In this document: in pieces, positions 1 through 57,572 of the stretch | How the letters are laid out: each line of letters opens with the position of its first letter | How positions within the stretch are numbered: position 1 is the first letter of the stretch | Assembly (NCBI GenBank): GCA_964429935.1 | Contig: CAYSED010000005.1 | Location: 1 to 57,572 of the forward strand | From: an uncultured Hyphomonadaceae bacterium | Lineage (GTDB): Bacteria; Pseudomonadota; Alphaproteobacteria; Caulobacterales; Hyphomonadaceae | Length of the DNA: 57,572 bases | Direction of reading: 5' to 3' | Program-made: the position numbers and the translations under genes | Notes under the pieces: model-generated | What the model saw: the letters and a program-made list of their open reading frames with translations, nothing else | Databases searched by the model: none | Told to the model about the DNA's origin: nothing

Positions 1-1291
1 CTGTCGCGGCGGTGAAATCGTTCTGGGCCTGCGTGAGGTTCAGGTTCCAGCGGGCGTTCGACAGGATCGCCGTCTCGAAATTGCCCTCGATGCTGGCCGA
101 CAGGCGCCATGTCTCGGAATCGAACGAGGCCGGGGACACGTTGCCGCCATTGCCGATGGCGCGGCCGAAGAAGACGACGTTCGCGCCGAACGGGTTGTTC
201 GGGTTGAAGGTCGGGACGACGGCATCGCCAAGCTGCAGGAACGGGAAGGTCGGCGAGTTGCCGCGGCTTGCACTGTTGTCGGCATAGCTGAACTCGAGGC
301 GGGCGGTGACATCCGGGCTGAGGTCGAGCTTGGCGGAACTGTAGACGTTGACCCGCTGCTCTTCGGGAACAAGGTTGAAGAAGTCGCCGAAGTCGAAGCC
401 GCAGAAGCCGATGCCAGCCGGCAGGAGCGGTGCGGCCGCCGCGCTCGCCGGGAGCGGGAAGCCGCCCGCCGCCGCGCAGTCCGGGTCGATGGTGGGGGCG
501 CCGGGAGGCGCGCCCGGCACGCCGAAGAACGCGCCCGGATTGCCGAGGGCGGACGTGTCGTCCTGCGGTCGGGACAGTCGGCGCTCGGCGGTCGTCAGTT
601 CGGTCCGGTCAAGATAGCTGACGGCGGCGAGGACCGAGAAATTGTCAAAGGTTTTGCCGATAAGGCCCTGCAGGTTGTACTCTTCATACTCGCCCTGCGA
701 AAGGTGGTTGGAGTATTCCCCGGACAGGAGCGCCCCGTCAAAATCCTCGCGCGTGATGAAGTTGGCGACGCCCGCAACGGCGTCCGACCCGTAGAGGGAC
801 GATGCGCCGTCCTTCAGGATCTCGACGCGCTGGATGGCGATCAGCGGCACGAGCGAGCTCGTATCGACAAAGTTGATGCCGTCATTTGTCGGCGCGGCGG
901 AGAGGGTCTGGCGTCGGCCGTTCAGGAGCACGAGCGTCGAGGCGACGCCAAGGCCGCGCAGGTTGATGTTCGAGGTGCCGGTCGTGCCGCCTTGCGTGAA
1001 GGCGTCCGGATTGTTCTGTGCGCCGGTATTGATCGTCAGCGTCTGGATAAGGTCGCCGATGTTCTGTGCGCCGATGTTCTGGAGGTCGACATCGCTGACG
1101 GATTCGAGCGGCGAGGCGAGATCGGCCTGCGACTGGCGGCGGATGAACGAGCCGGTCACGACGACCTGGTTCAGCGTGCGCGCGTCCTCTTCGGCAGCGG
1201 CCGGGACGGTCTCCTGCGCGAGGGCGGGCGCGGAAACGGCGAGCGTCGCCAGGGCAAAGGCCGAAACGCTGGTCGTGAAATTGATCTTCAT
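1..1291 (-). CDS. TonB-dependent outer-membrane receptor, N-terminal ~430 aa (C-terminus lies beyond the window start)
   Basis: Absent from the ORF track because it runs off the window. My minus-strand translation from ATG (1291..1289) gives MKINFTTSVSAFALATLAVSAPALAQE (signal peptide). Plug-domain motifs follow: NQVVVTGSF, NINLRGLG, RVEILKDGASSLYGSDAVAGVANFIT. The frame stays open to position 2. Confidence 0.85.
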   Translation of the reverse strand, partial: MKINFTTSVSAFALATLAVSAPALAQETVPAAAEEDARTLNQVVVTGSFIRRQSQADLASPLESVSDVDLQNIGAQNIGDLIQTLTINTGAQNNPDAFTQGGTTGTSNINLRGLGVASTLVLLNGRRQTLSAAPTNDGINFVDTSSLVPLIAIQRVEILKDGASSLYGSDAVAGVANFITREDFDGALLSGEYSNHLSQGEYEEYNLQGLIGKTFDNFSVLAAVSYLDRTELTTAERRLSRPQDDTSALGNPGAFFGVPGAPPGAPTIDPDCAAAGGFPLPASAAAAPLLPAGIGFCGFDFGDFFNLVPEEQRVNVYSSAKLDLSPDVTARLEFSYADNSASRGNSPTFPFLQLGDAVVPTFNPNNPFGANVVFFGRAIGNGGNVSPASFDSETWRLSASIEGNFETAILSNARWNLNLTQAQNDFTAAT

Positions 1292-1595
1292 TCTGTGGGG
1301 TTCCTCACTGTAAAAAATGACGGTGCGCTGCTTTCCTGCCGGGCACCCGGCAAGGCCAACGTCACTCAGCTATGATCTTGTTTTCCTCCCCGGAAGCTTT
1401 GAAGCTTTCAGGTATTTTTTGTCAATTATGTCTGCCTGACGCAGCGGCACGCCGCAATGGGTCAATGACCCTGTTTCCGCATTCGGACGAAAGGTGTTGC
1501 CCGTTTGCCATAGGCTTAAGGAAGTGTAAATCGCCGGGCTGGCAAGCTCCTTGCGTGGCCTGCCGGATGCCAATCAACCCTGACGGATCGCCGAC

Positions 1596-2711
1596 ATGAC
1601 GCTGCCGCATTTCGACGTGGATTGCCTTGTGGCCGGGGCAGGGGTCGTCGGCCTTGCCGTGGCGCGCGAACTTGCGCTGGCCGGACGCGAGGTGATGATC
1701 GTCGAGCGCGAGCGGGCGATCGGCCAGGTCACGAGCGCGCGCAATTCCGAAGTGATCCATGCCGGGATCTACTATCCGCAAGGCTCGCTGAAGGCCCGCG
1801 CCTGCGTGGCCGGCAAGCACGCACTCTACGCCTATCTCGATGCGCGCGGCCTCGCCTACCGGCGCTGCGGCAAGCTGATCGTCGCGGCAAGCCCGGACGA
1901 GGTCGGCGAGCTTGAGGCGATCCGGGCGAAAGCCGCCGCGAACGGCGTCGATGATCTTGTGCTCCTGGACGGCCGTACCGCCCGCGCTGCAGAGCCCGCA
2001 CTCGCCGCCGAGGCCGCGCTGCACTCGCCCTCGACCGGCATCATGGACAGCCATGCCTTCATGGTCTCGCTGCTAGGCGAGGCGGAGGATCATGGCGCGA
2101 CCCTTGCGCTCGAGACCGAGATTTCAGCCGGCGAGCTGCTCGCCGACGGCCGCACCAGGCTCACTTGCGAAGGCCGCGACCCGTGCACCGTGACGGCGCG
2201 AACCTTCATCAATGCCGCAGGCCTTCGCGCGCCCGCGCTCGCTTCCCGGATCGATGGTTTCCCGGCGGCGCATGTTCCGAAAGCTTTCCTCGCCAAAGGC
2301 AGCTATTTCACGCTGCCTGGCCGCGCGCCGTTCTCGCGGCTCGTCTATCCGGTCCCGGTCCCCGGCGGGCTCGGCGTGCACTTGACGCTCGACCTTGGCG
2401 GGCAGGCCCGCTTCGGGCCGGATGTCGAATGGGTCGAGACCGAAGACTATGCCGTCGAGATCAGCCGGGCCGAGGGTTTCTATGAGGCGATCCGGCGCTA
2501 CTGGCCGGGCCTGAAGGACGGCGCGCTCCAGCCCGGCTATTCCGGCATCCGCCCGAAGATTTCCGGCCCCGGCGAGCCGAATGCCGACTTCGTCCTTTCG
2601 GGTCCGCAGGCCCATGGGCTTGAAGGCCAGGTCCACCTCTTCGGCATCGAAAGCCCGGGCCTGACAAGCTCGCTGGAACTGGCGCGGATGGTGAAGGAGG
2701 CAGCGGGGTAG
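1596..2711 (+). CDS. FAD-dependent oxidoreductase (L-2-hydroxyglutarate oxidase/COG0579-like)
   Basis: 371-aa ORF with an N-terminal dinucleotide fold [30 protein letters not shown] and the C-terminal [11 protein letters not shown] are typical of this family. Confidence 0.8.
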
Positions 2712-2760
2712 GGGTCCCCTCACTGGCCACTGCGCTCTTGTGTCACCCCTCCACCGCGGC

Positions 2761-3093
2761 TCACGCCTTTTGCGGTTCGTCCGTGACACCAAGTCCGTCA
2801 AGCGCGACGGGAGGCTTGCCCGGAAACTCGACGATGAGCTTCAGTTTGCCGCCCATCGCCTCGACATAGCGCGAAAGCGTTGAAAGCAGCAGGTCGCTCT
2901 GCCGTTCGTATTTGGCCACGGTCGCCTGCTGGACGCCGAGCGTTTGGGCGAGCTGGACTTGCGTCATCGCCTTGGCTTTGCGCAGTTCCTGCAGCGTCAG
3001 GTATTCGGCGTGCAACCGGGCCGCTTCGGCCTCGATGTTCGCGCGCCGGGCGGGATCAAGCCTTGCCAGCTTGTCCTGAAGGGTCCGTGCCAT
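2761..3093 (-). CDS. XRE-family helix-turn-helix antitoxin (HigA-like)
   Basis: 110 aa with an HTH segment MTQVQLAQTLGVQQATVAKYER. It lies 5 nt downstream of a RelE/HigB-like toxin ORF. Confidence 0.8.
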   Translation of the reverse strand: MARTLQDKLARLDPARRANIEAEAARLHAEYLTLQELRKAKAMTQVQLAQTLGVQQATVAKYERQSDLLLSTLSRYVEAMGGKLKLIVEFPGKPPVALDGLGVTDEPQKA

Positions 3094-3098
3094 TTGTC

Positions 3099-3452
3099 TT
3101 ATCCTTTCCGTCTTGCCAGATGCCGGTCGAACCGTTCGTCGGCCCGGGCGATCAGTTGCTTGTAGAAGCGCTTCTCGCTGCCACCTGACTTGTCCCCGCC
3201 GACGAGCAGGATCGCCTGCCGGTCAGGATCGAATGCGAAAGCGACGCGCCAGACCCCGCCCGCGGCATTGCAGCGCAATTCCTTCATGTTTGCATGCTTC
3301 GACCCGGTCAGGGTGTCGGCATGCGGTCGGCCGAGCAACGGGCCTTCGCGTTCCAGCAGAAGCGCGCGGGCGAGGATTGCGTCCTGTGCCTCTGGCGGAA
3401 AGCCATCGAACTCCGGCTCGAATGCCTCTGCAAACATGACAGTCCAGGGCAT
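3099..3452 (-). CDS. RelE/ParE-superfamily toxin (HigB/Gp49-like), toxin-first arrangement
   Basis: 117 aa. The segment WRVAFAFDPDRQAILLVGGDKSG...KRFYKQLIARADERF resembles addiction-module killer proteins. It sits upstream of the HTH gene as in higBA. Confidence 0.72.
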   Translation of the reverse strand: MPWTVMFAEAFEPEFDGFPPEAQDAILARALLLEREGPLLGRPHADTLTGSKHANMKELRCNAAGGVWRVAFAFDPDRQAILLVGGDKSGGSEKRFYKQLIARADERFDRHLARRKG

Positions 3453-3685
3453 TTGGCTCTCATGTCCTTAAGGCTATATAGCTTTGAAGCACTATTTTTG
3501 CAAGAACAATCCACATGCCGGGCACAAGTGCTTGTCCCGTTCTGGCGGTAACCGACCATGAACAGACAAGGTACTGGCGTCAACGCGGCGCTCGGCTGAA
3601 CCACCACACCCAAATCCCGCTGGACAATCCCGCGCCGTTGCGCCACGCCCGGCGCTGACCCGCAAACCTCGCGCACAGGTGCCTC

Positions 3686-5101
3686 ATGAACACGCCTTTC
3701 AGGCTTGGCTGGGAAGAGTGGCTGGCCCTGCCGGCGCTCGGGCTTCCGGCGATCCGCGCCAAGGTCGATACCGGCGCGCGCACGTCCGCGCTGCACACGG
3801 CCCTGATCGAGCCGTTCGGCCACGCCTCGAAGCCGCAGGTCCGTTTCCTCGTGCATCCCGACCCGGCCGATCCCGGCCTCGAGATGACCTGTTCGGCCCC
3901 GATCATCGACCGCCGCAGCGTGACGAGTTCCAATGGCGAGAGCGAGATGCGCTATGTCATCCGGACCGACATCGCGATGGGCGGGCGGACCTGGCCCATC
4001 GAGATGACGCTGACCAACCGCGAGACCATGTCCTATCGCATGCTGCTCGGCCGCAGCGCTATTGCCGACGACATGGTCGTCGACCCCAACCAGTCCTGCC
4101 TCCAGCCGCCCCTTGATTATGCCGCCTATGCGAGCATTCCGCGCCGTCGCCCGGTCAGGCGTCCCTTGCGCATCGCGCTCCTGACGCAGGAGAAGTTCAA
4201 TTATTCGAGCCAGCGCATCGTCGCCGCCGCCGAGGCGCGCGGACATGTCGTGGAAGCCATCAATACGACCCGCTGCTACATGCAGATCGGCGGCACGCGC
4301 GCCGAGGTGCACTATGACGGCCGGGCGCTGCCCCATTATGACGCGGTGATCCCCCGCATCGGCGCCTCGATCACGGCCTATGGCGCCGCGGTCCTGCGCC
4401 AGTACGCGAGCACAGGCGCCTACAGCCTGAACCCGGCCGACGCCATCGTCGCGGCGCGCGACAAGCTGCTCGCCCACCAGATTCTCGCCCGCGCCAAGAT
4501 CGCCATGCCGCTCACCGCCTTTGCCAACTCGCCGAAGGATACCCGCGACCTTCTCGACCTTGCCGGCGGCGCGCCGGTCGTCGTCAAGCTGCTGGAAAGC
4601 TCGCAGGGGCGCGGCGTCGTCCTCGCCGAGACCCGCAAGGCGGCCGAAAGCCTCGTCGATGCGTTCCGGGGCCTCAGGGCGAACTTTCTCGTGCAGGATT
4701 TCGTGTCCGAGGCGGCGGGGGCCGACACGCGCTGCTTCGTCATCGGCAACAAGGTCGTCGGCGCGATGCAGCGCACCGCCGCCGAGGGCGACTTCCGCTC
4801 GAACCTGCATCGCGGCGGCTCGGCAAAAAGCGTCCGCCTTGGCCGCGAGGAGAAGGATATTGCGCGCCGCGCGGCGCGCGAGCTCGGCCTCGTCGTCGCC
4901 GGGGTCGATCTTCTCTCCTCGAAGGCGGGTCCGGTCGTGCTCGAGGTCAATTCCTCGCCCGGCCTCGAAGGCATCGAGAAGGCGACGAAGAAGGACATTG
5001 CCGGCATGATGATCGAGTATCTCGAGGCCCGCGTGCAGCCGCTCGTGCGCCTGCCGCCCGCCGGGAAGTTGCCCCGGCAGCGCAGCCGGAGCGAAGCCTG
5101 A
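3686..5101 (+). CDS. rimK: Fusion of a DUF785/RimB-like protease domain with RimK-family alpha-L-glutamate ligase (ATP-grasp)
   Basis: N-terminal motif is GWEEWLALPALGLPAIRAKVDTGARTSALH. C-terminal ATP-grasp motifs are VVVKLLESSQGRGVVL, FLVQDFV, DTRCFVIGNKVVGAM and GVDLLSSKAGPVVLEVNSSPGLEGIE. Confidence 0.85.
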   Translation: MNTPFRLGWEEWLALPALGLPAIRAKVDTGARTSALHTALIEPFGHASKPQVRFLVHPDPADPGLEMTCSAPIIDRRSVTSSNGESEMRYVIRTDIAMGGRTWPIEMTLTNRETMSYRMLLGRSAIADDMVVDPNQSCLQPPLDYAAYASIPRRRPVRRPLRIALLTQEKFNYSSQRIVAAAEARGHVVEAINTTRCYMQIGGTRAEVHYDGRALPHYDAVIPRIGASITAYGAAVLRQYASTGAYSLNPADAIVAARDKLLAHQILARAKIAMPLTAFANSPKDTRDLLDLAGGAPVVVKLLESSQGRGVVLAETRKAAESLVDAFRGLRANFLVQDFVSEAAGADTRCFVIGNKVVGAMQRTAAEGDFRSNLHRGGSAKSVRLGREEKDIARRAARELGLVVAGVDLLSSKAGPVVLEVNSSPGLEGIEKATKKDIAGMMIEYLEARVQPLVRLPPAGKLPRQRSRSEA

Positions 5102-5108
5102 GAACGCC

Positions 5109-5537
5109 TCAGGCGGGCCGGCCGAGAAGCCTGTAGGTGCCCGTCGCCCGCGCGCAGGCGAGCGTGCGGCTGTAGAGCGTCGCGGCGAGCCGGACCTCGC
5201 CTTCCGCCTCTGCGGCGTCCGCCGTCTCTAGCGTGATCCATCGCCCCTTCGGCACCGGCCGCTCGAAGGCAATGTTGAGCGAAAGCGTCACGAGCCGGCC
5301 GCCATGGCGCTCGAACAGGCATTGCGCCATGGCATGGTCGAGCGCCGTCGCGATCATGCCGCCATGGACGAAGCCGAGCCCGTTGCAGTGGCGTTCCTCG
5401 GGCATGAACCCGAAGCGGGGGTGCGTGCCCCTTTCGCCCTCCTGGCGCCAGAAGGGCCCGTTGGCGCCTGAAAAGGGTCCGCGCGCCGGGGCCGGTACGA
5501 AGCCGTCCGGGATGTGCTGCCGCGACACGGGCGTCAC
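5109..5537 (-). CDS. PaaI-family hotdog-fold thioesterase
   Basis: 142 aa with GFVHGGMIATALDHAMA. Its start overlaps the stop of the upstream acyl ligase by 4 nt (5534-5537). Confidence 0.78.
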   Translation of the reverse strand: MTPVSRQHIPDGFVPAPARGPFSGANGPFWRQEGERGTHPRFGFMPEERHCNGLGFVHGGMIATALDHAMAQCLFERHGGRLVTLSLNIAFERPVPKGRWITLETADAAEAEGEVRLAATLYSRTLACARATGTYRLLGRPA

Positions 5538-6874
5538 GCGCCCGCCCGCCGACGCGTCTTGAACCGGTCGGTTGTCAGCGGTTCGTGCACGATCTCGTAC
5601 TTCTGCGGGATCTTGTAGGTCTCCAGCCTGCCGGCGAGGTGCTGGCGCACCGCGCTGCGCAGGACCGGCGGGCTGGCCTCCGGGTCGCGCGGCCGGATGC
5701 GGGCGACGACGGCCTGGCCGAGGATCGCGTGCGGCACTCCGTACACGGCCACTTCGGCAATTTCCGCCATGTCCTTGATCGCGTTCTCGACCTCGGCCGG
5801 GAAGACCTTCTGTCCGCCGACATTGATGATGTCGCTGTCGCGCCCGAGAAAGCGGACGTGCTCGCCATCGGCCTCGACCCGGTCGCCGGTCATGAAATAG
5901 CCGTCCTGCGTGAACGGAGACGGCGCGTTCAGATAGCCGACCATGGCGGTGGCCGCCCTGATCTCGAACAGGCCGTCGCGCACCCGCCAGTCATAGCCCG
6001 CCCCGCCGAGCTTCACCCAGGTCGAGGCATTGTCCTTCGACTGCGTCGGCAGCGCGCCGGTCTCGGATGTGCCATACTTCTGGATCAGCCGGACATGCGG
6101 AAAGAGCGCGGCGCATGTCTCGAGCGTCGCGCGCGGCATCATTTCCGAGCCATAGGTGATGATCTTCAGGGAGGAGAGGTCATGCGCCTCATGCGCCCCG
6201 GAGAGGATCAGGAGGTTGAGAAAGCTGGGCGCGGTGGGGAGGACCTCGATGCCATGTTCGGCGATGAGGCGGCAGACCTCGCCGGGAGACCGGCTTGACG
6301 GCAGCACCAGCGTGCTCGTGCCCGCAAGGCTGTAGAACAGCGTGTCGAGCCCGGCGATATGGTCGAACAGGAGGAAAGCGAGCGTGCGCAGGTCCTTGCC
6401 GGGCTTGCGGAATTTTTCAAGCAGCCGCGAGGCGTCGTGGACGACGCCTTTCGATACGCCCGTCGAGCCGGACGAGAACAGGATGATGCCGGCCGATGCG
6501 GACTGCCGCAGCGCGTCATAATGGGCATGCGCGCCGTCATGCGGCAGGCGGTCGACGGTCCCGCCGTCTGCTTCGACGATCCATTGCGCCCGGCCTTCGC
6601 TGGCAAACTCGGCTTGCTTTTCGTAGCTTGTCGGCGCGAGCGGTATCGTCAGCATGCGGCATTTCAGGAGTGCCAGAAGCGCGGCAATGCCCGCAAGCGA
6701 GAAGTCGCCCTTGAGAAGGACGACGGCCCCCGGCGCGATGCCCGCCTGCCTTAGCCTGCCCTCCCACGCGGCGATCGCCCGCATCAGGTCCGCATAGGTG
6801 AACGCCCCGGCGGCACTGACAAGCGCGGTTTTCTCGCCGGCCCCGGCAAAGCGCTGCAGCAGGACATCGATCAT
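5534..6874 (-). CDS. AMP-dependent acyl-CoA/acyl-ACP ligase (ANL superfamily)
   Basis: 446 aa with the AMP-binding motif ILFSSGSTGVSKGVVH, plus GYFMTGDRV and INVGGQKVFPAEVE. Confidence 0.85.
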   Translation of the reverse strand: MIDVLLQRFAGAGEKTALVSAAGAFTYADLMRAIAAWEGRLRQAGIAPGAVVLLKGDFSLAGIAALLALLKCRMLTIPLAPTSYEKQAEFASEGRAQWIVEADGGTVDRLPHDGAHAHYDALRQSASAGIILFSSGSTGVSKGVVHDASRLLEKFRKPGKDLRTLAFLLFDHIAGLDTLFYSLAGTSTLVLPSSRSPGEVCRLIAEHGIEVLPTAPSFLNLLILSGAHEAHDLSSLKIITYGSEMMPRATLETCAALFPHVRLIQKYGTSETGALPTQSKDNASTWVKLGGAGYDWRVRDGLFEIRAATAMVGYLNAPSPFTQDGYFMTGDRVEADGEHVRFLGRDSDIINVGGQKVFPAEVENAIKDMAEIAEVAVYGVPHAILGQAVVARIRPRDPEASPPVLRSAVRQHLAGRLETYKIPQKYEIVHEPLTTDRFKTRRRAGA

Positions 6875-6883
6875 CGCCCGGCC

Positions 6884-7591
6884 TCACACCCCGCCGAGAT
6901 AGAGCGTCTGGCCGGTGACAAAGTCCGATTCCGGACGGATGAAGAAATCGACCGCGTTCAGGACGTCGCGCATCTCGCCATAGCGGGGGATCGCCTGCCG
7001 CGCGATGAGAGCGGTCATCTTGGCTTCCGGGACAGAGCCGACAAGGTCTGTCGGCACCGGCGTCGGTCCGACCGCATTGACCGTGACGCCAAGCCCGGCG
7101 ACCTCGCGCGCCAGCACTTCGGTGAGCGAGACTACGGCGGCTTTCGAGGCGGCATAGGCCGCTTCGCCCTCAAGTTTCAGCGGCGTCGCGACGGTCGCGA
7201 AATTGACGATGCGGCCGTATTTGCGGCGGCCCATCAGCTTCGCCGCCTCGCGGCAGAACAGGAAGGTGCCGAACACATTGGTCTGGAAGATGCGCTCGAC
7301 CGTCTTCAGTGGGGTGAGCAGGGCATGGTTCATGCTGGCAATGCCGGCATTGTTGAGGAGCACGTCGAGCCGCCCGAATTCCCGGCCGACCGCCCGCAGC
7401 ATGGCGACCACCGCCCGCTCGTCGGCGACATCGAGCTGGAAATGGCGATAGTCCGGATGGACGAGGTCGCTTGCGTCCCGGCTGCAGCCGGCGACCGTCC
7501 AGCCCTCGGCCAGATAGTGTTCGGCGAGGAACCGCCCGATGCCCTTGCGGGCCCCGGTGACGATCATGACCTCCCTGCGCCGGGGCATCAC
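6884..7591 (-). CDS. Short-chain dehydrogenase/reductase (FabG-like 3-oxoacyl reductase)
   Basis: 235 aa with VTGARKGIGRF (TGxxxGxG), NNAG and YAASKAAV (YxxxK). Confidence 0.85.
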   Translation of the reverse strand: MMPRRREVMIVTGARKGIGRFLAEHYLAEGWTVAGCSRDASDLVHPDYRHFQLDVADERAVVAMLRAVGREFGRLDVLLNNAGIASMNHALLTPLKTVERIFQTNVFGTFLFCREAAKLMGRRKYGRIVNFATVATPLKLEGEAAYAASKAAVVSLTEVLAREVAGLGVTVNAVGPTPVPTDLVGSVPEAKMTALIARQAIPRYGEMRDVLNAVDFFIRPESDFVTGQTLYLGGV

Positions 7592-7902
7592 GCCGCCTCG
7601 CTCGCTGCCACTTCGACGGCATAGTCGGCAAGCGCGCCGACCGACCGGTAGGGCGAGCGCTTGCGCGACATGGCCGCCTCGCTCGCGAGCACGATGTCGC
7701 GCCCGGTCGCATCGGCAATGTTCTGCTCGACGATCATGACGAAATTGACGAGGTCGAGACTGTCGAAGGGGGCGCCCTCGCCGAACACGAGCGCGTCTTC
7801 GGACCCGGCAAGCCGCCGCTCCGGGGCAAGCTGCGGGTTCAGTTCTTCTATGGCGGCAAAGATCGCTTCGAGTACGGTGTTGCGGTCGAGGGTCTGGCTC
7901 AT
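7588..7902 (-). CDS. Acyl carrier protein-like
   Basis: 104 aa with a phosphopantetheine-site-like FDSLDLVNFVMIVEQ. It has 4-nt overlaps with both neighbours. Confidence 0.7.
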   Translation of the reverse strand: MSQTLDRNTVLEAIFAAIEELNPQLAPERRLAGSEDALVFGEGAPFDSLDLVNFVMIVEQNIADATGRDIVLASEAAMSRKRSPYRSVGALADYAVEVAASEAA

Positions 7903-8594
7903 GTCTCTGGTTCTCCGGCAGGCTGGTTGGGGGTGTCCCCCGTTTTCTTCGGCAGTGAGCGCGGCGGCGGCATGAACAGGGTCCGCCCGGCCGGCACGTC
8001 GGTCGTCACGGTGCAGTTCGGGCCGACGGAGACATCATCCCCGATCGTCACGTCGCCCATCACGACGACGCCGGGGCTGAACGAGACCCGGTTGCCGATC
8101 CTTGGCCCTTTCCCGGTCCATTCCGAACCGATACCGAAGGTCACATTATGCCGGATGACGACATCGTCGCCAATGTCTGCCAGATGATGGATGACGATGC
8201 CATGCTGGTGGGCGAGTTCGACGCGCCGTCCGAGCTGCGAGGTGCGCCGCAGTTCGATGCCGTAGACATTCTGGACGAAGCGCTGGCAGATAACGTAGGC
8301 CAGCATGAGCGGCCAGCGGACCGGCTTGAAGGTGAACAGGTCGGCCCATGTGCCAAACCGGTACCAGAACATGGCCTGGAAGCCCGCCGAAAAAGGGTCG
8401 TTGTGTTGCGTGCGCAGGTCCTCGGCAACGATCTTCCAGAAGCCTGCCGCGCGGATCAGCGCCGCGCCCCGCAGGGAAGGGGTGGCCGGGGTGGGCTTGC
8501 TCTCGTCCGTGTCGTTCACTCGGCTTGCCTGTTCCGCTCCGGTCGGGGCCGCCGCGTTGCCCCGGCCCGCCTGTTCGGTGTGAAAGGGTGACAT
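7899..8594 (-). CDS. Hexapeptide-repeat O-acetyltransferase (serine acetyltransferase/WcaB-like)
   Basis: LbH repeats IGDDVVIRHNVTFGIG and IGNRVSFSPGVVVMGDVTIGDDVSVGPNCTV. I start it at the internal ATG 8594 (MSPFHTEQ) because the track ORF to 8816 would overlap rfbC. Confidence 0.75.
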   Translation of the reverse strand: MSPFHTEQAGRGNAAAPTGAEQASRVNDTDESKPTPATPSLRGAALIRAAGFWKIVAEDLRTQHNDPFSAGFQAMFWYRFGTWADLFTFKPVRWPLMLAYVICQRFVQNVYGIELRRTSQLGRRVELAHQHGIVIHHLADIGDDVVIRHNVTFGIGSEWTGKGPRIGNRVSFSPGVVVMGDVTIGDDVSVGPNCTVTTDVPAGRTLFMPPPRSLPKKTGDTPNQPAGEPET

Positions 8595-8700
8595 GGCGGG
8601 GCGTCCCTGCAAGCGTCCGGAGAATGCGACTGTTTGCGCCCTGCCTGCAAGCTCCCTGCCATTTCCGGGGGCCGTGAGGCAAGCGGCGCTTTTGTCAAGG

Positions 8701-9228
8701 TTACGCAAAATCCGGCCAGGCCCGGTCCTTGTCCGATAAGACGGCAGGCTCGAGCGGCCAGTCGATGCCGAAGGCAGGGTCGTCGTGGCGGATGCCGGCC
8801 TCGGCCTCAGGGGCATAATGGGCCGACACGAGATAGCTCACCTCGACATCGTCGGTCAGCGTGATGAAGCCGTGGGCAAAGCCGCGCGGCACATAGAGCT
8901 GGTTCATGTTGGCGGCCGACAGCTCGAAGCCCTGCCATTTCCGGAAGGTCGGGCTTTCGGGCCGCACGTCGATGATGACATCGTGGATCGCCCCGCGCAG
9001 GCAGCGGATCAGTTTCACTTCAGCATGTGGCGCGCGCTGCATGTGCATGCCGCGGAGCGTGCCCTTGTGGGCCGATGTCGACATGTTCTGCTGCACGAAG
9101 CGCGTTTCGAGGCCTGCAGCGGCAAATTCGCGCTCGCAGAACGTGCGGGCAAAGAAGCCGCGCTCGTCGCCGCGCCGCTCGAGCTCGATCAGCCGCGCAT
9201 CGGCGAGGCCGGTTTGATGGATCTTCAT
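8701..9228 (-). CDS. rfbC: dTDP-4-dehydrorhamnose 3,5-epimerase family (NDP-sugar 3,5-epimerase)
   Basis: 175 aa with GTLRGMHMQ, KLIRCLRGAIHDVIIDVR and YVPRGFAHGF. Confidence 0.9.
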   Translation of the reverse strand: MKIHQTGLADARLIELERRGDERGFFARTFCEREFAAAGLETRFVQQNMSTSAHKGTLRGMHMQRAPHAEVKLIRCLRGAIHDVIIDVRPESPTFRKWQGFELSAANMNQLYVPRGFAHGFITLTDDVEVSYLVSAHYAPEAEAGIRHDDPAFGIDWPLEPAVLSDKDRAWPDFA

Positions 9229-10169
9229 GGCGTGTCACCTTTCGGAAGGGGCAGGAAGCCCTTGAGCTGGGCAAGCGTCAGCGAGGTCCGCAGGGCGTGG
9301 CGCAGGCGCTTGCCCCGTGTCGTGCCGGCTGCGGCATTGACGGAAGGCCAGTAGGGCGTGTGCTTCAGGTAGCGGAAATACAGCCCGGCCAGGGGATGCC
9401 AGGCATCGGGAAGCCAGGGCTTGAAGGCTTCGGTATAGTGAACGATTTTCGGCGTTCCCCGCGCCCGCAGGCGCTCCGGCGTGGTGAAGCTCGGCGCGCT
9501 GCCGAGATGGACGAGCATCCGGCGCTGCACGTTCCAGCGCGCGTCGAGGCGGGCCCACTGGCCCCACAGCAGAAGGTTCAGCGCATCCTGGTCGCCCCAG
9601 GGAAAATCGTCCCATCTCTCCCCGAGCAGGCCGAGGGCGGTGTCGAACAGCCCCCGCGCGCGGATCTCTTCGAGGTCGAGCACGAGGACCCCGGCATTGA
9701 GATAGCCGAGATCGGCCGGTTCGAGGTCCCATTTCGCCGCAAAGTCTGCCGCGCTGATGCCGCCGTCATGTACCGCGCCGACCGGAGCGCCGCCAAGGTC
9801 GGCCTGCCAGAGCTCCCGCAGGTCGCCGAGGACGACGAGGTCGGAATCGAGATAAATTGCCCGGCGCGCTCCGGCCGGAGCAAAGCCCGGAATGGCAAAG
9901 CGGTAATAGGTCGCCCGGCTGATATAGTCGCGGGTCACGAAGCCGAGCACGCGGCTGTCGCCGATCCGGCACCACTGGAACGCCTGTCCGGGGGCCGCCG
10001 CGGCAATCTTCGCCTGCTCCTCGTCGGGCAGCCCGTCATGGATCACCATGAACCGGAAACGCGCGCCGGGCGCATTGGCGACGACCGACGCGATCACGGT
10101 CGCAAGGTGCGGCGCATAGGCAAGGTCGACCCCGAAGGCGACGAGAATCTCTTCGTCAGTCATGGTCAT
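9225..10169 (-). CDS. Glycosyltransferase family 8
   Basis: YYRFAIPGF, IYLDSDLVVLGDLRELW (DxD) and YLNAGVLVLDL. Start taken at ATG 10169 (MTMTDEEILVAFGVD), preceded by AAGGA. Confidence 0.8.
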   Translation of the reverse strand: MTMTDEEILVAFGVDLAYAPHLATVIASVVANAPGARFRFMVIHDGLPDEEQAKIAAAAPGQAFQWCRIGDSRVLGFVTRDYISRATYYRFAIPGFAPAGARRAIYLDSDLVVLGDLRELWQADLGGAPVGAVHDGGISAADFAAKWDLEPADLGYLNAGVLVLDLEEIRARGLFDTALGLLGERWDDFPWGDQDALNLLLWGQWARLDARWNVQRRMLVHLGSAPSFTTPERLRARGTPKIVHYTEAFKPWLPDAWHPLAGLYFRYLKHTPYWPSVNAAAGTTRGKRLRHALRTSLTLAQLKGFLPLPKGDTP

Positions 10170-10338
10170 GGGAGGCGTCCTTTGGTATCGCTCCTCGGGA
10201 GCAAGATCCATGCCGGGCAAGGGGCAGGCGGCGTTCGGGCTCCGCCCCGCCGGACATGCCCCGGGCACCCGCCCGCGTCTGGCATGGTTCGTGCTGGCAC
10301 GCCACGTAGTACAACCCTTCCGCAAGCCGAGCCTCTCC

Positions 10339-11301
10339 ATGTCCTGTCCCCTCGTCGCCGTCGTCACCCCTGTCTACAATGGCGAGGCCTGGCTCGACGA
10401 GACCATGCAGTCGGTCCAGGCCCAGACCTGGCCGAACACGGTGCATGTCCTTCTCGACAATGCGAGCACCGACGGCACGGCGGCGATCATCGCGCGCCAC
10501 CAGGGCGGGCGGGTGCCTCTCATGGTCTTCCGAAACGCGGAAACCCTGCCCATGATGGCGAACTGGAACAAGGCGTTCAGCCATGTCCCTGAAGCGGCGA
10601 CCTATGTCCGCCTGCTCTGCGCCGATGACACGATCACGCCGGACGCCCTTGCCGAGACCGTGGCCCTCGCCGAGACCGACCCGGAGATCGGCGTCGTCGG
10701 CTCGCTGCACTCCTATTACGGCCAGACGCACGACATGCTCTGGCCGGCCGACCGCAGCGTGTTCGGCGGGCAGGAGGCGGTGCGCATGATCCTCCTGAAA
10801 CAGGGCGTCCTCTTCGCCGTGCAGACGCTCTGGCGCAAGAGCGTTGCCGACCGGCGCCAGCCCCTCTTCGCCCCGCCGCTCGCTGGCGGCATGGATGTCG
10901 ACACGGTAATGGGCCTCATCGCCATGTCCAAGTTCGGTTTCGTGCACAAGTCGCTCGCCTTCACGCGGGTCCATGAGGAGAGCGAGACGTCGCGGAATTT
11001 CGCGCCCGAGACGCGCTCCCTCACCCGCGATGCCGCCTACCTCCTGACCCGCTACGGCCCGGATGCGCTCGGCGACGACTTCCGGCGCTATCTCCTGCAA
11101 TACCGCCGCTACTTTGTCCGCCGCATCATCGAATCCCGGCGGGCCGGGCTCGATGACCGGCAGTTCGGCCTGCACCGGCAGGCGCTCGAGCGTGCCGGCT
11201 GGTCCTGGGGGCCCGGCCTGATGCTCGACGCCATCATCGACTGGGGCCTTGTCCGGCTCGGCCTGCGCCAGACCTGGACCGGCTTTCCCGGCTGGCAGTA
11301 G
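10339..11301 (+). CDS. Glycosyltransferase family 2
   Basis: VAVVTPVYNGEAWLDETMQSVQAQTW and LLCADD. Start at ATG 10339 (MSCPLVAV); the upstream extension in the track is low-complexity. Confidence 0.8.
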   Translation: MSCPLVAVVTPVYNGEAWLDETMQSVQAQTWPNTVHVLLDNASTDGTAAIIARHQGGRVPLMVFRNAETLPMMANWNKAFSHVPEAATYVRLLCADDTITPDALAETVALAETDPEIGVVGSLHSYYGQTHDMLWPADRSVFGGQEAVRMILLKQGVLFAVQTLWRKSVADRRQPLFAPPLAGGMDVDTVMGLIAMSKFGFVHKSLAFTRVHEESETSRNFAPETRSLTRDAAYLLTRYGPDALGDDFRRYLLQYRRYFVRRIIESRRAGLDDRQFGLHRQALERAGWSWGPGLMLDAIIDWGLVRLGLRQTWTGFPGWQ

Positions 11302-11310
11302 CCGCCCGCC

Positions 11311-12273
11311 ATGGCCCGCTTCGAGACGGTCGTTCCCTATTTCCAGCGAGAGCCCGGCCATCTCGCCGCCGCCCTGGAATCGGTCTTCGCGCAAGGCATC
11401 GGCGATGTCCTCGTCCATGTCGTCGATGACGGCTCGCCGCGGCCGGCGCGCCTCGACCTTGAAACCCTGGCCGGGGCAGACCGGGCCCGCGTCAATCTAA
11501 TCGAGCAGGCCAATGGCGGCGCGACGGCGGCGCGCAACCGGGGGCTTGACGCGGTCTCGCCCGACGCGGCCTTCGTCGCCTTTCTCGATTCCGATGACCG
11601 CTGGCTGCCAGGCCATCTGGAGCGGGCAGGGCGCGCGCTCGGGGCGGGCGGCGCGCGCCTCTTCTATGATGCGGTGACGACCGATGGCACCTTTGCCGAG
11701 GACTATGCCCGGCCGGGCGACCTCATTGCCGCGGAAACCGCAAGGCCCTTCGGCGACGGTCCGGACTCCTTTGAGATCGCCCGTCCGCTCGAGCTTCTCT
11801 GCGGCGACTGGTTCCGCCACCTGCACCTCTCCGTCACGGTGCTTGCCGCGCCCCTCGCGCGCGCCGTCCGGTTCAACCCGGCCTTTCCGGTCGCCGAGGA
11901 CTTCGAGTTCTTCTACCGGTGCGCCCGGGCAGGGGGTCCATGGCAGGCGAGCAACCTGCCGGGCGCGGTGCGCGGCACAGGCGACAATCTCTGGCACGGC
12001 ATCGCCGCGACCGACATCCGCTATGGCCGGGAAAAACTGCTCAGCATGAAGGTCCTCTCGGCGCTGCGCCGCGAGCCCTCGCTCGACGGCACGGCGCGGC
12101 GTGCCGCCGCCGCGCGCGTCCGGCTCTACCGGGAACAGTTCTACTGGAGCCAGCGCGACCGCATCAGGGCAGGCAGGCTGCCGGCCCTCGGCCTTGCGGC
12201 GCAGTTCCTGCTGCACGACCCGGCGCTTGCCGCGTTTGCCCTCGGGCGGATCGCCTGCAGGCAGCCCTCCTGA
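11311..12273 (+). CDS. Glycosyltransferase family 2-like
   Basis: VVPYFQREPGHLAAALESVFAQ, VHVVDDGS and FLDSDDRW. Confidence 0.72.
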   Translation: MARFETVVPYFQREPGHLAAALESVFAQGIGDVLVHVVDDGSPRPARLDLETLAGADRARVNLIEQANGGATAARNRGLDAVSPDAAFVAFLDSDDRWLPGHLERAGRALGAGGARLFYDAVTTDGTFAEDYARPGDLIAAETARPFGDGPDSFEIARPLELLCGDWFRHLHLSVTVLAAPLARAVRFNPAFPVAEDFEFFYRCARAGGPWQASNLPGAVRGTGDNLWHGIAATDIRYGREKLLSMKVLSALRREPSLDGTARRAAAARVRLYREQFYWSQRDRIRAGRLPALGLAAQFLLHDPALAAFALGRIACRQPS

Positions 12274-12369
12274 CCCCCTCGGCCGGCCCCCGATTGCCCG
12301 CCCCGGCATGGCATGCGACATGCACATGCCGGGGCGCGACACCATTCACAAGGACAGGCGTGTATCAAC

Positions 12370-13416
12370 ATGAAAGTGCTTTTCACCGGTGCGGACGGCT
12401 ATATCGGGACGCTGCTCGGGCCCTATCTCCTCGAGCGCGGCATTGAGGCTGTCGGCCTCGACACCGGATATTACCGCCAGGGCTGGCTCTATCCGACCAG
12501 CGTGCCGCGCCCCATGGTCCTGACCCGCGACATCCGCGATGTCACGATCGAGGACATGCAGGGCTTCGACGCCATCGCCCACCTTGCCGAACTGTCCAAT
12601 GACCCGCTCGGCCAGCAGGACCCGGGCCTCACGCACGAGATCAACCATGGCGGCTCGGTGCATCTTGCCAGCCTTGCCCGCAAGGCCGGCGTCAAGCGCT
12701 TTGTCTACATGTCGTCCTGCTCGGTCTACGGCGTCGGCAGGCCGGACCAGGTCCTCGACGAGACGAGCGGGGTCAACCCGCAGACCGCCTATGCCGAATG
12801 CAAGGTCAAGGTCGAGAATGACCTGACCGCCATGGCAGGCGACGATTTCGAGCCCTGTTTCCTGCGCAACGCGACGGCCTATGGCGCGAGCCCCCGCCAG
12901 CGCTTCGACATCGTGCTCAACGACCTGTGCGGCCTTGCCTGGACGACAAAGGAGATCAAGCTCGTCTCGGACGGCTCGCCCTGGCGCCCGCTCGTCCATG
13001 CGCTCGACATGTGCCAGGCCGTGCATCTCTCCCTCACCGCGCCGGCCGATGCCGTTCGCGGCGAGAAGTACAATGTCGGCTCGACGGCGCAGAACTATAC
13101 CGTCCGCCAGATCGCCGAGATCGTCGCGGCCGAGTTTCCGGGCTGCACGCTATCGATTGGCGAGCAGGGCGGGGACAACCGGTCCTACCGGGTCAATTTC
13201 GACAAGATCACCCGCGTCCTGCCGGACTTCGCGTGCCAGTGGACCGCCCAGAAAGGCGCCCGCCAGATGCGCCAGGTTTTCGAGGCGATCGACATGTCCG
13301 AAGCCGACTTCCGCGCGCCGCCCTATACACGCCTGAAAATGCTCATGAAGCTGCGCGCGTCGAAACTGCTCGACAGCAAGCTCTACTGGAACACGCCGGT
13401 CCTGGAAGCGATCTGA
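12370..13416 (+). CDS. NAD-dependent NDP-sugar epimerase/dehydratase (extended SDR)
   Basis: MKVLFTGADGYIGTLLG (GxxGxxG) and YAECK (YxxxK). Start at ATG 12370. Confidence 0.85.
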   Translation: MKVLFTGADGYIGTLLGPYLLERGIEAVGLDTGYYRQGWLYPTSVPRPMVLTRDIRDVTIEDMQGFDAIAHLAELSNDPLGQQDPGLTHEINHGGSVHLASLARKAGVKRFVYMSSCSVYGVGRPDQVLDETSGVNPQTAYAECKVKVENDLTAMAGDDFEPCFLRNATAYGASPRQRFDIVLNDLCGLAWTTKEIKLVSDGSPWRPLVHALDMCQAVHLSLTAPADAVRGEKYNVGSTAQNYTVRQIAEIVAAEFPGCTLSIGEQGGDNRSYRVNFDKITRVLPDFACQWTAQKGARQMRQVFEAIDMSEADFRAPPYTRLKMLMKLRASKLLDSKLYWNTPVLEAI

Positions 13417-13420
13417 CCTC

Positions 13421-14740
13421 ATGATTATCGTCGACACCGCCCTGAAACAGCGCGAAGCGGCGGGCCGTCCGGTCCGCGTCGGCATGGTCGGGGCAGGCTT
13501 CATGGGCTCCGGCATCGCGCTGCAGATTGCCCGGTCGGTGCCCGGCATGGTGCTCTGCGCCATTGCCGCCCGCCGCGCGGACCAGGCCGCGGCCGCCTTT
13601 GCGGCAAGCCGGACAGGCGAGACCGTGCGCAACGCCGATACGACCGCCGCCATCGAGGCGGCCATCCGCGACGGCGTGCCGGTCGTTACCGAGGACCCTG
13701 CGGCCATGGCACGCGCCGGCGGCCTCGATGTCATCATCGAGGCGACCGGCTCGATGGACTATGCCCTCCTCGCCGTCGAGGCGGCCATCGAGACCGGCAA
13801 GCATGTCGTCCTGATGAACTGCGAACTCGACGGCACCGTCGGGCCGCTTCTCAAGGCGCGCGCCGACAAGGCCGGCGTCATCCTGACCAATTGCGATGGC
13901 GACCAGCCGGGCGTCCAGATGAACCTCGTCCGCTTCGTCAGGTCGATCGGCGTCAGGCCGGTCCTCTGCGGCAATATCAAGGGCCTGCAGGACACGCGCC
14001 GCACGCCGGACACCCAGCGCGGCTTTGCCGAGAAATGGGGCCAGAACGTCAACATGGTGACGAGCTTTGCCGACGGCACCAAGATCGCCTTCGAGCAGGC
14101 CATTGTCGCCAACGCCACCGGCATGACGGTCGCCCGGCGCGGCATGATCGGCCCCGATCCGACCAATATGGACCCGACCCAGCCGCTCCGCCCGCTCGAG
14201 GACTATGTCGCCCTGCTCGCCCCGCACATCGATCCTGCCGGCCCCGGCATCGTCGATTTTGTCGTCGGCGCGCGGCCGGGTCCCGGCGTCTTCGTCCTCG
14301 GCACGCATGACGATCCGCGCCAGCAGCACTACCTCAATCTCTACAAGCTGGGGCAGGGGCCATACTACCTGTTCTACACGCCCTATCATCTCTGCCATTT
14401 TGAAGTGCCGCTGACGGCGGCGCGCGCCGCGCTCTTCCATGATGCCGCGCTTGCCCCGCTCGGGCGGCCAGAGGTGAGCGTCATCGCCGTCGCCAAGCGC
14501 GCCCTGAAGGCCGGCCATGTGCTCGACGGGATCGGCGGGTTCGACACATATGGCGTCGCCGAGACAAGCGCCGTCACCGCGCGCGACCGGCTCTTGCCGA
14601 TGGGTCTCGCCGAGGGCTGCACCCTCGCACGCGACATCGCGCCCGGAACGGCGCTCGCATTTTCCGATGTCGCGGTGCCGGCCGGCCGGCGCATCGACAC
14701 GCTATATGCCGAGATGGAAGCCCATTTCGGCCTGACATGA
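13421..14740 (+). CDS. NAD(P)-binding oxidoreductase with C-terminal SAF domain (COG4091-like)
   Basis: 439 aa with a Rossmann motif VRVGMVGAGFMGSGIA, a homoserine-dehydrogenase-like core and a C-terminal KRALKAGHVLDGIGGF segment. Confidence 0.68.
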   Translation: MIIVDTALKQREAAGRPVRVGMVGAGFMGSGIALQIARSVPGMVLCAIAARRADQAAAAFAASRTGETVRNADTTAAIEAAIRDGVPVVTEDPAAMARAGGLDVIIEATGSMDYALLAVEAAIETGKHVVLMNCELDGTVGPLLKARADKAGVILTNCDGDQPGVQMNLVRFVRSIGVRPVLCGNIKGLQDTRRTPDTQRGFAEKWGQNVNMVTSFADGTKIAFEQAIVANATGMTVARRGMIGPDPTNMDPTQPLRPLEDYVALLAPHIDPAGPGIVDFVVGARPGPGVFVLGTHDDPRQQHYLNLYKLGQGPYYLFYTPYHLCHFEVPLTAARAALFHDAALAPLGRPEVSVIAVAKRALKAGHVLDGIGGFDTYGVAETSAVTARDRLLPMGLAEGCTLARDIAPGTALAFSDVAVPAGRRIDTLYAEMEAHFGLT

Positions 14741-14784
14741 ACGGGCTCCCCGAAGGGGACGAGGACGAGCGGAGAGAGATCAGG

Positions 14785-15558
14785 ATGAAAGCGGTCATGT
14801 TCGCCGGCGGCTACGGCACCCGGCTCAGCGAGGAGACGACCCTGCGCCCGAAGCCCATGGTCGAGATCGGCGGCCGGCCGATCCTGCATCACATCATGGA
14901 GATCTATGCCGCCCACGGCATCACCGATTTCGTCGTGCTCGGCGGCTACAAGGTCGAGGCCATCAAGGATTATTTCCTCAGCTATCACCGCCGCTCTGGC
15001 GACTTCACGATCGACCTTGCGAGCGGCGAGATAACCTGGTCGCGCGCCCGTGCCGAACCCTGGAAGGTGACCGTGCTCGACACCGGCATCGACACGATGA
15101 CCGGCGGCCGCCTGAAACGCGCCCGCGACGTGATCGGCGACGAACCGTTCTGCCTGACCTATGGCGACGGCGTCGCCGACATCGACATCACGAGGCTCAT
15201 CGCCTTCCACGAGGCCGCCGGGGTCGCCTGCACGGTGACAGCCGTCTCGCCGCCGGGGCGCTTCGGCGTGCTCGGCCTCAGCCCGGGCAATGACCTCGTC
15301 GAGGGCTTCCGGGAGAAGGACGCCGTCGATGTCGGCCTCATCAATGGCGGCTATTTCGTCTGCAATCGCGACGTGTTCGACCTGATCGACGATGACGCGA
15401 CGGTCTGGGAACAGGCCCCGATGCGCCGCCTCGTCGAGCAAGGCCAGCTTGCCGCCTATCGCCATGCCGGCTTCTGGCAGTCCATGGATACCGTGCGCGA
15501 CAAGGAATATCTCGAAGCGCAATATGCCAGGGGCGCGCCTTGGTTGAGGCCGGGCTGA
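14785..15558 (+). CDS. rfbF: Glucose-1-phosphate cytidylyltransferase
   Basis: MKAVMFAGGYGTRLSEETTLRPKPMVEIGGRPILHHIM. Start at ATG 14785, preceded by GGAGAGAG. Confidence 0.9.
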   Translation: MKAVMFAGGYGTRLSEETTLRPKPMVEIGGRPILHHIMEIYAAHGITDFVVLGGYKVEAIKDYFLSYHRRSGDFTIDLASGEITWSRARAEPWKVTVLDTGIDTMTGGRLKRARDVIGDEPFCLTYGDGVADIDITRLIAFHEAAGVACTVTAVSPPGRFGVLGLSPGNDLVEGFREKDAVDVGLINGGYFVCNRDVFDLIDDDATVWEQAPMRRLVEQGQLAAYRHAGFWQSMDTVRDKEYLEAQYARGAPWLRPG

Positions 15559-15645
15559 CGCCGGGCTGAACTCGCCCTGAAGGGCCGTCGGCTCGCCTCC
15601 GGATCAGGGGTTCGGGGCAGGTCTGCGAAGGCTCCCGGACCGGGT

Positions 15646-17133
15646 TCAGGACGAGCGAAGCCGAACCATGGCGAGCGCCGTCCCGGCGAGCCCCAGCACT
15701 TTCGCCTCGATGCCGTCGGGGCGTCCGGCGAGGTGCCACAGGCCGAGAAGGACCGCCAGATAGGCAAGCCCCCCCGTCGCGCAGACCGCCGCAAGGGGCA
15801 AGCCGACGCCGAATACCGCATCGCCTGCCGGGACCAGCCGGCCGAGCAGCAGGAACACGAGCGCCATCACGCTGCCGGCCATCACGGGGCGCATCACGGT
15901 CCGCCCCTGCGCGGCAAAGCCGAGCCCGAGGACCTTTCGCACGATCAGGCAGTCGGCGAGCGTCAGCGCGCCGATCATGGCGCACTTGACGGCGAGAAGC
16001 CCGTCGAGGCCGCCGTTCATGACAGCGAGCACCGCCACGGGGAGGTAGAGCACGACGAAGGCGAGGGAGCGCAGGAACAGGAGCCGCATATGGCCAAGAC
16101 CCATCAGCATGGCCTGCATCGGCGTGAAGACGATCGTCGAGATGATGATCGCCGCCAGCCATTGCACGGCAATCACCGCGCCGGACCATTGCGGCCCGAG
16201 GAGCACGAGCACGACCGGCTCGGCAAACCATGTCAGCACGATCACGACGGGCACGACGAGTGCTGCCATCAGCGCCATGGACGACAGGAACGCCCGCTGC
16301 ACGCGTTCGCGATCAGCCTGGATCTGCGAGAAGGCCGCGAACAGCGAGCGCGATGCCGGCATGGCGATGACATCGGTCACCCGCGTTGTCAGCAGCGTTC
16401 CGATCGAATAGACGCCGAGGGCCGTCCCGCCGCTGATCCGTCCGAGCGAGAGCGTGTCGACAAGCTGGTAGAGGCGGCCGAGAATGCTCGTCCCCGCCAT
16501 CCAGGCCGAATAGCCGAACAGGCGCCGGAAGGATTTCAGCGTCAGGCGGGGCATGGATGGCCGGAACGCATAGGACAGGATTGCCTGGGCGAGCGCGCCG
16601 GCCGTCATGCCCCAGACCAGCGCCCAGTAGGACCCGAGCGCGATGACAAAGCCGGCCGCCGCCGCAAAGGCGACGAATTTCGAGCCAAGCTCGACGGCTG
16701 CCTCGCGACTGAAATCGAGGTCCCTGGCAAAGGATTCGAGGCGCGGATTGCGCACGCCGAGAATGAACACGTAGAGCGCGAGCGCCGCCGTAACCGGGGC
16801 AATGCGCGGATCGCGCATGAAACTCGCGAGCGGCACGGCCAGCGCGATCAGCAGGGCGGCGACGATCAGGCCGCGCAGGAGGCTGATGGTGAACGCGGTG
16901 TCATAGTCGTCATGCTCCAGCGTGCGCAGCTGGATGATGGCCTGGCCCACCGGCAGTTCGGCAAACACCGACACGAGGACGAGAAGGCTCATGGCAGCGG
17001 CGAACACGCCATAATCGTCTGGCAGCAGGAAGCGCGCGACGATGATCGTGCTCGCCAGCCCGAAGACCTGTCCGCCCATGCGCGAGGCGGCAAGCCAGAC
17101 CGTTCCGCCGGCAACTTTCTGGCTGAGCGACAA
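15646..17133 (-). CDS. wzx: Polysaccharide/O-antigen flippase (Wzx, MOP/PST family)
   Basis: About 12 predicted TM segments and an N-terminus SLSQKVAGGTVWLAASRMGGQVFGLASTIIVARFLLPDDYGVFA. I start at in-frame TTG 17133, which has GGGAGA 7 nt upstream. The track ORF to 17907 overlaps the patatin gene. Confidence 0.78.
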   Translation of the reverse strand: MSLSQKVAGGTVWLAASRMGGQVFGLASTIIVARFLLPDDYGVFAAAMSLLVLVSVFAELPVGQAIIQLRTLEHDDYDTAFTISLLRGLIVAALLIALAVPLASFMRDPRIAPVTAALALYVFILGVRNPRLESFARDLDFSREAAVELGSKFVAFAAAAGFVIALGSYWALVWGMTAGALAQAILSYAFRPSMPRLTLKSFRRLFGYSAWMAGTSILGRLYQLVDTLSLGRISGGTALGVYSIGTLLTTRVTDVIAMPASRSLFAAFSQIQADRERVQRAFLSSMALMAALVVPVVIVLTWFAEPVVLVLLGPQWSGAVIAVQWLAAIIISTIVFTPMQAMLMGLGHMRLLFLRSLAFVVLYLPVAVLAVMNGGLDGLLAVKCAMIGALTLADCLIVRKVLGLGFAAQGRTVMRPVMAGSVMALVFLLLGRLVPAGDAVFGVGLPLAAVCATGGLAYLAVLLGLWHLAGRPDGIEAKVLGLAGTALAMVRLRSS

Positions 17134-17240
17134 AGGGGGTCTCCCGGGTGGCTTGGCTGGCTCGCCTGTCTGGCCTATCTGCGAAGCGGTGTGCCCGCCA
17201 GAGGCCCGATGCAGGTTCGGTGCCTGTCCGGGCGTTCGGC

Positions 17241-18353
17241 TCAGGCCTGCTTCTCGGCCCGCGACTGATAGCGCGACGGCCGCCCGATGCGCTCGGTCCC
17301 GAGCGGGTCTTCCGAGCCCTGGAACATCTTGCGCAGGTTCACCGTCGAGCGCCTGCCGATCGCCGCCTTGTTCCTGGCGAGCCACGCGTCCGCCGCCGAC
17401 CGGCCCTTGCCGAACAGGAGGGCGAGGAAGTCCGGCTCGGCATTCAGCTTGGAGGACGCGCCATATTCGGCGAGCGCGGTCTCGTTGCCCAGCATGTGCA
17501 CGAGGACGCGCCGGTAGCCCGTGCCCTCGAGCCGCCCGGCATCGAGCAGCCGCGTCACGAAGTCGATCGCCCGCAGCTCGCGCATCAGCGAGGCATTGAA
17601 CGTGATCTCGTTGATCCGGTTCAGGATGTCGCGCGCCTTTTTCGGCGCGCCCTTGCGCACGACCGGATTGATCTGGACGATCAGCACGTCGTCGGTCTCG
17701 GACTCGTCGAACAGCGGAAAGAGCGGCGGGTTGCCCATATAGCCGCCGTCCCAGTATGGCACGCCGCCGATCTCGACAGCCTTGTAGAGGATCGGCAGGC
17801 AGGCCGACGCCATGACATGGTCGACCGTCAGCTCGCCCTGCCGGAACACCTCGACCCGGCCGTTCTCGACATTGGTCGCCGAGATGTGCAGGCCGATCTC
17901 GCTGCACGTCCGGACCGCGCCGAAGTCGATCATGTCGGCGACGATGTCGCGCAAGGGGTTGATGTCGCCGGGATTGAAGTCATACGGGCTCGCCAGCCGC
18001 GTCATCAGGTCGAACATGACATAGGCGGGCGAGGCATCGAGGCTCCAGTCGCCCATCCAGCGGTTCCAGTAGCCGCGCTGCAGCGGGCTGTTGCGGGCGT
18101 TTTCGCCGATCCGCGTCCAGAACTCCCGCAGCTTCGCCCGCGCGCCTTCGCGCCCGCCGGTCGTCATGCCCTCGGCCAGCACGACGGCATTCATCGCCCC
18201 GGCACTCGCCCCGGTGATCGAGTCGATCCCCACGTCCTCGTCCTCGAGCAGGCGGTCGAGCACGCCCCAGGTGAATGCGCCATGCGAGCCCCCGCCCTGG
18301 AGGGCAAGGTTCAGGCGCTTCGGGGCGCGGGCAGTTCCGTTTGGTTTGGCCAT
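17241..18353 (-). CDS. Patatin-like phospholipase
   Basis: LALQGGGSHGAFTWGVL (oxyanion hole), GASAGAMNA (GxSxG) and YWDGGYMGNPP (catalytic Asp). ATG 18353 has AGGA upstream; the alternative is GTG 18392. Confidence 0.85.
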   Translation of the reverse strand: MAKPNGTARAPKRLNLALQGGGSHGAFTWGVLDRLLEDEDVGIDSITGASAGAMNAVVLAEGMTTGGREGARAKLREFWTRIGENARNSPLQRGYWNRWMGDWSLDASPAYVMFDLMTRLASPYDFNPGDINPLRDIVADMIDFGAVRTCSEIGLHISATNVENGRVEVFRQGELTVDHVMASACLPILYKAVEIGGVPYWDGGYMGNPPLFPLFDESETDDVLIVQINPVVRKGAPKKARDILNRINEITFNASLMRELRAIDFVTRLLDAGRLEGTGYRRVLVHMLGNETALAEYGASSKLNAEPDFLALLFGKGRSAADAWLARNKAAIGRRSTVNLRKMFQGSEDPLGTERIGRPSRYQSRAEKQA

Positions 18354-18420
18354 GGCCAGTCCTATGGCACACAAAGCCTGAAAGGCCGTCACCCTGACCG
18401 ATCAAATTTGTGCAGGTGCG

Positions 18421-18651
18421 TCAGCCGGGCGTCTTCAGGACACGCTTCGCCGAGGCCGGGAAGCGTTCGAGCAGGTGTGCCCCGCGCGTCGGCCGGGCGA
18501 CAAGGCTGCCGCCGCAATTCGGGCAGATGCCGACGTGGCGGGCCTCCGCGCAGTCCGGGCAGAACGTGCACTCGAAACTGCAGATCCGCGCCGCCGCCCC
18601 CGGCGGCAGGTCGCCATCACACGTCTCGCAATTCGGCCGCATCTCGAGCAT
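18421..18651 (-). CDS. DUF1272-like Cys-rich zinc-binding protein
   Basis: 76 aa with CETCDGDL...CSFECTFCPDCA...CPNCGG. Confidence 0.7.
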   Translation of the reverse strand: MLEMRPNCETCDGDLPPGAAARICSFECTFCPDCAEARHVGICPNCGGSLVARPTRGAHLLERFPASAKRVLKTPG

Positions 18652-18681
18652 GAAGAACGCCTAGCACGGATCACGAAAAAG

Positions 18682-18698
18682 CTGGAGCGGGTACACGG
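18682..18698. repeat. Distal att direct repeat CTGGAGCGGGTACACGG (copy of the tRNA-Gly 3' end)
   Basis: It is identical to 28682-28698, and the flanking bases differ on both sides. Confidence 0.85.
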
Positions 18699-19032
18699 CG
18701 CAATATCCATAAATTTTTCTAATATTTTCTGGAGACTATTTAAAAAGTGACCCGGCAATGTTGCACAGATTGCCCGTCATTTGTTGCACGCTATCCTCGC
18801 GAACATCTGATTGTGCCGGTGGGGTTGGAGGCATTTTCGGGATAACCTCCATACTGTCTTGAAGCTTGAGATCCTGACGAAGCGTCAGAATTTTGTTGGC
18901 CGTCTCGGCCCCATGGGATCAAGAGGCCACAAATTAATGCTGGCAACCTTGAGGGGAAATCGAGCATAGGATTGACTTAGGGCAGCAGAGACAGCTTAAC
19001 TTCACATTCTGTTACTTTTAAGCTACTTGCCC

Positions 19033-19069
19033 AAAAAAGTGCCCCCGTCTGGTAGCGCAGAACGGGGGC
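19033..19069 (-). terminator. Intrinsic terminator-like hairpin for a leftward transcript
   Basis: GCCCCCGT (19041-19048) pairs with ACGGGGGC (19062-19069) across a 13-nt loop. Read on the minus strand it is followed by AC plus TTTTTT (19038-19033). Confidence 0.45.
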
Positions 19070-19095
19070 GTGACCACTCGCAGTTGGAGATTAGA

Positions 19096-19197
19096 ATGAT
19101 CGGTATCGTTCTAGCGAGAAAGCTTTTTTCATTCAATAGCCTCTCTCAGCGATCATTCCTTGTGACGATTCGATTAGCTTGCGACGTCCGGGAATGA
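19096..19197 (+). CDS. Candidate 33-codon upstream ORF translationally coupled to the ABC exporter
   Basis: GGAGA (19086-19090) lies 5 nt before the ATG. The peptide is MIGIVLARKLFSFNSLSQRSFLVTIRLACDVRE. Its TGA overlaps the exporter ATG (ATGA at 19194-19197). Confidence 0.25.
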   Translation: MIGIVLARKLFSFNSLSQRSFLVTIRLACDVRE

Positions 19198-21410
19198 GTC
19201 TGTCAATTCTGAACCTAACCGGCTTTCGCCGCCTGCCATTGCTGCGGCAGGCCGAAGCGGCGGAATGTGGCCTGGCCTGCGTCGGCATGTTGGCAGGCTT
19301 TCACGGCCACCAGACCGATCTGGCCAGCCTGCGCCGTGATTTCCCGATTTCGCTCAAGGGCGCGACACTGAGGGACGTGATCGAGATAGCGGCCCAGATG
19401 AAGCTTGGCGCGCGGGCTCTCAGGTGCGAGGTCGAGGAGCTGCGCGAGCTCAGGCTGCCGGCGATCCTGCATTGGGACATGAGCCATTTTGTGGTCTTGA
19501 AGCAGGTGACCCGGGACCGGGTCGTGCTTCATGATCCTGCGCGCGGCAGGGTTGATGTACCCCTGAGCGAGATCGGCGAGCACTTCACCGGCGTTGCACT
19601 GGAACTTGCACCCGCCTCCGGTTTCCAGAAGAAATCCGAGCGCAAGCTGATCAAGCTGACCAGCCTTGTGAAGATTGACAGCGCAGGCTGGAAAGCTGTC
19701 GCCCAGGGACTGGCACTGTCGCTGTTCCTGCAGGTCTTCGTCCTCCTCAGCCCCTACTACATGCAGCTCGTCATAGACGAGGCAATCCTCAAGGGCGACC
19801 TTTCGCTTCTCACGGCCGTGGCCGTCGGATTTGCTGGTCTCAAGCTGTTTGAGGCGATCACGACCGTTCTGCGCGGGCTCGTGTTTCAGTTCCTGTCTAA
19901 CATTGTCGCGTTCGACATGGAGGCCAGCCTCTTCCATCATCTGACGCGTCTGCCACTGTCTTACTTTCACAGGCGTCACATCGGCGACATCCAGCAGCGC
20001 TTCCAGTCGCTCGGACCCATCCGCGATCTTGTCGTCAACGGTGCGATTGCCGCCCTGATCGATGGCGTCCTTGCGGTATTTGTCGGCGCGATCCTTTTTG
20101 CCTATGACGCGCTGCTCGGCACGGTCGTCGTCGGTGTCATCATCTTCTACGGCATCTTGCGCTTTGCATTCCTCGAACTGTCCAAACGCCTGTCGGGCGA
20201 TCTTCTCGTCGCTGATGCCAAGGAGAATACCAAGTTCCTCGAAACCCTGCGGGCGATGCAGACGGTCAAGGTTGCAGGCATCGAGTCCGAACGCGAAATA
20301 CTCTGGCGCAATCTCGCGGCCCGGACGCTGAACGCCAATATCCGGATCGGCAATGTCAATATCGGCTATGGCGCGATCAGCCAGACGCTGATGGGACTGT
20401 CGAATATCGCCATTGTCTACCTCGCTGCCCAGGCAGCCATACAAGGCAACATGACAATCGGCATGATCACGGCGTTCATGGCCTACAAGGGCCAGTTCGA
20501 AGGCAAGCTGATGGCCCTCCTCGAACAATATGTGCAGCTCAAGCTACTCGACGTGCATCTGGCCCGCGTGGCCGACATTGCGCTCGCCGAGCCTGAAAAA
20601 GGCCTGGCAACACCTGCCATCGGCCGCGACTTTCGGGGCGAGGTCGAGCTGCGGCAGGTCATGTTTCGCTATGCGCCGTTCGAGCCCATGATCCTCAAGG
20701 GGGCGAACCTGAAGATCGAACCGGGCGAGTTCGTTGCCCTTGCCGCTCCGTCAGGCGAGGGCAAATCGACGCTGCTTCGCCTGATCCTCGGCCTTTATGA
20801 GCCGGTCAGCGGCCAGATCCTTTATGACGGACTGCCCGCGACGACCTGGGGCCTTGGCGCTCTGCGCCGCCAGATGGGCGTCGTCATGCAGGACGATACG
20901 CTTCTGGCCGGTTCGATCGAGGAGAACATATCCCTGTTCGATGACAAGCCGGACAATGAGCGCATCCGGTGGGCGGCCAAACTGGCTGCAATCCATGACG
21001 ATATCGAACAGATGCCCATGGCCTATCGCTCGCTGGTCGGCGACATGGGCACAAGCCTTTCCGGGGGCCAGCAGCAGCGCGTCATGCTCGCCAGGGCGCT
21101 TTACCGGAAGCCGAAGCTGCTTGTGATGGACGAGGGGACGAGCCAGCTCGACATTGAGACCGAGAAGCGGATCAATGCAGCGCTGAAGGATCTGGATATC
21201 ACGCGAATCGCTGCGGCTCATCGGCCTGACACGCTCGCGGCAGCGGACCGGATTGTACATGTGCGAGGCGGTCAACTTGGAGAGGTTCGGCCAAAGCCTG
21301 TTGCTCAAGGGGCAGTTCCAGCCCTGCTATCAACAAGTTTGACGGCGTCAAAAGCAAGAGGACGACTTCTCGCACCGATTGACACAGATATTTTTGACAC
21401 CGAGGATTGA
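19194..21410 (+). CDS. Bacteriocin-type ABC exporter with N-terminal C39 cysteine peptidase domain (CvaB/CdzA-like)
   Basis: The C39 catalytic Cys lies in AAECGLACVGM and the His in HFVVLKQV. There are six TM segments, Walker A APSGEGKST, signature LSGGQQQRVMLARAL and Walker B LLVMDEGTSQLD. Start at ATG 19194; the track uses TTG 19179. Confidence 0.9.
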   Translation: MSLSILNLTGFRRLPLLRQAEAAECGLACVGMLAGFHGHQTDLASLRRDFPISLKGATLRDVIEIAAQMKLGARALRCEVEELRELRLPAILHWDMSHFVVLKQVTRDRVVLHDPARGRVDVPLSEIGEHFTGVALELAPASGFQKKSERKLIKLTSLVKIDSAGWKAVAQGLALSLFLQVFVLLSPYYMQLVIDEAILKGDLSLLTAVAVGFAGLKLFEAITTVLRGLVFQFLSNIVAFDMEASLFHHLTRLPLSYFHRRHIGDIQQRFQSLGPIRDLVVNGAIAALIDGVLAVFVGAILFAYDALLGTVVVGVIIFYGILRFAFLELSKRLSGDLLVADAKENTKFLETLRAMQTVKVAGIESEREILWRNLAARTLNANIRIGNVNIGYGAISQTLMGLSNIAIVYLAAQAAIQGNMTIGMITAFMAYKGQFEGKLMALLEQYVQLKLLDVHLARVADIALAEPEKGLATPAIGRDFRGEVELRQVMFRYAPFEPMILKGANLKIEPGEFVALAAPSGEGKSTLLRLILGLYEPVSGQILYDGLPATTWGLGALRRQMGVVMQDDTLLAGSIEENISLFDDKPDNERIRWAAKLAAIHDDIEQMPMAYRSLVGDMGTSLSGGQQQRVMLARALYRKPKLLVMDEGTSQLDIETEKRINAALKDLDITRIAAAHRPDTLAAADRIVHVRGGQLGEVRPKPVAQGAVPALLSTSLTASKARGRLLAPIDTDIFDTED

Positions 21411-21554
21411 CCCGCTCGATCCGCTGTCCTTAACATCACGTCATGGCTGAAGAGTTTAGTCATCACGCAGGTTTGGGCATTCCAGTTCTTATTGGTCAGG
21501 CGCGTAGTGGCGCATCCTATAAATTGCGTGCAACTCGCAGAACGGAGACTAACA

Positions 21555-22430
21555 ATGCGGGAGCTAAAGGCATTTGAACTTGTGCAGGTAGGTGGCGGAT
21601 TTGATCCATTTACTGGGGAACGAATTTTAGACTCTGTTTTTGCTACGCTGAGAGGGGAAGGTGGAGGTGGGGCCAACGGTTTTTCGGGATTTGGGTTTGG
21701 AGCATTTGGACTTGGAGGCGCAAGTAGTCCGCTCGATAACCAGCCCGATGATGGCACGGGTTTTTCCCTGATCGAGATCGACGACGAAACCTACGTCGAC
21801 ACGCAACAAGGTCTTTCTGACGTCCAATTGATAGAGCTCGATTCCGCATTATCGAACCTACCTTCGGATGTGGTTGATGCAGCTTTGGCTTGGACGCAGG
21901 CCTTGAGTGCGTATGTCGAGAGTCTCGCAATACGAGCTGGACAGATGGGAGGGACGGCTGCTCAGTATGCAGAGGGCTTAGGCGGACTGGCAAAGGGCTT
22001 GGGAGCCCTTGCTGTTGCGCTTGAGGGGTACTCCATCTATCAATCCATGCAAGCAAATGGCGCTACTCCTGAAAACGTTTCGGCCGCGATTGGGCTGATC
22101 GCGGGCGTTGCTGCGGGTTGGGCCACTGGCGCCGCTGTTGGAGGAGTTTTTGGGGGGCCCGCTGGAGCACTTGTAGGCGCGTTCGTTGGGGCAGTTGTTG
22201 GTGCCGTTGGTCCTCTCGTATACGAGACAGTGTCGCAAAATGTTTCCGATTTCACGGCCTTCAACGAGGAGTTCAATAATTTCTTCGATCCGAATAGCGA
22301 CGGGGATGTTGATCTGGACCGAGTCCTTTCGCTCTTCACCGATACATCTACGTTCAATGATGGCAATCCGAACAACAATCCTGGTGGCGGTTGGGAAGAG
22401 CCAGATACGGGATTCTATTCGGAGCCATAG
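21555..22430 (+). CDS. Double-glycine-leader secreted protein (bacteriocin-like, glycine-zipper), 291 aa
   Basis: GGAGA lies 6 nt upstream of ATG 21555. The leader MRELKAFELVQVGGG fits the GG-leader consensus. The mature part contains the Gly-rich run GEGGGGANGFSGFGFGAFGLGG, the hydrophobic zipper IGLIAGVAAGWATGAAVGGVFGGPAGALVGAFVGAVVGAVG and an acidic Asn/Asp tail. Confidence 0.7.
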   Translation: MRELKAFELVQVGGGFDPFTGERILDSVFATLRGEGGGGANGFSGFGFGAFGLGGASSPLDNQPDDGTGFSLIEIDDETYVDTQQGLSDVQLIELDSALSNLPSDVVDAALAWTQALSAYVESLAIRAGQMGGTAAQYAEGLGGLAKGLGALAVALEGYSIYQSMQANGATPENVSAAIGLIAGVAAGWATGAAVGGVFGGPAGALVGAFVGAVVGAVGPLVYETVSQNVSDFTAFNEEFNNFFDPNSDGDVDLDRVLSLFTDTSTFNDGNPNNNPGGGWEEPDTGFYSEP

Positions 22431-22450
22431 TATTTTATAGCGAACACCTC

Positions 22451-22476
22451 AGGTGCGCTACGAAAGTGGCGCACCT
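22451..22476. terminator. Hairpin between convergent genes (possible bidirectional terminator)
   Basis: AGGTGCGC (22451-22458) pairs with GCGCACCT (22469-22476), followed by TCTTC. It lies between the bacteriocin-like gene and the minus-strand operon. Confidence 0.45.
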
Positions 22477-22514
22477 TCTTCGCTCTCAAGAACTACGAAA
22501 TTTAGCTTAAGCTC

Positions 22515-22805
22515 TTATTCTTCATGGCCTGATGCGACGAGCTGCTCAAGGCTTAAGCCGACTAAAATGATCGAAACCAGTGCCACGGCGAATGCGGATG
22601 CTAAGATCGGCTGATTTTGAAAACGAAGCATTGGAATGAAAGCAATAACCGAAAATCCAAATATTAAAGCAGCAAACCTTTCAAGCGGCTGCCTGTAAGT
22701 TATCCGATTTTTGCATGACGGACAATTAAATACAGCGCCGTGGCGACGTTTAATTTTGCCACCTAGAGGCATAGCCCAACTACACTTTGGACATTTTGCG
22801 ACCAT
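22515..22805 (-). CDS. Small zinc-ribbon protein with two C-terminal TM helices (candidate immunity/accessory protein)
   Basis: 96 aa with CPKC...17 aa...CPSC, then FAALIFGFSVIAFIPML and ILASAFAVALVSIILVGLSL. It is the last gene of the HlyD operon. Confidence 0.55.
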   Translation of the reverse strand: MVAKCPKCSWAMPLGGKIKRRHGAVFNCPSCKNRITYRQPLERFAALIFGFSVIAFIPMLRFQNQPILASAFAVALVSIILVGLSLEQLVASGHEE

Positions 22806-22855
22806 TTTGGATGCTCCTGATAAATATTGGGACTAAACGCATAAATTTACACCTT

Positions 22856-24796
22856 TTAAGGTGTGGCGCATTCAATTAAATCAGTTATCGAAGTTGCGCG
22901 TTGCGGATAGTTAATAGTAGTGTGGCCCTGTTCTGGAATTACTTGAATTCTTGTACAATCGCGTTTTTCCAATGTCTCAAAGAAGTCTTCTACAAAGTCA
23001 CTGCGGATCAATTCGTCCCTCTCTCCCGCAAAAATCCAAATCGGCGTTTCTCGAGCTTTTCTTTGTACTGACCTGAGACTCGGTTCAATCATTGAATTGG
23101 CTGGCGCCCTGATCTTGGGTTCTCGGGAGCCCTGATCGATCTCACAGTGCTCCTCTGCATAGGCCAACATCGTAAGCCGGTTCGACGCCTCATTGGGTGA
23201 TCGATAAAAGCGGTTTCTGCTGCGTTGATCTGCAGTTCGTTCTTGAAGCATGTGGCAGACGGAAAGCAATGGTGCATCAAGTGCTACAAAGGAGATTTCT
23301 TTGTCCGTAGCTGCCAGACTAGCTGCAACGGCAAAGCCGCCAAAACTGCCCCCGCTTAGGCCTATGGGTTTGTCGGGTAGAAGTTCATGAGCAAGCTCAA
23401 TAAATTCAGATGTCTCAGCGCTTAAGTCTTCGAATGAAAAGTTGTAGATTCGTCGCGTATGCTCTCCACCGTACCGTGTTGAGCCGCTAATTTCCGGCAT
23501 GATGACGCGATAATTTTTCTCAAGCCATGGTGCTACAAGTTGTTCATCGGTCCTGGATGCGGAGGCGGCGGGGCCACCATGAAAATGGATGAGAGTTCCT
23601 TCAACCTCACCTGGCGGCTCGAATATCCAATAGGGAGTTTCACCTGCGGACGTCCTGAGCGTGGCCCAGCTCCGTGGCGCACGGTTTATTTCAGCATTGT
23701 CGTAAAGATGATGAAGTTGAAGCTCGCCGTCGCGCCAGACCAGTAAGGCGTTTTTCCCTGCCGTGGTTTCAAGCAAACCAATTGCGAAATCGTCACTCAC
23801 ATCGACATGCACGTCCTGCAAAATGACAGCATTGTCAGGCAACTCTGCTCGTAGCTTGTTAATTAGCCTTTCTGTCATTGGGGATGTATCCAGGACATCA
23901 AATGGTGGCAGTACATTTATAGAACCACCGAACTCTACGCCTGGTAGTGAAATCATGGACCGATGCGATGTCGCGAGGTCGGACAGCTTTTTCACTGAGG
24001 TCACGATGCCTGTGTCCTGTTTCGAGAATTCGAGCAGATATCGGATCGAATTGTCAGCTTGAGCGACTGCAAAACCCGACGAACCAGCTGAGACATGTGT
24101 CTCTGTTCGGAGGGCCGCAATTGAAGCTCCAAGGGGAAAGGTTTCAATTCCTGAAGCCTCTTCGGTATGTACGTTGAGGTCGAACTGATCAGAGCTGGAC
24201 GGTGAGATCCAAGCTATTACTTGAGCATTTGACGCCCAAGACCGAAATACCGTGCTTAAGGCTGGAATCGGAGGACCCGGCGAGTTGGTATCGATGTTCC
24301 AACCAGCAAGCTGGCGGGGCGGTTGGCCTTCAAGATACTGGTCCACATGTATAGGTATATAGGCGTAGTTGCGGTCGATGCTAAACACACCGGCGGCAGT
24401 TGTTGATCGGTAGGACTTATCTGCCGACTCAGTCCATAAGCCGACCCGCTCTATGGTCCCGGTCTGTACGTCGATACGAAAGACCTCCCGGCTATTCGAA
24501 TAGGCGAGCAATTCGTCCTCGTGAATGAACCCCTGCAAAAGAATTCTGTCTGGGAGCGGGATTTCATGGATGACCTTAGCGGCTCGATCAATAAGTAGAA
24601 TGCCATCGCTGAACTCTAGCGCAAACATATTGCCTGACGGCGATGCGACGAGTTGTTCGATATTCGTGAAGTCGTTCGTCTCGATTGAGCGGCCTGTCAG
24701 AGGCATCGTCGAGCCGGGGCCCTTCTCGCATGCTCCGGTAACAGCAATCAGACTTAAGATTATGCTGTATCTGAGAGCACATTTTACGACAAACAT
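22856..24796 (-). CDS. Lipoprotein with N-terminal beta-propeller-like region and C-terminal S9 (prolyl oligopeptidase-type) alpha/beta-hydrolase domain
   Basis: Signal/lipobox SLIAVTGAC, nucleophile elbow GLSGGSFGGF, acid IFAGERDELI and His IPEQGHTT, in the order Ser-Asp-His. Confidence 0.75.
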   Translation of the reverse strand: MFVVKCALRYSIILSLIAVTGACEKGPGSTMPLTGRSIETNDFTNIEQLVASPSGNMFALEFSDGILLIDRAAKVIHEIPLPDRILLQGFIHEDELLAYSNSREVFRIDVQTGTIERVGLWTESADKSYRSTTAAGVFSIDRNYAYIPIHVDQYLEGQPPRQLAGWNIDTNSPGPPIPALSTVFRSWASNAQVIAWISPSSSDQFDLNVHTEEASGIETFPLGASIAALRTETHVSAGSSGFAVAQADNSIRYLLEFSKQDTGIVTSVKKLSDLATSHRSMISLPGVEFGGSINVLPPFDVLDTSPMTERLINKLRAELPDNAVILQDVHVDVSDDFAIGLLETTAGKNALLVWRDGELQLHHLYDNAEINRAPRSWATLRTSAGETPYWIFEPPGEVEGTLIHFHGGPAASASRTDEQLVAPWLEKNYRVIMPEISGSTRYGGEHTRRIYNFSFEDLSAETSEFIELAHELLPDKPIGLSGGSFGGFAVAASLAATDKEISFVALDAPLLSVCHMLQERTADQRSRNRFYRSPNEASNRLTMLAYAEEHCEIDQGSREPKIRAPANSMIEPSLRSVQRKARETPIWIFAGERDELIRSDFVEDFFETLEKRDCTRIQVIPEQGHTTINYPQRATSITDLIECATP

Positions 24797-24832
24797 CCTA
24801 GAACCTATTGGACTTGATACGGTGCGCGCGAC

Positions 24833-26077
24833 TTAGCGCAGTGAAAGCAACGGCTCCAGGAGCCACTCGACGAGTTTTCGATCCTCAAGCACGATATCGG
24901 CAGAAAGCTCCATTCCAGACTGAAGGGCGATGTCTTGGCCAAAGGCGCGAACCGACTGGGCGGCGAGTGCTACCTCCACCTTGTACACAGGTTCCGGGTT
25001 TTGCGACAAAATACCCAGTTCTTGCGGGAACAGAGTCGTCTCCGATACGCGGGCAACATATCCTTCAGCTACGCCAAATTTCTGATAGGGCAGTGCGTCG
25101 TATAGGAGCTTTACTGGCTTTCCTAGCTCGACAAAGGCTATGGCGCGCGAGGGCACATGCAACTCAGCAATAAGCTCTGCACCAGGGGGCCCGATCGCAA
25201 GTAGCGGGATCGTTGGGTCGGCACGCTCTCCGACACGAGCTTGAAGCGCCGTTACCTTTCCACTCATCGGGGCTGTAACAAGGTGCATTGCACTCGCCTC
25301 AGTTTGGCGCATCTGAGAATCGAGCTGAGCCAGCCTTTGGCCGATATCAGCTTGATCGCGGTTCAAGTCGGAACGAATTCTGCGCTTCTCGATCACTAGG
25401 CGGCTTTGCGCTGCTTCGGCGGCACTGATCTGAGCTTCAAGCTGCAAGCGGGACTGGTCGAGTACCGCGACATCGTCGGTACGCTGCATATGCTCGGCGG
25501 CTGTGATTAACCCTTCATCCAAAAACCGCTCAGTATCAGTCGCACGGTGGCGAGCTGTCTGAAGGCGCTGAACGAGCACAGCAAGCTGCGCTCTGCCCTC
25601 AGATTCCTGTCGCGCGGCATCTGCAACTCTCTGGGCAAGATCATCCTCGGCAATTTGCGCCGCAGCCCTAAGCTCGCTTAGTCGGTCATTAAGCAGAGTC
25701 TGTTCAAGTGACAAGGCCGACAAAGCATTGTCGCTCAGGCTGTCTCCATCATCCAAAATCCGGTCACTTGCGATAGTTGCTAGCGGTGTGCCGGCTTCAA
25801 CAATGGCTCCGTCGGCGATGAGGACTTGCTTCACGATACCGGACTCAACGGCGTAAACCCGTGCCTCTGAGCCGTCCGGCCGTAGCTTGCCGCGTACGGT
25901 TTCTTTGCGGGCGAAGTTCGCGGTGAACAGGAATACGAGGAGCGCAGCGATGAACAGTCCGATCAACCAGGTGATGCGTGACCAAGCCGGAGGAACGACG
26001 CCGGTAGGGCGTCCGTAAAGCTCGTTGCTAGCCGTATGCGCCTCCAGAACCTCTTCCCTGAATAGTCCGTCAGCCAT
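24833..26077 (-). CDS. HlyD-family membrane fusion protein (CvaA/CdzB-like T1SS adaptor)
   Basis: N-terminal TM ITWLIGLFIAALLVFLF, lipoyl-like GIVKQVLIADGAIVEAGTPLATI, a long coiled coil and C-terminal VKLLYDALPYQKFGVAEGYV. Start at ATG 26077 (MADGLFREE) with AGGAA upstream. Confidence 0.85.
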   Translation of the reverse strand: MADGLFREEVLEAHTASNELYGRPTGVVPPAWSRITWLIGLFIAALLVFLFTANFARKETVRGKLRPDGSEARVYAVESGIVKQVLIADGAIVEAGTPLATIASDRILDDGDSLSDNALSALSLEQTLLNDRLSELRAAAQIAEDDLAQRVADAARQESEGRAQLAVLVQRLQTARHRATDTERFLDEGLITAAEHMQRTDDVAVLDQSRLQLEAQISAAEAAQSRLVIEKRRIRSDLNRDQADIGQRLAQLDSQMRQTEASAMHLVTAPMSGKVTALQARVGERADPTIPLLAIGPPGAELIAELHVPSRAIAFVELGKPVKLLYDALPYQKFGVAEGYVARVSETTLFPQELGILSQNPEPVYKVEVALAAQSVRAFGQDIALQSGMELSADIVLEDRKLVEWLLEPLLSLR

Positions 26078-26478
26078 CGTTGCTTTATTCCTGTCATCAA
26101 CTTTTATTAGATAGCCCATAGAAGGCTGCAAAGTAAATTCTTTCAATTTCGGATCGGACAGTACCGCCATCTAAGCGATCCTCACGAGCGCATGAAGGCA
26201 TGACAGGAAGGTCGGGTTTAGTGAGGGCAAGATTAAAGGGTTGGCACCCTCGGCCCCTTAACCCCTTGTCTGCACATCGCTTTTTTGGTGCCCTGTGCAC
26301 AGGCATGTGGCGTACGGGTATTGGGAGGTTCCCCGGTGCCGCTGGGTGGCGCGTACGCCAGGGTTTGCAAGGCCTTGCGCGGGCTTGCAAGATGTTGCGG
26401 GGAATACCGCATAAACCAACTGGTCCGTACCCGCCCGGCGATGCAGTCTGGGAGCCTCGATCAGGAGGCCCAACCCAA

Positions 26479-26862
26479 GTGAAACCCCGCGTCCATCTCC
26501 GGCTCGATCCTGCCCTGCTCGGCCAGCTTGAGCGCACCGCGCGCCAGGGCAAGACGACGAAGACCGCCCTGCTGGAAGCGGCGCTCCGGCTCTATTTCGA
26601 CCCGGCCCGCAACCTGCCTCTGGAGGAGCGCCTGTTCCGGCGGCTCGAATGGCGGGGCAACCTTCAGGTTGAGGCGCTGATGCAGTTTGTCCTTTACTGG
26701 CTCACCCATACCGAAACCCTGATCGAGGGCGACCGCGACTTTGCCCATGCGCGCGGGCGGCGGCGCATGGACTATTTCATCGACCAGGTGGCAAGCCGGC
26801 TCGGCAACCGGCGCACGCTGGCGCAGGAATCCTGGCGCTGGGAAGGGCCAAAGCTCGAATAG
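26479..26862 (+). CDS. Ribbon-helix-helix (CopG-like) protein
   Basis: GTG 26479 follows AGGAGG (26463-26468). VKPRVHLRLDPALLGQLERTARQGKTTKTALLEAALRLYF has the beta-alpha-alpha pattern of RHH regulators. Confidence 0.5.
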   Translation: MKPRVHLRLDPALLGQLERTARQGKTTKTALLEAALRLYFDPARNLPLEERLFRRLEWRGNLQVEALMQFVLYWLTHTETLIEGDRDFAHARGRRRMDYFIDQVASRLGNRRTLAQESWRWEGPKLE

Positions 26863-26931
26863 GCAGGCCTTGCGAGCAATTGCACGCAAACCGACTGGGC
26901 GGGGCTGCCGTCCTCTGGGACACTCTTGCGC

Positions 26932-27252
26932 ATGTCCCGTCCTTCCGATGCCGAGATTGAACACGCCATCCGGACCGTCGCCTCCCTGATAGACCGGTTC
27001 GGCGATGCCTACTGGCCGGTGCTCGACATGCTGGAGGCTGAACTTGCTGCGCGCCGCGCCAGGGCCGGAAAGCTCGCTGCCTGGCTCGGGAACAGTTCGC
27101 TGCGAGAGCCATCAGGCCGAATGGCAGGGCCTGCCATTCGGCCACGTCCAGCCTCCTTGCCTGTGTCCGGGCGCGTCAAGGGTCGCGTTCGCGACCGCAC
27201 GGCGGCCCGGCCCTTGACCCGCCCGGACACAGGCGACACGCAACGCGGCTAG
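26932..27252 (+). CDS. Hypothetical protein of the integration module (3' part uncertain, reads through palindromes)
   Basis: MSRPSDAEIEHAIRTVASLIDRFGDAYWPVLDMLEAELAARRARAGKL looks protein-like. The C-terminal third is encoded by inverted repeats that translate similarly on both strands. Confidence 0.3.
   Translation: MSRPSDAEIEHAIRTVASLIDRFGDAYWPVLDMLEAELAARRARAGKLAAWLGNSSLREPSGRMAGPAIRPRPASLPVSGRVKGRVRDRTAARPLTRPDTGDTQRG
27115..27143. repeat. Perfect 29-nt palindrome GGCCGAATGGCAGG-G-CCTGCCATTCGGCC
   Basis: 14-nt arms read directly from the sequence. Confidence 0.8.
27160..27233. repeat. Large inverted repeat (23-nt arms, 22/23 complementary, 28-nt spacer)
   Basis: CCTGTGTCCGGGCGCGTCAAGGG (27160-27182) against CCCTTGACCCGCCCGGACACAGG (27211-27233). 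Confidence 0.8.
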
Positions 27253-27359
27253 GCCTCCTCGCTCACGCCGGTCGGCTGTCGCCGACGGCTCCGCGGGGGC
27301 GGCGCAGGCGCGCCGGGCGACGTTTGTCGCCTGTCGCGCGTCTGCGGCAGACAGAAGCG

Positions 27360-28496
27360 CTAAGCGAACATATCCTTCGGGAACGGGTGCGCAATCTTGA
27401 GCAGTTCGTCGCGTCGCCAGGCAAGCGAGCCGCCATCGCCATAGGCAGGCCGGTTCGTCGCATGGCCCATCAGCAGGCAGCGCAGGCCATAGTCGAGCCC
27501 GGCCTCCAGCATGCGCTTCTCGAACGCGTGCCGGAACGAATAGATGACATGCCTGTCTGTCGGAAACAGGCCGCGATTGCGGAACGCCTTGACGAGGGAC
27601 TGGGAGAGAAGGTCGTTCCGGTCGCGATAATGCGGGAACCCGTTCCTTGCCCCTTTCATCGCTTCCAGCGACACCCCGACCAGCGGAATGTCGCGGATCG
27701 AGGATCCGGTCTTGATCTCGCGGCCCTTGTGCGGCCGGATGCGGATATGCGGCACGTCCGCATCAAGGCAGATATCGTCCGCCAGCAGGTTGGCAATCTC
27801 GCTCGGCCGACAGCCTGTCTCGATCAGGACATAGACGATGCGCCGGGCCTCGTCCTTGATGCCGGCCAGGGCGTCCGGCACGAGGATCTTGTCGCGCACC
27901 CAGGCATCCGGGAAGGGCGGCGTCTCGGCGAGGCTCGCTTCCCGGAACGAGAGATTGCGGAACGGGTTCGGGCGGTCCTCCTCGCCGATGTGCCGGAAAT
28001 ACTCGCGCAGGAGCTTCCGCAGGTTGCCAAGATCGCGATTGGCCGTGTTGGCCCCTCTTGCCGCAACGCCATTCTTCGGCTTCAGGCGACCGGCCCACCA
28101 ATTGTAGAATTCGAGTGCGTCCGCGCGGGTGATCGCCTCGACGGGCTTGTCGCCGACAAGCTCGATGAAATAGGCAATCGCCCGCTGCTTGGTCTTGCGC
28201 CAGAGCCGCTTCTGGTTCGGCGACTTGTTGAGAAGCTCGCCAATCGCGATCCGCTCGCAATAGGTCTCGAAGGCTTCCGAGAGGAGCGTGGCGGGCCGCT
28301 GCACGCCGCCGAGCAGGGCATCGGCTTCGGCCTTGACCGCTAGCCTTGCATCCCCGGTATCGACCCGCTCGACCGCGCTGATGCGCTTCATCACTTCCTC
28401 AAGGGCAATCAGCGCGGGAAACTCATCGGCTGGCGCATAGGAGAAGCCGCGCGAGACGGCCCGCGCGACGGCCGAGCGATAGCGCCGTTCGGCCAT
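27360..28496 (-). CDS. int: Tyrosine-type site-specific integrase
   Basis: 378 aa with ETGCRPSEIANL (catalytic Arg region), YSFRHAFEKRM and LLMGHATNRPAYGDGG (His/Tyr). It is adjacent to the tRNA-Gly 3' end. Confidence 0.9.
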   Translation of the reverse strand: MAERRYRSAVARAVSRGFSYAPADEFPALIALEEVMKRISAVERVDTGDARLAVKAEADALLGGVQRPATLLSEAFETYCERIAIGELLNKSPNQKRLWRKTKQRAIAYFIELVGDKPVEAITRADALEFYNWWAGRLKPKNGVAARGANTANRDLGNLRKLLREYFRHIGEEDRPNPFRNLSFREASLAETPPFPDAWVRDKILVPDALAGIKDEARRIVYVLIETGCRPSEIANLLADDICLDADVPHIRIRPHKGREIKTGSSIRDIPLVGVSLEAMKGARNGFPHYRDRNDLLSQSLVKAFRNRGLFPTDRHVIYSFRHAFEKRMLEAGLDYGLRCLLMGHATNRPAYGDGGSLAWRRDELLKIAHPFPKDMFA

Positions 28497-28681
28497 GGCC
28501 CTCGCCGAACCGGCCGCGTTTCTGCAGGTACCGGTCTTCGTTCCGCATCGCGCTCAGCTCCCCGCGCATCTGATGCCAATTGATACACGGAAAGTTACGC
28601 AAAACACGCACCCCAGCCAAGCTGGAGCGGTGTGGATAGTGGTTAAGCAACTGATTTAACAGGATAAAAGGCTCTGGGCCT

Positions 28682-28698
28682 CTGGAGCGGGTACACGG
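28682..28698. repeat. tRNA-proximal att direct repeat CTGGAGCGGGTACACGG
   Basis: Identical to 18682-18698. It covers the last 16 nt of tRNA-Gly plus 1 nt. Confidence 0.85.
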
Positions 28699-28756
28699 GA
28701 TCGAACCGAGATCGGTAGCTTGGAAGGCTACTGCATTACCATTATGCTATACCCGC
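28683..28756 (-). tRNA. glyT: tRNA-Gly (anticodon UCC)
   Basis: The reverse complement GCGGGTATAGCATAATGGTAATGCAGTAGCCTTCCAAGCTACCGATCTCGGTTCGATCCCGTGTACCCGCTCCA folds as a cloverleaf. Stems are acceptor 7 bp, D 4 bp and anticodon 5 bp, with loop CTTCCAA, T-loop TTCGATC and an encoded CCA. There is one U-U mismatch in the T stem. Confidence 0.9.
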
Positions 28757-29132
28757 CATCCGGCAGCCCCGCTAGATACGCGCCGCGCCCCGGCCATGCA
28801 AGGGGGAGGGGCGTTCGCGAGCCCGGAGCCAGTTTCCCCGTGATGCGTCACCCCCGATGAGCGCCAGCCATCTGGGGGCCCATCTCCCGCAACCTGAACC
28901 AGAGCACCCGTGGCCTAGTTCCGAGATAGGTCCCCAGACCGCTTCGCGGCCGGGGGTGACGAACGTTGGGTTAGGGAAAAGTGGTTAGCCTGCTGACCCA
29001 TCTCCTGATTGGCGGCTCACCGCGGCTTGATAGCGGGGCCCATCTCCGGAAGGTAACCTGTTGCCAGAAGCGTCATATTTACTGGCGCAGAGCCATCAGC
29101 CCGCAGAGCGGCATCCCATCGCGAAGCGGGGG

Positions 29133-29416
29133 ACATCAACAAAGTATCATTCACCGCGCAAATCGGTCCACCGGACCGATTTGTCGTCGGAGCACAGCCT
29201 TGAGCCCGTTTCATGCGAGCGCAGCGAGCGGAAACAAACCAGGAAAATCATTTTGCGCCGGATTTGATCCACCGGATCAAATCATTCGCTGGCGCGAAGC
29301 GGCTATGTGCAGCCTTGAGCCCCGTTCCATGTGAGCGGCATAGCCGCGATACGGGAACATCAAAGAATCATTCACCGCGAAAATCGGTCCACCGGACCGA
29401 TTTTCGGTCGGTGAAT
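29133..29416. repeat. Three related hairpin modules with conserved TCC-ACC-GGA apex plus two copies of CAGCCTTGAGCCC(C)GTT(T/C)CATG(C/T)GAGCG
   Basis: Hairpins at 29160-29182, 29261-29283 and 29381-29403; the last extends to 29370-29416. The second motif occurs at 29195-29221 and 29310-29338. Confidence 0.8.
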
Positions 29417-29500
29417 GGTGGAGGGGACAGGATTCGAACCTGTGTACGCTATGCGGGCAGATTTACAGTCTGCTGCCTTTAACCACTCGGCCACCCCTCC
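29416..29500 (-). tRNA. tyrU: tRNA-Tyr (anticodon GUA)
   Basis: The reverse complement is GGAGGGGTGGCCGAGTGGTTAAAGGCAGCAGACTGTAAATCTGCCCGCATAGCGTACACAGGTTCGAATCCTGTCCCCTCCACCA. It is 85 nt with a long variable arm, anticodon loop CTGTAAA and an encoded CCA. Confidence 0.92.
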
Positions 29501-29538
29501 AGGTCGCCATTTCATGCAACGCCATTTGACGCCGTGGG

Positions 29539-30390
29539 ATGTCCCCGCCTAAACGGCATGTCGAAGAGCCGGTCCAGACAGTCGGAGCACGCCTTATAGT
29601 GACCAAGCCAGGCCCACGCAAGCGCCCAACTGGACGCGCCGGACACCGGCCCGGACAGCGCCCGCCCGCCCGGCCGGATCGCGCCGACGGCGGCCCGGTC
29701 TGGCTCTGGGGCAGCCATGCCGTGGAGGCCGCGCTCGCCAATCCGGCGCGCGTGCGCCATCGCCTCGTCGCCACCGGCAATGCCGCCCGCCGCCTCGGCC
29801 TCGCGGCCCATGAGGACATCGCCCCGGCCGAGCTTGACCGCCTCCTGCCGCCGGGCGCGGTGCACCAGGGCCTCGCGCTCCTTGCCGATCCCCTGCCGGA
29901 AACCCCGCTGGAAGACCTTGTCGCCGCCCGTCCGGCGCGCCTTGCCGTGCTCGACCAGATCGCCGACCCGCACAATCTCGGGGCGATCTACCGCTCCGCC
30001 GCCGCGTTCGGCATTGGCGGCCTCGTCCTGCAGACGCGCCATTCCCCGCCGGTCACGGGCATCGTCGCCAAGGCCGCCGTCGGCGCGGTCGAGCGCGTCG
30101 CCGAGACCCGCGTCGTCAACATTGCCCGCGCGCTCGAAACGCTCGCCGAGGCCGGCTATCTCGTCATCGGCTTGGCCGGGTCCGGCGTCATGACGCTTGC
30201 CGAGGCGGTCCGCGACGCCCGCCCGCTCGCCTTCGTGTTCGGGGCCGAAGGGGCCGGGCTCCGTCCCGCCGTCGAGAAGGCCTGCACGGTGACGGCGCGC
30301 ATCCCCATCTCGCCCGGCACGGAGAGCCTCAATGTTTCAAACGCGGCGGCGATTGCCTTCTACGAAGCCGTAAGGGATCATGGTCCCTGA
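29539..30390 (+). CDS. TrmH/SpoU-family RNA 2'-O-methyltransferase (RlmB-like)
   Basis: LDQIADPHNLGAIYRSAAAFG, FVFGAEGAGLR and IPISPGTESLNVSNAAAIAFYE, with a basic N-terminal extension. Confidence 0.8.
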   Translation: MSPPKRHVEEPVQTVGARLIVTKPGPRKRPTGRAGHRPGQRPPARPDRADGGPVWLWGSHAVEAALANPARVRHRLVATGNAARRLGLAAHEDIAPAELDRLLPPGAVHQGLALLADPLPETPLEDLVAARPARLAVLDQIADPHNLGAIYRSAAAFGIGGLVLQTRHSPPVTGIVAKAAVGAVERVAETRVVNIARALETLAEAGYLVIGLAGSGVMTLAEAVRDARPLAFVFGAEGAGLRPAVEKACTVTARIPISPGTESLNVSNAAAIAFYEAVRDHGP

Positions 30391-30457
30391 TGCCACGGAT
30401 GTACGGCGCGGGCGGCCCCAGGGACCTCGCACCGGGATGAAATGGGAGGGACCCCCG

Positions 30458-31303
30458 ATGATCCGCTTTCTGTCTGTCATTCTGCTCCTCGCCGGGCTCG
30501 CCGCGGCCGGCTGGGGAGCTCTTCAGATGGCCCGCGCCCCGGCCGGTGATCTCGAGGTCGGCGAGGCGGTGATCGTTCCCGGCCTGCCGGACGCCGCCAT
30601 CGAGAGCGAGGCCCTGCCCGAGGCCCGCATGGCCGAACCGGCCGCCGCGAGCGAGCCGGGCTTCGCCTTTGACGGGCCGGCCAGTTCGCCTGCCGAAGGC
30701 GAGGCGGCCGGGTCCGGCATTGCCGCGCCGGAGCCGCACGGGCTGTTCTCGGCCGAAGCCATGCCCCCGCCACCGGCCCCGCGCCCGAGCCTTGCCGACA
30801 CGCTCCGCCTCGTGCCCATCGCCTACGAGACGCCGGAAGCGGCCCGCTTCGGCGAGGCGTTCGATGTCACCCTCTCGATCGACGGCACCGGCAATGCCGA
30901 AATCACCGCCGCCGGGGCCCTGCCGGGCGAGGCGCGCATCATCGAGGCGGAAGCGGCCGTCTCCGAACGGGTCAAGGCAAGCCTGCTCGGTTCGGCCTTC
31001 GAGATCGCGTCGCTGTCGCCGGACACCCAGCTCGTCTCGCCCGCAACGCCGAATGTCTGGCGCTGGCGAGTGACGCCGCAAGAAGTCGGCGAGCATCGGC
31101 TGATTGTCGAGATCTTCGCCATGGAGAACGGCGAGGCCCTTCCCGTGAAGACTTTCACGGGCAGCGTCATGGTCTCCATCTCGCGCCTCCGGCAGGCGAT
31201 CAGCATCGCGACCGAAGCCAATCCCATCGCCATGGTCCTCGGCGGCATCGGCTCGGCCCTCGCCGGCCTCCTCGGCGTCTTCCGGGTGTTCCGGGGGCGG
31301 TAG
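30458..31303 (+). CDS. Hypothetical membrane protein (N- and C-terminal TM helices, Ala/Pro-rich linker)
   Basis: GGGAGGGA lies upstream of ATG 30458 (MIRFLSVILLLAGLAAAGWG). The C-terminus has NPIAMVLGGIGSALAGLLGVF. I recognise no family. Confidence 0.5.
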   Translation: MIRFLSVILLLAGLAAAGWGALQMARAPAGDLEVGEAVIVPGLPDAAIESEALPEARMAEPAAASEPGFAFDGPASSPAEGEAAGSGIAAPEPHGLFSAEAMPPPPAPRPSLADTLRLVPIAYETPEAARFGEAFDVTLSIDGTGNAEITAAGALPGEARIIEAEAAVSERVKASLLGSAFEIASLSPDTQLVSPATPNVWRWRVTPQEVGEHRLIVEIFAMENGEALPVKTFTGSVMVSISRLRQAISIATEANPIAMVLGGIGSALAGLLGVFRVFRGR

Positions 31304-31334
31304 GGGGAGAGACAAGGCCCAGGACCTGGCGTGT

Positions 31335-31404
31335 CCCCGCGACTTGATCGCGGGGCCCATCTCCCAGATGGCTTGTTGATGGACCCCGCGATCAAGTCGC
31401 GGGG
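31335..31404. repeat. REP-like composite palindrome between convergent genes
   Basis: CCCCGCGACTTGATCGCGGGG (31335-31355) and its inverted copy CCCCGCGATCAAGTCGCGGGG (31384-31404) flank CCCATCTCCCAGATGG. Related copies occur at 28874-28888 and 29017-29047. Confidence 0.75.
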
Positions 31405-31454
31405 AAACGCCCCATTTGGAGATCTGCTCGCAATTAGGGCAAACCGGACCCGGC

Positions 31455-33188
31455 TCAGGCCCGTGCGGCGGCTTCCAGCGCGGCATCGACCAGAAGATAG
31501 GCCGACAGGCGCGGCGAGGCCGGGCGGCCGGACCGGCTCGTCTCGGCGAGCGCCTTCAGGGCGTCGTCCTCCTCGGCGATGACAAAGCGCTGGGCGAGGC
31601 GCAACAGGGCGTCATCCTTGCGCAGCCGCGTCGCCACGCGGTCCACCTCGCTGCCCGCTGCCTCGCGAATGGCCGAGCGTCGCGAGCCTTCGTCCTTGCG
31701 GGCAGCGGCGGCGATGCGCTTCTTGTCCTTCGGGCGGAAGGCGGTCGGCAGGGCAATGCCGGAATCCTGCAGGCGCGCGATCAGCTGTTCGGCAGTCGCT
31801 TCTCGGGGCAGGGCGGCCGGCTCGCGGCCGGGGCCCTGTTCGTCCTCGATGTCGGCGATGATGTCCCGCCATTCGGACGATCCGGCCCGGGCAGGCGCGC
31901 GCGCGGGCTCGCTCGCTGGCCTGACGGCCGGCTCGCGGACAATGGCCGGGACGTCGCGTGTCGTGTCCGGCTCGAACAGGTCTTCGTCACCGGCCGTCTG
32001 TGCCGATGGCGGCGGCAGCGGAATGTCCCGGCGGGGCGCCGGCTGCAAGGGCAGGCTCGGTCCGCGACCGTTCGCGGCGGCATGGCCGTTCGCGCTGCCA
32101 TTCATCGGGGCACTCGCTGGAGCGGGGCGAGGGACCTGCGCCGAAGCGGGCGGCTTAGCGCCATTGGTGACGGGGGGAGCCGTCCGCGGGGCCACCGCCG
32201 TCCGGCCCGTTTCCTCGCGCAAGGCCCGTGTCGACTTCGTGATCTCGGCATTTGCCTCGCGGGCGCTGTCGAGTGCGGCCGACACGGCATCCTGCAGCGC
32301 CCGGCCGACGGCATTGGCCGACTCGACCGCCATGGCGCTTGCCCGTTCGGCCATTTCGACCGTCTTCTGCGACTGGTTCAGCTTGTCCTCGATGCGGCTC
32401 ACCGAGGCCCCGAGCGCCTCCGCCCGGATCATCGCGTCGCGCGCCACCGTTTCGAGGTCGCCGAGCCGGACCGCGAGCGTGCTGCCCGCATGCTTCATCT
32501 GGTGGAGCCGCTTCTCGAGCGCGAGGTCGGCCTCGGCAATGTCTTCGCCCGCCTTCTTCGCCGCTTCCGCCATGGCTCCGGCCTGGCGCGGGATCGCGTC
32601 GGTCATCAGGCGGGTCTGCTGGTCGAGGCTCTTGGCGAGCTGTTCGAGCGCGATGCGTTCCTCGGTCAGCCGCCGGGTCAGTTCGCGGGCATTGTCGGCC
32701 ATGGCATAGCTGACGGACTCCGCCCGCAGGCGCTCGTTCTCGAGCCCCGCACTCGCCTTGGCCATGGCGGCGAGCGTCTCGGCGAGCGTGCGGTTGACAA
32801 GTTCGGTGCTCTGCAGGGCCGTGTCGGCGACGCGGGCGAGCTCGTCGCGCGCCGTTTCCGCCGGGGCGAGGAGGCGCGCCGAAGCCTGCAGCACAAGTTC
32901 GTTCGCCGCCGTCGCCCTGGCGCTCTGGCGGGCCATGACGCCGCCCATGCCCATCAGCAGCCCGGGCAGGAAGATGAACACGCCGACCGCCACGACGAGC
33001 GCCGCCGGCTGCGCGGCAAGGCTCTCCCAGCCGATCAGGCCGAACACGCCGCCGCTCGCCCCGCCCCACCAGATCAGCGCAGCGGCCAGTCCCGCCCACG
33101 CCATCCAGCCGCCGAGCGTGCGGGCCGCATCAAGCCGGTCTCGCAGCTCTGCGGCCTGGCGCTCGGAAGGAAGGGTGTCTCTAGACAT
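31455..33188 (-). CDS. Membrane-anchored coiled-coil protein, conserved hypothetical
   Basis: Start at ATG 33188 (MSRDTLPSE). It has two TM segments (WMAWAGLAAALIWWG, AALVVAVGVFIFLPGLLMGMGGV), about 250 aa of heptad-like Ala/Glu/Leu/Arg sequence, a Pro-rich linker and a charged C-terminal domain. Confidence 0.6.
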   Translation of the reverse strand: MSRDTLPSERQAAELRDRLDAARTLGGWMAWAGLAAALIWWGGASGGVFGLIGWESLAAQPAALVVAVGVFIFLPGLLMGMGGVMARQSARATAANELVLQASARLLAPAETARDELARVADTALQSTELVNRTLAETLAAMAKASAGLENERLRAESVSYAMADNARELTRRLTEERIALEQLAKSLDQQTRLMTDAIPRQAGAMAEAAKKAGEDIAEADLALEKRLHQMKHAGSTLAVRLGDLETVARDAMIRAEALGASVSRIEDKLNQSQKTVEMAERASAMAVESANAVGRALQDAVSAALDSAREANAEITKSTRALREETGRTAVAPRTAPPVTNGAKPPASAQVPRPAPASAPMNGSANGHAAANGRGPSLPLQPAPRRDIPLPPPSAQTAGDEDLFEPDTTRDVPAIVREPAVRPASEPARAPARAGSSEWRDIIADIEDEQGPGREPAALPREATAEQLIARLQDSGIALPTAFRPKDKKRIAAAARKDEGSRRSAIREAAGSEVDRVATRLRKDDALLRLAQRFVIAEEDDALKALAETSRSGRPASPRLSAYLLVDAALEAAARA

Positions 33189-33262
33189 GGCGTCCACCAT
33201 TGCAGGCTTCGCGCCAGAAGCGAATGCCAAACTGCAAGGACAGGGACCGCCCGGATGCGCCG

Positions 33263-33403
33263 CTAGAACAGGCGAACGGACTCGACAGGTTCCTGTGACG
33301 GGGGTGCATCCTTCTGGCGGTCGCTCGGCAGGATTTCCATCCCGATCCAGGCAAGAATGACCGCAAGGAAGAAGTTTCTGATTGCAACGATGATACCAAG
33401 CAT
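33263..33403 (-). CDS. Possible 46-aa single-TM peptide
   Basis: MLGIIVAIRNFFLAVILAWIGMEILPSDRQKDAPPSQEPVESVRLF sits directly upstream of the coiled-coil gene. It is speculative. Confidence 0.3.
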   Translation of the reverse strand: MLGIIVAIRNFFLAVILAWIGMEILPSDRQKDAPPSQEPVESVRLF

Positions 33404-33490
33404 GACCCGACCCGCTACCGGCAATGTCGTGGAAATAGCCGAAAAACGCTGCGCCTGCAATGTCGGGGCGCATTTTTCAGCATTGCTAAT

Positions 33491-33913
33491 GTGACAGAAT
33501 TCCCTGCCAATGGCGCCATGCACCAAGCCGATCCGGCCCCGCCCGAACCCGTCCTCGACCCGGACCGCCTGTCGGCCATGACCGGCGGCGATGCCGCGCT
33601 CGCCGCCGAGGTGATCGGCATTTTCCGCCAGCAGACCGCGATCTGGTCCCGCCTCCTCGATCCGCGCGAGCACCAGGCCCAATGGGCCGATGCGGCCCAT
33701 TCGCTGAAAGGCTCGGCCCTGTCGGTCGGCGCGCTGCGCCTCGCGGCCGCCTGCGCCGCTGCCGAGCGGACCGGTCGCGAGGACCGTGCCATCAGCCCGG
33801 CGGAAGCCTCGGTCAGGCTCTCCGCTGTCAAGGACGAGATCGGCCCGGCCATCGAGGCCGCCGCGCGGCTTGCCTATCAGCTCTCGCTGTCCGGCCGCTT
33901 CAGCCTGTCATAG
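33491..33913 (+). CDS. Hpt (histidine phosphotransfer) domain protein
   Basis: 140 aa with the phospho-His motif AAHSLKGSALSVGA. Start is GTG 33491 or ATG 33518. Confidence 0.7.
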   Translation: MTEFPANGAMHQADPAPPEPVLDPDRLSAMTGGDAALAAEVIGIFRQQTAIWSRLLDPREHQAQWADAAHSLKGSALSVGALRLAAACAAAERTGREDRAISPAEASVRLSAVKDEIGPAIEAAARLAYQLSLSGRFSLS

Positions 33914-34218
33914 GCGCCGAACTCATAGGCGATGCAGCGGTCGATCAGCGTCCGCCAGACCGGCTCGGCGATCGCCGGCGACAGCCCGGCCTCTTCGGCG
34001 CTTTTCAGCACCTTGGCGACGACATCCTCGATCCGCGCCCGGTCATGCACGGCCGCGCGGGCACCCTTGATGCGGGCGGCGGCATCCATGAACGACTGCC
34101 GCTCGGCGATCAGGCGCACGAGCGCCCTGTCAAGCCGGTCGATCTCGCGGCGCACGTCGGCCATGGTCCGGGCGGTCTCGCTGGTGTGGCGGCGGGGTTC
34201 GGTCAGGTCGTCGGCCAT
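33877..34218 (-). CDS. Chorismate mutase (AroQ class)
   Basis: VRREIDRLDRALVRLIAERQSFMDAAARIK. ATG 34218 (MADDL), with TTG 34233 as the alternative. The 3' end overlaps the Hpt gene by 37 nt. Confidence 0.78.
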   Translation of the reverse strand: MADDLTEPRRHTSETARTMADVRREIDRLDRALVRLIAERQSFMDAAARIKGARAAVHDRARIEDVVAKVLKSAEEAGLSPAIAEPVWRTLIDRCIAYEFGAYDRLKRPDSES

Positions 34219-34304
34219 AAGGGGGCGATCCAAATCAACAGGCTGAAGGACGCATTAGACAATCCGGCCCGGCTTGCAAACGGGGCGCAGTGTCACGCAC
34301 CGTT

Positions 34305-35117
34305 TCACCCTGCAAAGGCCTTCTCGATCACGAACTGGGCGGGCGAGGCATTCGAGCCCTCGACGAGCCCGGCATCGAGCAGGCGCTGTTTTGTGTCCGA
34401 TATCATCTCCATCGACCCGCAGATCATCGCCCGGTCGGTTTCCGGGTCGAGCCTCGGCACGCCGAGCTTGTCGAACAGCTCGCCCGTATCGATCAGCGTC
34501 GTGATCCGCCCGCCCTGCACATAGGCTTCCCGGGTGCAGGAGGTGAAATGGCGCAATTGCGCGCTCGCTTCCTCGCCCACTAACGGATCGGCCTTGGCGG
34601 CCGCGACGGTCTCGAGACTGTAGTCGAGTTCGGCGACATCGCGGCAGGTATGCGTGACGATCACCTCGTCGAACCGGGCATAGGTCTCCGGATCGCGGAT
34701 GAGGCTCGCGAACGGCGCAAAGCCCGTTCCGGTCGAGAACATGTAGAGCCGCTTGCCGCCGACAAGGGCATCGAGCACCAGCGTTCCGGTCGGCTTCCTG
34801 CCGAGCAGAACCCGGTCGCCCGGCCGGATGTCCTGCAGGCGGGAGGTCAGCGGCCCGTCCGGCACCTTGATCGAGTAGAACTCAAGCTCCTCGTCCCAGG
34901 CGGGCGACGCCACCGAATAGGCGCGCAGCAGCGGCCGCCCGTCTTCCTTCGGCAAGCCGATCATGACGAACTCGCCCGAGCGGAAGCGGAACGTTGCTGG
35001 CCGCGCAATCCGGAAAGCGAACAGCCGGTCCGTGTAGTGCTTGACCGACAGGACTTCCTGCTCGGAGGGCGCGTTCGGATTGATCTTCTCGGCAGGGACG
35101 CTGGCCGCTTGTGACAT
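34305..35117 (-). CDS. fpr: Ferredoxin-NADP+ reductase
   Basis: 270 aa with RAYSVAS (FAD-binding RxYS), LYMFSTGTGFAPF and a C-terminal FVIEKAF. Confidence 0.9.
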   Translation of the reverse strand: MSQAASVPAEKINPNAPSEQEVLSVKHYTDRLFAFRIARPATFRFRSGEFVMIGLPKEDGRPLLRAYSVASPAWDEELEFYSIKVPDGPLTSRLQDIRPGDRVLLGRKPTGTLVLDALVGGKRLYMFSTGTGFAPFASLIRDPETYARFDEVIVTHTCRDVAELDYSLETVAAAKADPLVGEEASAQLRHFTSCTREAYVQGGRITTLIDTGELFDKLGVPRLDPETDRAMICGSMEMISDTKQRLLDAGLVEGSNASPAQFVIEKAFAG

Positions 35118-35232
35118 GTGGACGTTCTCTCGTCAGGGGGAAGGCTGTTGCCCACCGCACATGCCTTCAATCTGGCCCGATCTCAAGGCGGGTCACGCGC
35201 ATTTTAGTTTTGCTAATGCGTCGCGGGCGCGC

Positions 35233-35808
35233 TCATGGCGCCATGTCGACCGGCCCGGCCACCAGTTCCGGCGACACCCAGCCGACGCGGGGATCGTTCA
35301 GCGTGACAAGCTCGCCCAGTTCGTAAATGTCCGGATAGCCATAGCCGTAGAGATTGACGAAGGTCGGCACGTTGAGCGCGAGCGGCGGCGATTTTGCCGG
35401 CACCGGCTCGGCATTGTCGGCGAAATTATTGTTGCAATAAATGAGTATGCGCGTGTCCCGCTCCGGGATCACCCCGGCAAGCTTCAGTTCGGTCATGTCG
35501 GAAAAGACGAGATTGACCGCCCCGGCAATATGTCCCGCTGCGAAGGCTTCGGCGCTGCGCGTGTCGAGGATGATCGTGTTCGGCTCGGCGGCCATGGCCT
35601 TGAACGCCTCGAGCGAGACGAGCCGGTCCTGCCTGTAGGCCATGACCTCCTCGGACAGGGCGAGAAAGCCGGCAAAGTTGATGCTGTCGCCGGTCGTCCG
35701 GTAGGCCGGTTCGGCATCGGCTTCCTGACCGCTGGCGGCGAGCAGGCCGGTGGCGAAGAAGACGGCGGCGGCGACAAGGGCAACGAGATTGGCGCGGCGG
35801 GTGCTCAT
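35233..35808 (-). CDS. Secreted rhodanese-like domain protein
   Basis: Signal peptide MSTRRANLVALVAAAVFFATGLLAASG, rhodanese core ILDTRSAEAFAAGHIAGAVN and active-site loop ILIYCNNNF. Confidence 0.75.
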   Translation of the reverse strand: MSTRRANLVALVAAAVFFATGLLAASGQEADAEPAYRTTGDSINFAGFLALSEEVMAYRQDRLVSLEAFKAMAAEPNTIILDTRSAEAFAAGHIAGAVNLVFSDMTELKLAGVIPERDTRILIYCNNNFADNAEPVPAKSPPLALNVPTFVNLYGYGYPDIYELGELVTLNDPRVGWVSPELVAGPVDMAP

Positions 35809-36033
35809 GATCGGTCCTTTCAGAAAAACCCGATGTCATCAGGCCTGGGGATTGCGGCGGCATGAGGCAGGCAATGCGGCATGCTGGCGAAAAAGTGTGG
35901 CGGCACAGGGCAGGGCCGGTGAAGCGCTGCCGCAGGCGTTCGGTCAGGGGTGCGTCATGCCGCGACCCCGCCCCTTTGTCCTGTGCCCGAACTGTTCTAG
36001 GTGTCGTCGCAGCAGGAGACAGGAGCCCGGCGC

Positions 36034-36462
36034 ATGGCCTATTGGCTGTTCAAGTCCGAACCGTTCAAATGGGGCTGGGAAGACCAGGCCAGGGCAGGCC
36101 GGCGCGGCACCGAATGGGACGGCATCCGCAACTACCAGGCCCGCAACAACATGCGCGACATGGCGCTCGGCGACCGCGGCTTCTTCTACCATTCCAATGA
36201 GGGGCTCGAAATTGTCGGCATCGTCGAGGTCTGCAAGACGATCCACCCGGATTCCACGACCGATGATCCGCGCTGGGAATGCGTTGACCTGCGCGCCGTC
36301 GCCCCGCTGCCCAAGCCGGTCACCCTTGCCGAGGTCAAGGCCAATCCGGCCCTTGCCGGCATGGCCCTCGTCACCTCGATGCGCCTTTCCGTCCAGCCGG
36401 TGACGCCCGCCGAATGGGCCGAGGTCTGCCGCATGGCCGGGCTCGACCCGAAATCGCTCTGA
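36034..36462 (+). CDS. EVE (PUA-like) domain protein
   Basis: MAYWLFKSEPFKWGWED...WDGIRNYQARNNMRDMALGDRGFFYHS. Start at ATG 36034. Confidence 0.85.
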   Translation: MAYWLFKSEPFKWGWEDQARAGRRGTEWDGIRNYQARNNMRDMALGDRGFFYHSNEGLEIVGIVEVCKTIHPDSTTDDPRWECVDLRAVAPLPKPVTLAEVKANPALAGMALVTSMRLSVQPVTPAEWAEVCRMAGLDPKSL

Positions 36463-36558
36463 GCGCCCCCCGCCAAGCCCTTTTCCTCCACCACGATAGT
36501 CGGGGAGGTGGATCGCGCGAAGCGCGAGACGGAGGGGGCCTTAAGGCCACCCCCAAGC

Positions 36559-37476
36559 CTAGTCCGGCATGTCGCTCGCCGGCAGCCTGGCCGCCCGCCG
36601 TGTCTCGAACCGGTCCTCGACCGCGACGATCAGGCAAGCCGCAATGATGATGACCGCCCCGGCATAAAGCCGCCAGCCGGGCACTTCCCCGAAAAAGGCC
36701 GCGCCGAGCAGGCCGCTCCAGATCAGCGCCGTATATTCGATCGGCGCGAGCTTCTGCGCCGGGGCCCGCGAATAGGCGATCGAGAACAGCCACCAGACCG
36801 TGAAGCCTAGAATGCCAAGAAGGACCAGAACCGGCAGCGCCGAGACATCGAGCCCCGGCAGGCTGAGCACCAGCAGGGGCGACAGGAACAGCGCCGGGAA
36901 CACGTTCGAGAACATGGCGATGGTGAGCGGGTCCTCCTCGCGCGAGCGCAGGCGGATGAGGACAAGGGTCACGGCATAGAGAAAGGCTGCAAGGAAAGCG
37001 GCCGCCGCCCCTGCCACGCGCTGGCCTGTCTCCGGCGCGCCGCCGGTCGCCGCCGACACCGCGAAGATGGCCCCGAGAAAGCCGGTTGCCGCAGCGATCG
37101 CGCTGGTCCTCGTGACCGGCTCCTTGAGGATGACCGCCCCGAGCGGGGCAATCATCAGGGCCGAGGTGAACCCGATGACCGTCGCCTCGGCGAGCGCAAG
37201 CTGTGTCAGCGACCAGAAGAAGAGCAGTGCCGACGTCACCTGGACAGCTCCGCGCAGGGCATGGAAGCGGATCGCCCGCAGGCTCGGCAGCGGCCTCGGC
37301 CGCGCCCGGTAAACGCCGAGCGCGATGCTGCCGCCGACGAGGAAGCGCCAGGCGACGATGGCCGGCACCGCCATGCTGAGGGCAAGGCCCTTGACCGTCG
37401 CATCGATCACGCTGCCGAGCGCGATGCAGAGCGCCGCGATCAGGAGCGGCGAGGGGAGGGTGCGGGGCATCGGCAT
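36559..37476 (-). CDS. DMT-superfamily (EamA) transporter
   Basis: 305 aa with about 10 hydrophobic segments in two EamA-like halves. Confidence 0.85.
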   Translation of the reverse strand: MPMPRTLPSPLLIAALCIALGSVIDATVKGLALSMAVPAIVAWRFLVGGSIALGVYRARPRPLPSLRAIRFHALRGAVQVTSALLFFWSLTQLALAEATVIGFTSALMIAPLGAVILKEPVTRTSAIAAATGFLGAIFAVSAATGGAPETGQRVAGAAAAFLAAFLYAVTLVLIRLRSREEDPLTIAMFSNVFPALFLSPLLVLSLPGLDVSALPVLVLLGILGFTVWWLFSIAYSRAPAQKLAPIEYTALIWSGLLGAAFFGEVPGWRLYAGAVIIIAACLIVAVEDRFETRRAARLPASDMPD

Positions 37477-37567
37477 GTCCGGGAGCGCGTCACAAGCTGC
37501 GACGGCCTGTCAAGGCGTTTCGCGGGTGGCGCCCGGCGGCCCTGCGGGACCGCGCGGAATGCCTGCC

Positions 37568-37653
37568 TGTCCCACCCGATCGCTGTCGCTGTTTTCATTG
37601 GAAATAAAACTGTCCCACCTGTCCCACCCCCTGTCCCACCAGGGTGTCCCACC
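37568..37653. promoter_or_regulatory. Five direct copies of TGTCCCACC in the divergent DMT/SDR intergenic region
   Basis: Copies start at 37568, 37611, 37620, 37632 and 37645. The last four have spacings of 9, 12 and 13 nt. Confidence 0.5.
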
Positions 37654-37761
37654 CTGCCGGTTGTCCGCAGGATGCCGCCTGCCGAATTCGCCGTGCCTGC
37701 ATTCCCATGGCGCGGGGCTTGGTCTAGGATTTGGCGACCTCTTAAAGGAATGGACCCGCTT

Positions 37762-38733
37762 ATGGCCCTGTCAGACCAGAAACCCGTTCAGTCCGGCTTT
37801 CACGCCAAGTCAACTGCGGCCGAGGTGCTCGCCGGGATCGATCTCGGTGGAAAAAACGCCATTGTTACAGGAGGTTATTCCGGGATCGGGCTTGAAATGG
37901 TGCGCGCCCTTGCCGCTGCCGGGGCCCGCGTCACCGTGCCCGCCCGCCGCGTCGCTGCCGCCGAGGAGGCGCTCGGGGCCGTGTCCGGCGACATCGAGAT
38001 CGCCAGCATGGACCTTGCCGACATCGCGAGCTGCCGCAAGTTCGCCAGCGACTATGCCGAAACCGGCCGCCCGCTCGACATGCTCATCAACAATGCCGGA
38101 ATCATGGCCTGCCCGGAAACCCGCGTCGGCCTTGGCTGGGAATCCCAGTTTGGAATCAACCACTTGGGCCATATGGCCATGACGCTCGGCCTTGCTCCGG
38201 CCCTCGAGGCGGCGACCGGGGCCCGCCTCGTTTGCCTCTCCTCGACGGCTCACGCCATGTCCGATGTCCACTGGGACGACCCGCATTTCAAAACCCATGC
38301 CTATGACAAGTGGCAGGCTTACGGGCAGGCCAAGACGGCCAATGCCCTGTTCGCGCTCGGCGTTGACCGGCGCGGCCGCGACATAGGCGTGCGCGCCTTC
38401 TCGGTCCATCCGGGCGGCATCCTGACGCCGCTGCAGCGCCATCTCAGCGACGAGGAAATGGCCGTGCTCGGCTGGAAAAATGCCGACGGCACCATTCCGG
38501 AGCGCGTGAAAGCCATGTTCAAGACGCCCGAGCAGGGGGCCTCGACGGCCGTCTGGGCCGCGACGTCCCAGGCGCTCGCCGGCAAGGGCGGGGTCTATTG
38601 CGAAGACTGCGACATCGCCATGCCGGCGACGCCCGAAAGCCAGCGCTACCAGCATGTCCGCGACTGGGCCTGCGACGACGACAAGGCCGAACGGCTCTGG
38701 GACATGAGCGAACGAATGCTCGAGGCAGCGTGA
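37762..38733 (+). CDS. Short-chain dehydrogenase/reductase
   Basis: AIVTGGYSGIGLE, NNAGIM and YGQAKTANALF. ATG 37762 has AAGGA 12 nt upstream, with ATG 37750 as the alternative. The track extension back to 37261 overlaps the DMT gene. Confidence 0.85.
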   Translation: MALSDQKPVQSGFHAKSTAAEVLAGIDLGGKNAIVTGGYSGIGLEMVRALAAAGARVTVPARRVAAAEEALGAVSGDIEIASMDLADIASCRKFASDYAETGRPLDMLINNAGIMACPETRVGLGWESQFGINHLGHMAMTLGLAPALEAATGARLVCLSSTAHAMSDVHWDDPHFKTHAYDKWQAYGQAKTANALFALGVDRRGRDIGVRAFSVHPGGILTPLQRHLSDEEMAVLGWKNADGTIPERVKAMFKTPEQGASTAVWAATSQALAGKGGVYCEDCDIAMPATPESQRYQHVRDWACDDDKAERLWDMSERMLEAA

Positions 38734-38747
38734 CCGGGAACAAGGAC

Positions 38748-39158
38748 ATGTCAAAACCGCTCTCCCTGCAGAACCGCCCGGCCCATCTCGGCCTTGGCGG
38801 CACGGCCCATGTCCTTCCGGAATTTACCGGCGGCATGGACTGGTACGAAACCTACGGCACGCTACACCCGAATGATGGCATCGAAGGGCGGCTTGTCTCG
38901 ATGCACACCTTCCATGAAGGCTGGGACAGTTGGGAAGTCCATCCGTTCGGCTCCGAACTTGTCCTCTGCACACAAGGGCGGATGACCCTGATCCAGGACT
39001 ATCCTGACGGCCGGACCGAAACGGTTACGATCGGGCCGGGGGAATATGTTATCAACAATCCCGGCGTCTGGCACACGGCCGACGTGGATGAAGCGCCCGC
39101 CATGGCGATCTTCATCACCGCCGGAGAAGGCACCCGCCACCGGCCGCGCCAGGCCTGA
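38748..39158 (+). CDS. Cupin-domain protein
   Basis: WEVHPFGSELVLCTQG...GPGEYVINNPGVWHTA. Start at ATG 38748. Confidence 0.65.
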   Translation: MSKPLSLQNRPAHLGLGGTAHVLPEFTGGMDWYETYGTLHPNDGIEGRLVSMHTFHEGWDSWEVHPFGSELVLCTQGRMTLIQDYPDGRTETVTIGPGEYVINNPGVWHTADVDEAPAMAIFITAGEGTRHRPRQA

Positions 39159-39196
39159 CAAGACACTAGGAAGGGCCATGAAGCCCAAAGGAGCAC

Positions 39197-40000
39197 ATGA
39201 TGAAACCGGTCCCGCTTATCAGATTGGCTCCGGCACTCCTCTTGTTCGCCGCCTGCACGACGGCGGGACCCGGGCTCTTTCCCGGCACCCGCATCGGTCC
39301 GCCGCCGACAGACTATGTCGCCCTCCTCGGCCATCCGGACCGTCCGGCCGCCGACATGGCCGATGACGAGGCCCGTCAGCCCGCCGACGTGCTCGCCTTT
39401 GCCGGGGCAGGCTACGGCGTGACCGTGATCGACATGGAAGCGGGCGGCGGATACTATACCGAGCTTCTCTCCCGCGCCGTCGGCGAGGACGGCCGCGTCT
39501 ACATGCAGAACCCGGCCCAGTTCGACGGCTTCCTCGGCGATGCTGTGTCCCAGCGCCTCGCCGAGGGCCGCCTTGCCAATGTCATTCCCGTGCGCACGCC
39601 CTTCGATGATCTCGAAGTCGAGGCCGGCACGGTCGACCTCGTGACCTGGGCGCTCGGGCCGCACGAGCTCTGGTTCCAGATCGATCCCGAGAACCCGACC
39701 ATCCTCGGCGATCCGGACGGGACGTTTTTCGAGATCGCCCGTGTCCTGAAGCCGGGCGGCACATTCGTTGCCCTTGACCACAGGGCGGCCCCCGGCACGC
39801 CGCCTGCGAGCGGCAATGATACCCATCGGATCGACCCGGCCATCATCATCGGCAAGGCCGCTGCCGCCGGGCTCGTTCTCACGGCCGAAAGCAGCCTCCT
39901 GGCCAATCCGGACGATACGCTCGACATCAATGTCTTCGACCCGGCCATCCGGCGCAGGACAGACCGCTTCCTCCTGAAGTTCGAGAAGCGGGCAGGGTAA
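39197..40000 (+). CDS. Class I SAM-dependent methyltransferase-like lipoprotein (COG4798-like)
   Basis: Lipobox LLLFAAC, motif I VIDMEAGGGYYTELLS and LKPGGTFVALDH. Confidence 0.7.
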   Translation: MMKPVPLIRLAPALLLFAACTTAGPGLFPGTRIGPPPTDYVALLGHPDRPAADMADDEARQPADVLAFAGAGYGVTVIDMEAGGGYYTELLSRAVGEDGRVYMQNPAQFDGFLGDAVSQRLAEGRLANVIPVRTPFDDLEVEAGTVDLVTWALGPHELWFQIDPENPTILGDPDGTFFEIARVLKPGGTFVALDHRAAPGTPPASGNDTHRIDPAIIIGKAAAAGLVLTAESSLLANPDDTLDINVFDPAIRRRTDRFLLKFEKRAG

Positions 40001-40048
40001 TCCAGCCGTCCGCTGACGGCGGGCCCTTCCGGCGCGCAAGGGCATCCG

Positions 40049-40747
40049 ATGGACCGGCTCCTCACCTTTCTGCAGACGATGGACCGGCCGACCCGCTCGG
40101 CCGTGATCCTGTCGCTGCTGGCCTTCGGGCTGACCGCCGCGCTCCTGCTTGCCGGCAGCAGCGGCAGCTTCATCGATCTCGGCGCGTTTCAGGCGGCGCT
40201 GCGGGAGCTGCGGGCCTCCGGCCTCGCCTTGCCTGCGGTCGTCTTCGCCTTCTGCGCCGGGGCCTTTCTCGGCGCGCCGCAATTCGGCCTGTTCGCGGCC
40301 GTCATCGCGGCGTTCGGGCCATGGCAGGGCGGGGCCTACGCCTGGGCGGCGACCATGGTTTCCTCTGGGCTCACCTTCTGGACCGGACGCCTCGCCGGGG
40401 AGCGTGCCTTCCTGCGCCTCGCCGGACCCAGGGCGCGCGAGCTTGCAGCCTTCATCGGGCGCAATGCCTTCACCGCGAGCGCCATTGTCCGCCTCGTCCC
40501 GGCGGGCCCGTTCGTGCTCGTCAACATGGCGTTCGGCGCGAGCGGGGCGCGCTTTGCCGCCTTCTGGGCAGGCACCGGGCTCGGCATCGTCCCGAAGATC
40601 GCCCTTGTCGCCTTTGCCGGACAGACCGTCTTCGCCCTGCTCGACGGCCGGCCGGGCCTCGCCGCCATCGCCCTCGGGCTCCTCGCCCTTGCCTGGCTCG
40701 GGCTCGCTGTCGGCGCCCGCCGCCTCATGCGAAACCGTGCGCAATAG
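40049..40747 (+). CDS. TVP38/TMEM64 (DedA-related) family membrane protein
   Basis: 232 aa with multiple TM segments and RLVPAGPFVLVNMAFGAS, typical of the family. Confidence 0.72.
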   Translation: MDRLLTFLQTMDRPTRSAVILSLLAFGLTAALLLAGSSGSFIDLGAFQAALRELRASGLALPAVVFAFCAGAFLGAPQFGLFAAVIAAFGPWQGGAYAWAATMVSSGLTFWTGRLAGERAFLRLAGPRARELAAFIGRNAFTASAIVRLVPAGPFVLVNMAFGASGARFAAFWAGTGLGIVPKIALVAFAGQTVFALLDGRPGLAAIALGLLALAWLGLAVGARRLMRNRAQ

Positions 40748-40806
40748 TTTCCCGAACAGGCGCGATTCCGGTTGACTTTTGCGTCCAATCCTAAAAAATC
40801 TTCTGT

Positions 40807-40872
40807 ATGAGAACAGATCTTCCGCTCCTGCTGCTTACGGGCCCCTGGCGGGTTCATGTCGGGACACAATAG
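40807..40872 (+). promoter_or_regulatory. Candidate leucine leader peptide ORF upstream of leuA
   Basis: ATG AGA ACA GAT CTT CCG CTC CTG CTG CTT ... TAG encodes MRTDLPLLLLTGPWRVHVGTQ. Five of six codons at positions 5-10 are Leu. Downstream, CCCCTGGC (40842-40849) pairs with GCCAGGGG (40886-40893), followed by ACATTTTCTT. Confidence 0.4.
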
Positions 40873-40935
40873 GTCCTGATGACCGGCCAGGGGACATTTT
40901 CTTCCTATTCCACCCCTGAAGCCGGAACCCCCGAC

Positions 40936-42468
40936 ATGCCCAAGCCCCCCCACATCCGCATCTTCGACACGACCATGCGCGACGGCGAACAAAGCCCCGG
41001 CGCGAGCATGACTCTGAACGAGAAACTCACTCTCGCCGACCTTCTGGAAGACATGCATGTCGACATTATAGAGGCCGGCTTTCCGGCCGCTTCCGGCGGC
41101 GATTTCGAGGCCGTCAGCCAGATCGCGCGCCGGTCGAAATCCGCCGTGATCTGCGGTCTCGCCCGCTCGACCCCGGGCGACATCGACCGCTGCGCCGAGG
41201 CTGTGCGCCGGGCTGCGCGCCCGCGCATTCACACCTTCATCTCGACAAGCCCCGTGCACATGAAGCACAAGCTCAGGATGGGTCCGAACGCCGTGCTCGA
41301 AGCGGTCGGCCGCTCGGTGGCGCAGGCCCGCAACCTCGTCGATGATGTCGAGTGGAGCCCGGAAGACGGGACCCGCACCGAGTTCGGCTTTCTCTGCAAG
41401 TGCATCGACGCGGCGATCCTCTCCGGCGCGACCACGATCAACATTCCCGACACGGTCGGCTATACCCACCCGGAGGAATATGGCGCGCTGATCCGGGCGC
41501 TGATCGGGACCATTCCGAGTGCCGACAAAGTCGTCTGGTCAACCCATTGCCACAATGATCTCGGGCTTGCCGTCGCCAATTCCCTGGCCGGGGTCGCCGC
41601 CGGGGCGCGGCAGGTCGAATGCACGATCAACGGGCTAGGCGAACGGGCCGGCAATGCCGCACTCGAAGAGGTCGTCATGGCCCTCCGGGTCCGCCATGAC
41701 AGCCTGCCCTATTCGACCGGTCTCGACACGACGCGCCTCGCCGCCGCCTCGAAAATGGTCTCCCGGATCACCGGTTTCCCGGTCCAGTACAACAAGGCCA
41801 TTGTCGGCAAGAATGCCTTCGCTCACGAGAGCGGCATCCATCAGGACGGCATGCTCAAGAATGCCGAGACCTACGAGATCATGAGGCCGGAAGATGTCGG
41901 CGTCTCGAAAACCTCCCTCGTCATGGGCAAGCATTCCGGCCGCCATGCCTTCCGCGACAAGCTGGCAACGCTCGGCTACGAGCTTGGCGAGGAGGAACTG
42001 AATGATGCCTTCCGGCGCTTCAAGGACCTCGCCGACCGCAAGAAGCATGTCTTCGACGATGACATCGCCGCGCTTGTCGACGACCAGCTCTCGGCCATGG
42101 GCGAGCGGATCGCCTTTGCCCGGCTTCGGGTCATTGCCGGGTCCGACGGCCCGCAGAACGCCGATCTCGAACTCCTCGTCGATGGCGAGCGCCGCGCCTC
42201 GAGTTCCGAAGGCAACGGCCCGGTCGACGCAGTCTTCCGCGCCATAAGGGTGATCGTGCCGACAACGGCAAGGCTCGACCTCTACCAGGTCCACGCCGTC
42301 ACCGGCGGCACCGACGCGCAGGCCAGGGTCTCTGTCCGCCTCGTCGGGGAAGGCATCATCGCGACCGGCCAGGCCGCCGACACCGACACGCTCGTCGCCA
42401 GCGCGAAAGCCTATATCCACGCCCTCAACAAGCTCGAGGCCCGCAAGGCCAAGCGCCTCGCGGCCTGA
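40936..42468 (+). CDS. leuA: 2-isopropylmalate synthase
   Basis: IRIFDTTMRDGEQSPGASM, HCHNDLGLAVANSLAGV and a C-terminal LeuA dimerisation/regulatory domain. Start at ATG 40936 (MPKPPH); the track uses the alternative 40879. Confidence 0.92.
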   Translation: MPKPPHIRIFDTTMRDGEQSPGASMTLNEKLTLADLLEDMHVDIIEAGFPAASGGDFEAVSQIARRSKSAVICGLARSTPGDIDRCAEAVRRAARPRIHTFISTSPVHMKHKLRMGPNAVLEAVGRSVAQARNLVDDVEWSPEDGTRTEFGFLCKCIDAAILSGATTINIPDTVGYTHPEEYGALIRALIGTIPSADKVVWSTHCHNDLGLAVANSLAGVAAGARQVECTINGLGERAGNAALEEVVMALRVRHDSLPYSTGLDTTRLAAASKMVSRITGFPVQYNKAIVGKNAFAHESGIHQDGMLKNAETYEIMRPEDVGVSKTSLVMGKHSGRHAFRDKLATLGYELGEEELNDAFRRFKDLADRKKHVFDDDIAALVDDQLSAMGERIAFARLRVIAGSDGPQNADLELLVDGERRASSSEGNGPVDAVFRAIRVIVPTTARLDLYQVHAVTGGTDAQARVSVRLVGEGIIATGQAADTDTLVASAKAYIHALNKLEARKAKRLAA

Positions 42469-42552
42469 TCCGGAATTATTTGCAGAAGGACATGCCGCCC
42501 CGATTGCGCCCGGGTCTGCGCAGGATGATATATCACCCGCTGGCATCTGCCG

Positions 42553-42822
42553 GTGTCTTACAAGGGACCGTTCGGTCACATGCGCAACCTCCTGCCGGCG
42601 CTCATCGGAAGCCTCCTCATCATCGAACTCGCCGCGATCTCCATGGCGCTCATCGTCTGGCTGGTCCTCGCCTGGTTCGGCGCGCCCCTGTCCGTCATCA
42701 TTGCCGGAGAATCCCTTGGCGGCGTCGCGCTCCTCATCCTGTCCTGGTTCATCATCCGCCAGGCCCTTCGCAACGCGCGCGCCTTCGACGAGGAAGACCG
42801 CGCCAGGGTCGAGGCCGGCTGA
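42553..42822 (+). CDS. Small hypothetical membrane protein
   Basis: Two hydrophobic helices (LLPALIGSLLIIELAAISMALIVWLVLAWF, LGGVALLILSWFII). No family recognised, and the start is uncertain. Confidence 0.4.
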   Translation: MSYKGPFGHMRNLLPALIGSLLIIELAAISMALIVWLVLAWFGAPLSVIIAGESLGGVALLILSWFIIRQALRNARAFDEEDRARVEAG

Positions 42823-42897
42823 CCGCCCGGCGATTGCCCTGCCGGTCCGGCTGGGCTTTACTGCTCCCGTAAAAAAAGCCCAGGGGAGACATATGCC

Positions 42898-44754
42898 ATG
42901 GCCGACAGTGCCAGCCTGCCGCCATTCCGGCCGATACTGCAGCGCCCGCCTGACATCCGCATGAGGAAAACCGGCGACGGCATCATCTACCTGACGCCAA
43001 ACCAGGTGCCGGGCGACCGGCCGCGGACGATCCCCCATTGCCTCGACAACAAGGCCGCCGCGCATCCGGATCGCGTCTTCCTGAAAGAGCGCGACCCGGC
43101 AAGCGATGCCTGGACCGAGCTCACCTATGGCGAGGCGAAGCGGGTAACCGACAGCCTCGGGCAAGCCTTCCTTGACCATGGCGCCGGGCCGGACGCGCCG
43201 GTCATGATCCTGTCCGGAAATTCGGTTCGCGCCGCCATGGTCATCCTCGCCGCACAGAAAGTCGGCGCCCCTGCCGCGCCGATCTCGGTGCCCTATTCGC
43301 TGATGTCATCGGACTTCGACAAGCTGAAGCATTGCGCCCGGGTCGTCCGGCCAGCGCTGATCTTTGTCGAAAGACTAGAGCCCTTCCGGCCCGCCCTCGA
43401 AGCCCTGTCCGAGTTCGGCGCGGTCATTGTCTCGGGCGACGGGCTTGTCGATGGCGCCCTGTCCTATGACGCGCTCGCCGCCGCGGCCCCGACAAAGGCC
43501 GTGGCCGACGCGATGGACCGCCTCACAGATGACAGCGTCGGCAAATATCTCTTCACTTCGGGGTCGACCGGCATGCCGAAGCCGGTTCCGACAACCCAAG
43601 GCGCGATGTGCGCGATGATCGCCGGGGTCGAAGGCCTGCGCGACGACAGCCGCGACCCGGACCATGATCCGGACGAGGTCATCCAGTTTCTCGACTGGCT
43701 GCCCTGGAACCATATTTCCGGCTCGAACGTGAACTTCAACGGCGTCCTGTGGAATGGCGGCACCTACTGGATCGATGGCGGCAAGCCGACCGCAGCCCTG
43801 TTCGGCGAGACGATCCGCAATATCCGCGACTGCCGCCCGCACACCTATGGCAGCGCGCCGGTCGCGCTCGCCATGCTGGCCGAGGCCATGGAACGGGACG
43901 ACGGCCTGCTCGAAGCCTTCTTCGCAAATATGCGGTCCATCGGCTATGGCGGGGCGACCCTGTCGGACGATCTCTATGACCGGCTCCAGGCGCTCGCCAT
44001 AAAGGCGACCGGGCGGCGCATCCCCATCACGACCATGTACGGAGCGACCGAGACACAAGGCATCACGGTCGTCCACTGGGAGGCCGAACGGGTCGGCCTG
44101 ATCGGGCTGCCCTTGCCGGGTCTGACCCTGAAACTCGTGCCGAACGGGGCCAAGCTCGAAGTGCGCGTGAAAGGCCCGACCGTCATGCCCGGCTATTACG
44201 GCCTGCCGGAGAAGACAGCTGAAGCCTTTGACGATGAAGGCTTCTACTGTCTCGGCGATGCCGCGAAGTTCGTCGACGAGGCCGACCCCAACAAGGGCAT
44301 CATATTCGACGGCCGCGTGGGGGAGGACTTCAAGCTCTCGTCCGGCACCTGGGTCAGCGTCGGCGTGCTCCGGCCTGATTTCGTCGCCGCCTGTTCGCCG
44401 CTCGTCTTCGATGCCGTGATCGCCGGCCAGGACAAGGACTATGCGAGCGCGCTTGTCTGGCCCTCGCCGGCGGCGCTCGAGCCCTTCCTGAGGGCAGCGG
44501 GGGGCGACATGGCGGCCGGTTTTGCCGCCTATGGCGGCGCGCTTGCCGCAAAGGCTCGGGCCTTCAACGCGGGCGAGCAGGGCTCCTCGCGGCGGTTGAA
44601 GCGGCTCGTCATCATGACCGAGCCGCCCTCGATCGACGCCGGAGAGATCACTGACAAGGGCTATGTGAACCAGCGCTGCGTCATCGACCGGCGCGGCGGC
44701 CTCGTCGCGCAGCTCTATGCCGAACCGCCACCGCCAGGCGTGCTGGTTCTGTAG
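42898..44754 (+). CDS. AMP-binding acyl-CoA synthetase (feruloyl-CoA synthase-like)
   Basis: 618 aa with YLFTSGSTGMPKPV and MILSGNSVRAAMVILAAQKVGAPAAPISVPYSLMSSDFDKLKH, resembling Fcs-type ligases. Confidence 0.82.
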   Translation: MADSASLPPFRPILQRPPDIRMRKTGDGIIYLTPNQVPGDRPRTIPHCLDNKAAAHPDRVFLKERDPASDAWTELTYGEAKRVTDSLGQAFLDHGAGPDAPVMILSGNSVRAAMVILAAQKVGAPAAPISVPYSLMSSDFDKLKHCARVVRPALIFVERLEPFRPALEALSEFGAVIVSGDGLVDGALSYDALAAAAPTKAVADAMDRLTDDSVGKYLFTSGSTGMPKPVPTTQGAMCAMIAGVEGLRDDSRDPDHDPDEVIQFLDWLPWNHISGSNVNFNGVLWNGGTYWIDGGKPTAALFGETIRNIRDCRPHTYGSAPVALAMLAEAMERDDGLLEAFFANMRSIGYGGATLSDDLYDRLQALAIKATGRRIPITTMYGATETQGITVVHWEAERVGLIGLPLPGLTLKLVPNGAKLEVRVKGPTVMPGYYGLPEKTAEAFDDEGFYCLGDAAKFVDEADPNKGIIFDGRVGEDFKLSSGTWVSVGVLRPDFVAACSPLVFDAVIAGQDKDYASALVWPSPAALEPFLRAAGGDMAAGFAAYGGALAAKARAFNAGEQGSSRRLKRLVIMTEPPSIDAGEITDKGYVNQRCVIDRRGGLVAQLYAEPPPPGVLVL

Positions 44755-44849
44755 GCGAGCGCCTGCAGCCCCTGTCGCCGCATCCGCTTGCCAAGCGCCT
44801 CGCGCCCCGCCACTCTCGGCACAAGGGAATGCAGGCAGGGGAGGCCGGA

Positions 44850-45761
44850 ATGGAATTTTCGATAGTCGCCGAGGGGCTTGCCTTTCCGGAAGGCCCGGTC
44901 GCCATGGCAGACGGCTCGGTCATCCTGGTCGAGATCGAGACCGGCGACATTACTCGTGTCTGGGGCGACGGGAAAAAGGAACGCGTCGCCCATCCGGGCG
45001 GTGGTCCGAACGGCGCAGCGATCGGCCCGGACGGCGCGCTCTATGTCTGCAATAATGGCGGCTTCATCTACACGAAAGTCAACGGCATCAATGTGCCCGG
45101 CCATTGCCCGCCGGACTATTCCGGGGGCCGGATCGAGCGCGTCGATCTTGCGACCGGAAAGGTCGAGCGGCTCTATGACACGGTCGGCGACCACAAGCTC
45201 AAAGGCCCGAACGACCTCGTCTTCGACAAGGCCGGCAACCTGTACTTTACCGACCATGGCAAGACCTATGCCCGCCACCGCGACCTTGGCGGCCTGTTCT
45301 TCGCGAAGCCCGACGGCTCCCATGTCAGGGAACTCGACTGGGGCCATACGAGCCCGAACGGCGTCGGTCTCTCGCCGGACGAGACGACCGTCTATATGGC
45401 CGACACACTGACGGGCCGCCTCTGGGCCTTCGAGCTTTCAGGCCCTGGCGAGATCCGCCCGGCCTTGCCGCCCTTCCAGAAGGGCCGCGTCATTGCCACC
45501 ATGCCCGGCCTGCAATATTTCGACAGTCTCGCGGTCACCGCCGCCGGCAATGTCTGCATCGCGACCATCTTCAATGGCGGCATCACCACGGTCCGCCCGG
45601 ACGGCACGCATCATCACGCCGCGTTTCCGGACATCCTCGCGACCAATATCTGCTTTGGCGGCAAGGACATGCAGGACGCCTGGATCACGCTCTCGGGCTC
45701 CGGCAAGCTCGTGAAGTGCCGCTGGGACGAACCCGGACTGAGGCTCAATTTCAATGCCTGA
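44850..45761 (+). CDS. SMP-30/gluconolactonase/LRE-family protein
   Basis: EGPVAMADGSVILVE, GPNGAAIGPDGALYVCNNGG and PNDLVFDKAGNLYFTD. GGGGAGG lies upstream of ATG 44850. Confidence 0.85.
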   Translation: MEFSIVAEGLAFPEGPVAMADGSVILVEIETGDITRVWGDGKKERVAHPGGGPNGAAIGPDGALYVCNNGGFIYTKVNGINVPGHCPPDYSGGRIERVDLATGKVERLYDTVGDHKLKGPNDLVFDKAGNLYFTDHGKTYARHRDLGGLFFAKPDGSHVRELDWGHTSPNGVGLSPDETTVYMADTLTGRLWAFELSGPGEIRPALPPFQKGRVIATMPGLQYFDSLAVTAAGNVCIATIFNGGITTVRPDGTHHHAAFPDILATNICFGGKDMQDAWITLSGSGKLVKCRWDEPGLRLNFNA

Positions 45762-46464
45762 TACTGAAACGGGAGCGCGTCCCATGACCCATGAAGAGGT
45801 TGTCTCGGGGCGACGCAGCATACGCGGCTATCTCGACAAGCCGGTGCCGAAAGCCCTGATCGGCGAGGTCCTGGAACTCGCCATGCGGGCACCATCCTCG
45901 CTGAACACGCAGCCATGGAATTTCTACGTCGTCACCGGTGCGCCGCTCGACAGCATCCGGGCTGGCAATGTCGAGCGCAACCTCGCCGGCGTTCCGGACA
46001 CGCGCGAGTTTCGACGCGGGCCCGGCTATGAGGGGGTCCACCGCGAGCGCCAGGTCGAGATCGCCAAGCAGCTTTTCGGGGCCATGGGCATTGCCCGCGA
46101 GGACAAGGCCGCCCGGCAGGACTGGGTCCTGCGCGGCTTTCGCCAGTTCGACGCGCCGGTCTCGATCGTCATCACCTATGACCGCTCGATCCACGGCTCT
46201 GACATCGGCCCGTTCGATTGCGGCGCGGTGACCAATGCGCTCGTCAATGCAGCCTGGTCGAAGGGGCTCGGCTGCGTCATCAATTCGCAGGGCATCATGC
46301 AGTCGCCCGTCGTGCGCGAGCATGCGGGCATCCCGGACGACCAGGTCATCATGATCTGCGTCGCCATGGGCTGGCCGGACGAGAGCTTCCCGGCCAATGC
46401 CGTCGTCTCCCGCCGCAAGTCCGTCGCCGAGGCAACGACCTTTGTCGGCTTTGACGGGGATTGA
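45754..46464 (+). CDS. Nitroreductase-family protein
   Basis: RRSIRGYLDKPVP and SSLNTQPWNFYVV. The start overlaps the upstream stop. Confidence 0.85.
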   Translation: MPDTETGARPMTHEEVVSGRRSIRGYLDKPVPKALIGEVLELAMRAPSSLNTQPWNFYVVTGAPLDSIRAGNVERNLAGVPDTREFRRGPGYEGVHRERQVEIAKQLFGAMGIAREDKAARQDWVLRGFRQFDAPVSIVITYDRSIHGSDIGPFDCGAVTNALVNAAWSKGLGCVINSQGIMQSPVVREHAGIPDDQVIMICVAMGWPDESFPANAVVSRRKSVAEATTFVGFDGD

Positions 46465-46482
46465 GGCTCGGCCCCTGTCCGC

Positions 46483-47643
46483 TCAATCCTCGAAGATGAT
46501 GCGCGGCGGCGGTTTGGTCTCCAGCGCATCGAGCGCCGCCATGACGCCTGCCGCAAGCTTGTCGAACAGCGCGCCAGCCGCGCCGTCGCCTGCCGCTGAC
46601 GGAATACCGGCATCGCCGCCTTCGCGAATCGCCTGAAGGAGCGGCAGTTCTGCAAGCAGCGGCAGGCCGAGCGCGTCGGCCATGGCCTTGCCGCCGCCCT
46701 GTCCGAAGAGGGCATGGCGGTTGCCGGCCGGGTCCTCGAACCAGCTCATCGTCTCGACAATGCCGAGCACCGGAACGGCTGTCTTGGCAAACATGGCCGC
46801 GCCCCGGCGGACATCGGCGAGCGCCACTTCCTGCGGCGTCGTCACGAGGATCGCGGCGGTCAGCGGCACGCGCTGGGCCAGTGTCAGGGCCGCATCGCCC
46901 GTGCCGGGCGGCGTATCCATGACCAGCATGTCGAGCGGGGCCTCCGGCGCGCCCCAGGCGGCATCGTTCAGGAGCTGCGTGATCGCCGACATGACCATGG
47001 GCCCCCGCCAGATCATCGGCGCGTCGCGGTCCGTCAGGTAGCCGATCGAGAGCGAGGCGATGCCATGGGCCCTGACCGGTTCGAGCTTGCCGGCCGCATT
47101 GGCCTTCGGATCGGCTCCGGAGGTGCCAAGCATGGTCGGCACCGAGGGCCCGTATATGTCGGCATCGAGCAGGCCGACCCGCAGGCCCTGCCTTGCAAGC
47201 GCGACGGCAAGGTTCACCGCGACGGTCGACTTGCCGACCCCGCCCTTGGCGCTGGCAACGGCCAGGATTCGCGAAATGCCGGGCACGGGCGCGATGCCCT
47301 GAGCGGGCGAGGTGGTGCCCTGCGCCAGTGCCTCCTCGGACAGCCGCGCGCCCTTGCGCACCCGCCGCGCGCCCGGAGCGAGGGGCGTCTCGGCCGGCGG
47401 CGCGGCGCGCTCGGCCGTCAGCACCGTGCTGACCCCGGTCACGCCCCTGACTGTGCGGGCCGCCTGTTCGGCCTCGATCCGCCTTGTCTCGGCGGCGGCA
47501 AGATCGTCCGGATCGGCGCGCAGGACGAGCGTGACATGGCCCTCCTCGCCGATTCGCACAGCTTCGAGCCAGCCGTCCGCGCCGACGGTTTTGCGAATGG
47601 CTGTTTCCAGCGCGGCGTTTCTGGCCGCTTTTGACCGAAACAT
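46483..47643 (-). CDS. apbC: Mrp/ApbC/NBP35-family iron-sulfur cluster carrier ATPase
   Basis: ILAVASAKGGVGKSTVAVNLAVALA and LLDADIYGPS. Start at ATG 47643 (MFRSKAARN); the track extension to 48150 is a low-complexity shadow. Confidence 0.9.
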   Translation of the reverse strand: MFRSKAARNAALETAIRKTVGADGWLEAVRIGEEGHVTLVLRADPDDLAAAETRRIEAEQAARTVRGVTGVSTVLTAERAAPPAETPLAPGARRVRKGARLSEEALAQGTTSPAQGIAPVPGISRILAVASAKGGVGKSTVAVNLAVALARQGLRVGLLDADIYGPSVPTMLGTSGADPKANAAGKLEPVRAHGIASLSIGYLTDRDAPMIWRGPMVMSAITQLLNDAAWGAPEAPLDMLVMDTPPGTGDAALTLAQRVPLTAAILVTTPQEVALADVRRGAAMFAKTAVPVLGIVETMSWFEDPAGNRHALFGQGGGKAMADALGLPLLAELPLLQAIREGGDAGIPSAAGDGAAGALFDKLAAGVMAALDALETKPPPRIIFED

Positions 47644-47733
47644 GATCGGCGCTCCTTGAAGCCGGTGTGGTGACATGCACATATCCCCCCCATATGGGAA
47701 GACAACCGGTTGAAGAAGAAGGAGGGCCGCTGC

Positions 47734-48873
47734 GTGCCCTGGGAAGACAACAAGGATCAGGAACCGTCGAAGATGAGCGGCGGCCCCTGGGGTAGCGGCG
47801 GATCGGGCGGCAGCGACGGCAATGGCGGGTCGCCCTGGAACCGGCCGGGTGGCGGCGGCACCGGCAGCAAGGGACCTGACCTTGAGGACCAGATGCGCCG
47901 CATGCAGGAGCGGTTCCGCAACCGGCGGGGCGGACGCGGCGGCGGCGGCGGCAGCGGGGGCGGCGGTGCCCGCGGCCTGGGGCGCGGCGGCTTCATCATC
48001 CTCGGCGGGGTCGCCCTTTTCGCCTGGCTCGCAACCGGTGTCGTCATTGTCGATGCCGGCCAGCAGGCGTCCGTCTTCCGGTTCGGCAAGTGGCAGACCA
48101 ACTTTTCCTCCGGCCTGCATTTTCATCTGCCGAGCCCGATCGAGACCCATGAGGTTGTCGCCGTCGAGGAGCGCCAGGAAATCTCCATCGGGGCGACCCC
48201 GGCCGAGAGCCTCATGCTGACCTCCGACGAGAACATCGTCGATATCCAGTTCTCGATGTACTGGAAGGTCAAGACCGATGCCCCGCAGGATTTCATCCTC
48301 AATGTGAAGGAGCCCGAGGCGGCCGTGCGGCGGGTCTCCGAAAGCGTCATGCGCGAAGTTGTCGGCAAGAGCCGCCTGCAGAGCCTCATCACCAACGAGC
48401 GCGCCGCCGTGCAGCTCGAAGTCCAGCAGCAGGCACAGGCTTTGCTCGACGACTACCGGGCCGGCATCGACATCCTCGACGTCCAGATACGCAGGGCCGA
48501 TCCACCCGCGCAGGTCATCGCCGCCTTCAATGACGTGAACGTCGCCGAACAGGACGCCCAGACCGTCATCAACCAGGCGCAGCGCGAAGCCAACCGGGTC
48601 GTCCCGGAAGCGCGCGGCACCGCCGAGCGCCTCCTCGCCGAGGCCCAGGGCTATCGCGACCGCGTGATTGCGGATGCGAATGGCGAGGCCCAGCGTTTCA
48701 CCCAGATCTATGCCGAATATGTGCAGGCGCCGCGCGTGACCCGCGAGCGGATGTTTCTCGAAACACTCGAGACCGTGCTTGGCCGGTCCGACAAGATCGT
48801 GCTCGACAGCGAGGCGGGCGCGGTGCCCTATCTGCCGCTCGACCGCACGGTCCGCACCCAGGGAGGGCAGTGA
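47734..48873 (+). CDS. hflK: FtsH protease modulator HflK
   Basis: AGGAGG lies 8 nt before GTG 47734 (MPWEDNKD...). It has a Gly-rich N-terminus, one TM segment and an SPFH/band-7 domain. Confidence 0.9.
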   Translation: MPWEDNKDQEPSKMSGGPWGSGGSGGSDGNGGSPWNRPGGGGTGSKGPDLEDQMRRMQERFRNRRGGRGGGGGSGGGGARGLGRGGFIILGGVALFAWLATGVVIVDAGQQASVFRFGKWQTNFSSGLHFHLPSPIETHEVVAVEERQEISIGATPAESLMLTSDENIVDIQFSMYWKVKTDAPQDFILNVKEPEAAVRRVSESVMREVVGKSRLQSLITNERAAVQLEVQQQAQALLDDYRAGIDILDVQIRRADPPAQVIAAFNDVNVAEQDAQTVINQAQREANRVVPEARGTAERLLAEAQGYRDRVIADANGEAQRFTQIYAEYVQAPRVTRERMFLETLETVLGRSDKIVLDSEAGAVPYLPLDRTVRTQGGQ

Positions 48874-48876
48874 CCC

Positions 48877-49761
48877 ATGCGTTATCTCGGCTGGGGCTTG
48901 ATCGCCCTCATCGTGCTCGGACTGATCGTCGCGTCGAGTTCGTTCTACACGGTCCGCCAGGACCAGCAGGCGCTCGTGCTCCGCTTCGGCGATCCCGTCG
49001 CCGTGCGGAATGCGCCGGGGACGGACGAGGCGGGGCTCTATTTCAAGGTGCCGTTCGCAGAGCAGGCCGTAATCATGGACCGCAAGAATCTCGGGCTCGA
49101 TGTCACCGATCTTGAAGTGCTCGCGTCCGACCAGCGCCGGCTCGAGGTCGATGCCTTCGTCCGCTGGCGGATCAGCAACCCCCTGCGGTTCTACCAGCGC
49201 CTGCGCACCGAACGCAGCGCCGCCGCCCAGATCGGCCGCGTCACCGAATCGGCGATCCGCGAGGCGCTCGGCACCGTGCCGGTTCCGGAAATCGTCTCCG
49301 GCCAGCGCTCCCTGCTGATGGACCGCATCCGCACGACCGTGAACACCGACCTTGCCGAGGACGGCATCGACATAATCGACGTGCGCATCCTGCAGGCCGA
49401 CCTTCCGGACGAGGTGACCGCCGGGGTCTATGACCGGATGAGTTCGGCCCGGCGCCAGGAGGCAGAGGGCATCCGCGCATCCGGCGAGGAGCGTGCCCGC
49501 CGGACCCGCGCCGAAGCGGCCCGCGACGCGCTCGTCATCGAGGCGCAGGCCCGCGAGCAGGCCGAGATCATTCGCGGCGAAGGCGATGCCAAGCGCGCCG
49601 AGATCTATGCCGAGGCCTATAATCGCGATCCGGACTTCTTCCGCTTCTATCGCTCGCTCATCGCCTGCGAGGAAGCGATCAAGGACGGCACGCAGGTCGT
49701 CGTCTCGCCGGACAATCTCAATATCTGCCGCGTCTTCGAGGAGCAGGCTGGCGCGCGGTGA
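48877..49761 (+). CDS. hflC: FtsH protease modulator HflC
   Basis: N-terminal TM segment, an SPFH domain (FYTVRQDQQALVLRFG) and a C-terminal coiled coil. Confidence 0.9.
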   Translation: MRYLGWGLIALIVLGLIVASSSFYTVRQDQQALVLRFGDPVAVRNAPGTDEAGLYFKVPFAEQAVIMDRKNLGLDVTDLEVLASDQRRLEVDAFVRWRISNPLRFYQRLRTERSAAAQIGRVTESAIREALGTVPVPEIVSGQRSLLMDRIRTTVNTDLAEDGIDIIDVRILQADLPDEVTAGVYDRMSSARRQEAEGIRASGEERARRTRAEAARDALVIEAQAREQAEIIRGEGDAKRAEIYAEAYNRDPDFFRFYRSLIACEEAIKDGTQVVVSPDNLNICRVFEEQAGAR

Positions 49762-49961
49762 CCCTCACCTGGCTTGAACTCGTCACCTTCGGCATCGGCG
49801 CGTGGATGCTGATGGACGGGCTCGTCTTCGGCCTCCTGCCGGACCTCCTGCGCCGGATGTCGGCCTGGCTTGCAAGCGTCGACCAAATAGAGATCATCAG
49901 GGCGGGCTTCCTCACGGCCGCCGGCGGCGCAGTCATCATCTATGTGTCGCTGAGGTTCTAG
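49758..49961 (+). CDS. DUF2065-like small membrane protein
   Basis: 67 aa with two TM helices and a 4-nt overlap with the hflC stop. This is the usual position of the family. Confidence 0.7.
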   Translation: MTLTWLELVTFGIGAWMLMDGLVFGLLPDLLRRMSAWLASVDQIEIIRAGFLTAAGGAVIIYVSLRF

Positions 49962-50120
49962 GGCGGGGCGCGGCGTGCCGAAAACAAGGTGCGCCAATCC
50001 TTCGCCTTTGGTGGCGTCTTCACCGGATATTCCGGAAGACCAGACGAGAGAGCCATCAACGCGGGACGATAACCGCCAAAGGCTCGGAGCGAGCCGCCAG
50101 CGGCCCGCTCCGCTTTCCTT

Positions 50121-50687
50121 CTACAAATGTTTCCAGAAGACGACTTTGTCGGCTCCTGCTCCGTAGAACTCCCGGATGCGGGCCTCCTCGATATAACCGT
50201 TCTTGCGATAGAACTCGCGTGTCCGTCCGAATTCGGGCGTTCCCATCGTTTCCACCAATAGAATGCGCTCGCTTTGCCCGGCGAGATAAGCTTCGAGATA
50301 TGCCATCATTCTTGCACCGTGGCCTTGCCCTTGGCTCGGCGGGCTTACCCCGATGGCAAGCAAGTTCCAGGTGCCGTCGGTCATGCGTTCGGGTTCACAG
50401 AAACAGAATGAAATGACATCTCCCCCAATGTCGCCAACGAACCAGATGTCGCGGGTTGAACGGGTAAGATAGCCATCAATCATGGCTTCGAGCATGTCGG
50501 AGGGAAACAACTCAGTTTCGTCAGCGATGGTCGCGATGACGGGGATGTCCCGTCCTTCGGCGAGGCGGATGTTCAAGTATTGTTTCAATGTCTTGGACTT
50601 TCGATAAGGCCAATAGGCAGTGCCGCTCTGCGGCACGGTCAAACTGGCAAGAGATTGCCTGGAAATTGTGGAATGAATGCCGGACAT
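50121..50687 (-). CDS. GNAT-family N-acetyltransferase
   Basis: The acetyl-CoA motif lies in LLAIGVSPPSQGQGHGARMMAYLE. The gene is visibly AT-richer than its neighbours. Confidence 0.75.
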   Translation of the reverse strand: MSGIHSTISRQSLASLTVPQSGTAYWPYRKSKTLKQYLNIRLAEGRDIPVIATIADETELFPSDMLEAMIDGYLTRSTRDIWFVGDIGGDVISFCFCEPERMTDGTWNLLAIGVSPPSQGQGHGARMMAYLEAYLAGQSERILLVETMGTPEFGRTREFYRKNGYIEEARIREFYGAGADKVVFWKHL

Positions 50688-51076
50688 AACAATGTCCCAG
50701 CGCTATCGCGCTGGCATTCGGTTCTGGGTGCCCTGAAAGATCAGGACCCGCGGCGATCCGCAATCGTAAACATAAAATCTCCATGCCGCGACGAACGCTT
50801 GGCTCCTTTTGCTCGCATGCCTTGGTTGCGTGCGCAATGACTGAAGCAGCTCGGTGTTGAGCTTGGACGCTTCAAGCCGTCGAACTAATAATGGCCTTTG
50901 CCCGAGTAAGTGCGTGGATCCGGTCCATTCATGCCATCAGGAAAGTTGAACGGAGTTGCTTCAATTACGGTGTTCCAGGCCCCATCCCCTTGCACCCCCT
51001 GCCATCTTGTTGCCGCTTGTGGTTGCCAACACTATCATCACTCATGTCGAGGTCGCATCGGACGGAAGGATCAGTC

Positions 51077-52519
51077 ATGGCAGGTCGCATTGCAGGATTA
51101 CTGGCCGCTGCGGCCTTGTTCGCCGTGCCGCCCGCGCTCGCCCAGTCGATCAATCTCTCGGACGGCCCGCGCGTCTCGGCCCGCGAAGCGCCAGAAAGTT
51201 TCTCGCCGCTCGCCAAGCGCCTGATGCCCGCCGTCGTCAATATCTCGACGACCCAGACGGTTGCCAGCGGCCTGCCGAATTTCGGGGAGGGGAGCCCGCT
51301 CGAACGGTTCAATCCCTTCTTCAATCGCGATGATGACGGCTTCCGGCGCGAGGGCTCGCTCGGTTCCGGCTTCGTCATCTCCGCCGACGGCCTGATCGTC
51401 ACGAAGAATCACGTCATCGAGGCGGCCGACGAGATCGAGATCGTCTTTTCAGACGGCCGGTCGCTGTCGGCCGTGCTGGTCGGCCGCGACGCCGACACCG
51501 ACCTTGCCGTCCTCAAGGTCGAGAGCGACACGCCGCTGCCCTTTGTCGAGTTTGCCGACAGCGACGCCGCCGAGGTCGGCGACTGGGTCATGGCCATCGG
51601 CAACCCGTTCGGCTTCGGCGGCTCGGTCTCGGTCGGCATCATCTCGGCTCTGGAGCGCGACATCCAGTCCGGCCGCTATGACGATTTCATCCAGACTGAC
51701 GCGGCGATCAATCGCGGCAATTCGGGCGGCCCGCTGTTCAGCCTGTCCGGCGAGGTTGTCGGCGTGAACACGGCGATCATCTCGCCGACCGGCGGCTCGA
51801 TCGGCATCGGCTTTTCCATCCCGGCCAATCTCGCCCGTCAGGTCACCCGCCAGATCATCGATTTCGGCGCGCCCCGGCGCGGCTGGCTCGGCGTCAACAT
51901 CCAGGCGGTCACACAGGACCTTGCCCGCAGCTACGGTCTCGACCGGGCGACCGGCGTCATTCTCACCAATGTCGCCGACGACGGCCCGGCGCGCGCGGCC
52001 GGGCTCGAGGTCGGCGACCTCCTCCTGACCTTTGACGGGCGCGAGATCACGTCGGAACGTGTCCTCTCGCGCATCGTCGCTGATACCGAGATCGGCAAGT
52101 CCGTGCCCATCGCCCTTGTCCGCGATCGCCGCCGCCAGACGATCCGCGTCACGCTTGGCGAACTGGAACGGCCCGAGGACGAGGCGACCCCCGAGCCCTT
52201 GCCCGATGGCGGGCTCGCCAATAATTCGGTCGGCCTGCATACCGGTGCCATCGACGAGACGGCGCGGCGCAATTACGGGATCACGAGCGATGTTCGCGGC
52301 GCGCTCGTCATGTCGGTCTCGCCGCGCGGGCCCGCCTTCGGCAAGCTGCAAAAGGGCGATGTCATCGTCGAGGCGGGCTTCAAGCCGGTCACCAGCCCGG
52401 CAGACTTCATTGACGCCGTCTCCGATGCCGAGCTCGCCCCGGGCACGCCGCTCCTCGTCCACATCAAGCGCAGCGGGCGGGATCTCTTCTTCTCGATCGT
52501 GCTCGACGTTACCGGCTGA
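51077..52519 (+). CDS. degP: Periplasmic serine endoprotease DegP/HtrA (Do family)
   Basis: GGAAGGA lies upstream of ATG 51077, followed by the signal peptide MAGRIAGLLAAAALFAVPPALAQ. The triad contexts are TKNHVI, DTDLAVLKV and GNSGGPLF. Two PDZ-like regions follow. Confidence 0.9.
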   Translation: MAGRIAGLLAAAALFAVPPALAQSINLSDGPRVSAREAPESFSPLAKRLMPAVVNISTTQTVASGLPNFGEGSPLERFNPFFNRDDDGFRREGSLGSGFVISADGLIVTKNHVIEAADEIEIVFSDGRSLSAVLVGRDADTDLAVLKVESDTPLPFVEFADSDAAEVGDWVMAIGNPFGFGGSVSVGIISALERDIQSGRYDDFIQTDAAINRGNSGGPLFSLSGEVVGVNTAIISPTGGSIGIGFSIPANLARQVTRQIIDFGAPRRGWLGVNIQAVTQDLARSYGLDRATGVILTNVADDGPARAAGLEVGDLLLTFDGREITSERVLSRIVADTEIGKSVPIALVRDRRRQTIRVTLGELERPEDEATPEPLPDGGLANNSVGLHTGAIDETARRNYGITSDVRGALVMSVSPRGPAFGKLQKGDVIVEAGFKPVTSPADFIDAVSDAELAPGTPLLVHIKRSGRDLFFSIVLDVTG

Positions 52520-53423
52520 TAATCTCGGCGTCCGAATAGCCCTGGAAATAGAGCGCGGCCGTCAGGTCGCTCGCCCGGATCGCCGCATGGGCCCTCGCCG
52601 CCACCACAGGCTTTGCCTGGAACGCGACGCCGAGCCCCGCCGCCTCGATCATCGCAAGATCGTTCGCGCCGTCACCGAGCGCGAGCGCATCAGCCCGCGC
52701 CAGCCCGAGCGCCGTCGCCGCCTCGTCAAGCGCGGCGAGCTTTGCCTCCCGCCCGAGGATCGGCCTCCCGACATCGCCCGTCAGCACCTTGCCATCGTCA
52801 ATCAGCGTATTCGCCCGGTGGCCATGAAAGCCCGCCGCTTCGGCGACCCGCGAGGTGAACGCCGTGAACCCGCCCGAGACAAGCAGGCAATGGGCCCCAT
52901 GCGCCGCCATGGTCGCCACCAGCGTCCTCGCCCCCGGATTGAGCGTGATCCGCGTCCGGTAGCATTCCGAAACCGTGTCCACCGGCAGGCCTGCGAGCTT
53001 GCCGACCCGCGTCAGCAGCGCCTCCTCGAAATTCAGTTCGCCCCGCATCGCCTGTTCGGTAATGGCAGAGATTTCCGCCTTCAGCCCGGCGAAACCGGCC
53101 AGCTCGTCAAGGCATTCCTGGCCGATGATCGTCGAGTCCATGTCCGAGATCAGGAGCCGCTTGCGGCGTCCCGCTGCGGGCAACAGCGCAAGGTCCGCCC
53201 CCCCGATGCCGGGCAACAGGCCGCGCAGGCGCGCAAGCGCTTCTTCAGGCACGTCATCAAGCTCGGCTTCCGCTGCGTGCCACGGATTGCCGCTGCCTAG
53301 AACGCGCATGTCATGACCTGCCCCGAGCCCCGCCTCCCTCAACAATTCCTGCAGGAGAGGACCCATTGGCTCGCGGCCGACGGCAACCATGACATGGCGC
53401 GAAAAGGCTCTGGCATCGCTCAT
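52509..53423 (-). CDS. serB: Phosphoserine phosphatase
   Basis: HAD motifs LISDMDSTII, VSGGF and GDGANDLAMI. Confidence 0.9.
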   Translation of the reverse strand: MSDARAFSRHVMVAVGREPMGPLLQELLREAGLGAGHDMRVLGSGNPWHAAEAELDDVPEEALARLRGLLPGIGGADLALLPAAGRRKRLLISDMDSTIIGQECLDELAGFAGLKAEISAITEQAMRGELNFEEALLTRVGKLAGLPVDTVSECYRTRITLNPGARTLVATMAAHGAHCLLVSGGFTAFTSRVAEAAGFHGHRANTLIDDGKVLTGDVGRPILGREAKLAALDEAATALGLARADALALGDGANDLAMIEAAGLGVAFQAKPVVAARAHAAIRASDLTAALYFQGYSDAEIISR

Positions 53424-53482
53424 GGAAGTCTCGCCGTTTTAAGGCCTTTTCAGCGGCCCGGACACCGTCTACCCCTGTTCCC

Positions 53483-54415
53483 GTGCGACCGGCAATCCTC
53501 ATCCACGGCCCCACGGCCAGCGGCAAGACCACCCTTGCCATCGCGCTCGCCCAGCGGCTCGGCGGCGAGGTCGTCAATGCCGACAGCATGCAGGTCTATT
53601 CCGGCATGCGCGTGCTGACCGCCCGTCCGGACGAGGAGGAGCTCGCCGCCGCGCCGCACCACTTGTTCGGCCATGTCGATCCGGCCGTGCGCTACTCGAC
53701 CGGGGCCTGGCTCGAAGACCTCGAACCGGTCCTTGCTGACATCCGCAGCCGCGACGCGGTCCCGGTCCTTGTCGGCGGTACCGGGCTCTATCTCCTCGGT
53801 GCCACCGATGGCCTGTCGGAAATTCCGCCCGTGCCGGAAGACATTCGCGGCGAGGTTCGTGCGCTCGCCCAGTCCGAAGGCGGGGAGGGACTGCACGCCC
53901 GGCTCGCCGCAGTCGATCCGGAGACGGCCGCCCGGCTGAAGCCCGGAGACCGCCAGCGCCTCGCCCGCGCCTACGAGGTCTGGCTTGCCACCGGCAAGCC
54001 GCTCTCCGCCTTTACCGGCCAGCGCCGTCCGGGGCCGCTTGCCGAGACGCCCTGGCTCGGCATCGCGCTCACCCCGCAGCGCGCCCGGCTCTATGCCCGC
54101 ATCGAGCGCCGCTTCGAATCCATGCTGATCGAAGGGGCCATGGACGAGGCTCGCGCCCTCGTCGCGCGAGAGCTCGCGCCCGACCTGCCCGCGATGAAGG
54201 CGCATGGCATGCCTTGGCTTGCCGCCTATATTCGCGGCGAGATGAGCGCTGAGACCGCCGCCCTGCAAGCCAAGCGCGATACGCGCCGCTATGCCAAGCG
54301 GCAGTTCACCTGGATCGGCCACCAGTTCCCGTTCTGGCCGCGCATTCCCTCGGAAAGCCTCGATCAGCGGCTGAAGGTGATTTTTGCCCTCTACAAGGAG
54401 ATTGACGGGGTTTGA
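53483..54415 (+). CDS. miaA: tRNA dimethylallyltransferase
   Basis: P-loop IHGPTASGKTTLAIALA and VNADSMQVY. Confidence 0.92.
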   Translation: MRPAILIHGPTASGKTTLAIALAQRLGGEVVNADSMQVYSGMRVLTARPDEEELAAAPHHLFGHVDPAVRYSTGAWLEDLEPVLADIRSRDAVPVLVGGTGLYLLGATDGLSEIPPVPEDIRGEVRALAQSEGGEGLHARLAAVDPETAARLKPGDRQRLARAYEVWLATGKPLSAFTGQRRPGPLAETPWLGIALTPQRARLYARIERRFESMLIEGAMDEARALVARELAPDLPAMKAHGMPWLAAYIRGEMSAETAALQAKRDTRRYAKRQFTWIGHQFPFWPRIPSESLDQRLKVIFALYKEIDGV

Positions 54416-54456
54416 GGGGCAGGTTATGCCTTTTGCAGCATAGGGAGGAAACACTC

Positions 54457-54486
54457 ATGCGTTCGCGCAATCTGGTCGTAACCTAG
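54457..54486 (+). promoter_or_regulatory. Candidate 9-codon leader ORF (MRSRNLVVT) upstream of ilvI
   Basis: GGGAGGA (54443-54449) lies 7 nt before the ATG. Leu-Val-Val-Thr codons precede the stop. A stem of about 15 bp (54487-54524) and a terminator hairpin follow. Confidence 0.35.
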
Positions 54487-54534
54487 CGCCTGATCGTGGC
54501 CCGCCAAGAGGCCGCGACAGGCGCAGTGCTGGAA

Positions 54535-54564
54535 AGGGCTCTCGCAACAGAGCCCTTTTTCTTT
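54535..54564 (+). terminator. Intrinsic terminator (miaA terminator and/or ilvIH attenuator)
   Basis: AGGGCTCT (54535-54542) pairs with AGAGCCCT (54549-54556) across a 6-nt loop, followed by TTTTCTTT. Confidence 0.6.
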
Positions 54565-54626
54565 GCACCGGGGCATACGACGAATGCATTCGGGACGAGC
54601 CCATCCGGGGCGTGAAAGGCAAGCAT

Positions 54627-56402
54627 ATGAAGACCGACATTTCGCAAGACACGACCACAATGACCGGGGCCGAAATGGTCATCACCGCCCTGAAGGAACA
54701 GGGGGTAGAGGTCATGTTTGGCTATCCGGGCGGCGCGGTCCTGCCGATCTATGATGCCCTCCACGAAGACGATGGCGCGAGCGGCATCCGCCACATCCTC
54801 GTCCGCCACGAACAGGGGGCCGGCCACGCCGCCGAAGGCTATGCCCGCTCGACCGGCAAGTGCGGCGTTGCGCTCGTCACCTCCGGCCCCGGCGCAACCA
54901 ACATGGTCACCCCGATCACCGATGCGATGATGGATTCCATCCCCATGGTCGTCATCACCGGCCAGGTGCCAAGCCACCTCATCGGCACCGACGCTTTCCA
55001 GGAGTGCGACACGGTCGGCATCACGCGCTGCTGCGCCAAGTACAATTATCTCGTCATGCATATCGAGGACCTCGCCGAGACGATCCACGAAGCCTTCCAT
55101 GTCGCGACCTCCGGTCGTCCCGGCCCCGTCGTCGTCGATATTCCGAAGGACATCCAGTTCGCCCGCGGGCCCTATCGCGGCAAGCATGTCGTCAACCTGC
55201 CGACCTATCGCCCGAAGACCGAACCGGACCCGGCCGCCATCCGGCAGGCCGTCCGACTGATGAAGGCTGCCAAGCGCCCCGTCTTCTATACCGGGGGCGG
55301 CGTCATCAATTCCGGCCCGCGCGCAGCAAAGGCCCTTCGCGCCCTCCAGGCCGCGACCGGCTTCCCCGTCACCTCCACGCTGATGGGGCTCGGGGCCTTC
55401 CCGGCCTCCCATCCGGACTGGCTCGGCATGCTCGGCATGCATGGCAGTTTCGAGGCGAACAATGCCATGCACGATTGCGACCTGATGATCTGTGTCGGCG
55501 CGCGCTTCGATGACCGCGTGACAGGCCGCATCGATGCGTTTTCGCCGGGTTCGGCGAAGATCCACATCGATATCGACGCATCCTCGATCAACAAGACCGT
55601 CCGGGTCGACCTGCCCGTGATTGCCGATTGCGGCAAGGCGCTAGAGGCCCTGCTCGAAGGCTGGACAGCGTCCGTGGCAAAGGCACCCTCGCTCGATAGC
55701 TGGAAGGCGGAGATTGCTGCCTGGCGCGCGCGGGACTGCTTTGCCTATGCGCCGTCGAGAACCGAGATCAAGCCGCAATACGCGATCGAGCGCCTTTACG
55801 CGCTGACGCGGGACCGCGACACCTATATCACGACCGAGGTCGGCCAGCACCAGATGTGGGCCGCCCAGTTCTACCGCTTCGAGGAGCCGAACCGCTGGAT
55901 GACGTCCGGCGGGCTCGGCACGATGGGCTATGGCCTGCCTGCCGCCGTCGGCGTCCAGGCGGCGCATCCGGGCGGCCTCGTCATCGACATTGCCGGGGAA
56001 GCCTCGGTCCAGATGGTCATGCAGGAAATGTCGACCGCCGTGCAGCACAACCTGCCGATCAAGGTCTTCATTCTCAACAATGAATGGATGGGCATGGTCC
56101 GCCAGTGGCAGCAACTCCTGCATGGCGAGCGCTATTCGCATTCCTATTCCGATGCGCTCCCGGATTTCGTCAAGCTGGCCGAAGCCTACGGGGCCCATGG
56201 CATACGCTGTGACGACCCGGCCGAGCTCGACGCCAAAATCATCGAAATGATCGACAGCCCGAAACCCGTCATCTTCGACTGCCGCGTCACCAAGAACGAG
56301 AACTGCCTGCCGATGATCCCGTCGGGTGCCGCCCATAATGAAATGATCCTCGCCGACATCACGGGCGACGAAATCAGCGAGGAAGGGCGCAAGCTCGTAT
56401 GA
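54627..56402 (+). CDS. ilvI: Acetolactate synthase (acetohydroxyacid synthase) large subunit
   Basis: GAEMVITALKEQGVEVMFGYPGGAVLPIYDAL and the ThDP motif GGLGTMGYGLPAAVG...NNEWMGMV. ATG 54627 has AAAGG upstream, with GTG 54612 as the alternative. Confidence 0.93.
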   Translation: MKTDISQDTTTMTGAEMVITALKEQGVEVMFGYPGGAVLPIYDALHEDDGASGIRHILVRHEQGAGHAAEGYARSTGKCGVALVTSGPGATNMVTPITDAMMDSIPMVVITGQVPSHLIGTDAFQECDTVGITRCCAKYNYLVMHIEDLAETIHEAFHVATSGRPGPVVVDIPKDIQFARGPYRGKHVVNLPTYRPKTEPDPAAIRQAVRLMKAAKRPVFYTGGGVINSGPRAAKALRALQAATGFPVTSTLMGLGAFPASHPDWLGMLGMHGSFEANNAMHDCDLMICVGARFDDRVTGRIDAFSPGSAKIHIDIDASSINKTVRVDLPVIADCGKALEALLEGWTASVAKAPSLDSWKAEIAAWRARDCFAYAPSRTEIKPQYAIERLYALTRDRDTYITTEVGQHQMWAAQFYRFEEPNRWMTSGGLGTMGYGLPAAVGVQAAHPGGLVIDIAGEASVQMVMQEMSTAVQHNLPIKVFILNNEWMGMVRQWQQLLHGERYSHSYSDALPDFVKLAEAYGAHGIRCDDPAELDAKIIEMIDSPKPVIFDCRVTKNENCLPMIPSGAAHNEMILADITGDEISEEGRKLV

Positions 56403-57187
56403 CCGCGTGTAGCTTTGAGTTGAGCGCGCTGCGCCTGTCATGGCAGGGTATGAGCAGCCTAGGCGAGGGGAGCAACGCGCCCGTGAACTCTGATTTCGAC
56501 CTTGTCGCCTTCGTCCTCCGGAATGCCCGCGAGATTCTCGGCTTCGGCTCGGCCGGGCTGGCCCTGCTTGGGGCGTTCGTGGCCGGTCGCCAGGCCCGCC
56601 GGGCCGACCATTTCGCCCAGCTTTCCGTGCGCCGCCAGTCCGATGAGCTGATCCTGCGCTGGGGCGAGGAGGCGATCGAGGCTCTCGCCGAAGCGCAGGA
56701 CCTCTGCGACCGCATGGACTTGCCGGATTTTCGCGAGCAACAGCTCGCAGTCGCCCGCACGCTCTCGGCACTTGTCGATCGCGGGCGGCTCTATTTCCCG
56801 AACATTGACGACAAGGGCCACGGCTTTCTTGCCCGCAAGGGCCACGGCGCACACAAGGAAGCCGCCTTTCGCGGCTGGCGTCCGCCCATTCTCGACGCGC
56901 TGATGTTCGCCTTCTACGAGGTCCGCGCTCTCGGCCAGACCGAAGCCTGCAAACAGGGCGGGGACTATATCTGGCGCTGCCGCCGTCTGTTCGTCTCGGA
57001 GCTGCAAAGCCATGTCGATCCGAAGGAGTTTGACCTCCTGCTCGAGCGCTTCAACCGCAAGAGCCGCGACGACCAGGCCGCCTCGGTCCGCCAGGCGAGC
57101 ACCTTGCGCGCCGAACTCATGAGCCGCCGCCCCGGTGCCATAGACGAGAGCGATGTCGCGCCCCGCCCCGGCAATGGTGCGTCATGA
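56399..57187 (+). CDS. Hypothetical protein inserted between the ilvI and ilvH cistrons
   Basis: 262-aa ORF with ATGA overlaps at both ends (56399-56402 and 57184-57187). It has one hydrophobic segment (ILGFGSAGLALLGAFVAG) and host-like GC. No family recognised. Confidence 0.5.
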   Translation: MTACSFELSALRLSWQGMSSLGEGSNAPVNSDFDLVAFVLRNAREILGFGSAGLALLGAFVAGRQARRADHFAQLSVRRQSDELILRWGEEAIEALAEAQDLCDRMDLPDFREQQLAVARTLSALVDRGRLYFPNIDDKGHGFLARKGHGAHKEAAFRGWRPPILDALMFAFYEVRALGQTEACKQGGDYIWRCRRLFVSELQSHVDPKEFDLLLERFNRKSRDDQAASVRQASTLRAELMSRRPGAIDESDVAPRPGNGAS

Positions 57188-57572
57188 GCCTCAAGCCGCC
57201 AGCCTCCGCCTATGACATGTCCCATGAGGACGAGGTCGCCGAGCGCCGCACGCTCGCGATCATGGTCGACAACGAGCCGGGCGTCCTCGCCCGTGTCGTC
57301 GGCCTGTTCTCCGCGCGCGGCTACAATATCGAGAGCCTGACCGTCGCCGAGGTCGACCAGACGCGCCACCGCTCGCGCATCACCATCGTCACCTCCGGCA
57401 CGCCGCACACGCTCGAACAGATCGAGGCCCAGCTCCTGCGGCTTGTTCCCGTCGGCAGCGTCGTCGACATCACGAAATCCAAGCGCGGCGTCGAGCGCGA
57501 GCTTGCCCTCTTCAAGGTCGCCGGCACCGGCGAGACCCTCGTCAAGGACCTGCGCATCGCCGAGATCTTCCG
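57184..57572 (+). CDS. ilvH: Acetolactate synthase small (regulatory) subunit, 5' part (runs off the window)
   Basis: My translation is MSLKPPASAYDMSHEDEVAERRTLAIMVDNEPGVLARVVGLFSARGYNIESLTVAEV... (ACT domain). It is absent from the ORF track because no stop lies in the window. Confidence 0.9.
   Translation, partial: MSLKPPASAYDMSHEDEVAERRTLAIMVDNEPGVLARVVGLFSARGYNIESLTVAEVDQTRHRSRITIVTSGTPHTLEQIEAQLLRLVPVGSVVDITKSKRGVERELALFKVAGTGETLVKDLRIAEIF

Follow-up and report, generated by a model that had tools for sequence, protein, structure and literature searches.

The window, a stretch of 57,572 nucleotides (57.5 kb) from an uncultured marine alphaproteobacterium, carries a genomic island of 10.0 kb that occupies positions 18682/18699 to 28698. 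By class it is a textbook tRNA-integrated island, and its cargo is moderately interesting. Taken as a whole, the evidence points, with a probability of about three in four, to an island at tRNA-Gly that combines a DUF6538-type backbone, a disabled integrase and a cargo for bacteriocin-type export.

The island lies between two copies of a 17-bp direct repeat, CTGGAGCGGGTACACGG, at 18682-18698 (the distal copy or attR core, a displaced tRNA-Gly 3′ end) and 28682-28698 (the tRNA-proximal copy or attL core), neither of them assigned to a strand. This pair is unique: no further copy was found in the window with up to two mismatches allowed, and 100 shuffles gave an expectation of zero matches. Within the window, the 17-mer is thus not the common repeat that the initial annotation had named as a concern. 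As that annotation had also claimed, the second copy consists of the final 16 nt (CCA included) of a tRNA-Gly(UCC) gene plus 1 nt; both ARAGORN and Rfam (66.5 bits) called this tRNA, the integration target, as an intact gene at 28683-28756 on the minus strand. A tRNA-Tyr gene (29416-29500) adjoins it, and the Rfam scan of the window returned these two tRNAs and nothing else. At the tRNA-proximal end of the island sits a recombinase gene, 5′-deleted and frameshifted. From the repeat, the adjoining recombinase gene and the sister loci described below, we infer that the island was inserted at the 3′ end of tRNA-Gly(UCC) by site-specific recombination, as had been proposed. The start-to-start distance between the repeat copies is 10,000 bp, a round number that is a coincidence. 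A separate assembly made from the same run reproduced this length, with 1 mismatch in 12,045 bp and no indels, and indels are present in a second allele of the island that comes from a different sample.

Composition within the island is unlike that of the host, and GC, GC3 and tetranucleotide content all step at the repeats. GC is 0.568 inside versus 0.667 outside, GC3 is 0.39-0.73 in the cargo genes versus 0.83-0.91 in the flanking genes, and the tetranucleotide distance inside the island reaches 15.5 sd over the window background. The sharp change that had been noticed from two 60-nt lines (25 G+C at 22861 and 44 at 13441, both recounted as given) was thus borne out by windowed GC and tetranucleotide profiles. 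So was the suggestion of a mosaic, in which a GC-rich integrase module (26201-28681, GC 0.649) is joined to foreign cargo of lower GC (18699-26200, GC 0.541).

Comparison of the window with the second allele (L082) revealed 0 differences in 459 positions across the flank and repeat, followed by 105 in 495 directly inside. With the left flank identical and divergence beginning ~10 bp right of the attR core, the step falls exactly at the repeat, confirming it as the island edge. In the ABC transporter gene the alleles differ by 58 synonymous and 11 non-synonymous changes. No unoccupied tRNA-Gly site and no close relative of the host were found in the collections searched: among 185,579 species genomes scanned with rlmB, nothing was closer than 59% protein identity, and a patatin-based metagenome scan reached 63% at best. 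A restored attB would read GAAAAAG-CTGGAGCGGGTACACGG-GATCGAACC, an exact pattern that was not present in the JGI metagenomes, and in exact-protein look-ups of the flank all contigs with an identical DUF1272 flank (4/4) were occupied by the island. Distant Hyphomonas and Henriciella loci do have tRNA-Gly without an integrase, but synteny is missing there as well. The occurrence of two alleles within one and the same flank lends the island some indirect support. The failure to find an empty site is what could be said for there being no island, only a chance repeat match in native low-GC DNA. We regard this as virtually impossible, given that no 17-mer match was expected, that the repeat coincides exactly with the 3′ end of a tRNA gene beside an integrase gene, that the composition step amounts to 5-15 sd, that the alleles diverge where the repeat lies, and that this 17-bp layout recurs in a sister island.

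The tyrosine integrase ORF reported at 27360-28496 on the minus strand, next to the tRNA copy, is present, and its 378 aa comprise core-binding and catalytic domains. It is, however, a remnant of a longer gene (27360-28548, minus strand) whose original ATG lies at 28548. Homologues, of which there are more than 100, measure 457-460 aa and carry at residues 7-61 a DUF6538 domain, which the window integrase lacks: a frameshifting deletion of 188 nt at 28509 has taken out codons 14-76, leaving only codons 1-13 at the N-terminal side. In tblastn, integrase residues 1-13 aligned to 28548-28510 and residues 77-457 to 28508-27366 in a different frame; a DNA alignment displayed the gap, and the independent assembly carries the identical deletion. 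R310, K342, R402, H425 and Y432 (numbering of P0004) are invariant in 20 sequences, the window integrase included, and the integrase profile aligns with XerA (4A8E) across box I and box II. The first His of the HxxR motif is Tyr throughout the DUF6538-type family. Judged by its sequences, this family is divergent from Pfam Phage_integrase, against which the window integrase scored 25.9 bits (below the cut-off of 27.1), P0004 26.9 and P0007 29.4. A single-sequence PDB search with the integrase returned a repeat-protein match, which was spurious.

The DUF6538 domain has 14 invariant residues among the homologues. It gave no PDB match, and hhalign assigned a probability of 0.4% to its relation with the N-terminal domain of lambda Int (whose sequence was entered by hand), so that no sequence support was found for a lambda-type arm-binding domain. 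Nor was DUF6538 mentioned in the literature searched. No relaxase, coupling-protein or mating-pore genes were found among the island ORFs, which sets the island apart from an ICE. Since integrase codons 14-76 are lost and there are no transfer genes, the island is most likely no longer self-mobile, being either fixed or movable only with the help of an intact relative. As such it may serve as a clean example of fixation, by one deletion of 188 nt with both att sites intact. That DUF6538 is necessary is suggested by its conservation.

Since simple tyrosine recombinases do not need an arm-binding domain, it is conceivable that the island has kept its autonomous mobility: translation from the internal ATG at 28496 would give a 378-aa protein sufficient for excision and integration. 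In line with this, the residual ORF is unbroken and keeps all of the invariant catalytic residues, conserved motifs are kept in both att arms, and some other members of the family are likewise N-terminally short. A GAGG-like motif does lie shortly 5′ of the ATG, but merely 3-4 nt from it, and while the presence of two island alleles in one identical flank suggests recent exchange, this could also have come about by homologous recombination via the flanks. Moreover, the deletion is out of frame, which marks it as a lesion and not as a designed short form; the N-terminal domain is kept in the homologues with its invariant residues; and the conserved arm repeats imply that the part of the protein that reads them is the missing one. 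We therefore consider autonomous mobility improbable and retain the view that the island has lost it.

The integrase family adjoins tRNA-Gly genes in five other loci. Homologues with 62-78% identity directly follow tRNA-Gly genes with the anticodons UCC (L168), GCC (L169 and L175) and CCC (L176), one of them (L168) at the same rlmB/tRNA-Tyr/tRNA-Gly site as the window island; in another, from a complete genome (L175), a 9.2-kb island lies between 17-bp repeats. The element family targets the common 3′ end, CCCGCTCCA, of the tRNA-Gly(UCC), (GCC) and (CCC) genes. L176 is an ICE-like element that encodes a TraG-type coupling protein, DUF3363, an S26 peptidase and DUF736, and it shares the backbone of the window island: the integrase (73% identity) and two smaller genes. 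The first of these encodes a 127-aa ribbon-helix-helix protein (RHH; 26479-26862, plus strand; weak Pfam RHH_1 match), 50% identical (E 5e-31) to the product of the RHH gene adjoining the coupling-protein gene in L176. The second, orf108 (26926-27252, plus strand), is small, converges with the integrase gene and is conserved over roughly its first 55 codons; an L176 ORF of the same position and orientation shares 50% identity with it over 93 aa, and orf108 matched no family in Pfam or NCBIfam. Where the two elements differ is in the rest of their content, the window island having instead a lower-GC secretion block of bacteriocin type.

Islands that target tRNA genes by means of P4- or lambda-type tyrosine integrases are a known class. 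The window island resembles them in its insertion at a tRNA 3′ end with the tRNA regenerated, its 17-bp repeat, the tRNA-proximal integrase gene, the deviant composition and the short repeated motifs in both arms. It differs in that its integrase family has DUF6538 (deleted in the window) whereas the P4-like integrase of the neighboring island in L164 has Arm-DNA-bind_3, and in that the family uses tRNA-Gly of three anticodons and has a second core-like box at a fixed spacing. A phage or plasmid origin was considered and rejected: neither the arm motif nor the integrase was found in viral contigs, and plasmids lacked the GG-leader protein described below and gave a single integrase match, of 38%. 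The history that we propose begins with an element whose tyrosine integrase was of the DUF6538 type and whose backbone of integrase, orf108 and RHH also occurs in the ICE-like element. Recombination between its attP and the tRNA-Gly(UCC) 3′ end would have duplicated 17 bp and kept the tRNA intact. Loss of 188 nt has stripped the integrase of its N-terminal domain, and with transfer genes absent the island would have become fixed.

The second core-like box was first noticed as a 12-bp partial copy of the repeat region, AAGCTGGAGCGG, which indeed occurs at 18679-18690 and 28619-28630. It belongs to an integrase-proximal arm (28581-28630, minus strand) that comprises a CCGCTCC box at 28624-28630, GCGTAACT at 28593-28600 and GTGTATCA at 28581-28588, and that is kept in L168, L169, L164, L175 and L176. 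In the related islands the box lies 59-60 bp from the core/tRNA end (69 bp in L175) and 75-80 bp from the integrase ATG, and is followed by a conserved stretch, TTTGCGTAAC.TTC.GTG. Conserved GYGYAWCA repeats adjoin the box and are also present inside attR. There, the attR arm holds two copies of GTGCAACA (18759-18766 and 18782-18789, minus strand, 23 bp apart), candidate arm-type integrase sites of which the whole 57.5-kb window has 2 copies versus 0.8 expected. Both are kept in the L082 allele despite diverged bases between them, and in L175 GTGCAACA and GTGCAGCA lie 23 bp apart at an equal distance from its attR. The CCGCTCC box, the GYGYAWCA pairs and the GTGCAACA pair are therefore probably integrase-binding sites, as suggested by conservation in six loci of motifs chosen post hoc, after viewing the data.

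Two explanations had been offered for the 12-bp copy, an integrase arm site and a vestige of an earlier event, and of these only the former fits. Were the copy at 28619-28630 the scar of an earlier integration at tRNA-Gly, that is, a decayed att site, one might expect what is seen in the window: the 12-bp match extends over the attR junction and includes 3 bp of chromosomal flank, and over a stretch of 34 nt the identity to the flank amounts to 71% (repeat family D10). Yet the CCGCTCC box recurs at 59-60 bp (69 once) in five other islands, with different hosts and tRNA-Gly genes, and the extra similarity to the flank is absent from the related loci and probably due to chance. A scar is thus a very improbable origin. 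Because the box is conserved across islands in different hosts, it travels with the element. A role of the third copy as a terminator was likewise rejected, since the terminator-like hairpin that the window does contain is not conserved, related islands exhibit no covariation and the fold is no better than that of shuffles (z -1.1); more generally, the integrase-proximal arm contains no hairpin conserved among the related islands. For an integrase family that is so far unstudied, these comparisons sketch the architecture of the att sites and the specificity for tRNA-Gly.

The low-GC cargo amounts to a type I secretion set. Its exporter gene (19194-21410, plus strand) encodes a PCAT, i.e., a C39 peptidase fused to a transmembrane domain and an ATPase, with Pfam matches to Peptidase_C39 (1e-32), ABC_membrane and ABC_tran. 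Among solved structures, PCAT1 is the best match (4RY2, 7e-91, full length). When the C39 domain is aligned with LahT150 (6MPZ), the catalytic cysteine of the ECG motif and the catalytic histidine of HFVVL are part of the alignment. A HlyD-family type I secretion periplasmic adaptor is encoded at 24833-26170 on the minus strand (Pfam HlyD_3 and HlyD_D23; NCBIfam type_I_hlyD at 3.9e-39, under the cut-off). No gene for an outer-membrane channel was found inside the island.

Adjacent to the exporter gene, at 21555-22430 on the plus strand, lies the gene of its putative substrate, a 291-aa protein with a double-glycine (GG) leader and a hydrophobic glycine-zipper domain, and thus a candidate secreted toxin. 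In the leader, MRELKAFELVQVGGG, residues L4, E8, L9, V12, G14 and G15 correspond to positions -12, -8, -7, -4, -2 and -1, a pattern repeated in the homologues P0122 and P0126. Presumably, the C39 domain would cut this 15-residue leader after G15. Word-based searches with the protein returned only itself or its allele, and just two full-length relatives, both with GG leaders, were found in 1.84 billion representatives, making it a near-orphan secreted protein of three clusters. The hydrophobic domain (residues 175-224) is also present at the C-termini of WXG100-type proteins. A profile of the protein matched pyocin S5 (1.5e-4) and colicin Ib (0.007-0.025), and Pfam Colicin (PF01024) gave E 0.021 with 15.1 bits, below its cut-off of 23.4 bits. 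The Gly/Ala-rich hydrophobic segment may inflate these colicin/pyocin scores. With a three-sequence profile, the best three PDB matches were all pore-forming colicin/pyocin domains, and a wider profile had a phage glycine-zipper protein as its top PDB match. Structure prediction yielded a pLDDT of 40.7, too low for use.

On the minus strand at 22515-22805, an ORF that was missed by the gene caller of the collection encodes a 96-aa protein with a Zn ribbon (CxxC...CxxC) and two hydrophobic, potentially transmembrane segments, a candidate immunity protein. A protein of the same build is encoded directly 3′ of the GG-leader homologue P0122 in another locus (L173; pairwise E 3e-5). Next to it, at 22856-24796 on the minus strand, is the gene of an S9/S33-like alpha/beta hydrolase of 646 aa, which resembles a lipoprotein and whose N-terminal half is rich in beta structure. 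The hydrolase has Pfam matches to Hydrolase_4, Abhydrolase_1 and Peptidase_S9 and weak PDB matches to S9 peptidases; its predicted structure was too uncertain for use (pLDDT 33.4). In a word search its only homologue was that of the other allele (P0143, 94%). In L174 the GG-leader homologue P0126 is followed by a similarly built lipoprotein.

Colicin V (CvaAB) and the Caulobacter Cdz system (CdzAB/CdzCD) are known GG-leader export systems, Cdz being a glycine-zipper bacteriocin. The window cargo resembles them in its ABC transporter, whose C39 peptidase has the catalytic Cys and His, its HlyD adaptor, a 15-residue GG leader, a glycine-zipper segment and a small membrane protein alongside. Microcins and Cdz peptides are, however, small (<~100 aa, <~10 kDa), whereas the mature product here would have 276 aa, and only the window has an immunity candidate with a Zn ribbon and a linked lipoprotein hydrolase; the comparison with Cdz is one of description, and MccV gave no match above noise (E 0.07, with one relative). 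The likeness to the pore-forming colicins and pyocin S5 (6THK, 8IOM, 2I88 and 1CII) is a weak match over an amphipathic helix and a hydrophobic hairpin of ~50 residues. Like the immunity proteins of pore-forming colicins, the window candidate is a small inner-membrane protein whose gene lies immediately downstream, in the opposite orientation. Unlike in colicins, domains for receptor binding and translocation are missing from the window protein, a lysis gene is absent as well, and in place of release by lysis its sequence predicts leader-dependent type I secretion. It may thus combine a pore domain of colicin type with leader-dependent export as in microcins.

Non-toxic peptides, too, are exported by PCATs, and the cargo could instead center on a self-acting surface, adhesion or signaling protein of 276 aa that the adjacent small membrane protein and hydrolase process or anchor. 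The protein is in no curated family and by far exceeds class II microcins in size, the first 100 residues seem disordered and acidic, and a lipoprotein hydrolase is unusual for a bacteriocin locus. Set against these features are the sharing of the domain with WXG100-type C-termini (a polymorphic-toxin layout), the three colicin/pyocin pore domains at the top of the PDB matches, the immunity-like linkage of a small membrane protein in two loci, and the allelic diversity and horizontal carriage of the locus. On balance, a non-bacteriocin role seems unlikely, although less so than continued mobility of the island, and we favor a bacteriocin. The PCAT and the HlyD adaptor, together with an outer-membrane channel of the host, would export the 276-residue protein, whose hydrophobic glycine-zipper domain may insert into target membranes and kill competitors, the Zn-ribbon/2-TM protein protecting the producer.

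A more specific proposal, for which we put the odds at somewhat under even, is that of an undescribed bacteriocin family: GG-leader proteins of ~250-300 aa with a colicin/pyocin-S5-like glycine-zipper pore domain (also at the C-termini of WXG100-type toxins of Gram-positives), exported by PCAT/HlyD and accompanied by an immunity protein with a Zn ribbon and two helices and by a lipoprotein serine hydrolase dedicated to them. Separately, DUF6538 integrases may read a second copy of the tRNA-Gly core 60 bp inside attP, which, if true, could account for the targeting of every tRNA-Gly isoacceptor by a single family. Should the toxin be confirmed, it would extend what is known of Gram-negative bacteriocins among marine bacteria. 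Finally, a hairpin (19041-19069) and, by sequence match, a promoter-like site lie on the plus strand before the exporter operon, at 19041-19097; this region is 100% conserved between the two alleles, whereas the surrounding stretch is 79% identical.

The 10-kb segment at 18682-28698 is a true genomic island, and one of a familiar type. The 17-mer that bounds it, CTGGAGCGGGTACACGG, has just two copies in the 57,572-bp window (18682-18698 and 28682-28698), even when two mismatches are allowed, with none expected by chance. Given that its proximal copy coincides with an annotated, intact tRNA-Gly(UCC) gene (28683-28756, minus strand; ARAGORN and Rfam) adjoined by a tRNA-Tyr gene, this copy comprises the tRNA's final 16 nt (the 3' strand of the acceptor stem, the discriminator base and CCA) and one further base. 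The shift in composition proposed in the initial annotation was evident in all three measures applied: GC was 0.568 in the island vs 0.667 outside; GC3 was 0.83-0.91 in flanking genes, 0.39-0.73 in the cargo and back at 0.82 in the ribbon-helix-helix (RHH) and integrase genes; and the tetranucleotide distance (2-kb windows) peaked 15.5 sd above the window background. The G+C counts reported earlier for two 60-nt lines, 25 and 44, were exact on recount, as were the coordinates of a 12-bp partial third copy of the repeat (28619-28630) and the 10,000-bp repeat spacing. The window is one complete public contig, and an independent assembly of the same sequencing run differed from it at 1 of 12,045 positions, with no indels; the exact 10,000-bp length is real yet coincidental.

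No close relative of the host was found in any collection searched, the top rlmB match among 185,579 species genomes being 59% (Hyphomonas, Henriciella), and a patatin search of metagenomes gave a top match of 63%. We reconstructed attB as …CACGAAAAAG-CTGGAGCGGGTACACGG-GATCGAACC… and attP as …GGCCT-CTGGAGCGGGTACACGG-CGCAATATCC…; the reconstructed empty site was not found in the metagenome collection, and every contig encoding an identical DUF1272 flank protein also has the island. One contig, from a different sample (L082; SRR22250811), carries a second island allele. Its 442-bp flank and the 17-bp repeat are identical to those of the window, the stretch next to the repeat differs at 105 of 495 positions, and the jump in divergence from 0% to 21% is located no more than 10 bp from the repeat. 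In the ABC gene, 3.3% of positions differ (58 synonymous and 11 non-synonymous codons). Had the two alleles diverged in place, approximately ten differences would be expected in the flank coding sequence at the ABC synonymous divergence; none was observed. The conclusion is that exchange has occurred separately from the chromosome, for the cargo at least and perhaps for the whole island.

The integrase ORF (27360-28496) has more than 1,100 homologues, the best 120 of which are nearly all 457-460 aa long, with DUF6538 (PF20172) at the N-terminus (residues 7-61), a domain absent from the window integrase. Upstream translation revealed the family start, MRNEDRYLQKRGR, at 28548 in another frame; tblastn placed residues 1-13 at 28548-28510 and residues 77-457 at 28508-27366, and a DNA alignment with three homologues contained a single gap. 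As aligned, the gene carries a net 188-nt frameshifting deletion, with the entire N-terminal domain gone, and the frame from the original ATG meets a stop after 41 codons. In the intact catalytic half, R, K, R, H and Y do not vary among 20 family members (the window's included), and XerA boxes I and II can be aligned with the family profile; conceivably, a truncated protein could still be made from an internal ATG. The near-universal retention of DUF6538 and its 14 invariant residues suggest that this domain is important, a role in arm binding found no support in sequence comparison, and no second integrase of the DUF6538 family is present in the window. The island has probably been immobilised through decay of its integrase. 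Of note, a few homologues on megabase contigs, including P0026 (363 aa) and P0103 (350 aa), are N-terminally short too; loss of the DUF6538 end may be recurrent, or these may be gene-calling artefacts.

Several other loci have a homologous integrase immediately following a tRNA-Gly gene, namely tRNA-Gly(UCC) in L168 (78% integrase identity; the same rlmB/tRNA-Tyr/tRNA-Gly site), tRNA-Gly(GCC) in L169 and L175, and tRNA-Gly(CCC) in L176; L164-L167 have a tRNA-Gly-like 3' fragment. In L175, the complete genome of Parasphingopyxis algicola, a 17-bp tRNA-end repeat bounds a 9.2-kb island with HEPN-type cargo, and L176 carries coupling-protein and other conjugation-type genes. The window's RHH protein (26479-26862) is 50% identical to the product of the RHH gene beside the L176 coupling protein, and a small ORF convergent with the integrase (orf108, 26926-27252, plus strand) is also common to both; the GC-rich 26.2-28.7-kb module is thus the remains of an ICE-type backbone. 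No transfer genes are left in the island. Between orf108 and the integrase lies an inverted repeat (27159-27234; 27 nt, 93% complementary, 22-nt spacer), a possible binding site or bidirectional terminator. Separately, a Hyphomonas genome (L164-L166, 2075-11377) holds a P4-type island at tRNA-Leu(CAG), with an integrase, AAA ATPase, S8 peptidase, AlpA and RHH homologue, and directly after it the tRNA-Gly-like 3' fragment and a DUF6538 integrase. No complete tRNA-Gly is found at this locus, which looks like tandem or nested islands.

The partial third copy had been read as either a vestige of an earlier event or an integrase arm site. The vestige idea did not hold, and the arm-site idea gained support. 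The third copy is a CCGCTCC box shared by all aligned tRNA-to-integrase spacers, where it keeps a distance of 59-60 bp (69 in L175) to a heptamer common to the tRNA ends and lies 75-80 bp upstream of the integrase ATG. A conserved TTTGCGTAAC.TTC.GTG stretch comes after it, with two GYGYAWCA repeats 12 bp apart; the box is absent from L178, a relative with a different target. At the attR end, a GTGCAACA pair (18759-18789, 23 bp apart; the only two copies in the window) is kept in full in the diverged allele, and L175 has GTGCAACA/GTGCAGCA with matching spacing and distance from attR. We infer from this conservation, the motif having been chosen after the data were seen, that the box and repeats are integrase-binding or regulatory sites of attP. 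A conserved terminator at the box was considered and rejected, the terminator-like hairpin occurring in the window only, with no covariation in related loci.

By its gene content, the lower-GC cargo block is a predicted secretion unit. It encodes a peptidase-containing ABC transporter (19194-21410; best solved match PCAT1, 7e-91, with the C39 Cys and His present), an HlyD adaptor (24833-26170) and a candidate substrate of 291 aa (21555-22430) with a textbook double-glycine leader at its N-terminus. An indexed search with this protein returned only itself, and when 1.84 billion representatives were scanned exhaustively with HMMER, two relatives of full length came up (E 4e-8 and 6e-6), each with an MREL…E…V.G(G/A) leader, leaving it nearly an orphan. 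Both relatives lie on short contigs, where a Zn-ribbon/2-TM protein is encoded after one of them and a lipoprotein ending in an alpha/beta-hydrolase domain after the other; the window encodes the same two types of accessory protein, at 22515-22805 and 22856-24796, respectively. The linkage is drawn from architecture, as the accessory proteins show weak pairwise similarity (3e-5 and 1e-4). The island appears to carry a bacteriocin-type secretion locus with an undescribed substrate family. Upstream of the exporter gene, a 29-nt hairpin (GCCCCCGT…ACGGGGGC) and adjacent promoter-like site (19041-19097) are identical between the alleles, against just 79% identity for the surrounding 495 bp, and may act in regulation.

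Residues 175-224 of the 291-aa protein form a hydrophobic glycine-zipper stretch of ~50 residues. A three-sequence profile searched against the PDB ranked colicin Ib (0.007), pyocin S5 (0.02) and colicin E1 (0.12) at the top, and a nine-sequence profile matched pyocin S5 at 1.5e-4. The risk of compositional bias in these matches is real, and the wider profile had a phage glycine-zipper protein as its top match. Pfam Colicin scored E 0.021, below cut-off, and structure predictions were too poor for use. In pore-forming colicin loci a small gene lies convergent just downstream, as it does in the window. We favor the reading, at a probability of about 60%, that the exported protein is a membrane-inserting toxin and the Zn-ribbon/2-TM protein its immunity protein. 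Other matches in the HMMER scan share a ~110-aa motif, LxKGLGxLGxxxxGYxIYDD…GGPxGxxVGxxVGxVxG, often C-terminal there, and one of these proteins begins with a WXG100 domain that passes the Pfam cut-off, so distant phyla apparently deploy the shared domain through different secretion routes. A WXG100 N-terminus joined to a C-terminal domain is a layout typical of polymorphic toxins. P0127, P0130, P0134, P0137 and P0138 share the toxin-like motif LxRGLGxLGxxAxGYGVYDDIQSGES….

Outside the island, the tRNA-Tyr/tRNA-Gly spacer (28757-29415) measures 659 bp vs 31-170 bp in relatives, and contains a pair of 54-nt units with 89% identity (29137-29190 and 29358-29411). Both include the palindrome AATCGGTCCACCGGACCGATT, found nowhere else in the window, and the arrangement resembles a small insertion of the REP or MITE type. 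A second GC dip, less pronounced (0.555), at 50000-51000 coincides with a GNAT acetyltransferase gene (50121-50687, minus strand). This gene, with two Band-7/SPFH genes on one side and a DegP-like protease gene on the other, may be a single-gene acquisition.

Follow-up and report, generated by a model that had tools for sequence, protein, structure and literature searches.

A 10-kb tRNA-Gly island with a probable type I secretion antagonism module and a putative colicin-like toxin in a Hyphomonadaceae bacterium

In the window, the 57,572-nucleotide stretch of DNA analysed here, a 10-kb island at a tRNA-Gly gene probably represents an antagonism module, in which an exported colicin-like toxin, a Zn-ribbon immunity protein and a possibly self-protective S9 lipoprotein are combined with a swappable cargo slot. 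Two copies of a 17-nt direct repeat, exactly 10,000 bp apart, bound the island. The left, attL-like copy, CTGGAGCGGGTACACGG (18682..18698), is exactly identical to that at 28682-28698 and marks the point at which GC content declines, from about 0.67 to values of 0.48-0.60 over 19-26 kb. The repeat is the tRNA-Gly 3' end, and the right-hand copy lies on the 3' end of the integration target, a tRNA-Gly(UCC) on the minus strand (28683..28756; ARAGORN; Rfam tRNA, 66.5 bits). The island integrase, a tyrosine recombinase (27360..28496, minus strand; Pfam Phage_integrase, E 1e-5, 25.9 bits against a cut-off of 27.1), adjoins this attachment site. Divergent from the adaptor operon, an ORF on the plus strand (26200..26862) carries a ribbon-helix-helix (CopG-like) motif at residues 97-132 (Pfam RHH_1, E 8.6e-4, slightly under the cut-off) and is a possible island regulator. 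The five genes that a preliminary description had assigned to an island do lie where it had placed them, inside this element and beside the integrase. It had also seen no outer-membrane component, in agreement with our finding that no ORF large enough for a TolC-type protein is left over within the 10 kb.

The exporter is of a familiar type. The plus strand encodes a 738-aa peptidase-containing ABC transporter (19194..21410), composed of a C39 domain, a transmembrane domain and an ATPase (Pfam Peptidase_C39, 1e-32; ABC_membrane, 9e-27; ABC_tran, 1e-30). Its ORF could begin at 19179 or 19194, and the ATG at 19194 agrees with the starts in relatives. The catalytic Cys (ECGLAC) and His (HFVVL) of the C39 domain, previously read as intact, both align with those of PCAT1 4RY2 (E 7e-91); the best match in NCBIfam is the NHLP bacteriocin exporter, under the cut-off. 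On the minus strand lies the gene for a HlyD-family membrane-fusion adaptor (24833..26077; Pfam HlyD_3, 2e-13; TIGR01843, 4e-39) with an N-terminal TM segment at 61-89. Although the ORF reaches 26170, alignment with relatives places the start probably at M32 (26077, the end coordinate in the preliminary description), giving 414 aa; the adaptors of the sister loci L004-L008 begin MSSDLFREEAL. The earlier proposal of a bacteriocin-like type I secretion module (PCAT and HlyD) with one large double-glycine substrate is supported. In the 291-aa protein, the transporter would recognise the MRELKAFELVQVGG-G leader and cut it off with its Cys/His peptidase domain, so that an acidic product of ~276 residues could leave the cell by way of the HlyD adaptor together with a TolC-type channel of the host.

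Just upstream of the transporter gene, a possible uORF had been reported. The 33-codon ORF exists (19096..19197, plus strand), its stop overlapping the ABC start as ATGA, but its coding status is doubtful. The peptide is not conserved, relatives carrying at the same spot an unrelated MWRCxCD… mini-ORF or stops; what is conserved instead is a structured 5' element. This hairpin, GCCCCCGU…ACGGGGGC with UGGUAGCGCA in its loop (19041..19069, plus strand), lies just upstream of the uORF and is followed, at 19076-19095, by a conserved GGAGA Shine-Dalgarno-like box. It is kept upstream of the ABC gene in L004-L009, where the stem sequences differ (covarying) around a conserved loop that reads YUG-GUGAAG-CAR in the relatives. 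The folding z-scores range from -3.1 to -4.8, and no match was found in Rfam. A further copy of the hairpin occurs upstream of the cargo genes in L004-L007, and in the window a box, ACTCGCAG..GGAGA..AATG, precedes both the uORF ATG and the toxin ATG.

The putative protoxin, an exported protein of 291 aa (21555..22430, plus strand), begins MRELKAFELVQVGGG and carries a double-glycine leader (residues 1-15), whose pattern, MREL..E…V.GG, is common to its relatives and the sister-locus cargo. The leader is followed by a Gly/Phe-rich acidic region, a helical core (residues ~95-232) containing a hydrophobic hairpin (175-227), and an acidic 59-residue tail; the net charge is about -31 and low-complexity regions are present. 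The protein comes close to being an orphan, since a search of 1.8 billion representative proteins gave only three relatives, P0003, P0007 and P0009. On the question of whether it falls in a well-characterised non-toxic family, neither Pfam nor NCBIfam holds a family that it matches above threshold. The single oversized substrate of the preliminary description is indeed one large double-glycine protein, but its size is not unique, the sister loci encoding double-glycine proteins of 131-309 aa. Just after the leader, a TonB-box-like motif is clear in the relatives and weak or degenerate in the window protein (DSVFATLRG, residues 26-34). Across 1.3 million residues, a TonB-like regex, derived from and hence fitted to the cargo proteins themselves, matched nothing outside these proteins except a single unrelated ORF (L057) and a genuine TonB-dependent receptor, in the latter at the position of the TonB box. 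The motif may point to TonB-dependent uptake through the target outer membrane. The exported product would be a membrane-inserting toxin, with amphipathic helices ahead of a helical hairpin that is hydrophobic, rich in Gly/Ala and bent at a GGP turn, and its core is predicted to enter the target inner membrane from the periplasm and to collapse the membrane potential in the manner of pore-forming colicins. Predicted structures had pLDDT values of 33 (AF2, 646-aa lipoprotein, unusable) and 41.

Our comparisons suggest, but do not prove, that the core resembles the helix 6-9 region of pore-forming colicins, and not only a Cdz-type glycine zipper. The colicin-like segment (residues 139-218; 21969..22208, plus strand) is formed by a LAKGLG…GY.IY helix and a Gly/Ala hairpin with the GGP turn. 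When the family profile was compared with 177,635 PDB sequences, the top four matches were colicin Ib (7.5e-6), pyocin S5 (1.2e-3), colicin E1 (0.028) and colicin Ia (0.08); with the single sequence, pyocin S5 ranked first. The best Pfam match of the core is the colicin pore-forming domain PF01024 (E 0.021; 15.1 bits against a cut-off of 23.4), and hhalign of the toxin family with seven colicin domains gave a probability of 73% (E 3e-5). With a broader superfamily profile, a phage tape-measure glycine zipper was matched too and the hhalign value fell to 41%, and the reciprocal search with the 7-colicin profile did not recover the window protein, relatives appearing only at E 2-6. Colicin pore domains are typically basic, whereas the core and the whole 291-aa protein are strongly acidic, which we counted against the likeness. 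The colicin similarity appears borderline.

In common with the pore-forming colicins and pyocin S5 (colicin Ia/Ib/E1/K/B; PF01024), the window protein has a helix ahead of a hydrophobic hairpin with a turn and a possible TonB-box-like motif close to the mature N-terminus, and the candidate immunity gene comes next to the toxin gene in convergent orientation, as in the colicin loci compared. On the other hand, it is about half as large as the smallest colicins, the match is confined to the C-terminal half of the pore domain and stays under curated thresholds, and a double-glycine leader and type I secretion are used, without a lysis gene; its acidity and the unrelated architecture of the immunity candidate are further differences. 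The actinobacterial proteins P0008, P0011 and P0019 join the same core (GLG.LG…GY.IYDD…Gly-rich hairpin) to N-terminal WXG100 domains (E 2e-5 to 4e-4; library of 1.8e9), with a multi-TM protein encoded downstream in L092. WXG100/LXG-fused, membrane-depolarising toxins (class example, S. aureus TspA) differ from the window protein in their type VII delivery and in their immunity proteins. It is very improbable that the 291-aa protein is instead a non-toxic exported protein of structural, adhesive or signalling function, with the membrane protein and the hydrolase serving sensing or turnover. Its high acidity, its low-complexity regions and the lack of a curated toxin family above threshold would fit such a role; however, its best database similarities are colicin pore domains, its core recurs in proteins of polymorphic-toxin architecture, a small membrane partner is tightly linked in three lineages, and the sister-locus cargo slot is polymorphic, as is typical of antagonism loci.

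The parallel with colicin V and Cdz systems drawn earlier holds for the exporter type and the double-glycine leader, but the substrate falls outside the definition of Cdz-like proteins, which are 60-151 aa long and end in a short polar stretch (PMC5380434), and its core looks nearer to pore-forming colicins. Class II microcin and colicin V systems (CvaAB-TolC, CvaC, Cvi), as well as PCAT1-type exporters, share the C39-ABC transporter with catalytic Cys/His, the HlyD adaptor, a cargo with an N-terminal double-glycine leader, a small immunity protein with two inner-membrane helices and the need for a host outer-membrane channel. In contrast, the window cargo, once cleaved, is ~28 kDa, where microcins are <10 kDa, and has long acidic stretches on either side of a multi-helix core; the immunity candidate has an N-terminal Zn-ribbon, an S9-like lipoprotein is encoded in the adaptor operon, and the ABC and adaptor genes converge around a swappable cargo slot. 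An unlikely alternative, in our estimation, is a Cdz-type glycine-zipper bacteriocin, amyloid-like and aggregated on the producer surface for contact killing, with the S9 and Zn-ribbon proteins as anchoring or immunity accessories. Caulobacter CdzABCDI is also an alphaproteobacterial type I system, whose Gly-zipper substrates have G[G/A/S] leaders and whose immunity protein is small and membrane-spanning, and Cdz systems are present in Caulobacterales relatives and often horizontally acquired (PMC5380434). The GG-ending leader, the GxxxG runs at residues 176-209 and weak matches of the toxin relatives to Pfam glycine-zipper models agree with this reading. However, the Cdz toxin consists of two proteins, CdzC and CdzD, of 86 and 84 aa, CdzI (PMC5380434) spans the membrane three times and carries no Zn-ribbon, where the 96-aa protein has two TM helices and a Zn-ribbon, and Cdz loci are without a peptidase lipoprotein. 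The long tail of the 291-aa protein, the GGP turn, which breaks the zipper and is typical of a helical hairpin, and the conserved preceding helix, which matches colicin domains and not bare zippers, likewise argue against a Cdz-type protein.

The 96-aa protein encoded convergently with the toxin gene (22515..22805, minus strand) combines a Zn-ribbon (CPKC…CPSC; weak TIGR04104 match) with two inner-membrane helices (TM segments at 39-64 and 62-94). The convergent arrangement recurs in L001, where the protein is 100% identical, and in L002 and L093 the genes for CPxC…CPxC two-TM homologues, all four Cys invariant, come right after those of toxin relatives. As such a gene follows that of the toxin in three independent lineages, this protein is likely the cognate immunity protein. 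It had been introduced as a Zn-ribbon membrane protein, correctly, and as merely the sole candidate, which understates its synteny with the toxin family. From synteny and topology, the protein, with a cytoplasmic Zn-ribbon and two TM helices, might block the toxin hairpin within the membrane.

The second accessory, a 646-aa lipoprotein (22856..24796, minus strand), consists of a beta-rich N-terminal part of ~390 aa and a C-terminal S9-like alpha/beta-hydrolase, following a signal-peptide/lipobox stretch (…LIAVTGAC). Its motifs are HGGP (406-409), GSTRYG and GGSFGG with Ser484, Asp594 and His625; these three motifs align in its PDB matches, mostly S9 peptidases. Hydrolase_4 (43.8 bits), Abhydrolase_1 (32.4) and Peptidase_S9 (29.2) exceed the Pfam cut-offs, and since S33/lipase-type hydrolases also rank among the best Pfam and PDB matches, the protein could be an esterase and not a peptidase. 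Its sole homolog among 5.8e9 clusters is P0002 (94%). With a dN/dS of 0.2, which indicates purifying selection, the lipoprotein is a real gene. In L003, the toxin homolog P0007 is immediately followed by a lipoprotein that shares the HGGP…PWLE junction; none was found beside the toxin relatives in L002 and L093, and therefore it is dispensable for the toxin family. The S9-like lipoprotein described earlier is thus confirmed in the adaptor operon, but as a lineage-specific accessory (2/4 lineages), whose role would be that of a periplasmic safeguard or in processing. Type I export bypasses the periplasm in one step, and therefore a periplasm-facing peptidase would meet the toxin mainly on re-entry; we favour back-up, degradative self-protection, the most speculative step of our proposal.

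A maturation enzyme, trimming the acidic N- and/or C-terminal extensions of the same exported toxin to free the active hydrophobic core, is less probable, yet it is the strongest of the alternatives. Prolyl peptidases process lanthipeptide or propionicin precursors, long acidic flanks surround the core with several Pro at the domain borders, in L003 the gene immediately after that of the toxin is S9-like, and L004 and L006 encode a secreted protease-like protein (double DTG and a weak PDZ match) beside the cargo. Against this, the exported protein would skip the periplasm, where the lipoprotein would sit if it is not exposed at the cell surface, no S9-like gene lies near the toxin relatives of L002 and L093, and the substrates of S9 enzymes are usually short peptides. 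The accessory set matched no described system in the databases and limited literature consulted, as the preliminary description had held, and S9 or Zn-ribbon homologues were absent from 80 related PCAT loci.

The closest ABC/HlyD pairs belong to marine alphaproteobacteria, in which the convergent layout is kept around unrelated double-glycine cargo. Between L004-L008 and the window, the ABC transporters are 71-76% and the HlyD adaptors 49-51% identical, while the cargo is unrelated. The island cargo is probably a self-contained antagonism module, a new form of the known bacteriocin type and not a new kind of system, and these comparisons show that it represents a single allele at a polymorphic cargo slot, flanked by the convergent ABC and HlyD genes of a clade of marine alphaproteobacterial exporters.

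The exporter genes and their cargo lie on a genomic island. Across it the GC content falls from ~0.67 to 0.48-0.60, a tyrosine recombinase gene adjoins tRNA-Gly(UCC) (28683-28756), and a 17-nt exact repeat of the 3' end of this tRNA lies at 18682-18698, 10,000 bp away from the tRNA copy. Every gene of the preliminary description was found in the ORF map where that description had placed it, and its two convergent operons were confirmed by the ORF map, Pfam and NCBIfam. The plus strand carries a 33-codon ORF (19096-19197) whose stop codon overlaps the start of the ABC gene, the gene for the 738-aa ABC protein itself (19194-21410) and that for a 291-aa protein (21555-22430), the predicted toxin. 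The minus strand encodes a HlyD-type adaptor (24833-26170, with a probable start at 26077 from alignment with relatives), a 646-aa S9-like protein (22856-24796) and a 96-aa Zn-ribbon protein (22515-22805). The toxin gene is the only double-glycine ORF of the island. As previously claimed, no outer-membrane component is encoded there: the ORF map and Pfam revealed no TolC-type channel candidate anywhere in the island, and no lysis gene. The island DNA matched no plasmid, the tRNA was the sole match in an Rfam scan, and promoter and terminator scans gave no signal above shuffles. A ribbon-helix-helix ORF and a 108-aa ORF (26200-27252) separate the adaptor operon from the integrase gene and are candidate island regulator or excision factors. 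Elsewhere in the window, the GC content dips locally to 0.555 at a 188-aa ORF on the minus strand (50121-50687), acetyltransferase-like by eye, between HflC-like and DegP-like genes.

The ABC protein and the adaptor are predicted from their domains to be an ordinary type I secretion pair of the peptidase-containing ABC transporter (PCAT) type. In Pfam, the ABC protein comprises Peptidase_C39 (PF03412, E 1e-32), ABC_membrane (PF00664) and ABC_tran (PF00005). In an alignment with PCAT1 (4RY2; E 7e-91), its catalytic motifs ECGLAC and HFVVL fall opposite DCGAAC and HFVVI, which bears out the earlier reading that the C39 Cys and His are intact. The adaptor, encoded near the ABC gene, matches HlyD_3 (PF13437) in Pfam and TIGR01843 in NCBIfam. 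The neighboring cargo bears the double-glycine leader MRELKAFELVQVGGG, and such a leader is kept in the toxin relatives P0003 and P0007 and in the cargo of sister loci.

Profile searches, proposed earlier as a check on the 291-aa protein, placed it in no curated family of Pfam or NCBIfam. A word-indexed search returned only the toxin itself, and a metagenome scan with its alignment found nothing; HMMER, run exhaustively on 1.8 billion cluster representatives, gave 22 matches. Among the relatives, P0003 (267 aa) and P0007 (320 aa) are full-length and share the MRELT..E…VSG[GA] start, and P0009 (250 aa) has the common core without an MRELT-type leader. In several actinobacterial proteins the core is joined at its N-terminal side to a WXG100 domain, or to a region resembling one, called by Pfam in P0008 and by eye in P0011 and P0019. 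Such a fusion is the architecture of type VII polymorphic toxins. At the P0019 locus (L092, 692-2765), this protein, with its WXG100-like N-terminal region and toxin core, follows a 101-aa small protein and precedes a 221-aa multi-TM protein, a toxin/immunity arrangement in type VII style.

The window toxin is composed of four parts: a leader (residues 1-15) ending in VGGG, an acidic Gly/Phe-rich stretch, a helical core whose last element is a hydrophobic Gly/Ala hairpin (175-227) turning at GGP, and an acidic tail of 59 residues. The mature product has ~276 residues, and the net charge of the toxin is ~ -31. Its AlphaFold2 model (pLDDT 41) is below use for fold searches.

Kinship of this core with the pore-forming colicins is moderately probable but unproven. 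When a four-member family profile was compared with all PDB sequences, the top four matches were all pore-forming bacteriocins, namely colicin Ib (E 7.5e-6), pyocin S5 (1.2e-3), colicin E1 (0.028) and colicin Ia (0.08), and the alignment spans the pre-hairpin helix (…FSKAFGFTGKVIDRYDV… against …LAKGLGALAVALEGYSIY…) as well as the hairpin. The toxin sequence on its own also ranks pyocin S5 first. The best Pfam model is PF01024 (E 0.021; 15.1 bits against a cut-off of 23.4), and hhalign with seven plasmid-derived colicin pore domains gave 73% probability. With a broader alignment of the toxin core, this value falls to 41% and a phage tape-measure glycine zipper is matched as well; widening the alignment lowered the colicin signal instead of raising it. 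In the reciprocal search of 11,025 sequences with a small colicin profile, the toxin family was not significant, but three members were still in the top nine. With or without colicin kinship, the prediction that the toxin inserts into and depolarizes membranes is supported.

Pore-forming colicins are released by an SOS-induced lysis lipoprotein and carry no signal or leader. The window cargo, in contrast, starts with a double-glycine leader and comes with its own ABC/HlyD exporter and no lysis gene; size, charge, export route and immunity protein all set it apart from colicins. Another parallel, drawn in the preliminary description, is with the Cdz system. Cdz-like proteins are defined by a length of 60-151 residues, a leader ending in G[G/A/S], a short polar C-terminus, and one or two glycine zippers that Pro or charged residues flank but do not interrupt (PMC5380434). 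The parallel holds for the type of leader, which ends in VGGG, but breaks down elsewhere: the window toxin has 291 residues, its GxxxG runs (176-209) are split by the GGP at 200-202, and its tail is too long at 59 residues. Class II microcins have a mature peptide below about 10 kDa, a size that the mature window toxin exceeds. The earlier claim of a substrate far above microcin and Cdz size is upheld against both size definitions.

The 96-aa protein, the candidate immunity protein, consists of a CPKC…CPSC ribbon followed by two hydrophobic helices, and its gene is convergent with the toxin gene, 84 bp past the toxin stop. This geometry recurs in the loci for colicins Ib, K, E1 and B, where a convergent immunity gene comes directly after the toxin gene; the placement of the gene is alike, whereas the protein architecture differs from that of colicin immunity proteins. 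Directly 3' of P0003 (locus L002) lies a gene for a 106-aa CPKC…CPHC two-helix protein, and directly 3' of P0009 (locus L093) one for a 121-aa CPNC…CPEC two-helix protein. Four Cys are invariant in an alignment of all three proteins, and those of the window and L093 also share an AFIP.(L/V)RF…IILVG pattern. The toxin therefore has a Zn-ribbon partner in three independent lineages, and such two-helix proteins would constitute a new family of immunity proteins.

The 646-aa protein is likely, but not certain, to be a peptidase. Over residues ~397-629, Hydrolase_4, Abhydrolase_1 and Peptidase_S9 all score above the Pfam cut-off (PF00326, 29.2 bits against 22.6). Its GGSFGG (Ser484) aligns with GGSYGG of the S9 peptidase 8WT1, and its HGGP and GSTRYG motifs align with acylaminoacyl peptidase 1VE6. 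The GxSxG nucleophile is followed in Ser-Asp-His order by Asp594 and His625, both read from the sequence. The PDB matches are weak and mostly S9 peptidases, and the doubt about activity arises because S33/lipase-type families score as well as or better than S9. In family S9, a beta-propeller at the N-terminus gates the active site; the ~390 N-terminal residues of the window protein are predicted to be beta-rich, in an AlphaFold2 model too poor for fold searches (pLDDT 33), and Pfam detected no repeat there. A hydrophobic segment (1-24) ending LIAVTGA-C (MFVVKCALRYSIILSLIAVTGA-C23) marks the protein as a lipoprotein by lipobox pattern match. Of the S9 lipoprotein proposed earlier within the adaptor operon, the S9 domain and the lipobox stand, but S9 is not the sole fit.

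The only database relative of this protein is a 94% copy on a near-identical 4-kb Logan contig (L001), whose genes stand in the order seen in the window; a word-indexed search gave nothing beyond this copy, and a metagenome scan found nothing. At L003, the gene after that for P0007 encodes a lipoprotein (434 aa or more) whose end aligns with the start of the window hydrolase domain, and a word-indexed search with this fragment gave no match. No S9-like gene lies next to the toxin relatives in L002 and L093, so the gene is accessory. Compared with L001, codons 1-270 of the S9-like gene (window 23987-24796; L001 1491-2300) have a dS of 0.33, while the rest of the 4-kb overlap has 0.011, with a dN/dS of 0.2. 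From these rates, we read the gene as being under purifying selection and its 5' tract as a recombination mosaic; the mosaic implies that the population contains further alleles. Diversifying selection on the N-terminus was ruled out, as a dS of 0.33 with this dN/dS indicates a recombination tract. Because type I export bypasses the periplasm, we infer that the lipoprotein would act on re-imported toxin, as enzymatic self-protection, and favor this role over maturation.

The window genome is outside the GTDB representatives, and its closest ABC proteins (71-76% identity) come from Henriciella, Parvularcula and other marine Pseudomonadota MAGs. Their loci keep the convergent layout of ABC and HlyD genes with unrelated cargo in between; this region is a polymorphic cargo slot. 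Its contents in sister loci include 131-149-aa MREL…GG proteins, small TM proteins and lipoproteins, a secreted double-DTG protein and a Fic gene, and large double-glycine cargo (177-309 aa) is present in further alphaproteobacterial loci. The secreted protein (393 aa; L004 9713-10894, L006 12861-14042) contains the D-T-G motif twice and is weakly matched by a PDZ model; with all matches sub-threshold in Pfam, it may be another protease-like partner beside double-glycine cargo. The Fic/DOC-domain gene (Pfam E 8e-12) lies on the minus strand of the Parvularcula slot (L007 6434-7231). Henriciella-type loci also encode, just upstream of the HlyD gene on the minus strand, 77-aa double-glycine peptides (MRDIKHDELDLVGGG…; L004 12684-12917, L005 14936-15169, L006 15797-16030), of which the window has none.

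Upstream of the ABC gene, all seven loci share a hairpin whose stems differ in sequence but still pair, whereas its loop is conserved (GUGAAG in the relatives); a CTGCAkkTGGAGAT (GGAGA) box comes next. Hairpin and box lie at 19041-19095 in the window, at ~6700-6760 in L004 and likewise in L005-L009; four loci have a second copy upstream of the cargo gene (~9215-9300 in L004). The element matches no Rfam family and may be a common regulatory leader. A sigma-54 promoter within the loop was ruled out by wrong spacing. The 33-codon ORF raised as a possible uORF does exist, but its peptide is not conserved in relatives, which rules out a conserved leader peptide.

Several cargo proteins carry a TonB-box-like motif, xTVxVxGTR or GEIIVxxxR, ~5-25 residues past the double-glycine cleavage site: ETVHVYGTR, DTVHVRGTR, DKVIVTGKR, NTVVGVGTR, GEIIVTAYR and GEIIVHGSR. 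The carriers (L002 626-1429, L003 509-1471, L007 5110-5553, L008 12453-12872, L010 5987-6520 and L031 12615-12986) are otherwise unrelated. Over 1.3 million residues, a regular expression for the motif matched elsewhere at two sites only: in one ORF without relation to the cargo (L057), and where the TonB box lies in a genuine TonB-dependent receptor. These similarities suggest a common uptake or trafficking signal, of which the window counterpart, DSVFATLRG, is weak.

Taken jointly, these features might define an undescribed bacteriocin class between microcins and colicins, a reading that we put forward as speculative and rather unlikely to hold in full. It would combine a ~28-kDa colicin-type pore-former, with a double-glycine leader, PCAT export in place of lysis and uptake by way of a TonB box that directly follows the leader; a new Zn-ribbon two-helix immunity family that neutralizes it; an S9 peptidase lipoprotein in the periplasm, where it would shred toxin on re-import as a second, enzymatic immunity layer; and a marine alphaproteobacterial polymorphic cargo-slot system under a common structured 5' leader.

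The locus is of interest mainly for a possible colicin-type core that takes a leader-dependent export route, for the Zn-ribbon immunity family and for the peptidase lipoprotein. The presence of such a lipoprotein at a bacteriocin locus points to either enzymatic immunity or maturation outside the cell. The whole module fits a 10-kb island with defined ends and is thus readily cloned, and the swappable cargo slot offers a route for mining new toxin/immunity pairs in marine alphaproteobacteria. A 2012 survey of polymorphic toxins described eight delivery routes, type I secretion not included (PMC3482391). Should the toxin core prove to be a pore domain of the colicin type, killing modules like those of colicins would be deliverable by leader-dependent type I secretion, the divide between microcins and colicins would be blurred, and polymorphic-toxin logic would extend to a route absent from that survey.

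Follow-up and report, generated by a model that had tools for sequence, protein, structure and literature searches.

In Gram-negative bacteria, the search for toxins with a double-glycine leader is usually restricted to peptides of less than about 150 residues. The window (the whole stretch of DNA analysed here, 57,572 nucleotides) holds, just behind an ABC transporter gene, a reading frame that starts with such a leader and encodes 291 residues, which raises the question of what kind of protein this is and how it might act. Here, we conclude that the gene probably encodes a large antibacterial toxin that is secreted and belongs to a very rare family. The features on which this reading is built are collected in Table 1.

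Table 1. Features of the putative toxin locus (positions are those of the window).
Feature	Position	Strand	Basis or remark
Left att repeat CTGGAGCGGGTACACGG	18682..18698	.	Direct repeat, 17 nt, identical to the tRNA-Gly 3' end; copies exactly 10,000 nt apart
Peptidase-containing ABC transporter (C39, transmembrane domain, ATPase)	19194..21410	+	Pfam; directly 5' of the putative toxin gene
Shine-Dalgarno GGAGA	21544..21548	+	Read from the sequence, 6 nt 5' of ATG 21555
Putative toxin precursor gene, 291 aa	21555..22430	+	Translation; P0002 and P0006 are the only full-length homologues
Double-glycine leader, 15 residues, MRELKAFELVQVGGG	21555..21599	+	73-leader consensus; kept in both homologues
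TonB-box-like motif DSVFATL, aa 26-32 (mature residues 11-17)	21630..21650	+	Alignment with homologues; putative
Gly/Phe-rich run, aa 34-55, probably disordered	21654..21719	+	Sequence; pLDDT ~30 over residues 1-100
Amphipathic helices preceding the hairpin, aa 137-173, aligned to colicin helices 6-7	21963..22073	+	Pyocin S5 alignment; hhalign
Uncharged glycine-zipper helical hairpin, 50 residues, aa 174-223, turn G200-G201-P202	22074..22223	+	GxxxG count; alignment to colicin helices 8-9
Acidic Asn-rich tail, aa 224-291, DPNSDG at aa 245	22224..22427	+	Composition
Strong hairpin, likely two-way terminator	22439..22484	.	Between the convergent putative toxin and immunity genes
Candidate immunity protein, 96 aa, CxxC...CxxC zinc ribbon and 2 transmembrane helices	22515..22805	-	Translation; TM segments at aa 41 and 64
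Lipoprotein-like S9-type serine hydrolase, 646 aa	22856..24796	-	Pfam Peptidase_S9 8e-7, Hydrolase_4 2e-11
HlyD-family membrane-fusion adaptor	24833..26170	-	TIGR01843 3.9e-39, HlyD_3 2e-13
Ribbon-helix-helix protein, divergent from the HlyD operon	26200..26862	+	Pfam RHH_1 E 8.6e-4, 19.6 bits vs 20.5 cut-off
Tyrosine integrase of the island	27360..28496	-	Pfam Phage_integrase E 1e-5, 25.9 bits vs 27.1 cut-off
tRNA-Gly(TCC), site of integration; right att repeat (28682-28698) formed by its 3' end	28683..28756	-	ARAGORN, Rfam

The reading frame and its good ribosome-binding site had been described in the initial annotation, and direct translation reproduced the 291-residue product exactly, with GGAGA at the expected distance. 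The longest possible version of the frame starts at TTG 21492, but this start was ruled out; both homologues begin at MREL. The homologues, like most of the related cargo genes, have M-R-E-L at their start or only a few residues from it, which favours ATG 21555, and neither of the two worries raised earlier, that the true start lies elsewhere and leaves the GG motif away from the N-terminus or that homologues lack the leader, was borne out. Cleavage after G15 places GG at -1/-2, V at -4, L at -7, E at -8 and L at -12, as had been claimed, and these residues fit the consensus of 73 leaders adjoining related transporters. Positions left free by the search pattern agree too (M at -15 in 46, R at -14 in 38 and E at -13 in 47 of the 73 leaders). 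MRELKAFELVQVGGG shows what is expected of a double-glycine cargo leader (15-30 residues ending in GG, GA or GS, hydrophobic residues at -4, -7 and -12, an acidic one at -8), and its ORF is the one match to the leader pattern across all six frames of the 57.5-kb window. A mature protein cut at this site would have 276 residues and a mass of about 27 kDa.

The adjacent transporter, for which TTG 19179 is an alternative start, matched Peptidase_C39 (1.2e-32), ABC_membrane (9e-27) and ABC_tran (1e-30) of Pfam. When it was aligned with PCAT1 (4ry2, E 7e-91), its ECGLAC, SHFVV and HDP motifs fell on the catalytic Cys, His and Asp (Cys21/His99/Asp115); it thus has the catalytic, non-degenerate C39 domain expected of double-glycine exporters, and the HlyD partner expected of Gram-negative systems is encoded nearby. 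The closest relatives of the exporter belong to Henriciella, Parvularcula and Caulobacterales metagenome-assembled genomes. Close relatives of the HlyD adaptor (E 1e-120 to 1e-131) are convergent with a transporter gene in loci L009-L013, while cargo genes with the MREL...VSGG signature were found at nearly all of 80 related transporter loci. Between the members of closely related exporter/HlyD pairs (71-76% identity) lie differing leader-bearing genes, several of which are followed by small proteins with two transmembrane helices. Judged from these gene arrangements, the pair is a swappable cargo cassette. Cargo of more than 200 residues is rare at the related loci, being represented outside the family of the putative toxin only by a 309-aa ORF (L015) and one 256-aa ORF (in both L043 and L044), in line with the earlier remark that the size is unusual for substrates of this kind. 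A Pfam scan of ten related cargo genes returned 0 of 10 at the family cut-off, and the conserved exporter-cargo intergenic region of L009-L012 was not found in the window. With an intact catalytic triad, a leader kept in the homologues and such cargo beside nearly all related transporters, the precursor is very probably the cargo of the adjacent exporter, as first proposed.

The family itself is very rare. Among about 15 billion proteins two full-length homologues were found, which makes a family of three members. Word-indexed searches returned nothing beyond the query itself and P0002 or, with P0006 as the query, P0006 itself; family-alignment scans of genomes and metagenomes gave no further members, and tblastn of plasmids gave no family members. 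The Pfam MccV family matched the leader of P0002 weakly. The putative toxin and export genes lie on a mobile 10.0-kb low-GC island with an integrase gene, delimited by 17-nt att repeats at a tRNA-Gly gene, where GC dips to 48-60% against 64-72% in the flanks. No lysis gene was seen in the island, and in a promoter scan sites were no commoner than in shuffled sequence. It could be argued from the extreme rarity, the atypical GC of the cassette and the promoter result that we are dealing with a chance ORF or leader, or with a gene in decay on an island that is itself degenerate, and with no functional product at all. This we consider highly improbable: the ORF is unbroken and preceded by a Shine-Dalgarno site, the neighbouring transport genes are all intact, a strong terminator-like hairpin lies 3' of the stop codon (-26.9 kcal/mol, z = -4.1, with 0 of 200 shuffles folding as well), and in both homologues, which are full-length and collinear (27-33% identity), leader, hairpin and tail residues are preserved. 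The tRNA-Gly island had been overlooked in the initial annotation, as had the colicin/pyocin collinearity, the TonB-box-like motif and the S9 partner.

The predicted mature protein is strongly acidic, with 36 D+E against 5 K+R and a net charge of about -31. Its hydrophobic glycine-zipper hairpin, already noticed in the first reading, could be substantiated: no charged residue occurs within the 50 residues 174-223 (the same holds in P0006), and a 46-residue hairpin contains 10 GxxxG motifs, a number that none of 10,000 shuffled versions of it reached. It has two arms, with P202 between them and P220 as the closing residue. The acidic Asn/Asp tail was likewise found as described (15 D+E and 10 N over residues 222-291), and alignment with the homologues revealed invariant tail positions N241, N247, D251, L254, P272, F287 and P291. 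As for the calcium-loop-like motif, DPNSDG is indeed present at residue 245, but it fails the PROSITE EF-hand pattern (PS00018) and is missing from both homologues, so a calcium loop was rejected; a troponin C match at E 6.1 was treated as noise. AlphaFold2 models were all-helical and of low confidence (pLDDT 41 from the single sequence, 53 from an 11-sequence domain alignment), and Foldseek searches of the PDB with the structure models gave no match at E <= 0.001; given such models and the lack of a match, fold-level evidence is absent.

Profile comparisons put residues ~137-222 into a collinear alignment with helices 6-9 of colicin and pyocin pore-forming domains. The Pfam Colicin family (PF01024) was matched over profile positions 91-173 of 185, at E 0.021 with the full protein (15.1 bits) and E 0.0041 with the domain alone (17.4 bits), both below the gathering cut-off of 23.4 bits. 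The best match among solved structures was pyocin S5 (PDB 6thk), at E 0.0064 and, with an 11-sequence profile, at E 3.9e-6 over 116 positions; it was the only solved colicin-type protein returned by the PDB profile search, the other solved colicins being missing. Against six colicin pore domains hhalign gave 88.6% probability (E 2.6e-6), with 85-89% and 74% over the different runs and coverage of helices 6-9 only; no counterpart of colicin helices 1-5 was detected in the protein. The colicin profile could be aligned to all three family members (profile positions ~135-233). The pre-hairpin helix kept the same register in hhalign with the 11-sequence profile, the 3-sequence profile and the segment alone, and the scores of the pre-hairpin part alone and of the hairpin alone were near background. 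The reverse search with the colicin profile was weak (E 0.08 to 11). An uncharged hairpin of ~40-50 residues near the C-terminus, a trait of the colicin type, is present at 174-223. Taken together, these comparisons lean slightly towards true colicin homology of the module.

The same module (aa ~133-232 here) also found matches at the C-terminal ends of proteins from Actinobacteria (E 2e-5 to 4e-4), and one of these, P0007, carries an N-terminal WXG100 domain by Pfam (type VII). Among type VII substrates, Staphylococcus aureus TspA is said to resemble colicin Ia and Streptococcus gallolyticus TelE has a glycine zipper; our protein would share with such toxins a C-terminal module, via the match to P0007, while both the delivery domain and the secretion system are different. 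These data bear on another reading, namely that the protein is an exported non-toxin, such as a surface or membrane-anchored factor, in which the hairpin is a generic anchor and the likeness to colicins merely compositional. Glycine-zipper hairpins do occur in many non-toxic proteins of the membrane and outer membrane, generic families of this kind (SlyB, YiaD, PdsO) also match the relatives, and the family has just three members. However, in a repeat run the hhalign score of 41.6 stood 6.4 SD above that of 100 block-wise column shuffles (18.2 +/- 3.7, maximum 30.9) with the non-zipper helix included, the C-terminus of WXG100 proteins is where a toxin domain would be placed, a small membrane protein co-occurs at two loci, and the gene stands where other loci of this type carry bacteriocin-like cargo. 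A non-toxic role is thus rather improbable, and we regard the protein as a likely membrane-active toxin.

Could this putative toxin act by contact, as surface aggregates on the producer which kill neighbouring cells, rather than as a diffusible protein taken up by a receptor? The precedent is CdzC/CdzD, glycine-zipper contact-dependent bacteriocins of Caulobacter with 84-86 residues; Cdz-like proteins have 60-151 residues, are almost wholly hydrophobic and contain one or two glycine zippers that are flanked, not interrupted, by proline or charged residues (PMC5380434). Compared by description, our protein has in common with CdzC/CdzD the same kind of type I export system with a G[GAS] leader and two proline-flanked glycine zippers (P202, P220; criteria ii and iii of PMC5380434), as well as a presumed membrane pore, a small inner-membrane immunity protein (a candidate here, cf. 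CdzI) and horizontal spread, and its exporter has relatives in Caulobacterales. On the other hand, at 291 aa it falls outside the length range, its tail is polar and acidic but runs to ~70 residues instead of being short, and the hairpin comes only after about 160 residues that are mostly acidic and form no zipper, so that it differs from the Cdz proteins by description in its extra N- and C-terminal regions and strong acidity. The net charge argues for solubility, the pre-hairpin helix aligns with colicins, and a TonB-box-like motif is present. A Cdz-like mode of action is therefore unlikely.

The motif in question, DSVFATL, is aligned to ETVHVYG and DTVHVRG in the two homologues and resembles the receptor boxes DEVIVTA and DEITVTA in L038 and L073. 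The TonB-box pattern was matched 4 times against 0.17 expected, but the pattern had been picked after the data were seen. The copy in the window is the most degenerate, and those of the homologues and other cargo genes are clearer. We thus treat DSVFATL as a putative TonB box, and TonB-dependent uptake of the toxin as a possibility that is still doubtful.

Downstream, the genes for HlyD, the S9 lipoprotein and the small membrane protein form an operon convergent with the toxin gene. The initial annotation had singled out the neighbouring small gene, and its relevance is supported because in locus L001 a toxin homologue is followed by a homologous Zn-ribbon/2-TM gene, whose 106-aa product matches the 96-aa protein at E 3e-5. 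The L001 counterpart passes the cut-off of TIGR04104 (CxxC-20-CxxC putative zinc-finger membrane proteins; NCBIfam cut-off 45 bits) with 45.4 bits, while the 96-aa protein stays below it with 18.2 bits. The gene is kept at one of the two other family loci, and the contig of the second ends too early to show it. A metagenome scan with the alignment of the small protein returned an unrelated zinc-ribbon protein only. On balance it is reasonably probable that this protein confers immunity. Behind the second toxin homologue (not that of L001) lies a gene for an S9-type lipoprotein resembling that of the window, and counterparts adjoin cargo genes in L002, L036 and L071; the GGSFGG of the hydrolase is aligned to GGSYGG of the S9 peptidase 8wt1.

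How does the locus compare with better-known bacteriocins? It shares with class II microcins and bacteriocins (microcin V, CvaAB) a 15-residue leader of the M-R-x-L...E-L...V-S-G-G type, a dedicated C39 ABC exporter with HlyD, a mature part rich in Gly and a small membrane protein for immunity (candidate here), and microcin V uptake needs TonB. However, with 276 residues (~27 kDa) the mature part is far above the 10-kDa size limit of microcins, and to this are added the colicin-like module of helices and hairpin, a tail that is long and acidic, an S9 partner and a candidate immunity protein of the Zn-ribbon type. Pore-forming colicins and pyocin S5 (PF01024; 6thk) share the collinear stretch described above, hydrophobic hairpin included, and an immunity gene (candidate here) convergent with the toxin gene, as in the colicin loci inspected. 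TonB-dependent colicins have a disordered Gly-rich N-terminus with a TonB box, and our protein, too, has a probably disordered, Gly-rich N-terminal part that carries the TonB-box-like motif. Unlike colicins, the protein lies below the Pfam cut-off, lacks a receptor-binding coiled coil as well as a counterpart of helices 1-5, and would be released by a leader and a type I exporter, not by a lysis protein; its candidate immunity protein is unrelated to colicin immunity families, and the host is probably an alphaproteobacterium. Overall, sequence comparisons make an exporter-secreted, colicin-like pore-forming bacteriocin with its own immunity gene the reading that we prefer, with some confidence.

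According to this preferred reading, the C39 domain would cut after G15, and the acidic protein of 276 residues would leave the cell through the exporter, HlyD and an outer-membrane channel whose gene lies elsewhere. The disordered Gly/Phe-rich N-terminus with its TonB-box-like motif might then mediate uptake via an outer-membrane receptor of a related target cell, whereupon the C-terminal module (~137-223, two amphipathic helices and the hairpin) would insert into the inner membrane from the periplasm and dissipate the membrane potential. The Zn-ribbon/2-TM protein would protect the producer within the membrane, and the S9 lipoprotein may trim the toxin or destroy stray toxin in the periplasm. 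Only tentatively do we suggest that this could be the founding example of a bacteriocin class which combines microcin-style release (double-glycine leader, peptidase-containing type I exporter) with a colicin-style attack (N-terminal TonB box, C-terminal colicin-related pore module), a Zn-ribbon/2-TM immunity protein, a maturing or neutralising S9 peptidase of the periplasm, and a pore module common to type I and type VII cargo.

If this were true, C39 exporters could deliver colicin-sized (27-kDa) toxins without cell lysis, and microcins, colicins, Cdz proteins and type VII membrane toxins would be tied together by one reusable module, with the pore module being common to proteobacterial type I cargo and actinobacterial type VII cargo. 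The uncharacterised TIGR04104 family would gain a role in immunity. The locus also offers testable roles for two uncharacterised partners, the Zn-ribbon membrane protein and the S9 peptidase, and many unannotated cargo genes are indicated in marine and freshwater Alphaproteobacteria.

The putative toxin gene encodes a 291-residue product with the N-terminus MRELKAFELVQVGGG, and translation reproduced the annotated coordinates (see the table), the product and the GGAGA Shine-Dalgarno sequence placed 6 nt from the ATG. A longer reading from an upstream TTG (21492) is possible. However, both full-length homologues and most of the cargo genes (leader-bearing ORFs) beside related transporters begin with MREL, and thus the ATG, rather than the TTG, is likely the true start codon. 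The three-part architecture of the mature protein proposed in the initial annotation was recovered as well: a Gly/Phe-rich run (residues 34-55), a 50-residue stretch without charge (residues 174-223) whose hairpin carries 10 GxxxG motifs, a count reached in no case when these residues were shuffled 10,000 times, and an acidic, Asn-rich tail (15 D+E and 10 N per 70 residues). The calcium-loop-like motif fared less well; DPNSDG is present in the tail, but it does not fit the PROSITE EF-hand pattern and is missing from both homologues, so it probably deserves little weight. Runs of DxDxDG-type acidic motifs were also seen in other cargo (L009 9300-9701, L011 12370-12849 and L056 8154-8489; DTDGDGDFDLNLNTNSDGD; DTDGDGDRD), where these segments might bind calcium in type I-exported proteins other than RTX proteins.

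When 1.84 billion cluster representatives were searched in full with HMMER, no full-length homologues were returned beyond two: P0002 (267 aa) at E 4e-8 and P0006 (320 aa) at E 6e-6, both located on short metagenomic contigs. The toxin family is therefore tiny, with three members. Loss of the leader in homologues, raised earlier as a possible objection, was not observed: both proteins keep a 15-residue leader (MRELTEAEMEMVSGA and MRELTAQERKLVSGG) and are collinear with the window toxin through the leader, Gly/aromatic region, acidic region, helices, hairpin and tail.

Features of the island and of the compared loci (window coordinates unless a locus is named)
Feature	Location	Strand	Remark
ABC exporter with C39 peptidase, transmembrane and ATPase domains	19194-21410	+	followed by toxin gene
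Toxin gene	21555-22430	+	
96-residue protein, CxxC...CxxC zinc ribbon and two transmembrane helices	22515-22805	-	
Lipoprotein-like S9-type hydrolase, 646 residues	22856-24796	-	
HlyD adaptor	24833-26170	-	
Ribbon-helix-helix protein	26200-26862		divergent from HlyD operon
Tyrosine integrase	27360-28496		adjoins tRNA-Gly
106-residue zinc-ribbon/two-helix protein	L001 1516-1836		follows toxin homologue
Lipoprotein	L002 1538-2839		next after toxin homologue; contig end follows
Large leader-bearing protein, 309 aa	L015 471-1400		no Pfam match at E <= 0.05
Large leader-bearing protein, 256 aa	L043 12270-13040; identical ORF L044 3369-4139		no Pfam match at E <= 0.05
S9 peptidase (Peptidase_S9, 6.6e-30)	L036 13386-15281		directly after cargo gene
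S9 or S9-like peptidase	L071 6827-8884		directly after cargo gene

The toxin gene lies in a 10.0-kb island bounded by two identical 17-nt copies of CTGGAGCGGGTACACGG (18682-18698 and 28682-28698), the latter of which forms the 3' end of tRNA-Gly(TCC). GC content inside is 48-60%, versus 64-72% in the flanks. Window 18682-28698 is a complete integrative island at tRNA-Gly(TCC), laid out as two convergent operons with a strong hairpin (-26.9 kcal/mol, z = -4.1) at their meeting point. The plus-strand operon comprises the exporter and toxin genes, the minus-strand operon those of the HlyD adaptor, the S9-type hydrolase and the 96-residue protein. Its immediate left-hand neighbours (window 13421-17907) are sugar-nucleotide/polysaccharide genes, which encode a nucleotidyl transferase, a Polysacc_synt_3 protein of 752 aa and an oxidoreductase that has a DRL catalytic domain; this places the insertion next to a surface-polysaccharide cluster.

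The exporter aligned with PCAT1, a solved peptidase-containing ABC transporter, at E 7e-91, and since its ECGLAC, SHFVV and HDP motifs match the catalytic Cys, His and Asp, its C39 domain is, by sequence, an active-type peptidase and not a degenerate C39-like domain. For comparison we used the closest 80 of 183 relatives confirmed by a scan of reference genomes. The nearest (71-76% identity) belong to Henriciella, Parvularcula and unclassified Pseudomonadota (genomes assembled from metagenomes), while those of Caulobacterales within these best 80 show 56% identity. Nearly all of the 80 loci carry at least one ORF with an MREL...E...V-S-G-G/A leader. In 73 leaders the positions left free in the search pattern were M, R and E at -15, -14 and -13, the same as in the window toxin, which fits the annotated role of the double-glycine leader as a C39 cargo signal.

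Among loci with a complete exporter gene, the five closest (L009-L013) share one layout: between the exporter and a convergent HlyD gene lies a variable cassette, which always contains a leader-bearing gene, followed in L010 and L013 by a small protein with two transmembrane helices. The equivalent slot in the window is filled by the toxin gene and the two genes after it. Four of these loci share, despite differing cargo genes, a conserved region of about 300 nt between exporter and cargo genes (L009 8960-9305, L010 11957-12293, L011 12116-12446, L012 4747-5109) that contains a TTGACA box as well as a GC-rich hairpin (CCGGTGGTGAAGCACCGG); this region is missing from the window and may be a regulatory leader.

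Few cargo proteins among the best 80 of 183 relatives exceed 200 residues: besides the toxin family, there are only a 309-residue ORF in L015 and one 256-residue ORF in both L043 and L044. The remark that the toxin is unusually large for a double-glycine substrate therefore stands, though large cargo does exist. When ten mid-sized cargo proteins were scanned against Pfam, eight had no family match and none reached the cut-off, so the repertoire is essentially unannotated. Directly after C39 exporter genes in L015 (5531-5881), L016 (3145-3498) and L036 (12236-12508) we noted ORFs in which a double-glycine leader (e.g. MRELSEEELYEVVGG) is fused, as judged by eye, to an apparent LuxR-type helix-turn-helix domain, which suggests a regulator cleaved or exported by the transporter.

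Pfam gave one weak match for the toxin, the colicin pore-forming domain (E 0.021, with a score below the family cut-off; residues 139-218, profile positions 91-173 of 185). The top solved-structure match was pyocin S5 (residues 399-482, E 0.0064), which improved to E 3.9e-6 (S5 residues 366-483) with an 11-sequence profile of the shared C-terminal module. This module also forms the C-terminus of a set of related proteins from actinobacteria, among them P0007, the one with a recognisable WXG100 N-terminal domain of the type VII secretion kind; the C-terminus is the usual position of the toxin domain in polymorphic toxins. Against a profile of six colicin pore domains (Ia-type, E1, K, S4 and two from Arsenophonus and Hafnia), hhalign gave 88.6% probability and E 2.6e-6 over 79 columns, and a re-run scored 41.6 versus 18.2 +/- 3.7 (maximum 30.9) for 100 column shuffles made separately within the pre-hairpin, hairpin and tail blocks. 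The three-sequence family profile placed the pre-hairpin helix (residues 140-168) on the same colicin columns (74% probability, E 2.8e-5), and the reverse search with the colicin profile aligned all three members to one and the same part of it (positions ~135-233), with weak E-values of 0.08 to 11. Searched separately, the pre-hairpin and hairpin halves scored near background; colicin helices 1-5 have no counterpart in the toxin, and its structure models were too poor for a fold test. The similarity appears collinear, spanning colicin helices 6-9 and extending beyond hairpin composition alone, and these results point to, short of proof, a distant relationship of the toxin core to colicin pore domains.

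In each of the three family members, the leader is followed by a short motif (DSVFATL, ETVHVYG, DTVHVRG). Clearer copies in other cargo (DKVIVTGKR in L013, EIIVHGSR in L036, EIIVTAYR in L015) look like the TonB boxes DEVIVTAAR and DEITVTATR of the two TonB-dependent receptors in the fetched loci, and also like the classical boxes known from receptors and from TonB-dependent colicins. Across 66 cargo genes, a generic pattern of 7 residues, chosen post hoc, occurred four times within the first 60 residues of the mature product (0.17 expected), three of the four being the toxin family itself. The possible uptake signal is thus a hint rather than an established finding.

The leader, the active-type peptidase exporter, the adaptor, the island and the hairpin are all present at the sequence level, and the small membrane protein and the S9 hydrolase co-occur with the toxin. 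The leader, the catalytic triad and the homologues that keep the leader bear out the overall reading of the protein as cargo of the adjacent C39 exporter. We infer that the protein is a toxin of colicin size, which bears a microcin-type leader and leaves the cell through a type I system. The peptidase would cleave after G15 and the protein would be secreted in one step; its disordered N-terminal part would mediate entry through the outer membrane of a related cell, perhaps aided by TonB, and the helix-plus-hairpin module would then insert in the inner membrane and cause depolarisation. The toxin would share its release mode with class II microcins, but at 276 residues it cannot be called a microcin. 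Its attack would resemble that of pore-forming colicins and pyocin S5, as far as function can be read from sequence; it differs from the colicins in scoring below the Pfam threshold, in lacking half of the domain and in having no lysis gene. A contact-dependent mode like that of Cdz, the Caulobacter glycine-zipper bacteriocins, is the main alternative. Cdz-like proteins are defined by four published sequence criteria (PMC5380434), and the toxin shares their leader and proline-flanked zippers while departing from them in length and in its tail, which is not short. We consider this mode rather unlikely because of the toxin's strongly acidic character (net charge about -31) and its large regions outside the zippers.

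For the secreted depolarising toxin that we favour, the neighbouring genes offer candidate partners. The S9 lipoprotein might mature the toxin or destroy stray copies. In L002 the HGGP hydrolase motif of the lipoprotein begins at the same position as in the window S9 protein, and the S9 link to cargo genes recurs across loci, directly after the cargo gene in L036 and L071 and elsewhere in L050, L051 and L053. The recurring S9 or S9-like peptidases of unrelated exporter loci were seen to have a signal or lipoprotein N-terminus. The zinc-ribbon protein with two transmembrane helices would block insertion or depolarisation in the producer. Its counterpart in L001 matches it at E 3e-5 and passes the 45-bit cut-off of TIGR04104 (45.4 bits), of which the window copy falls short; both relate to this uncharacterised family. 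If the immunity role is true, it would be the first functional hypothesis for TIGR04104.
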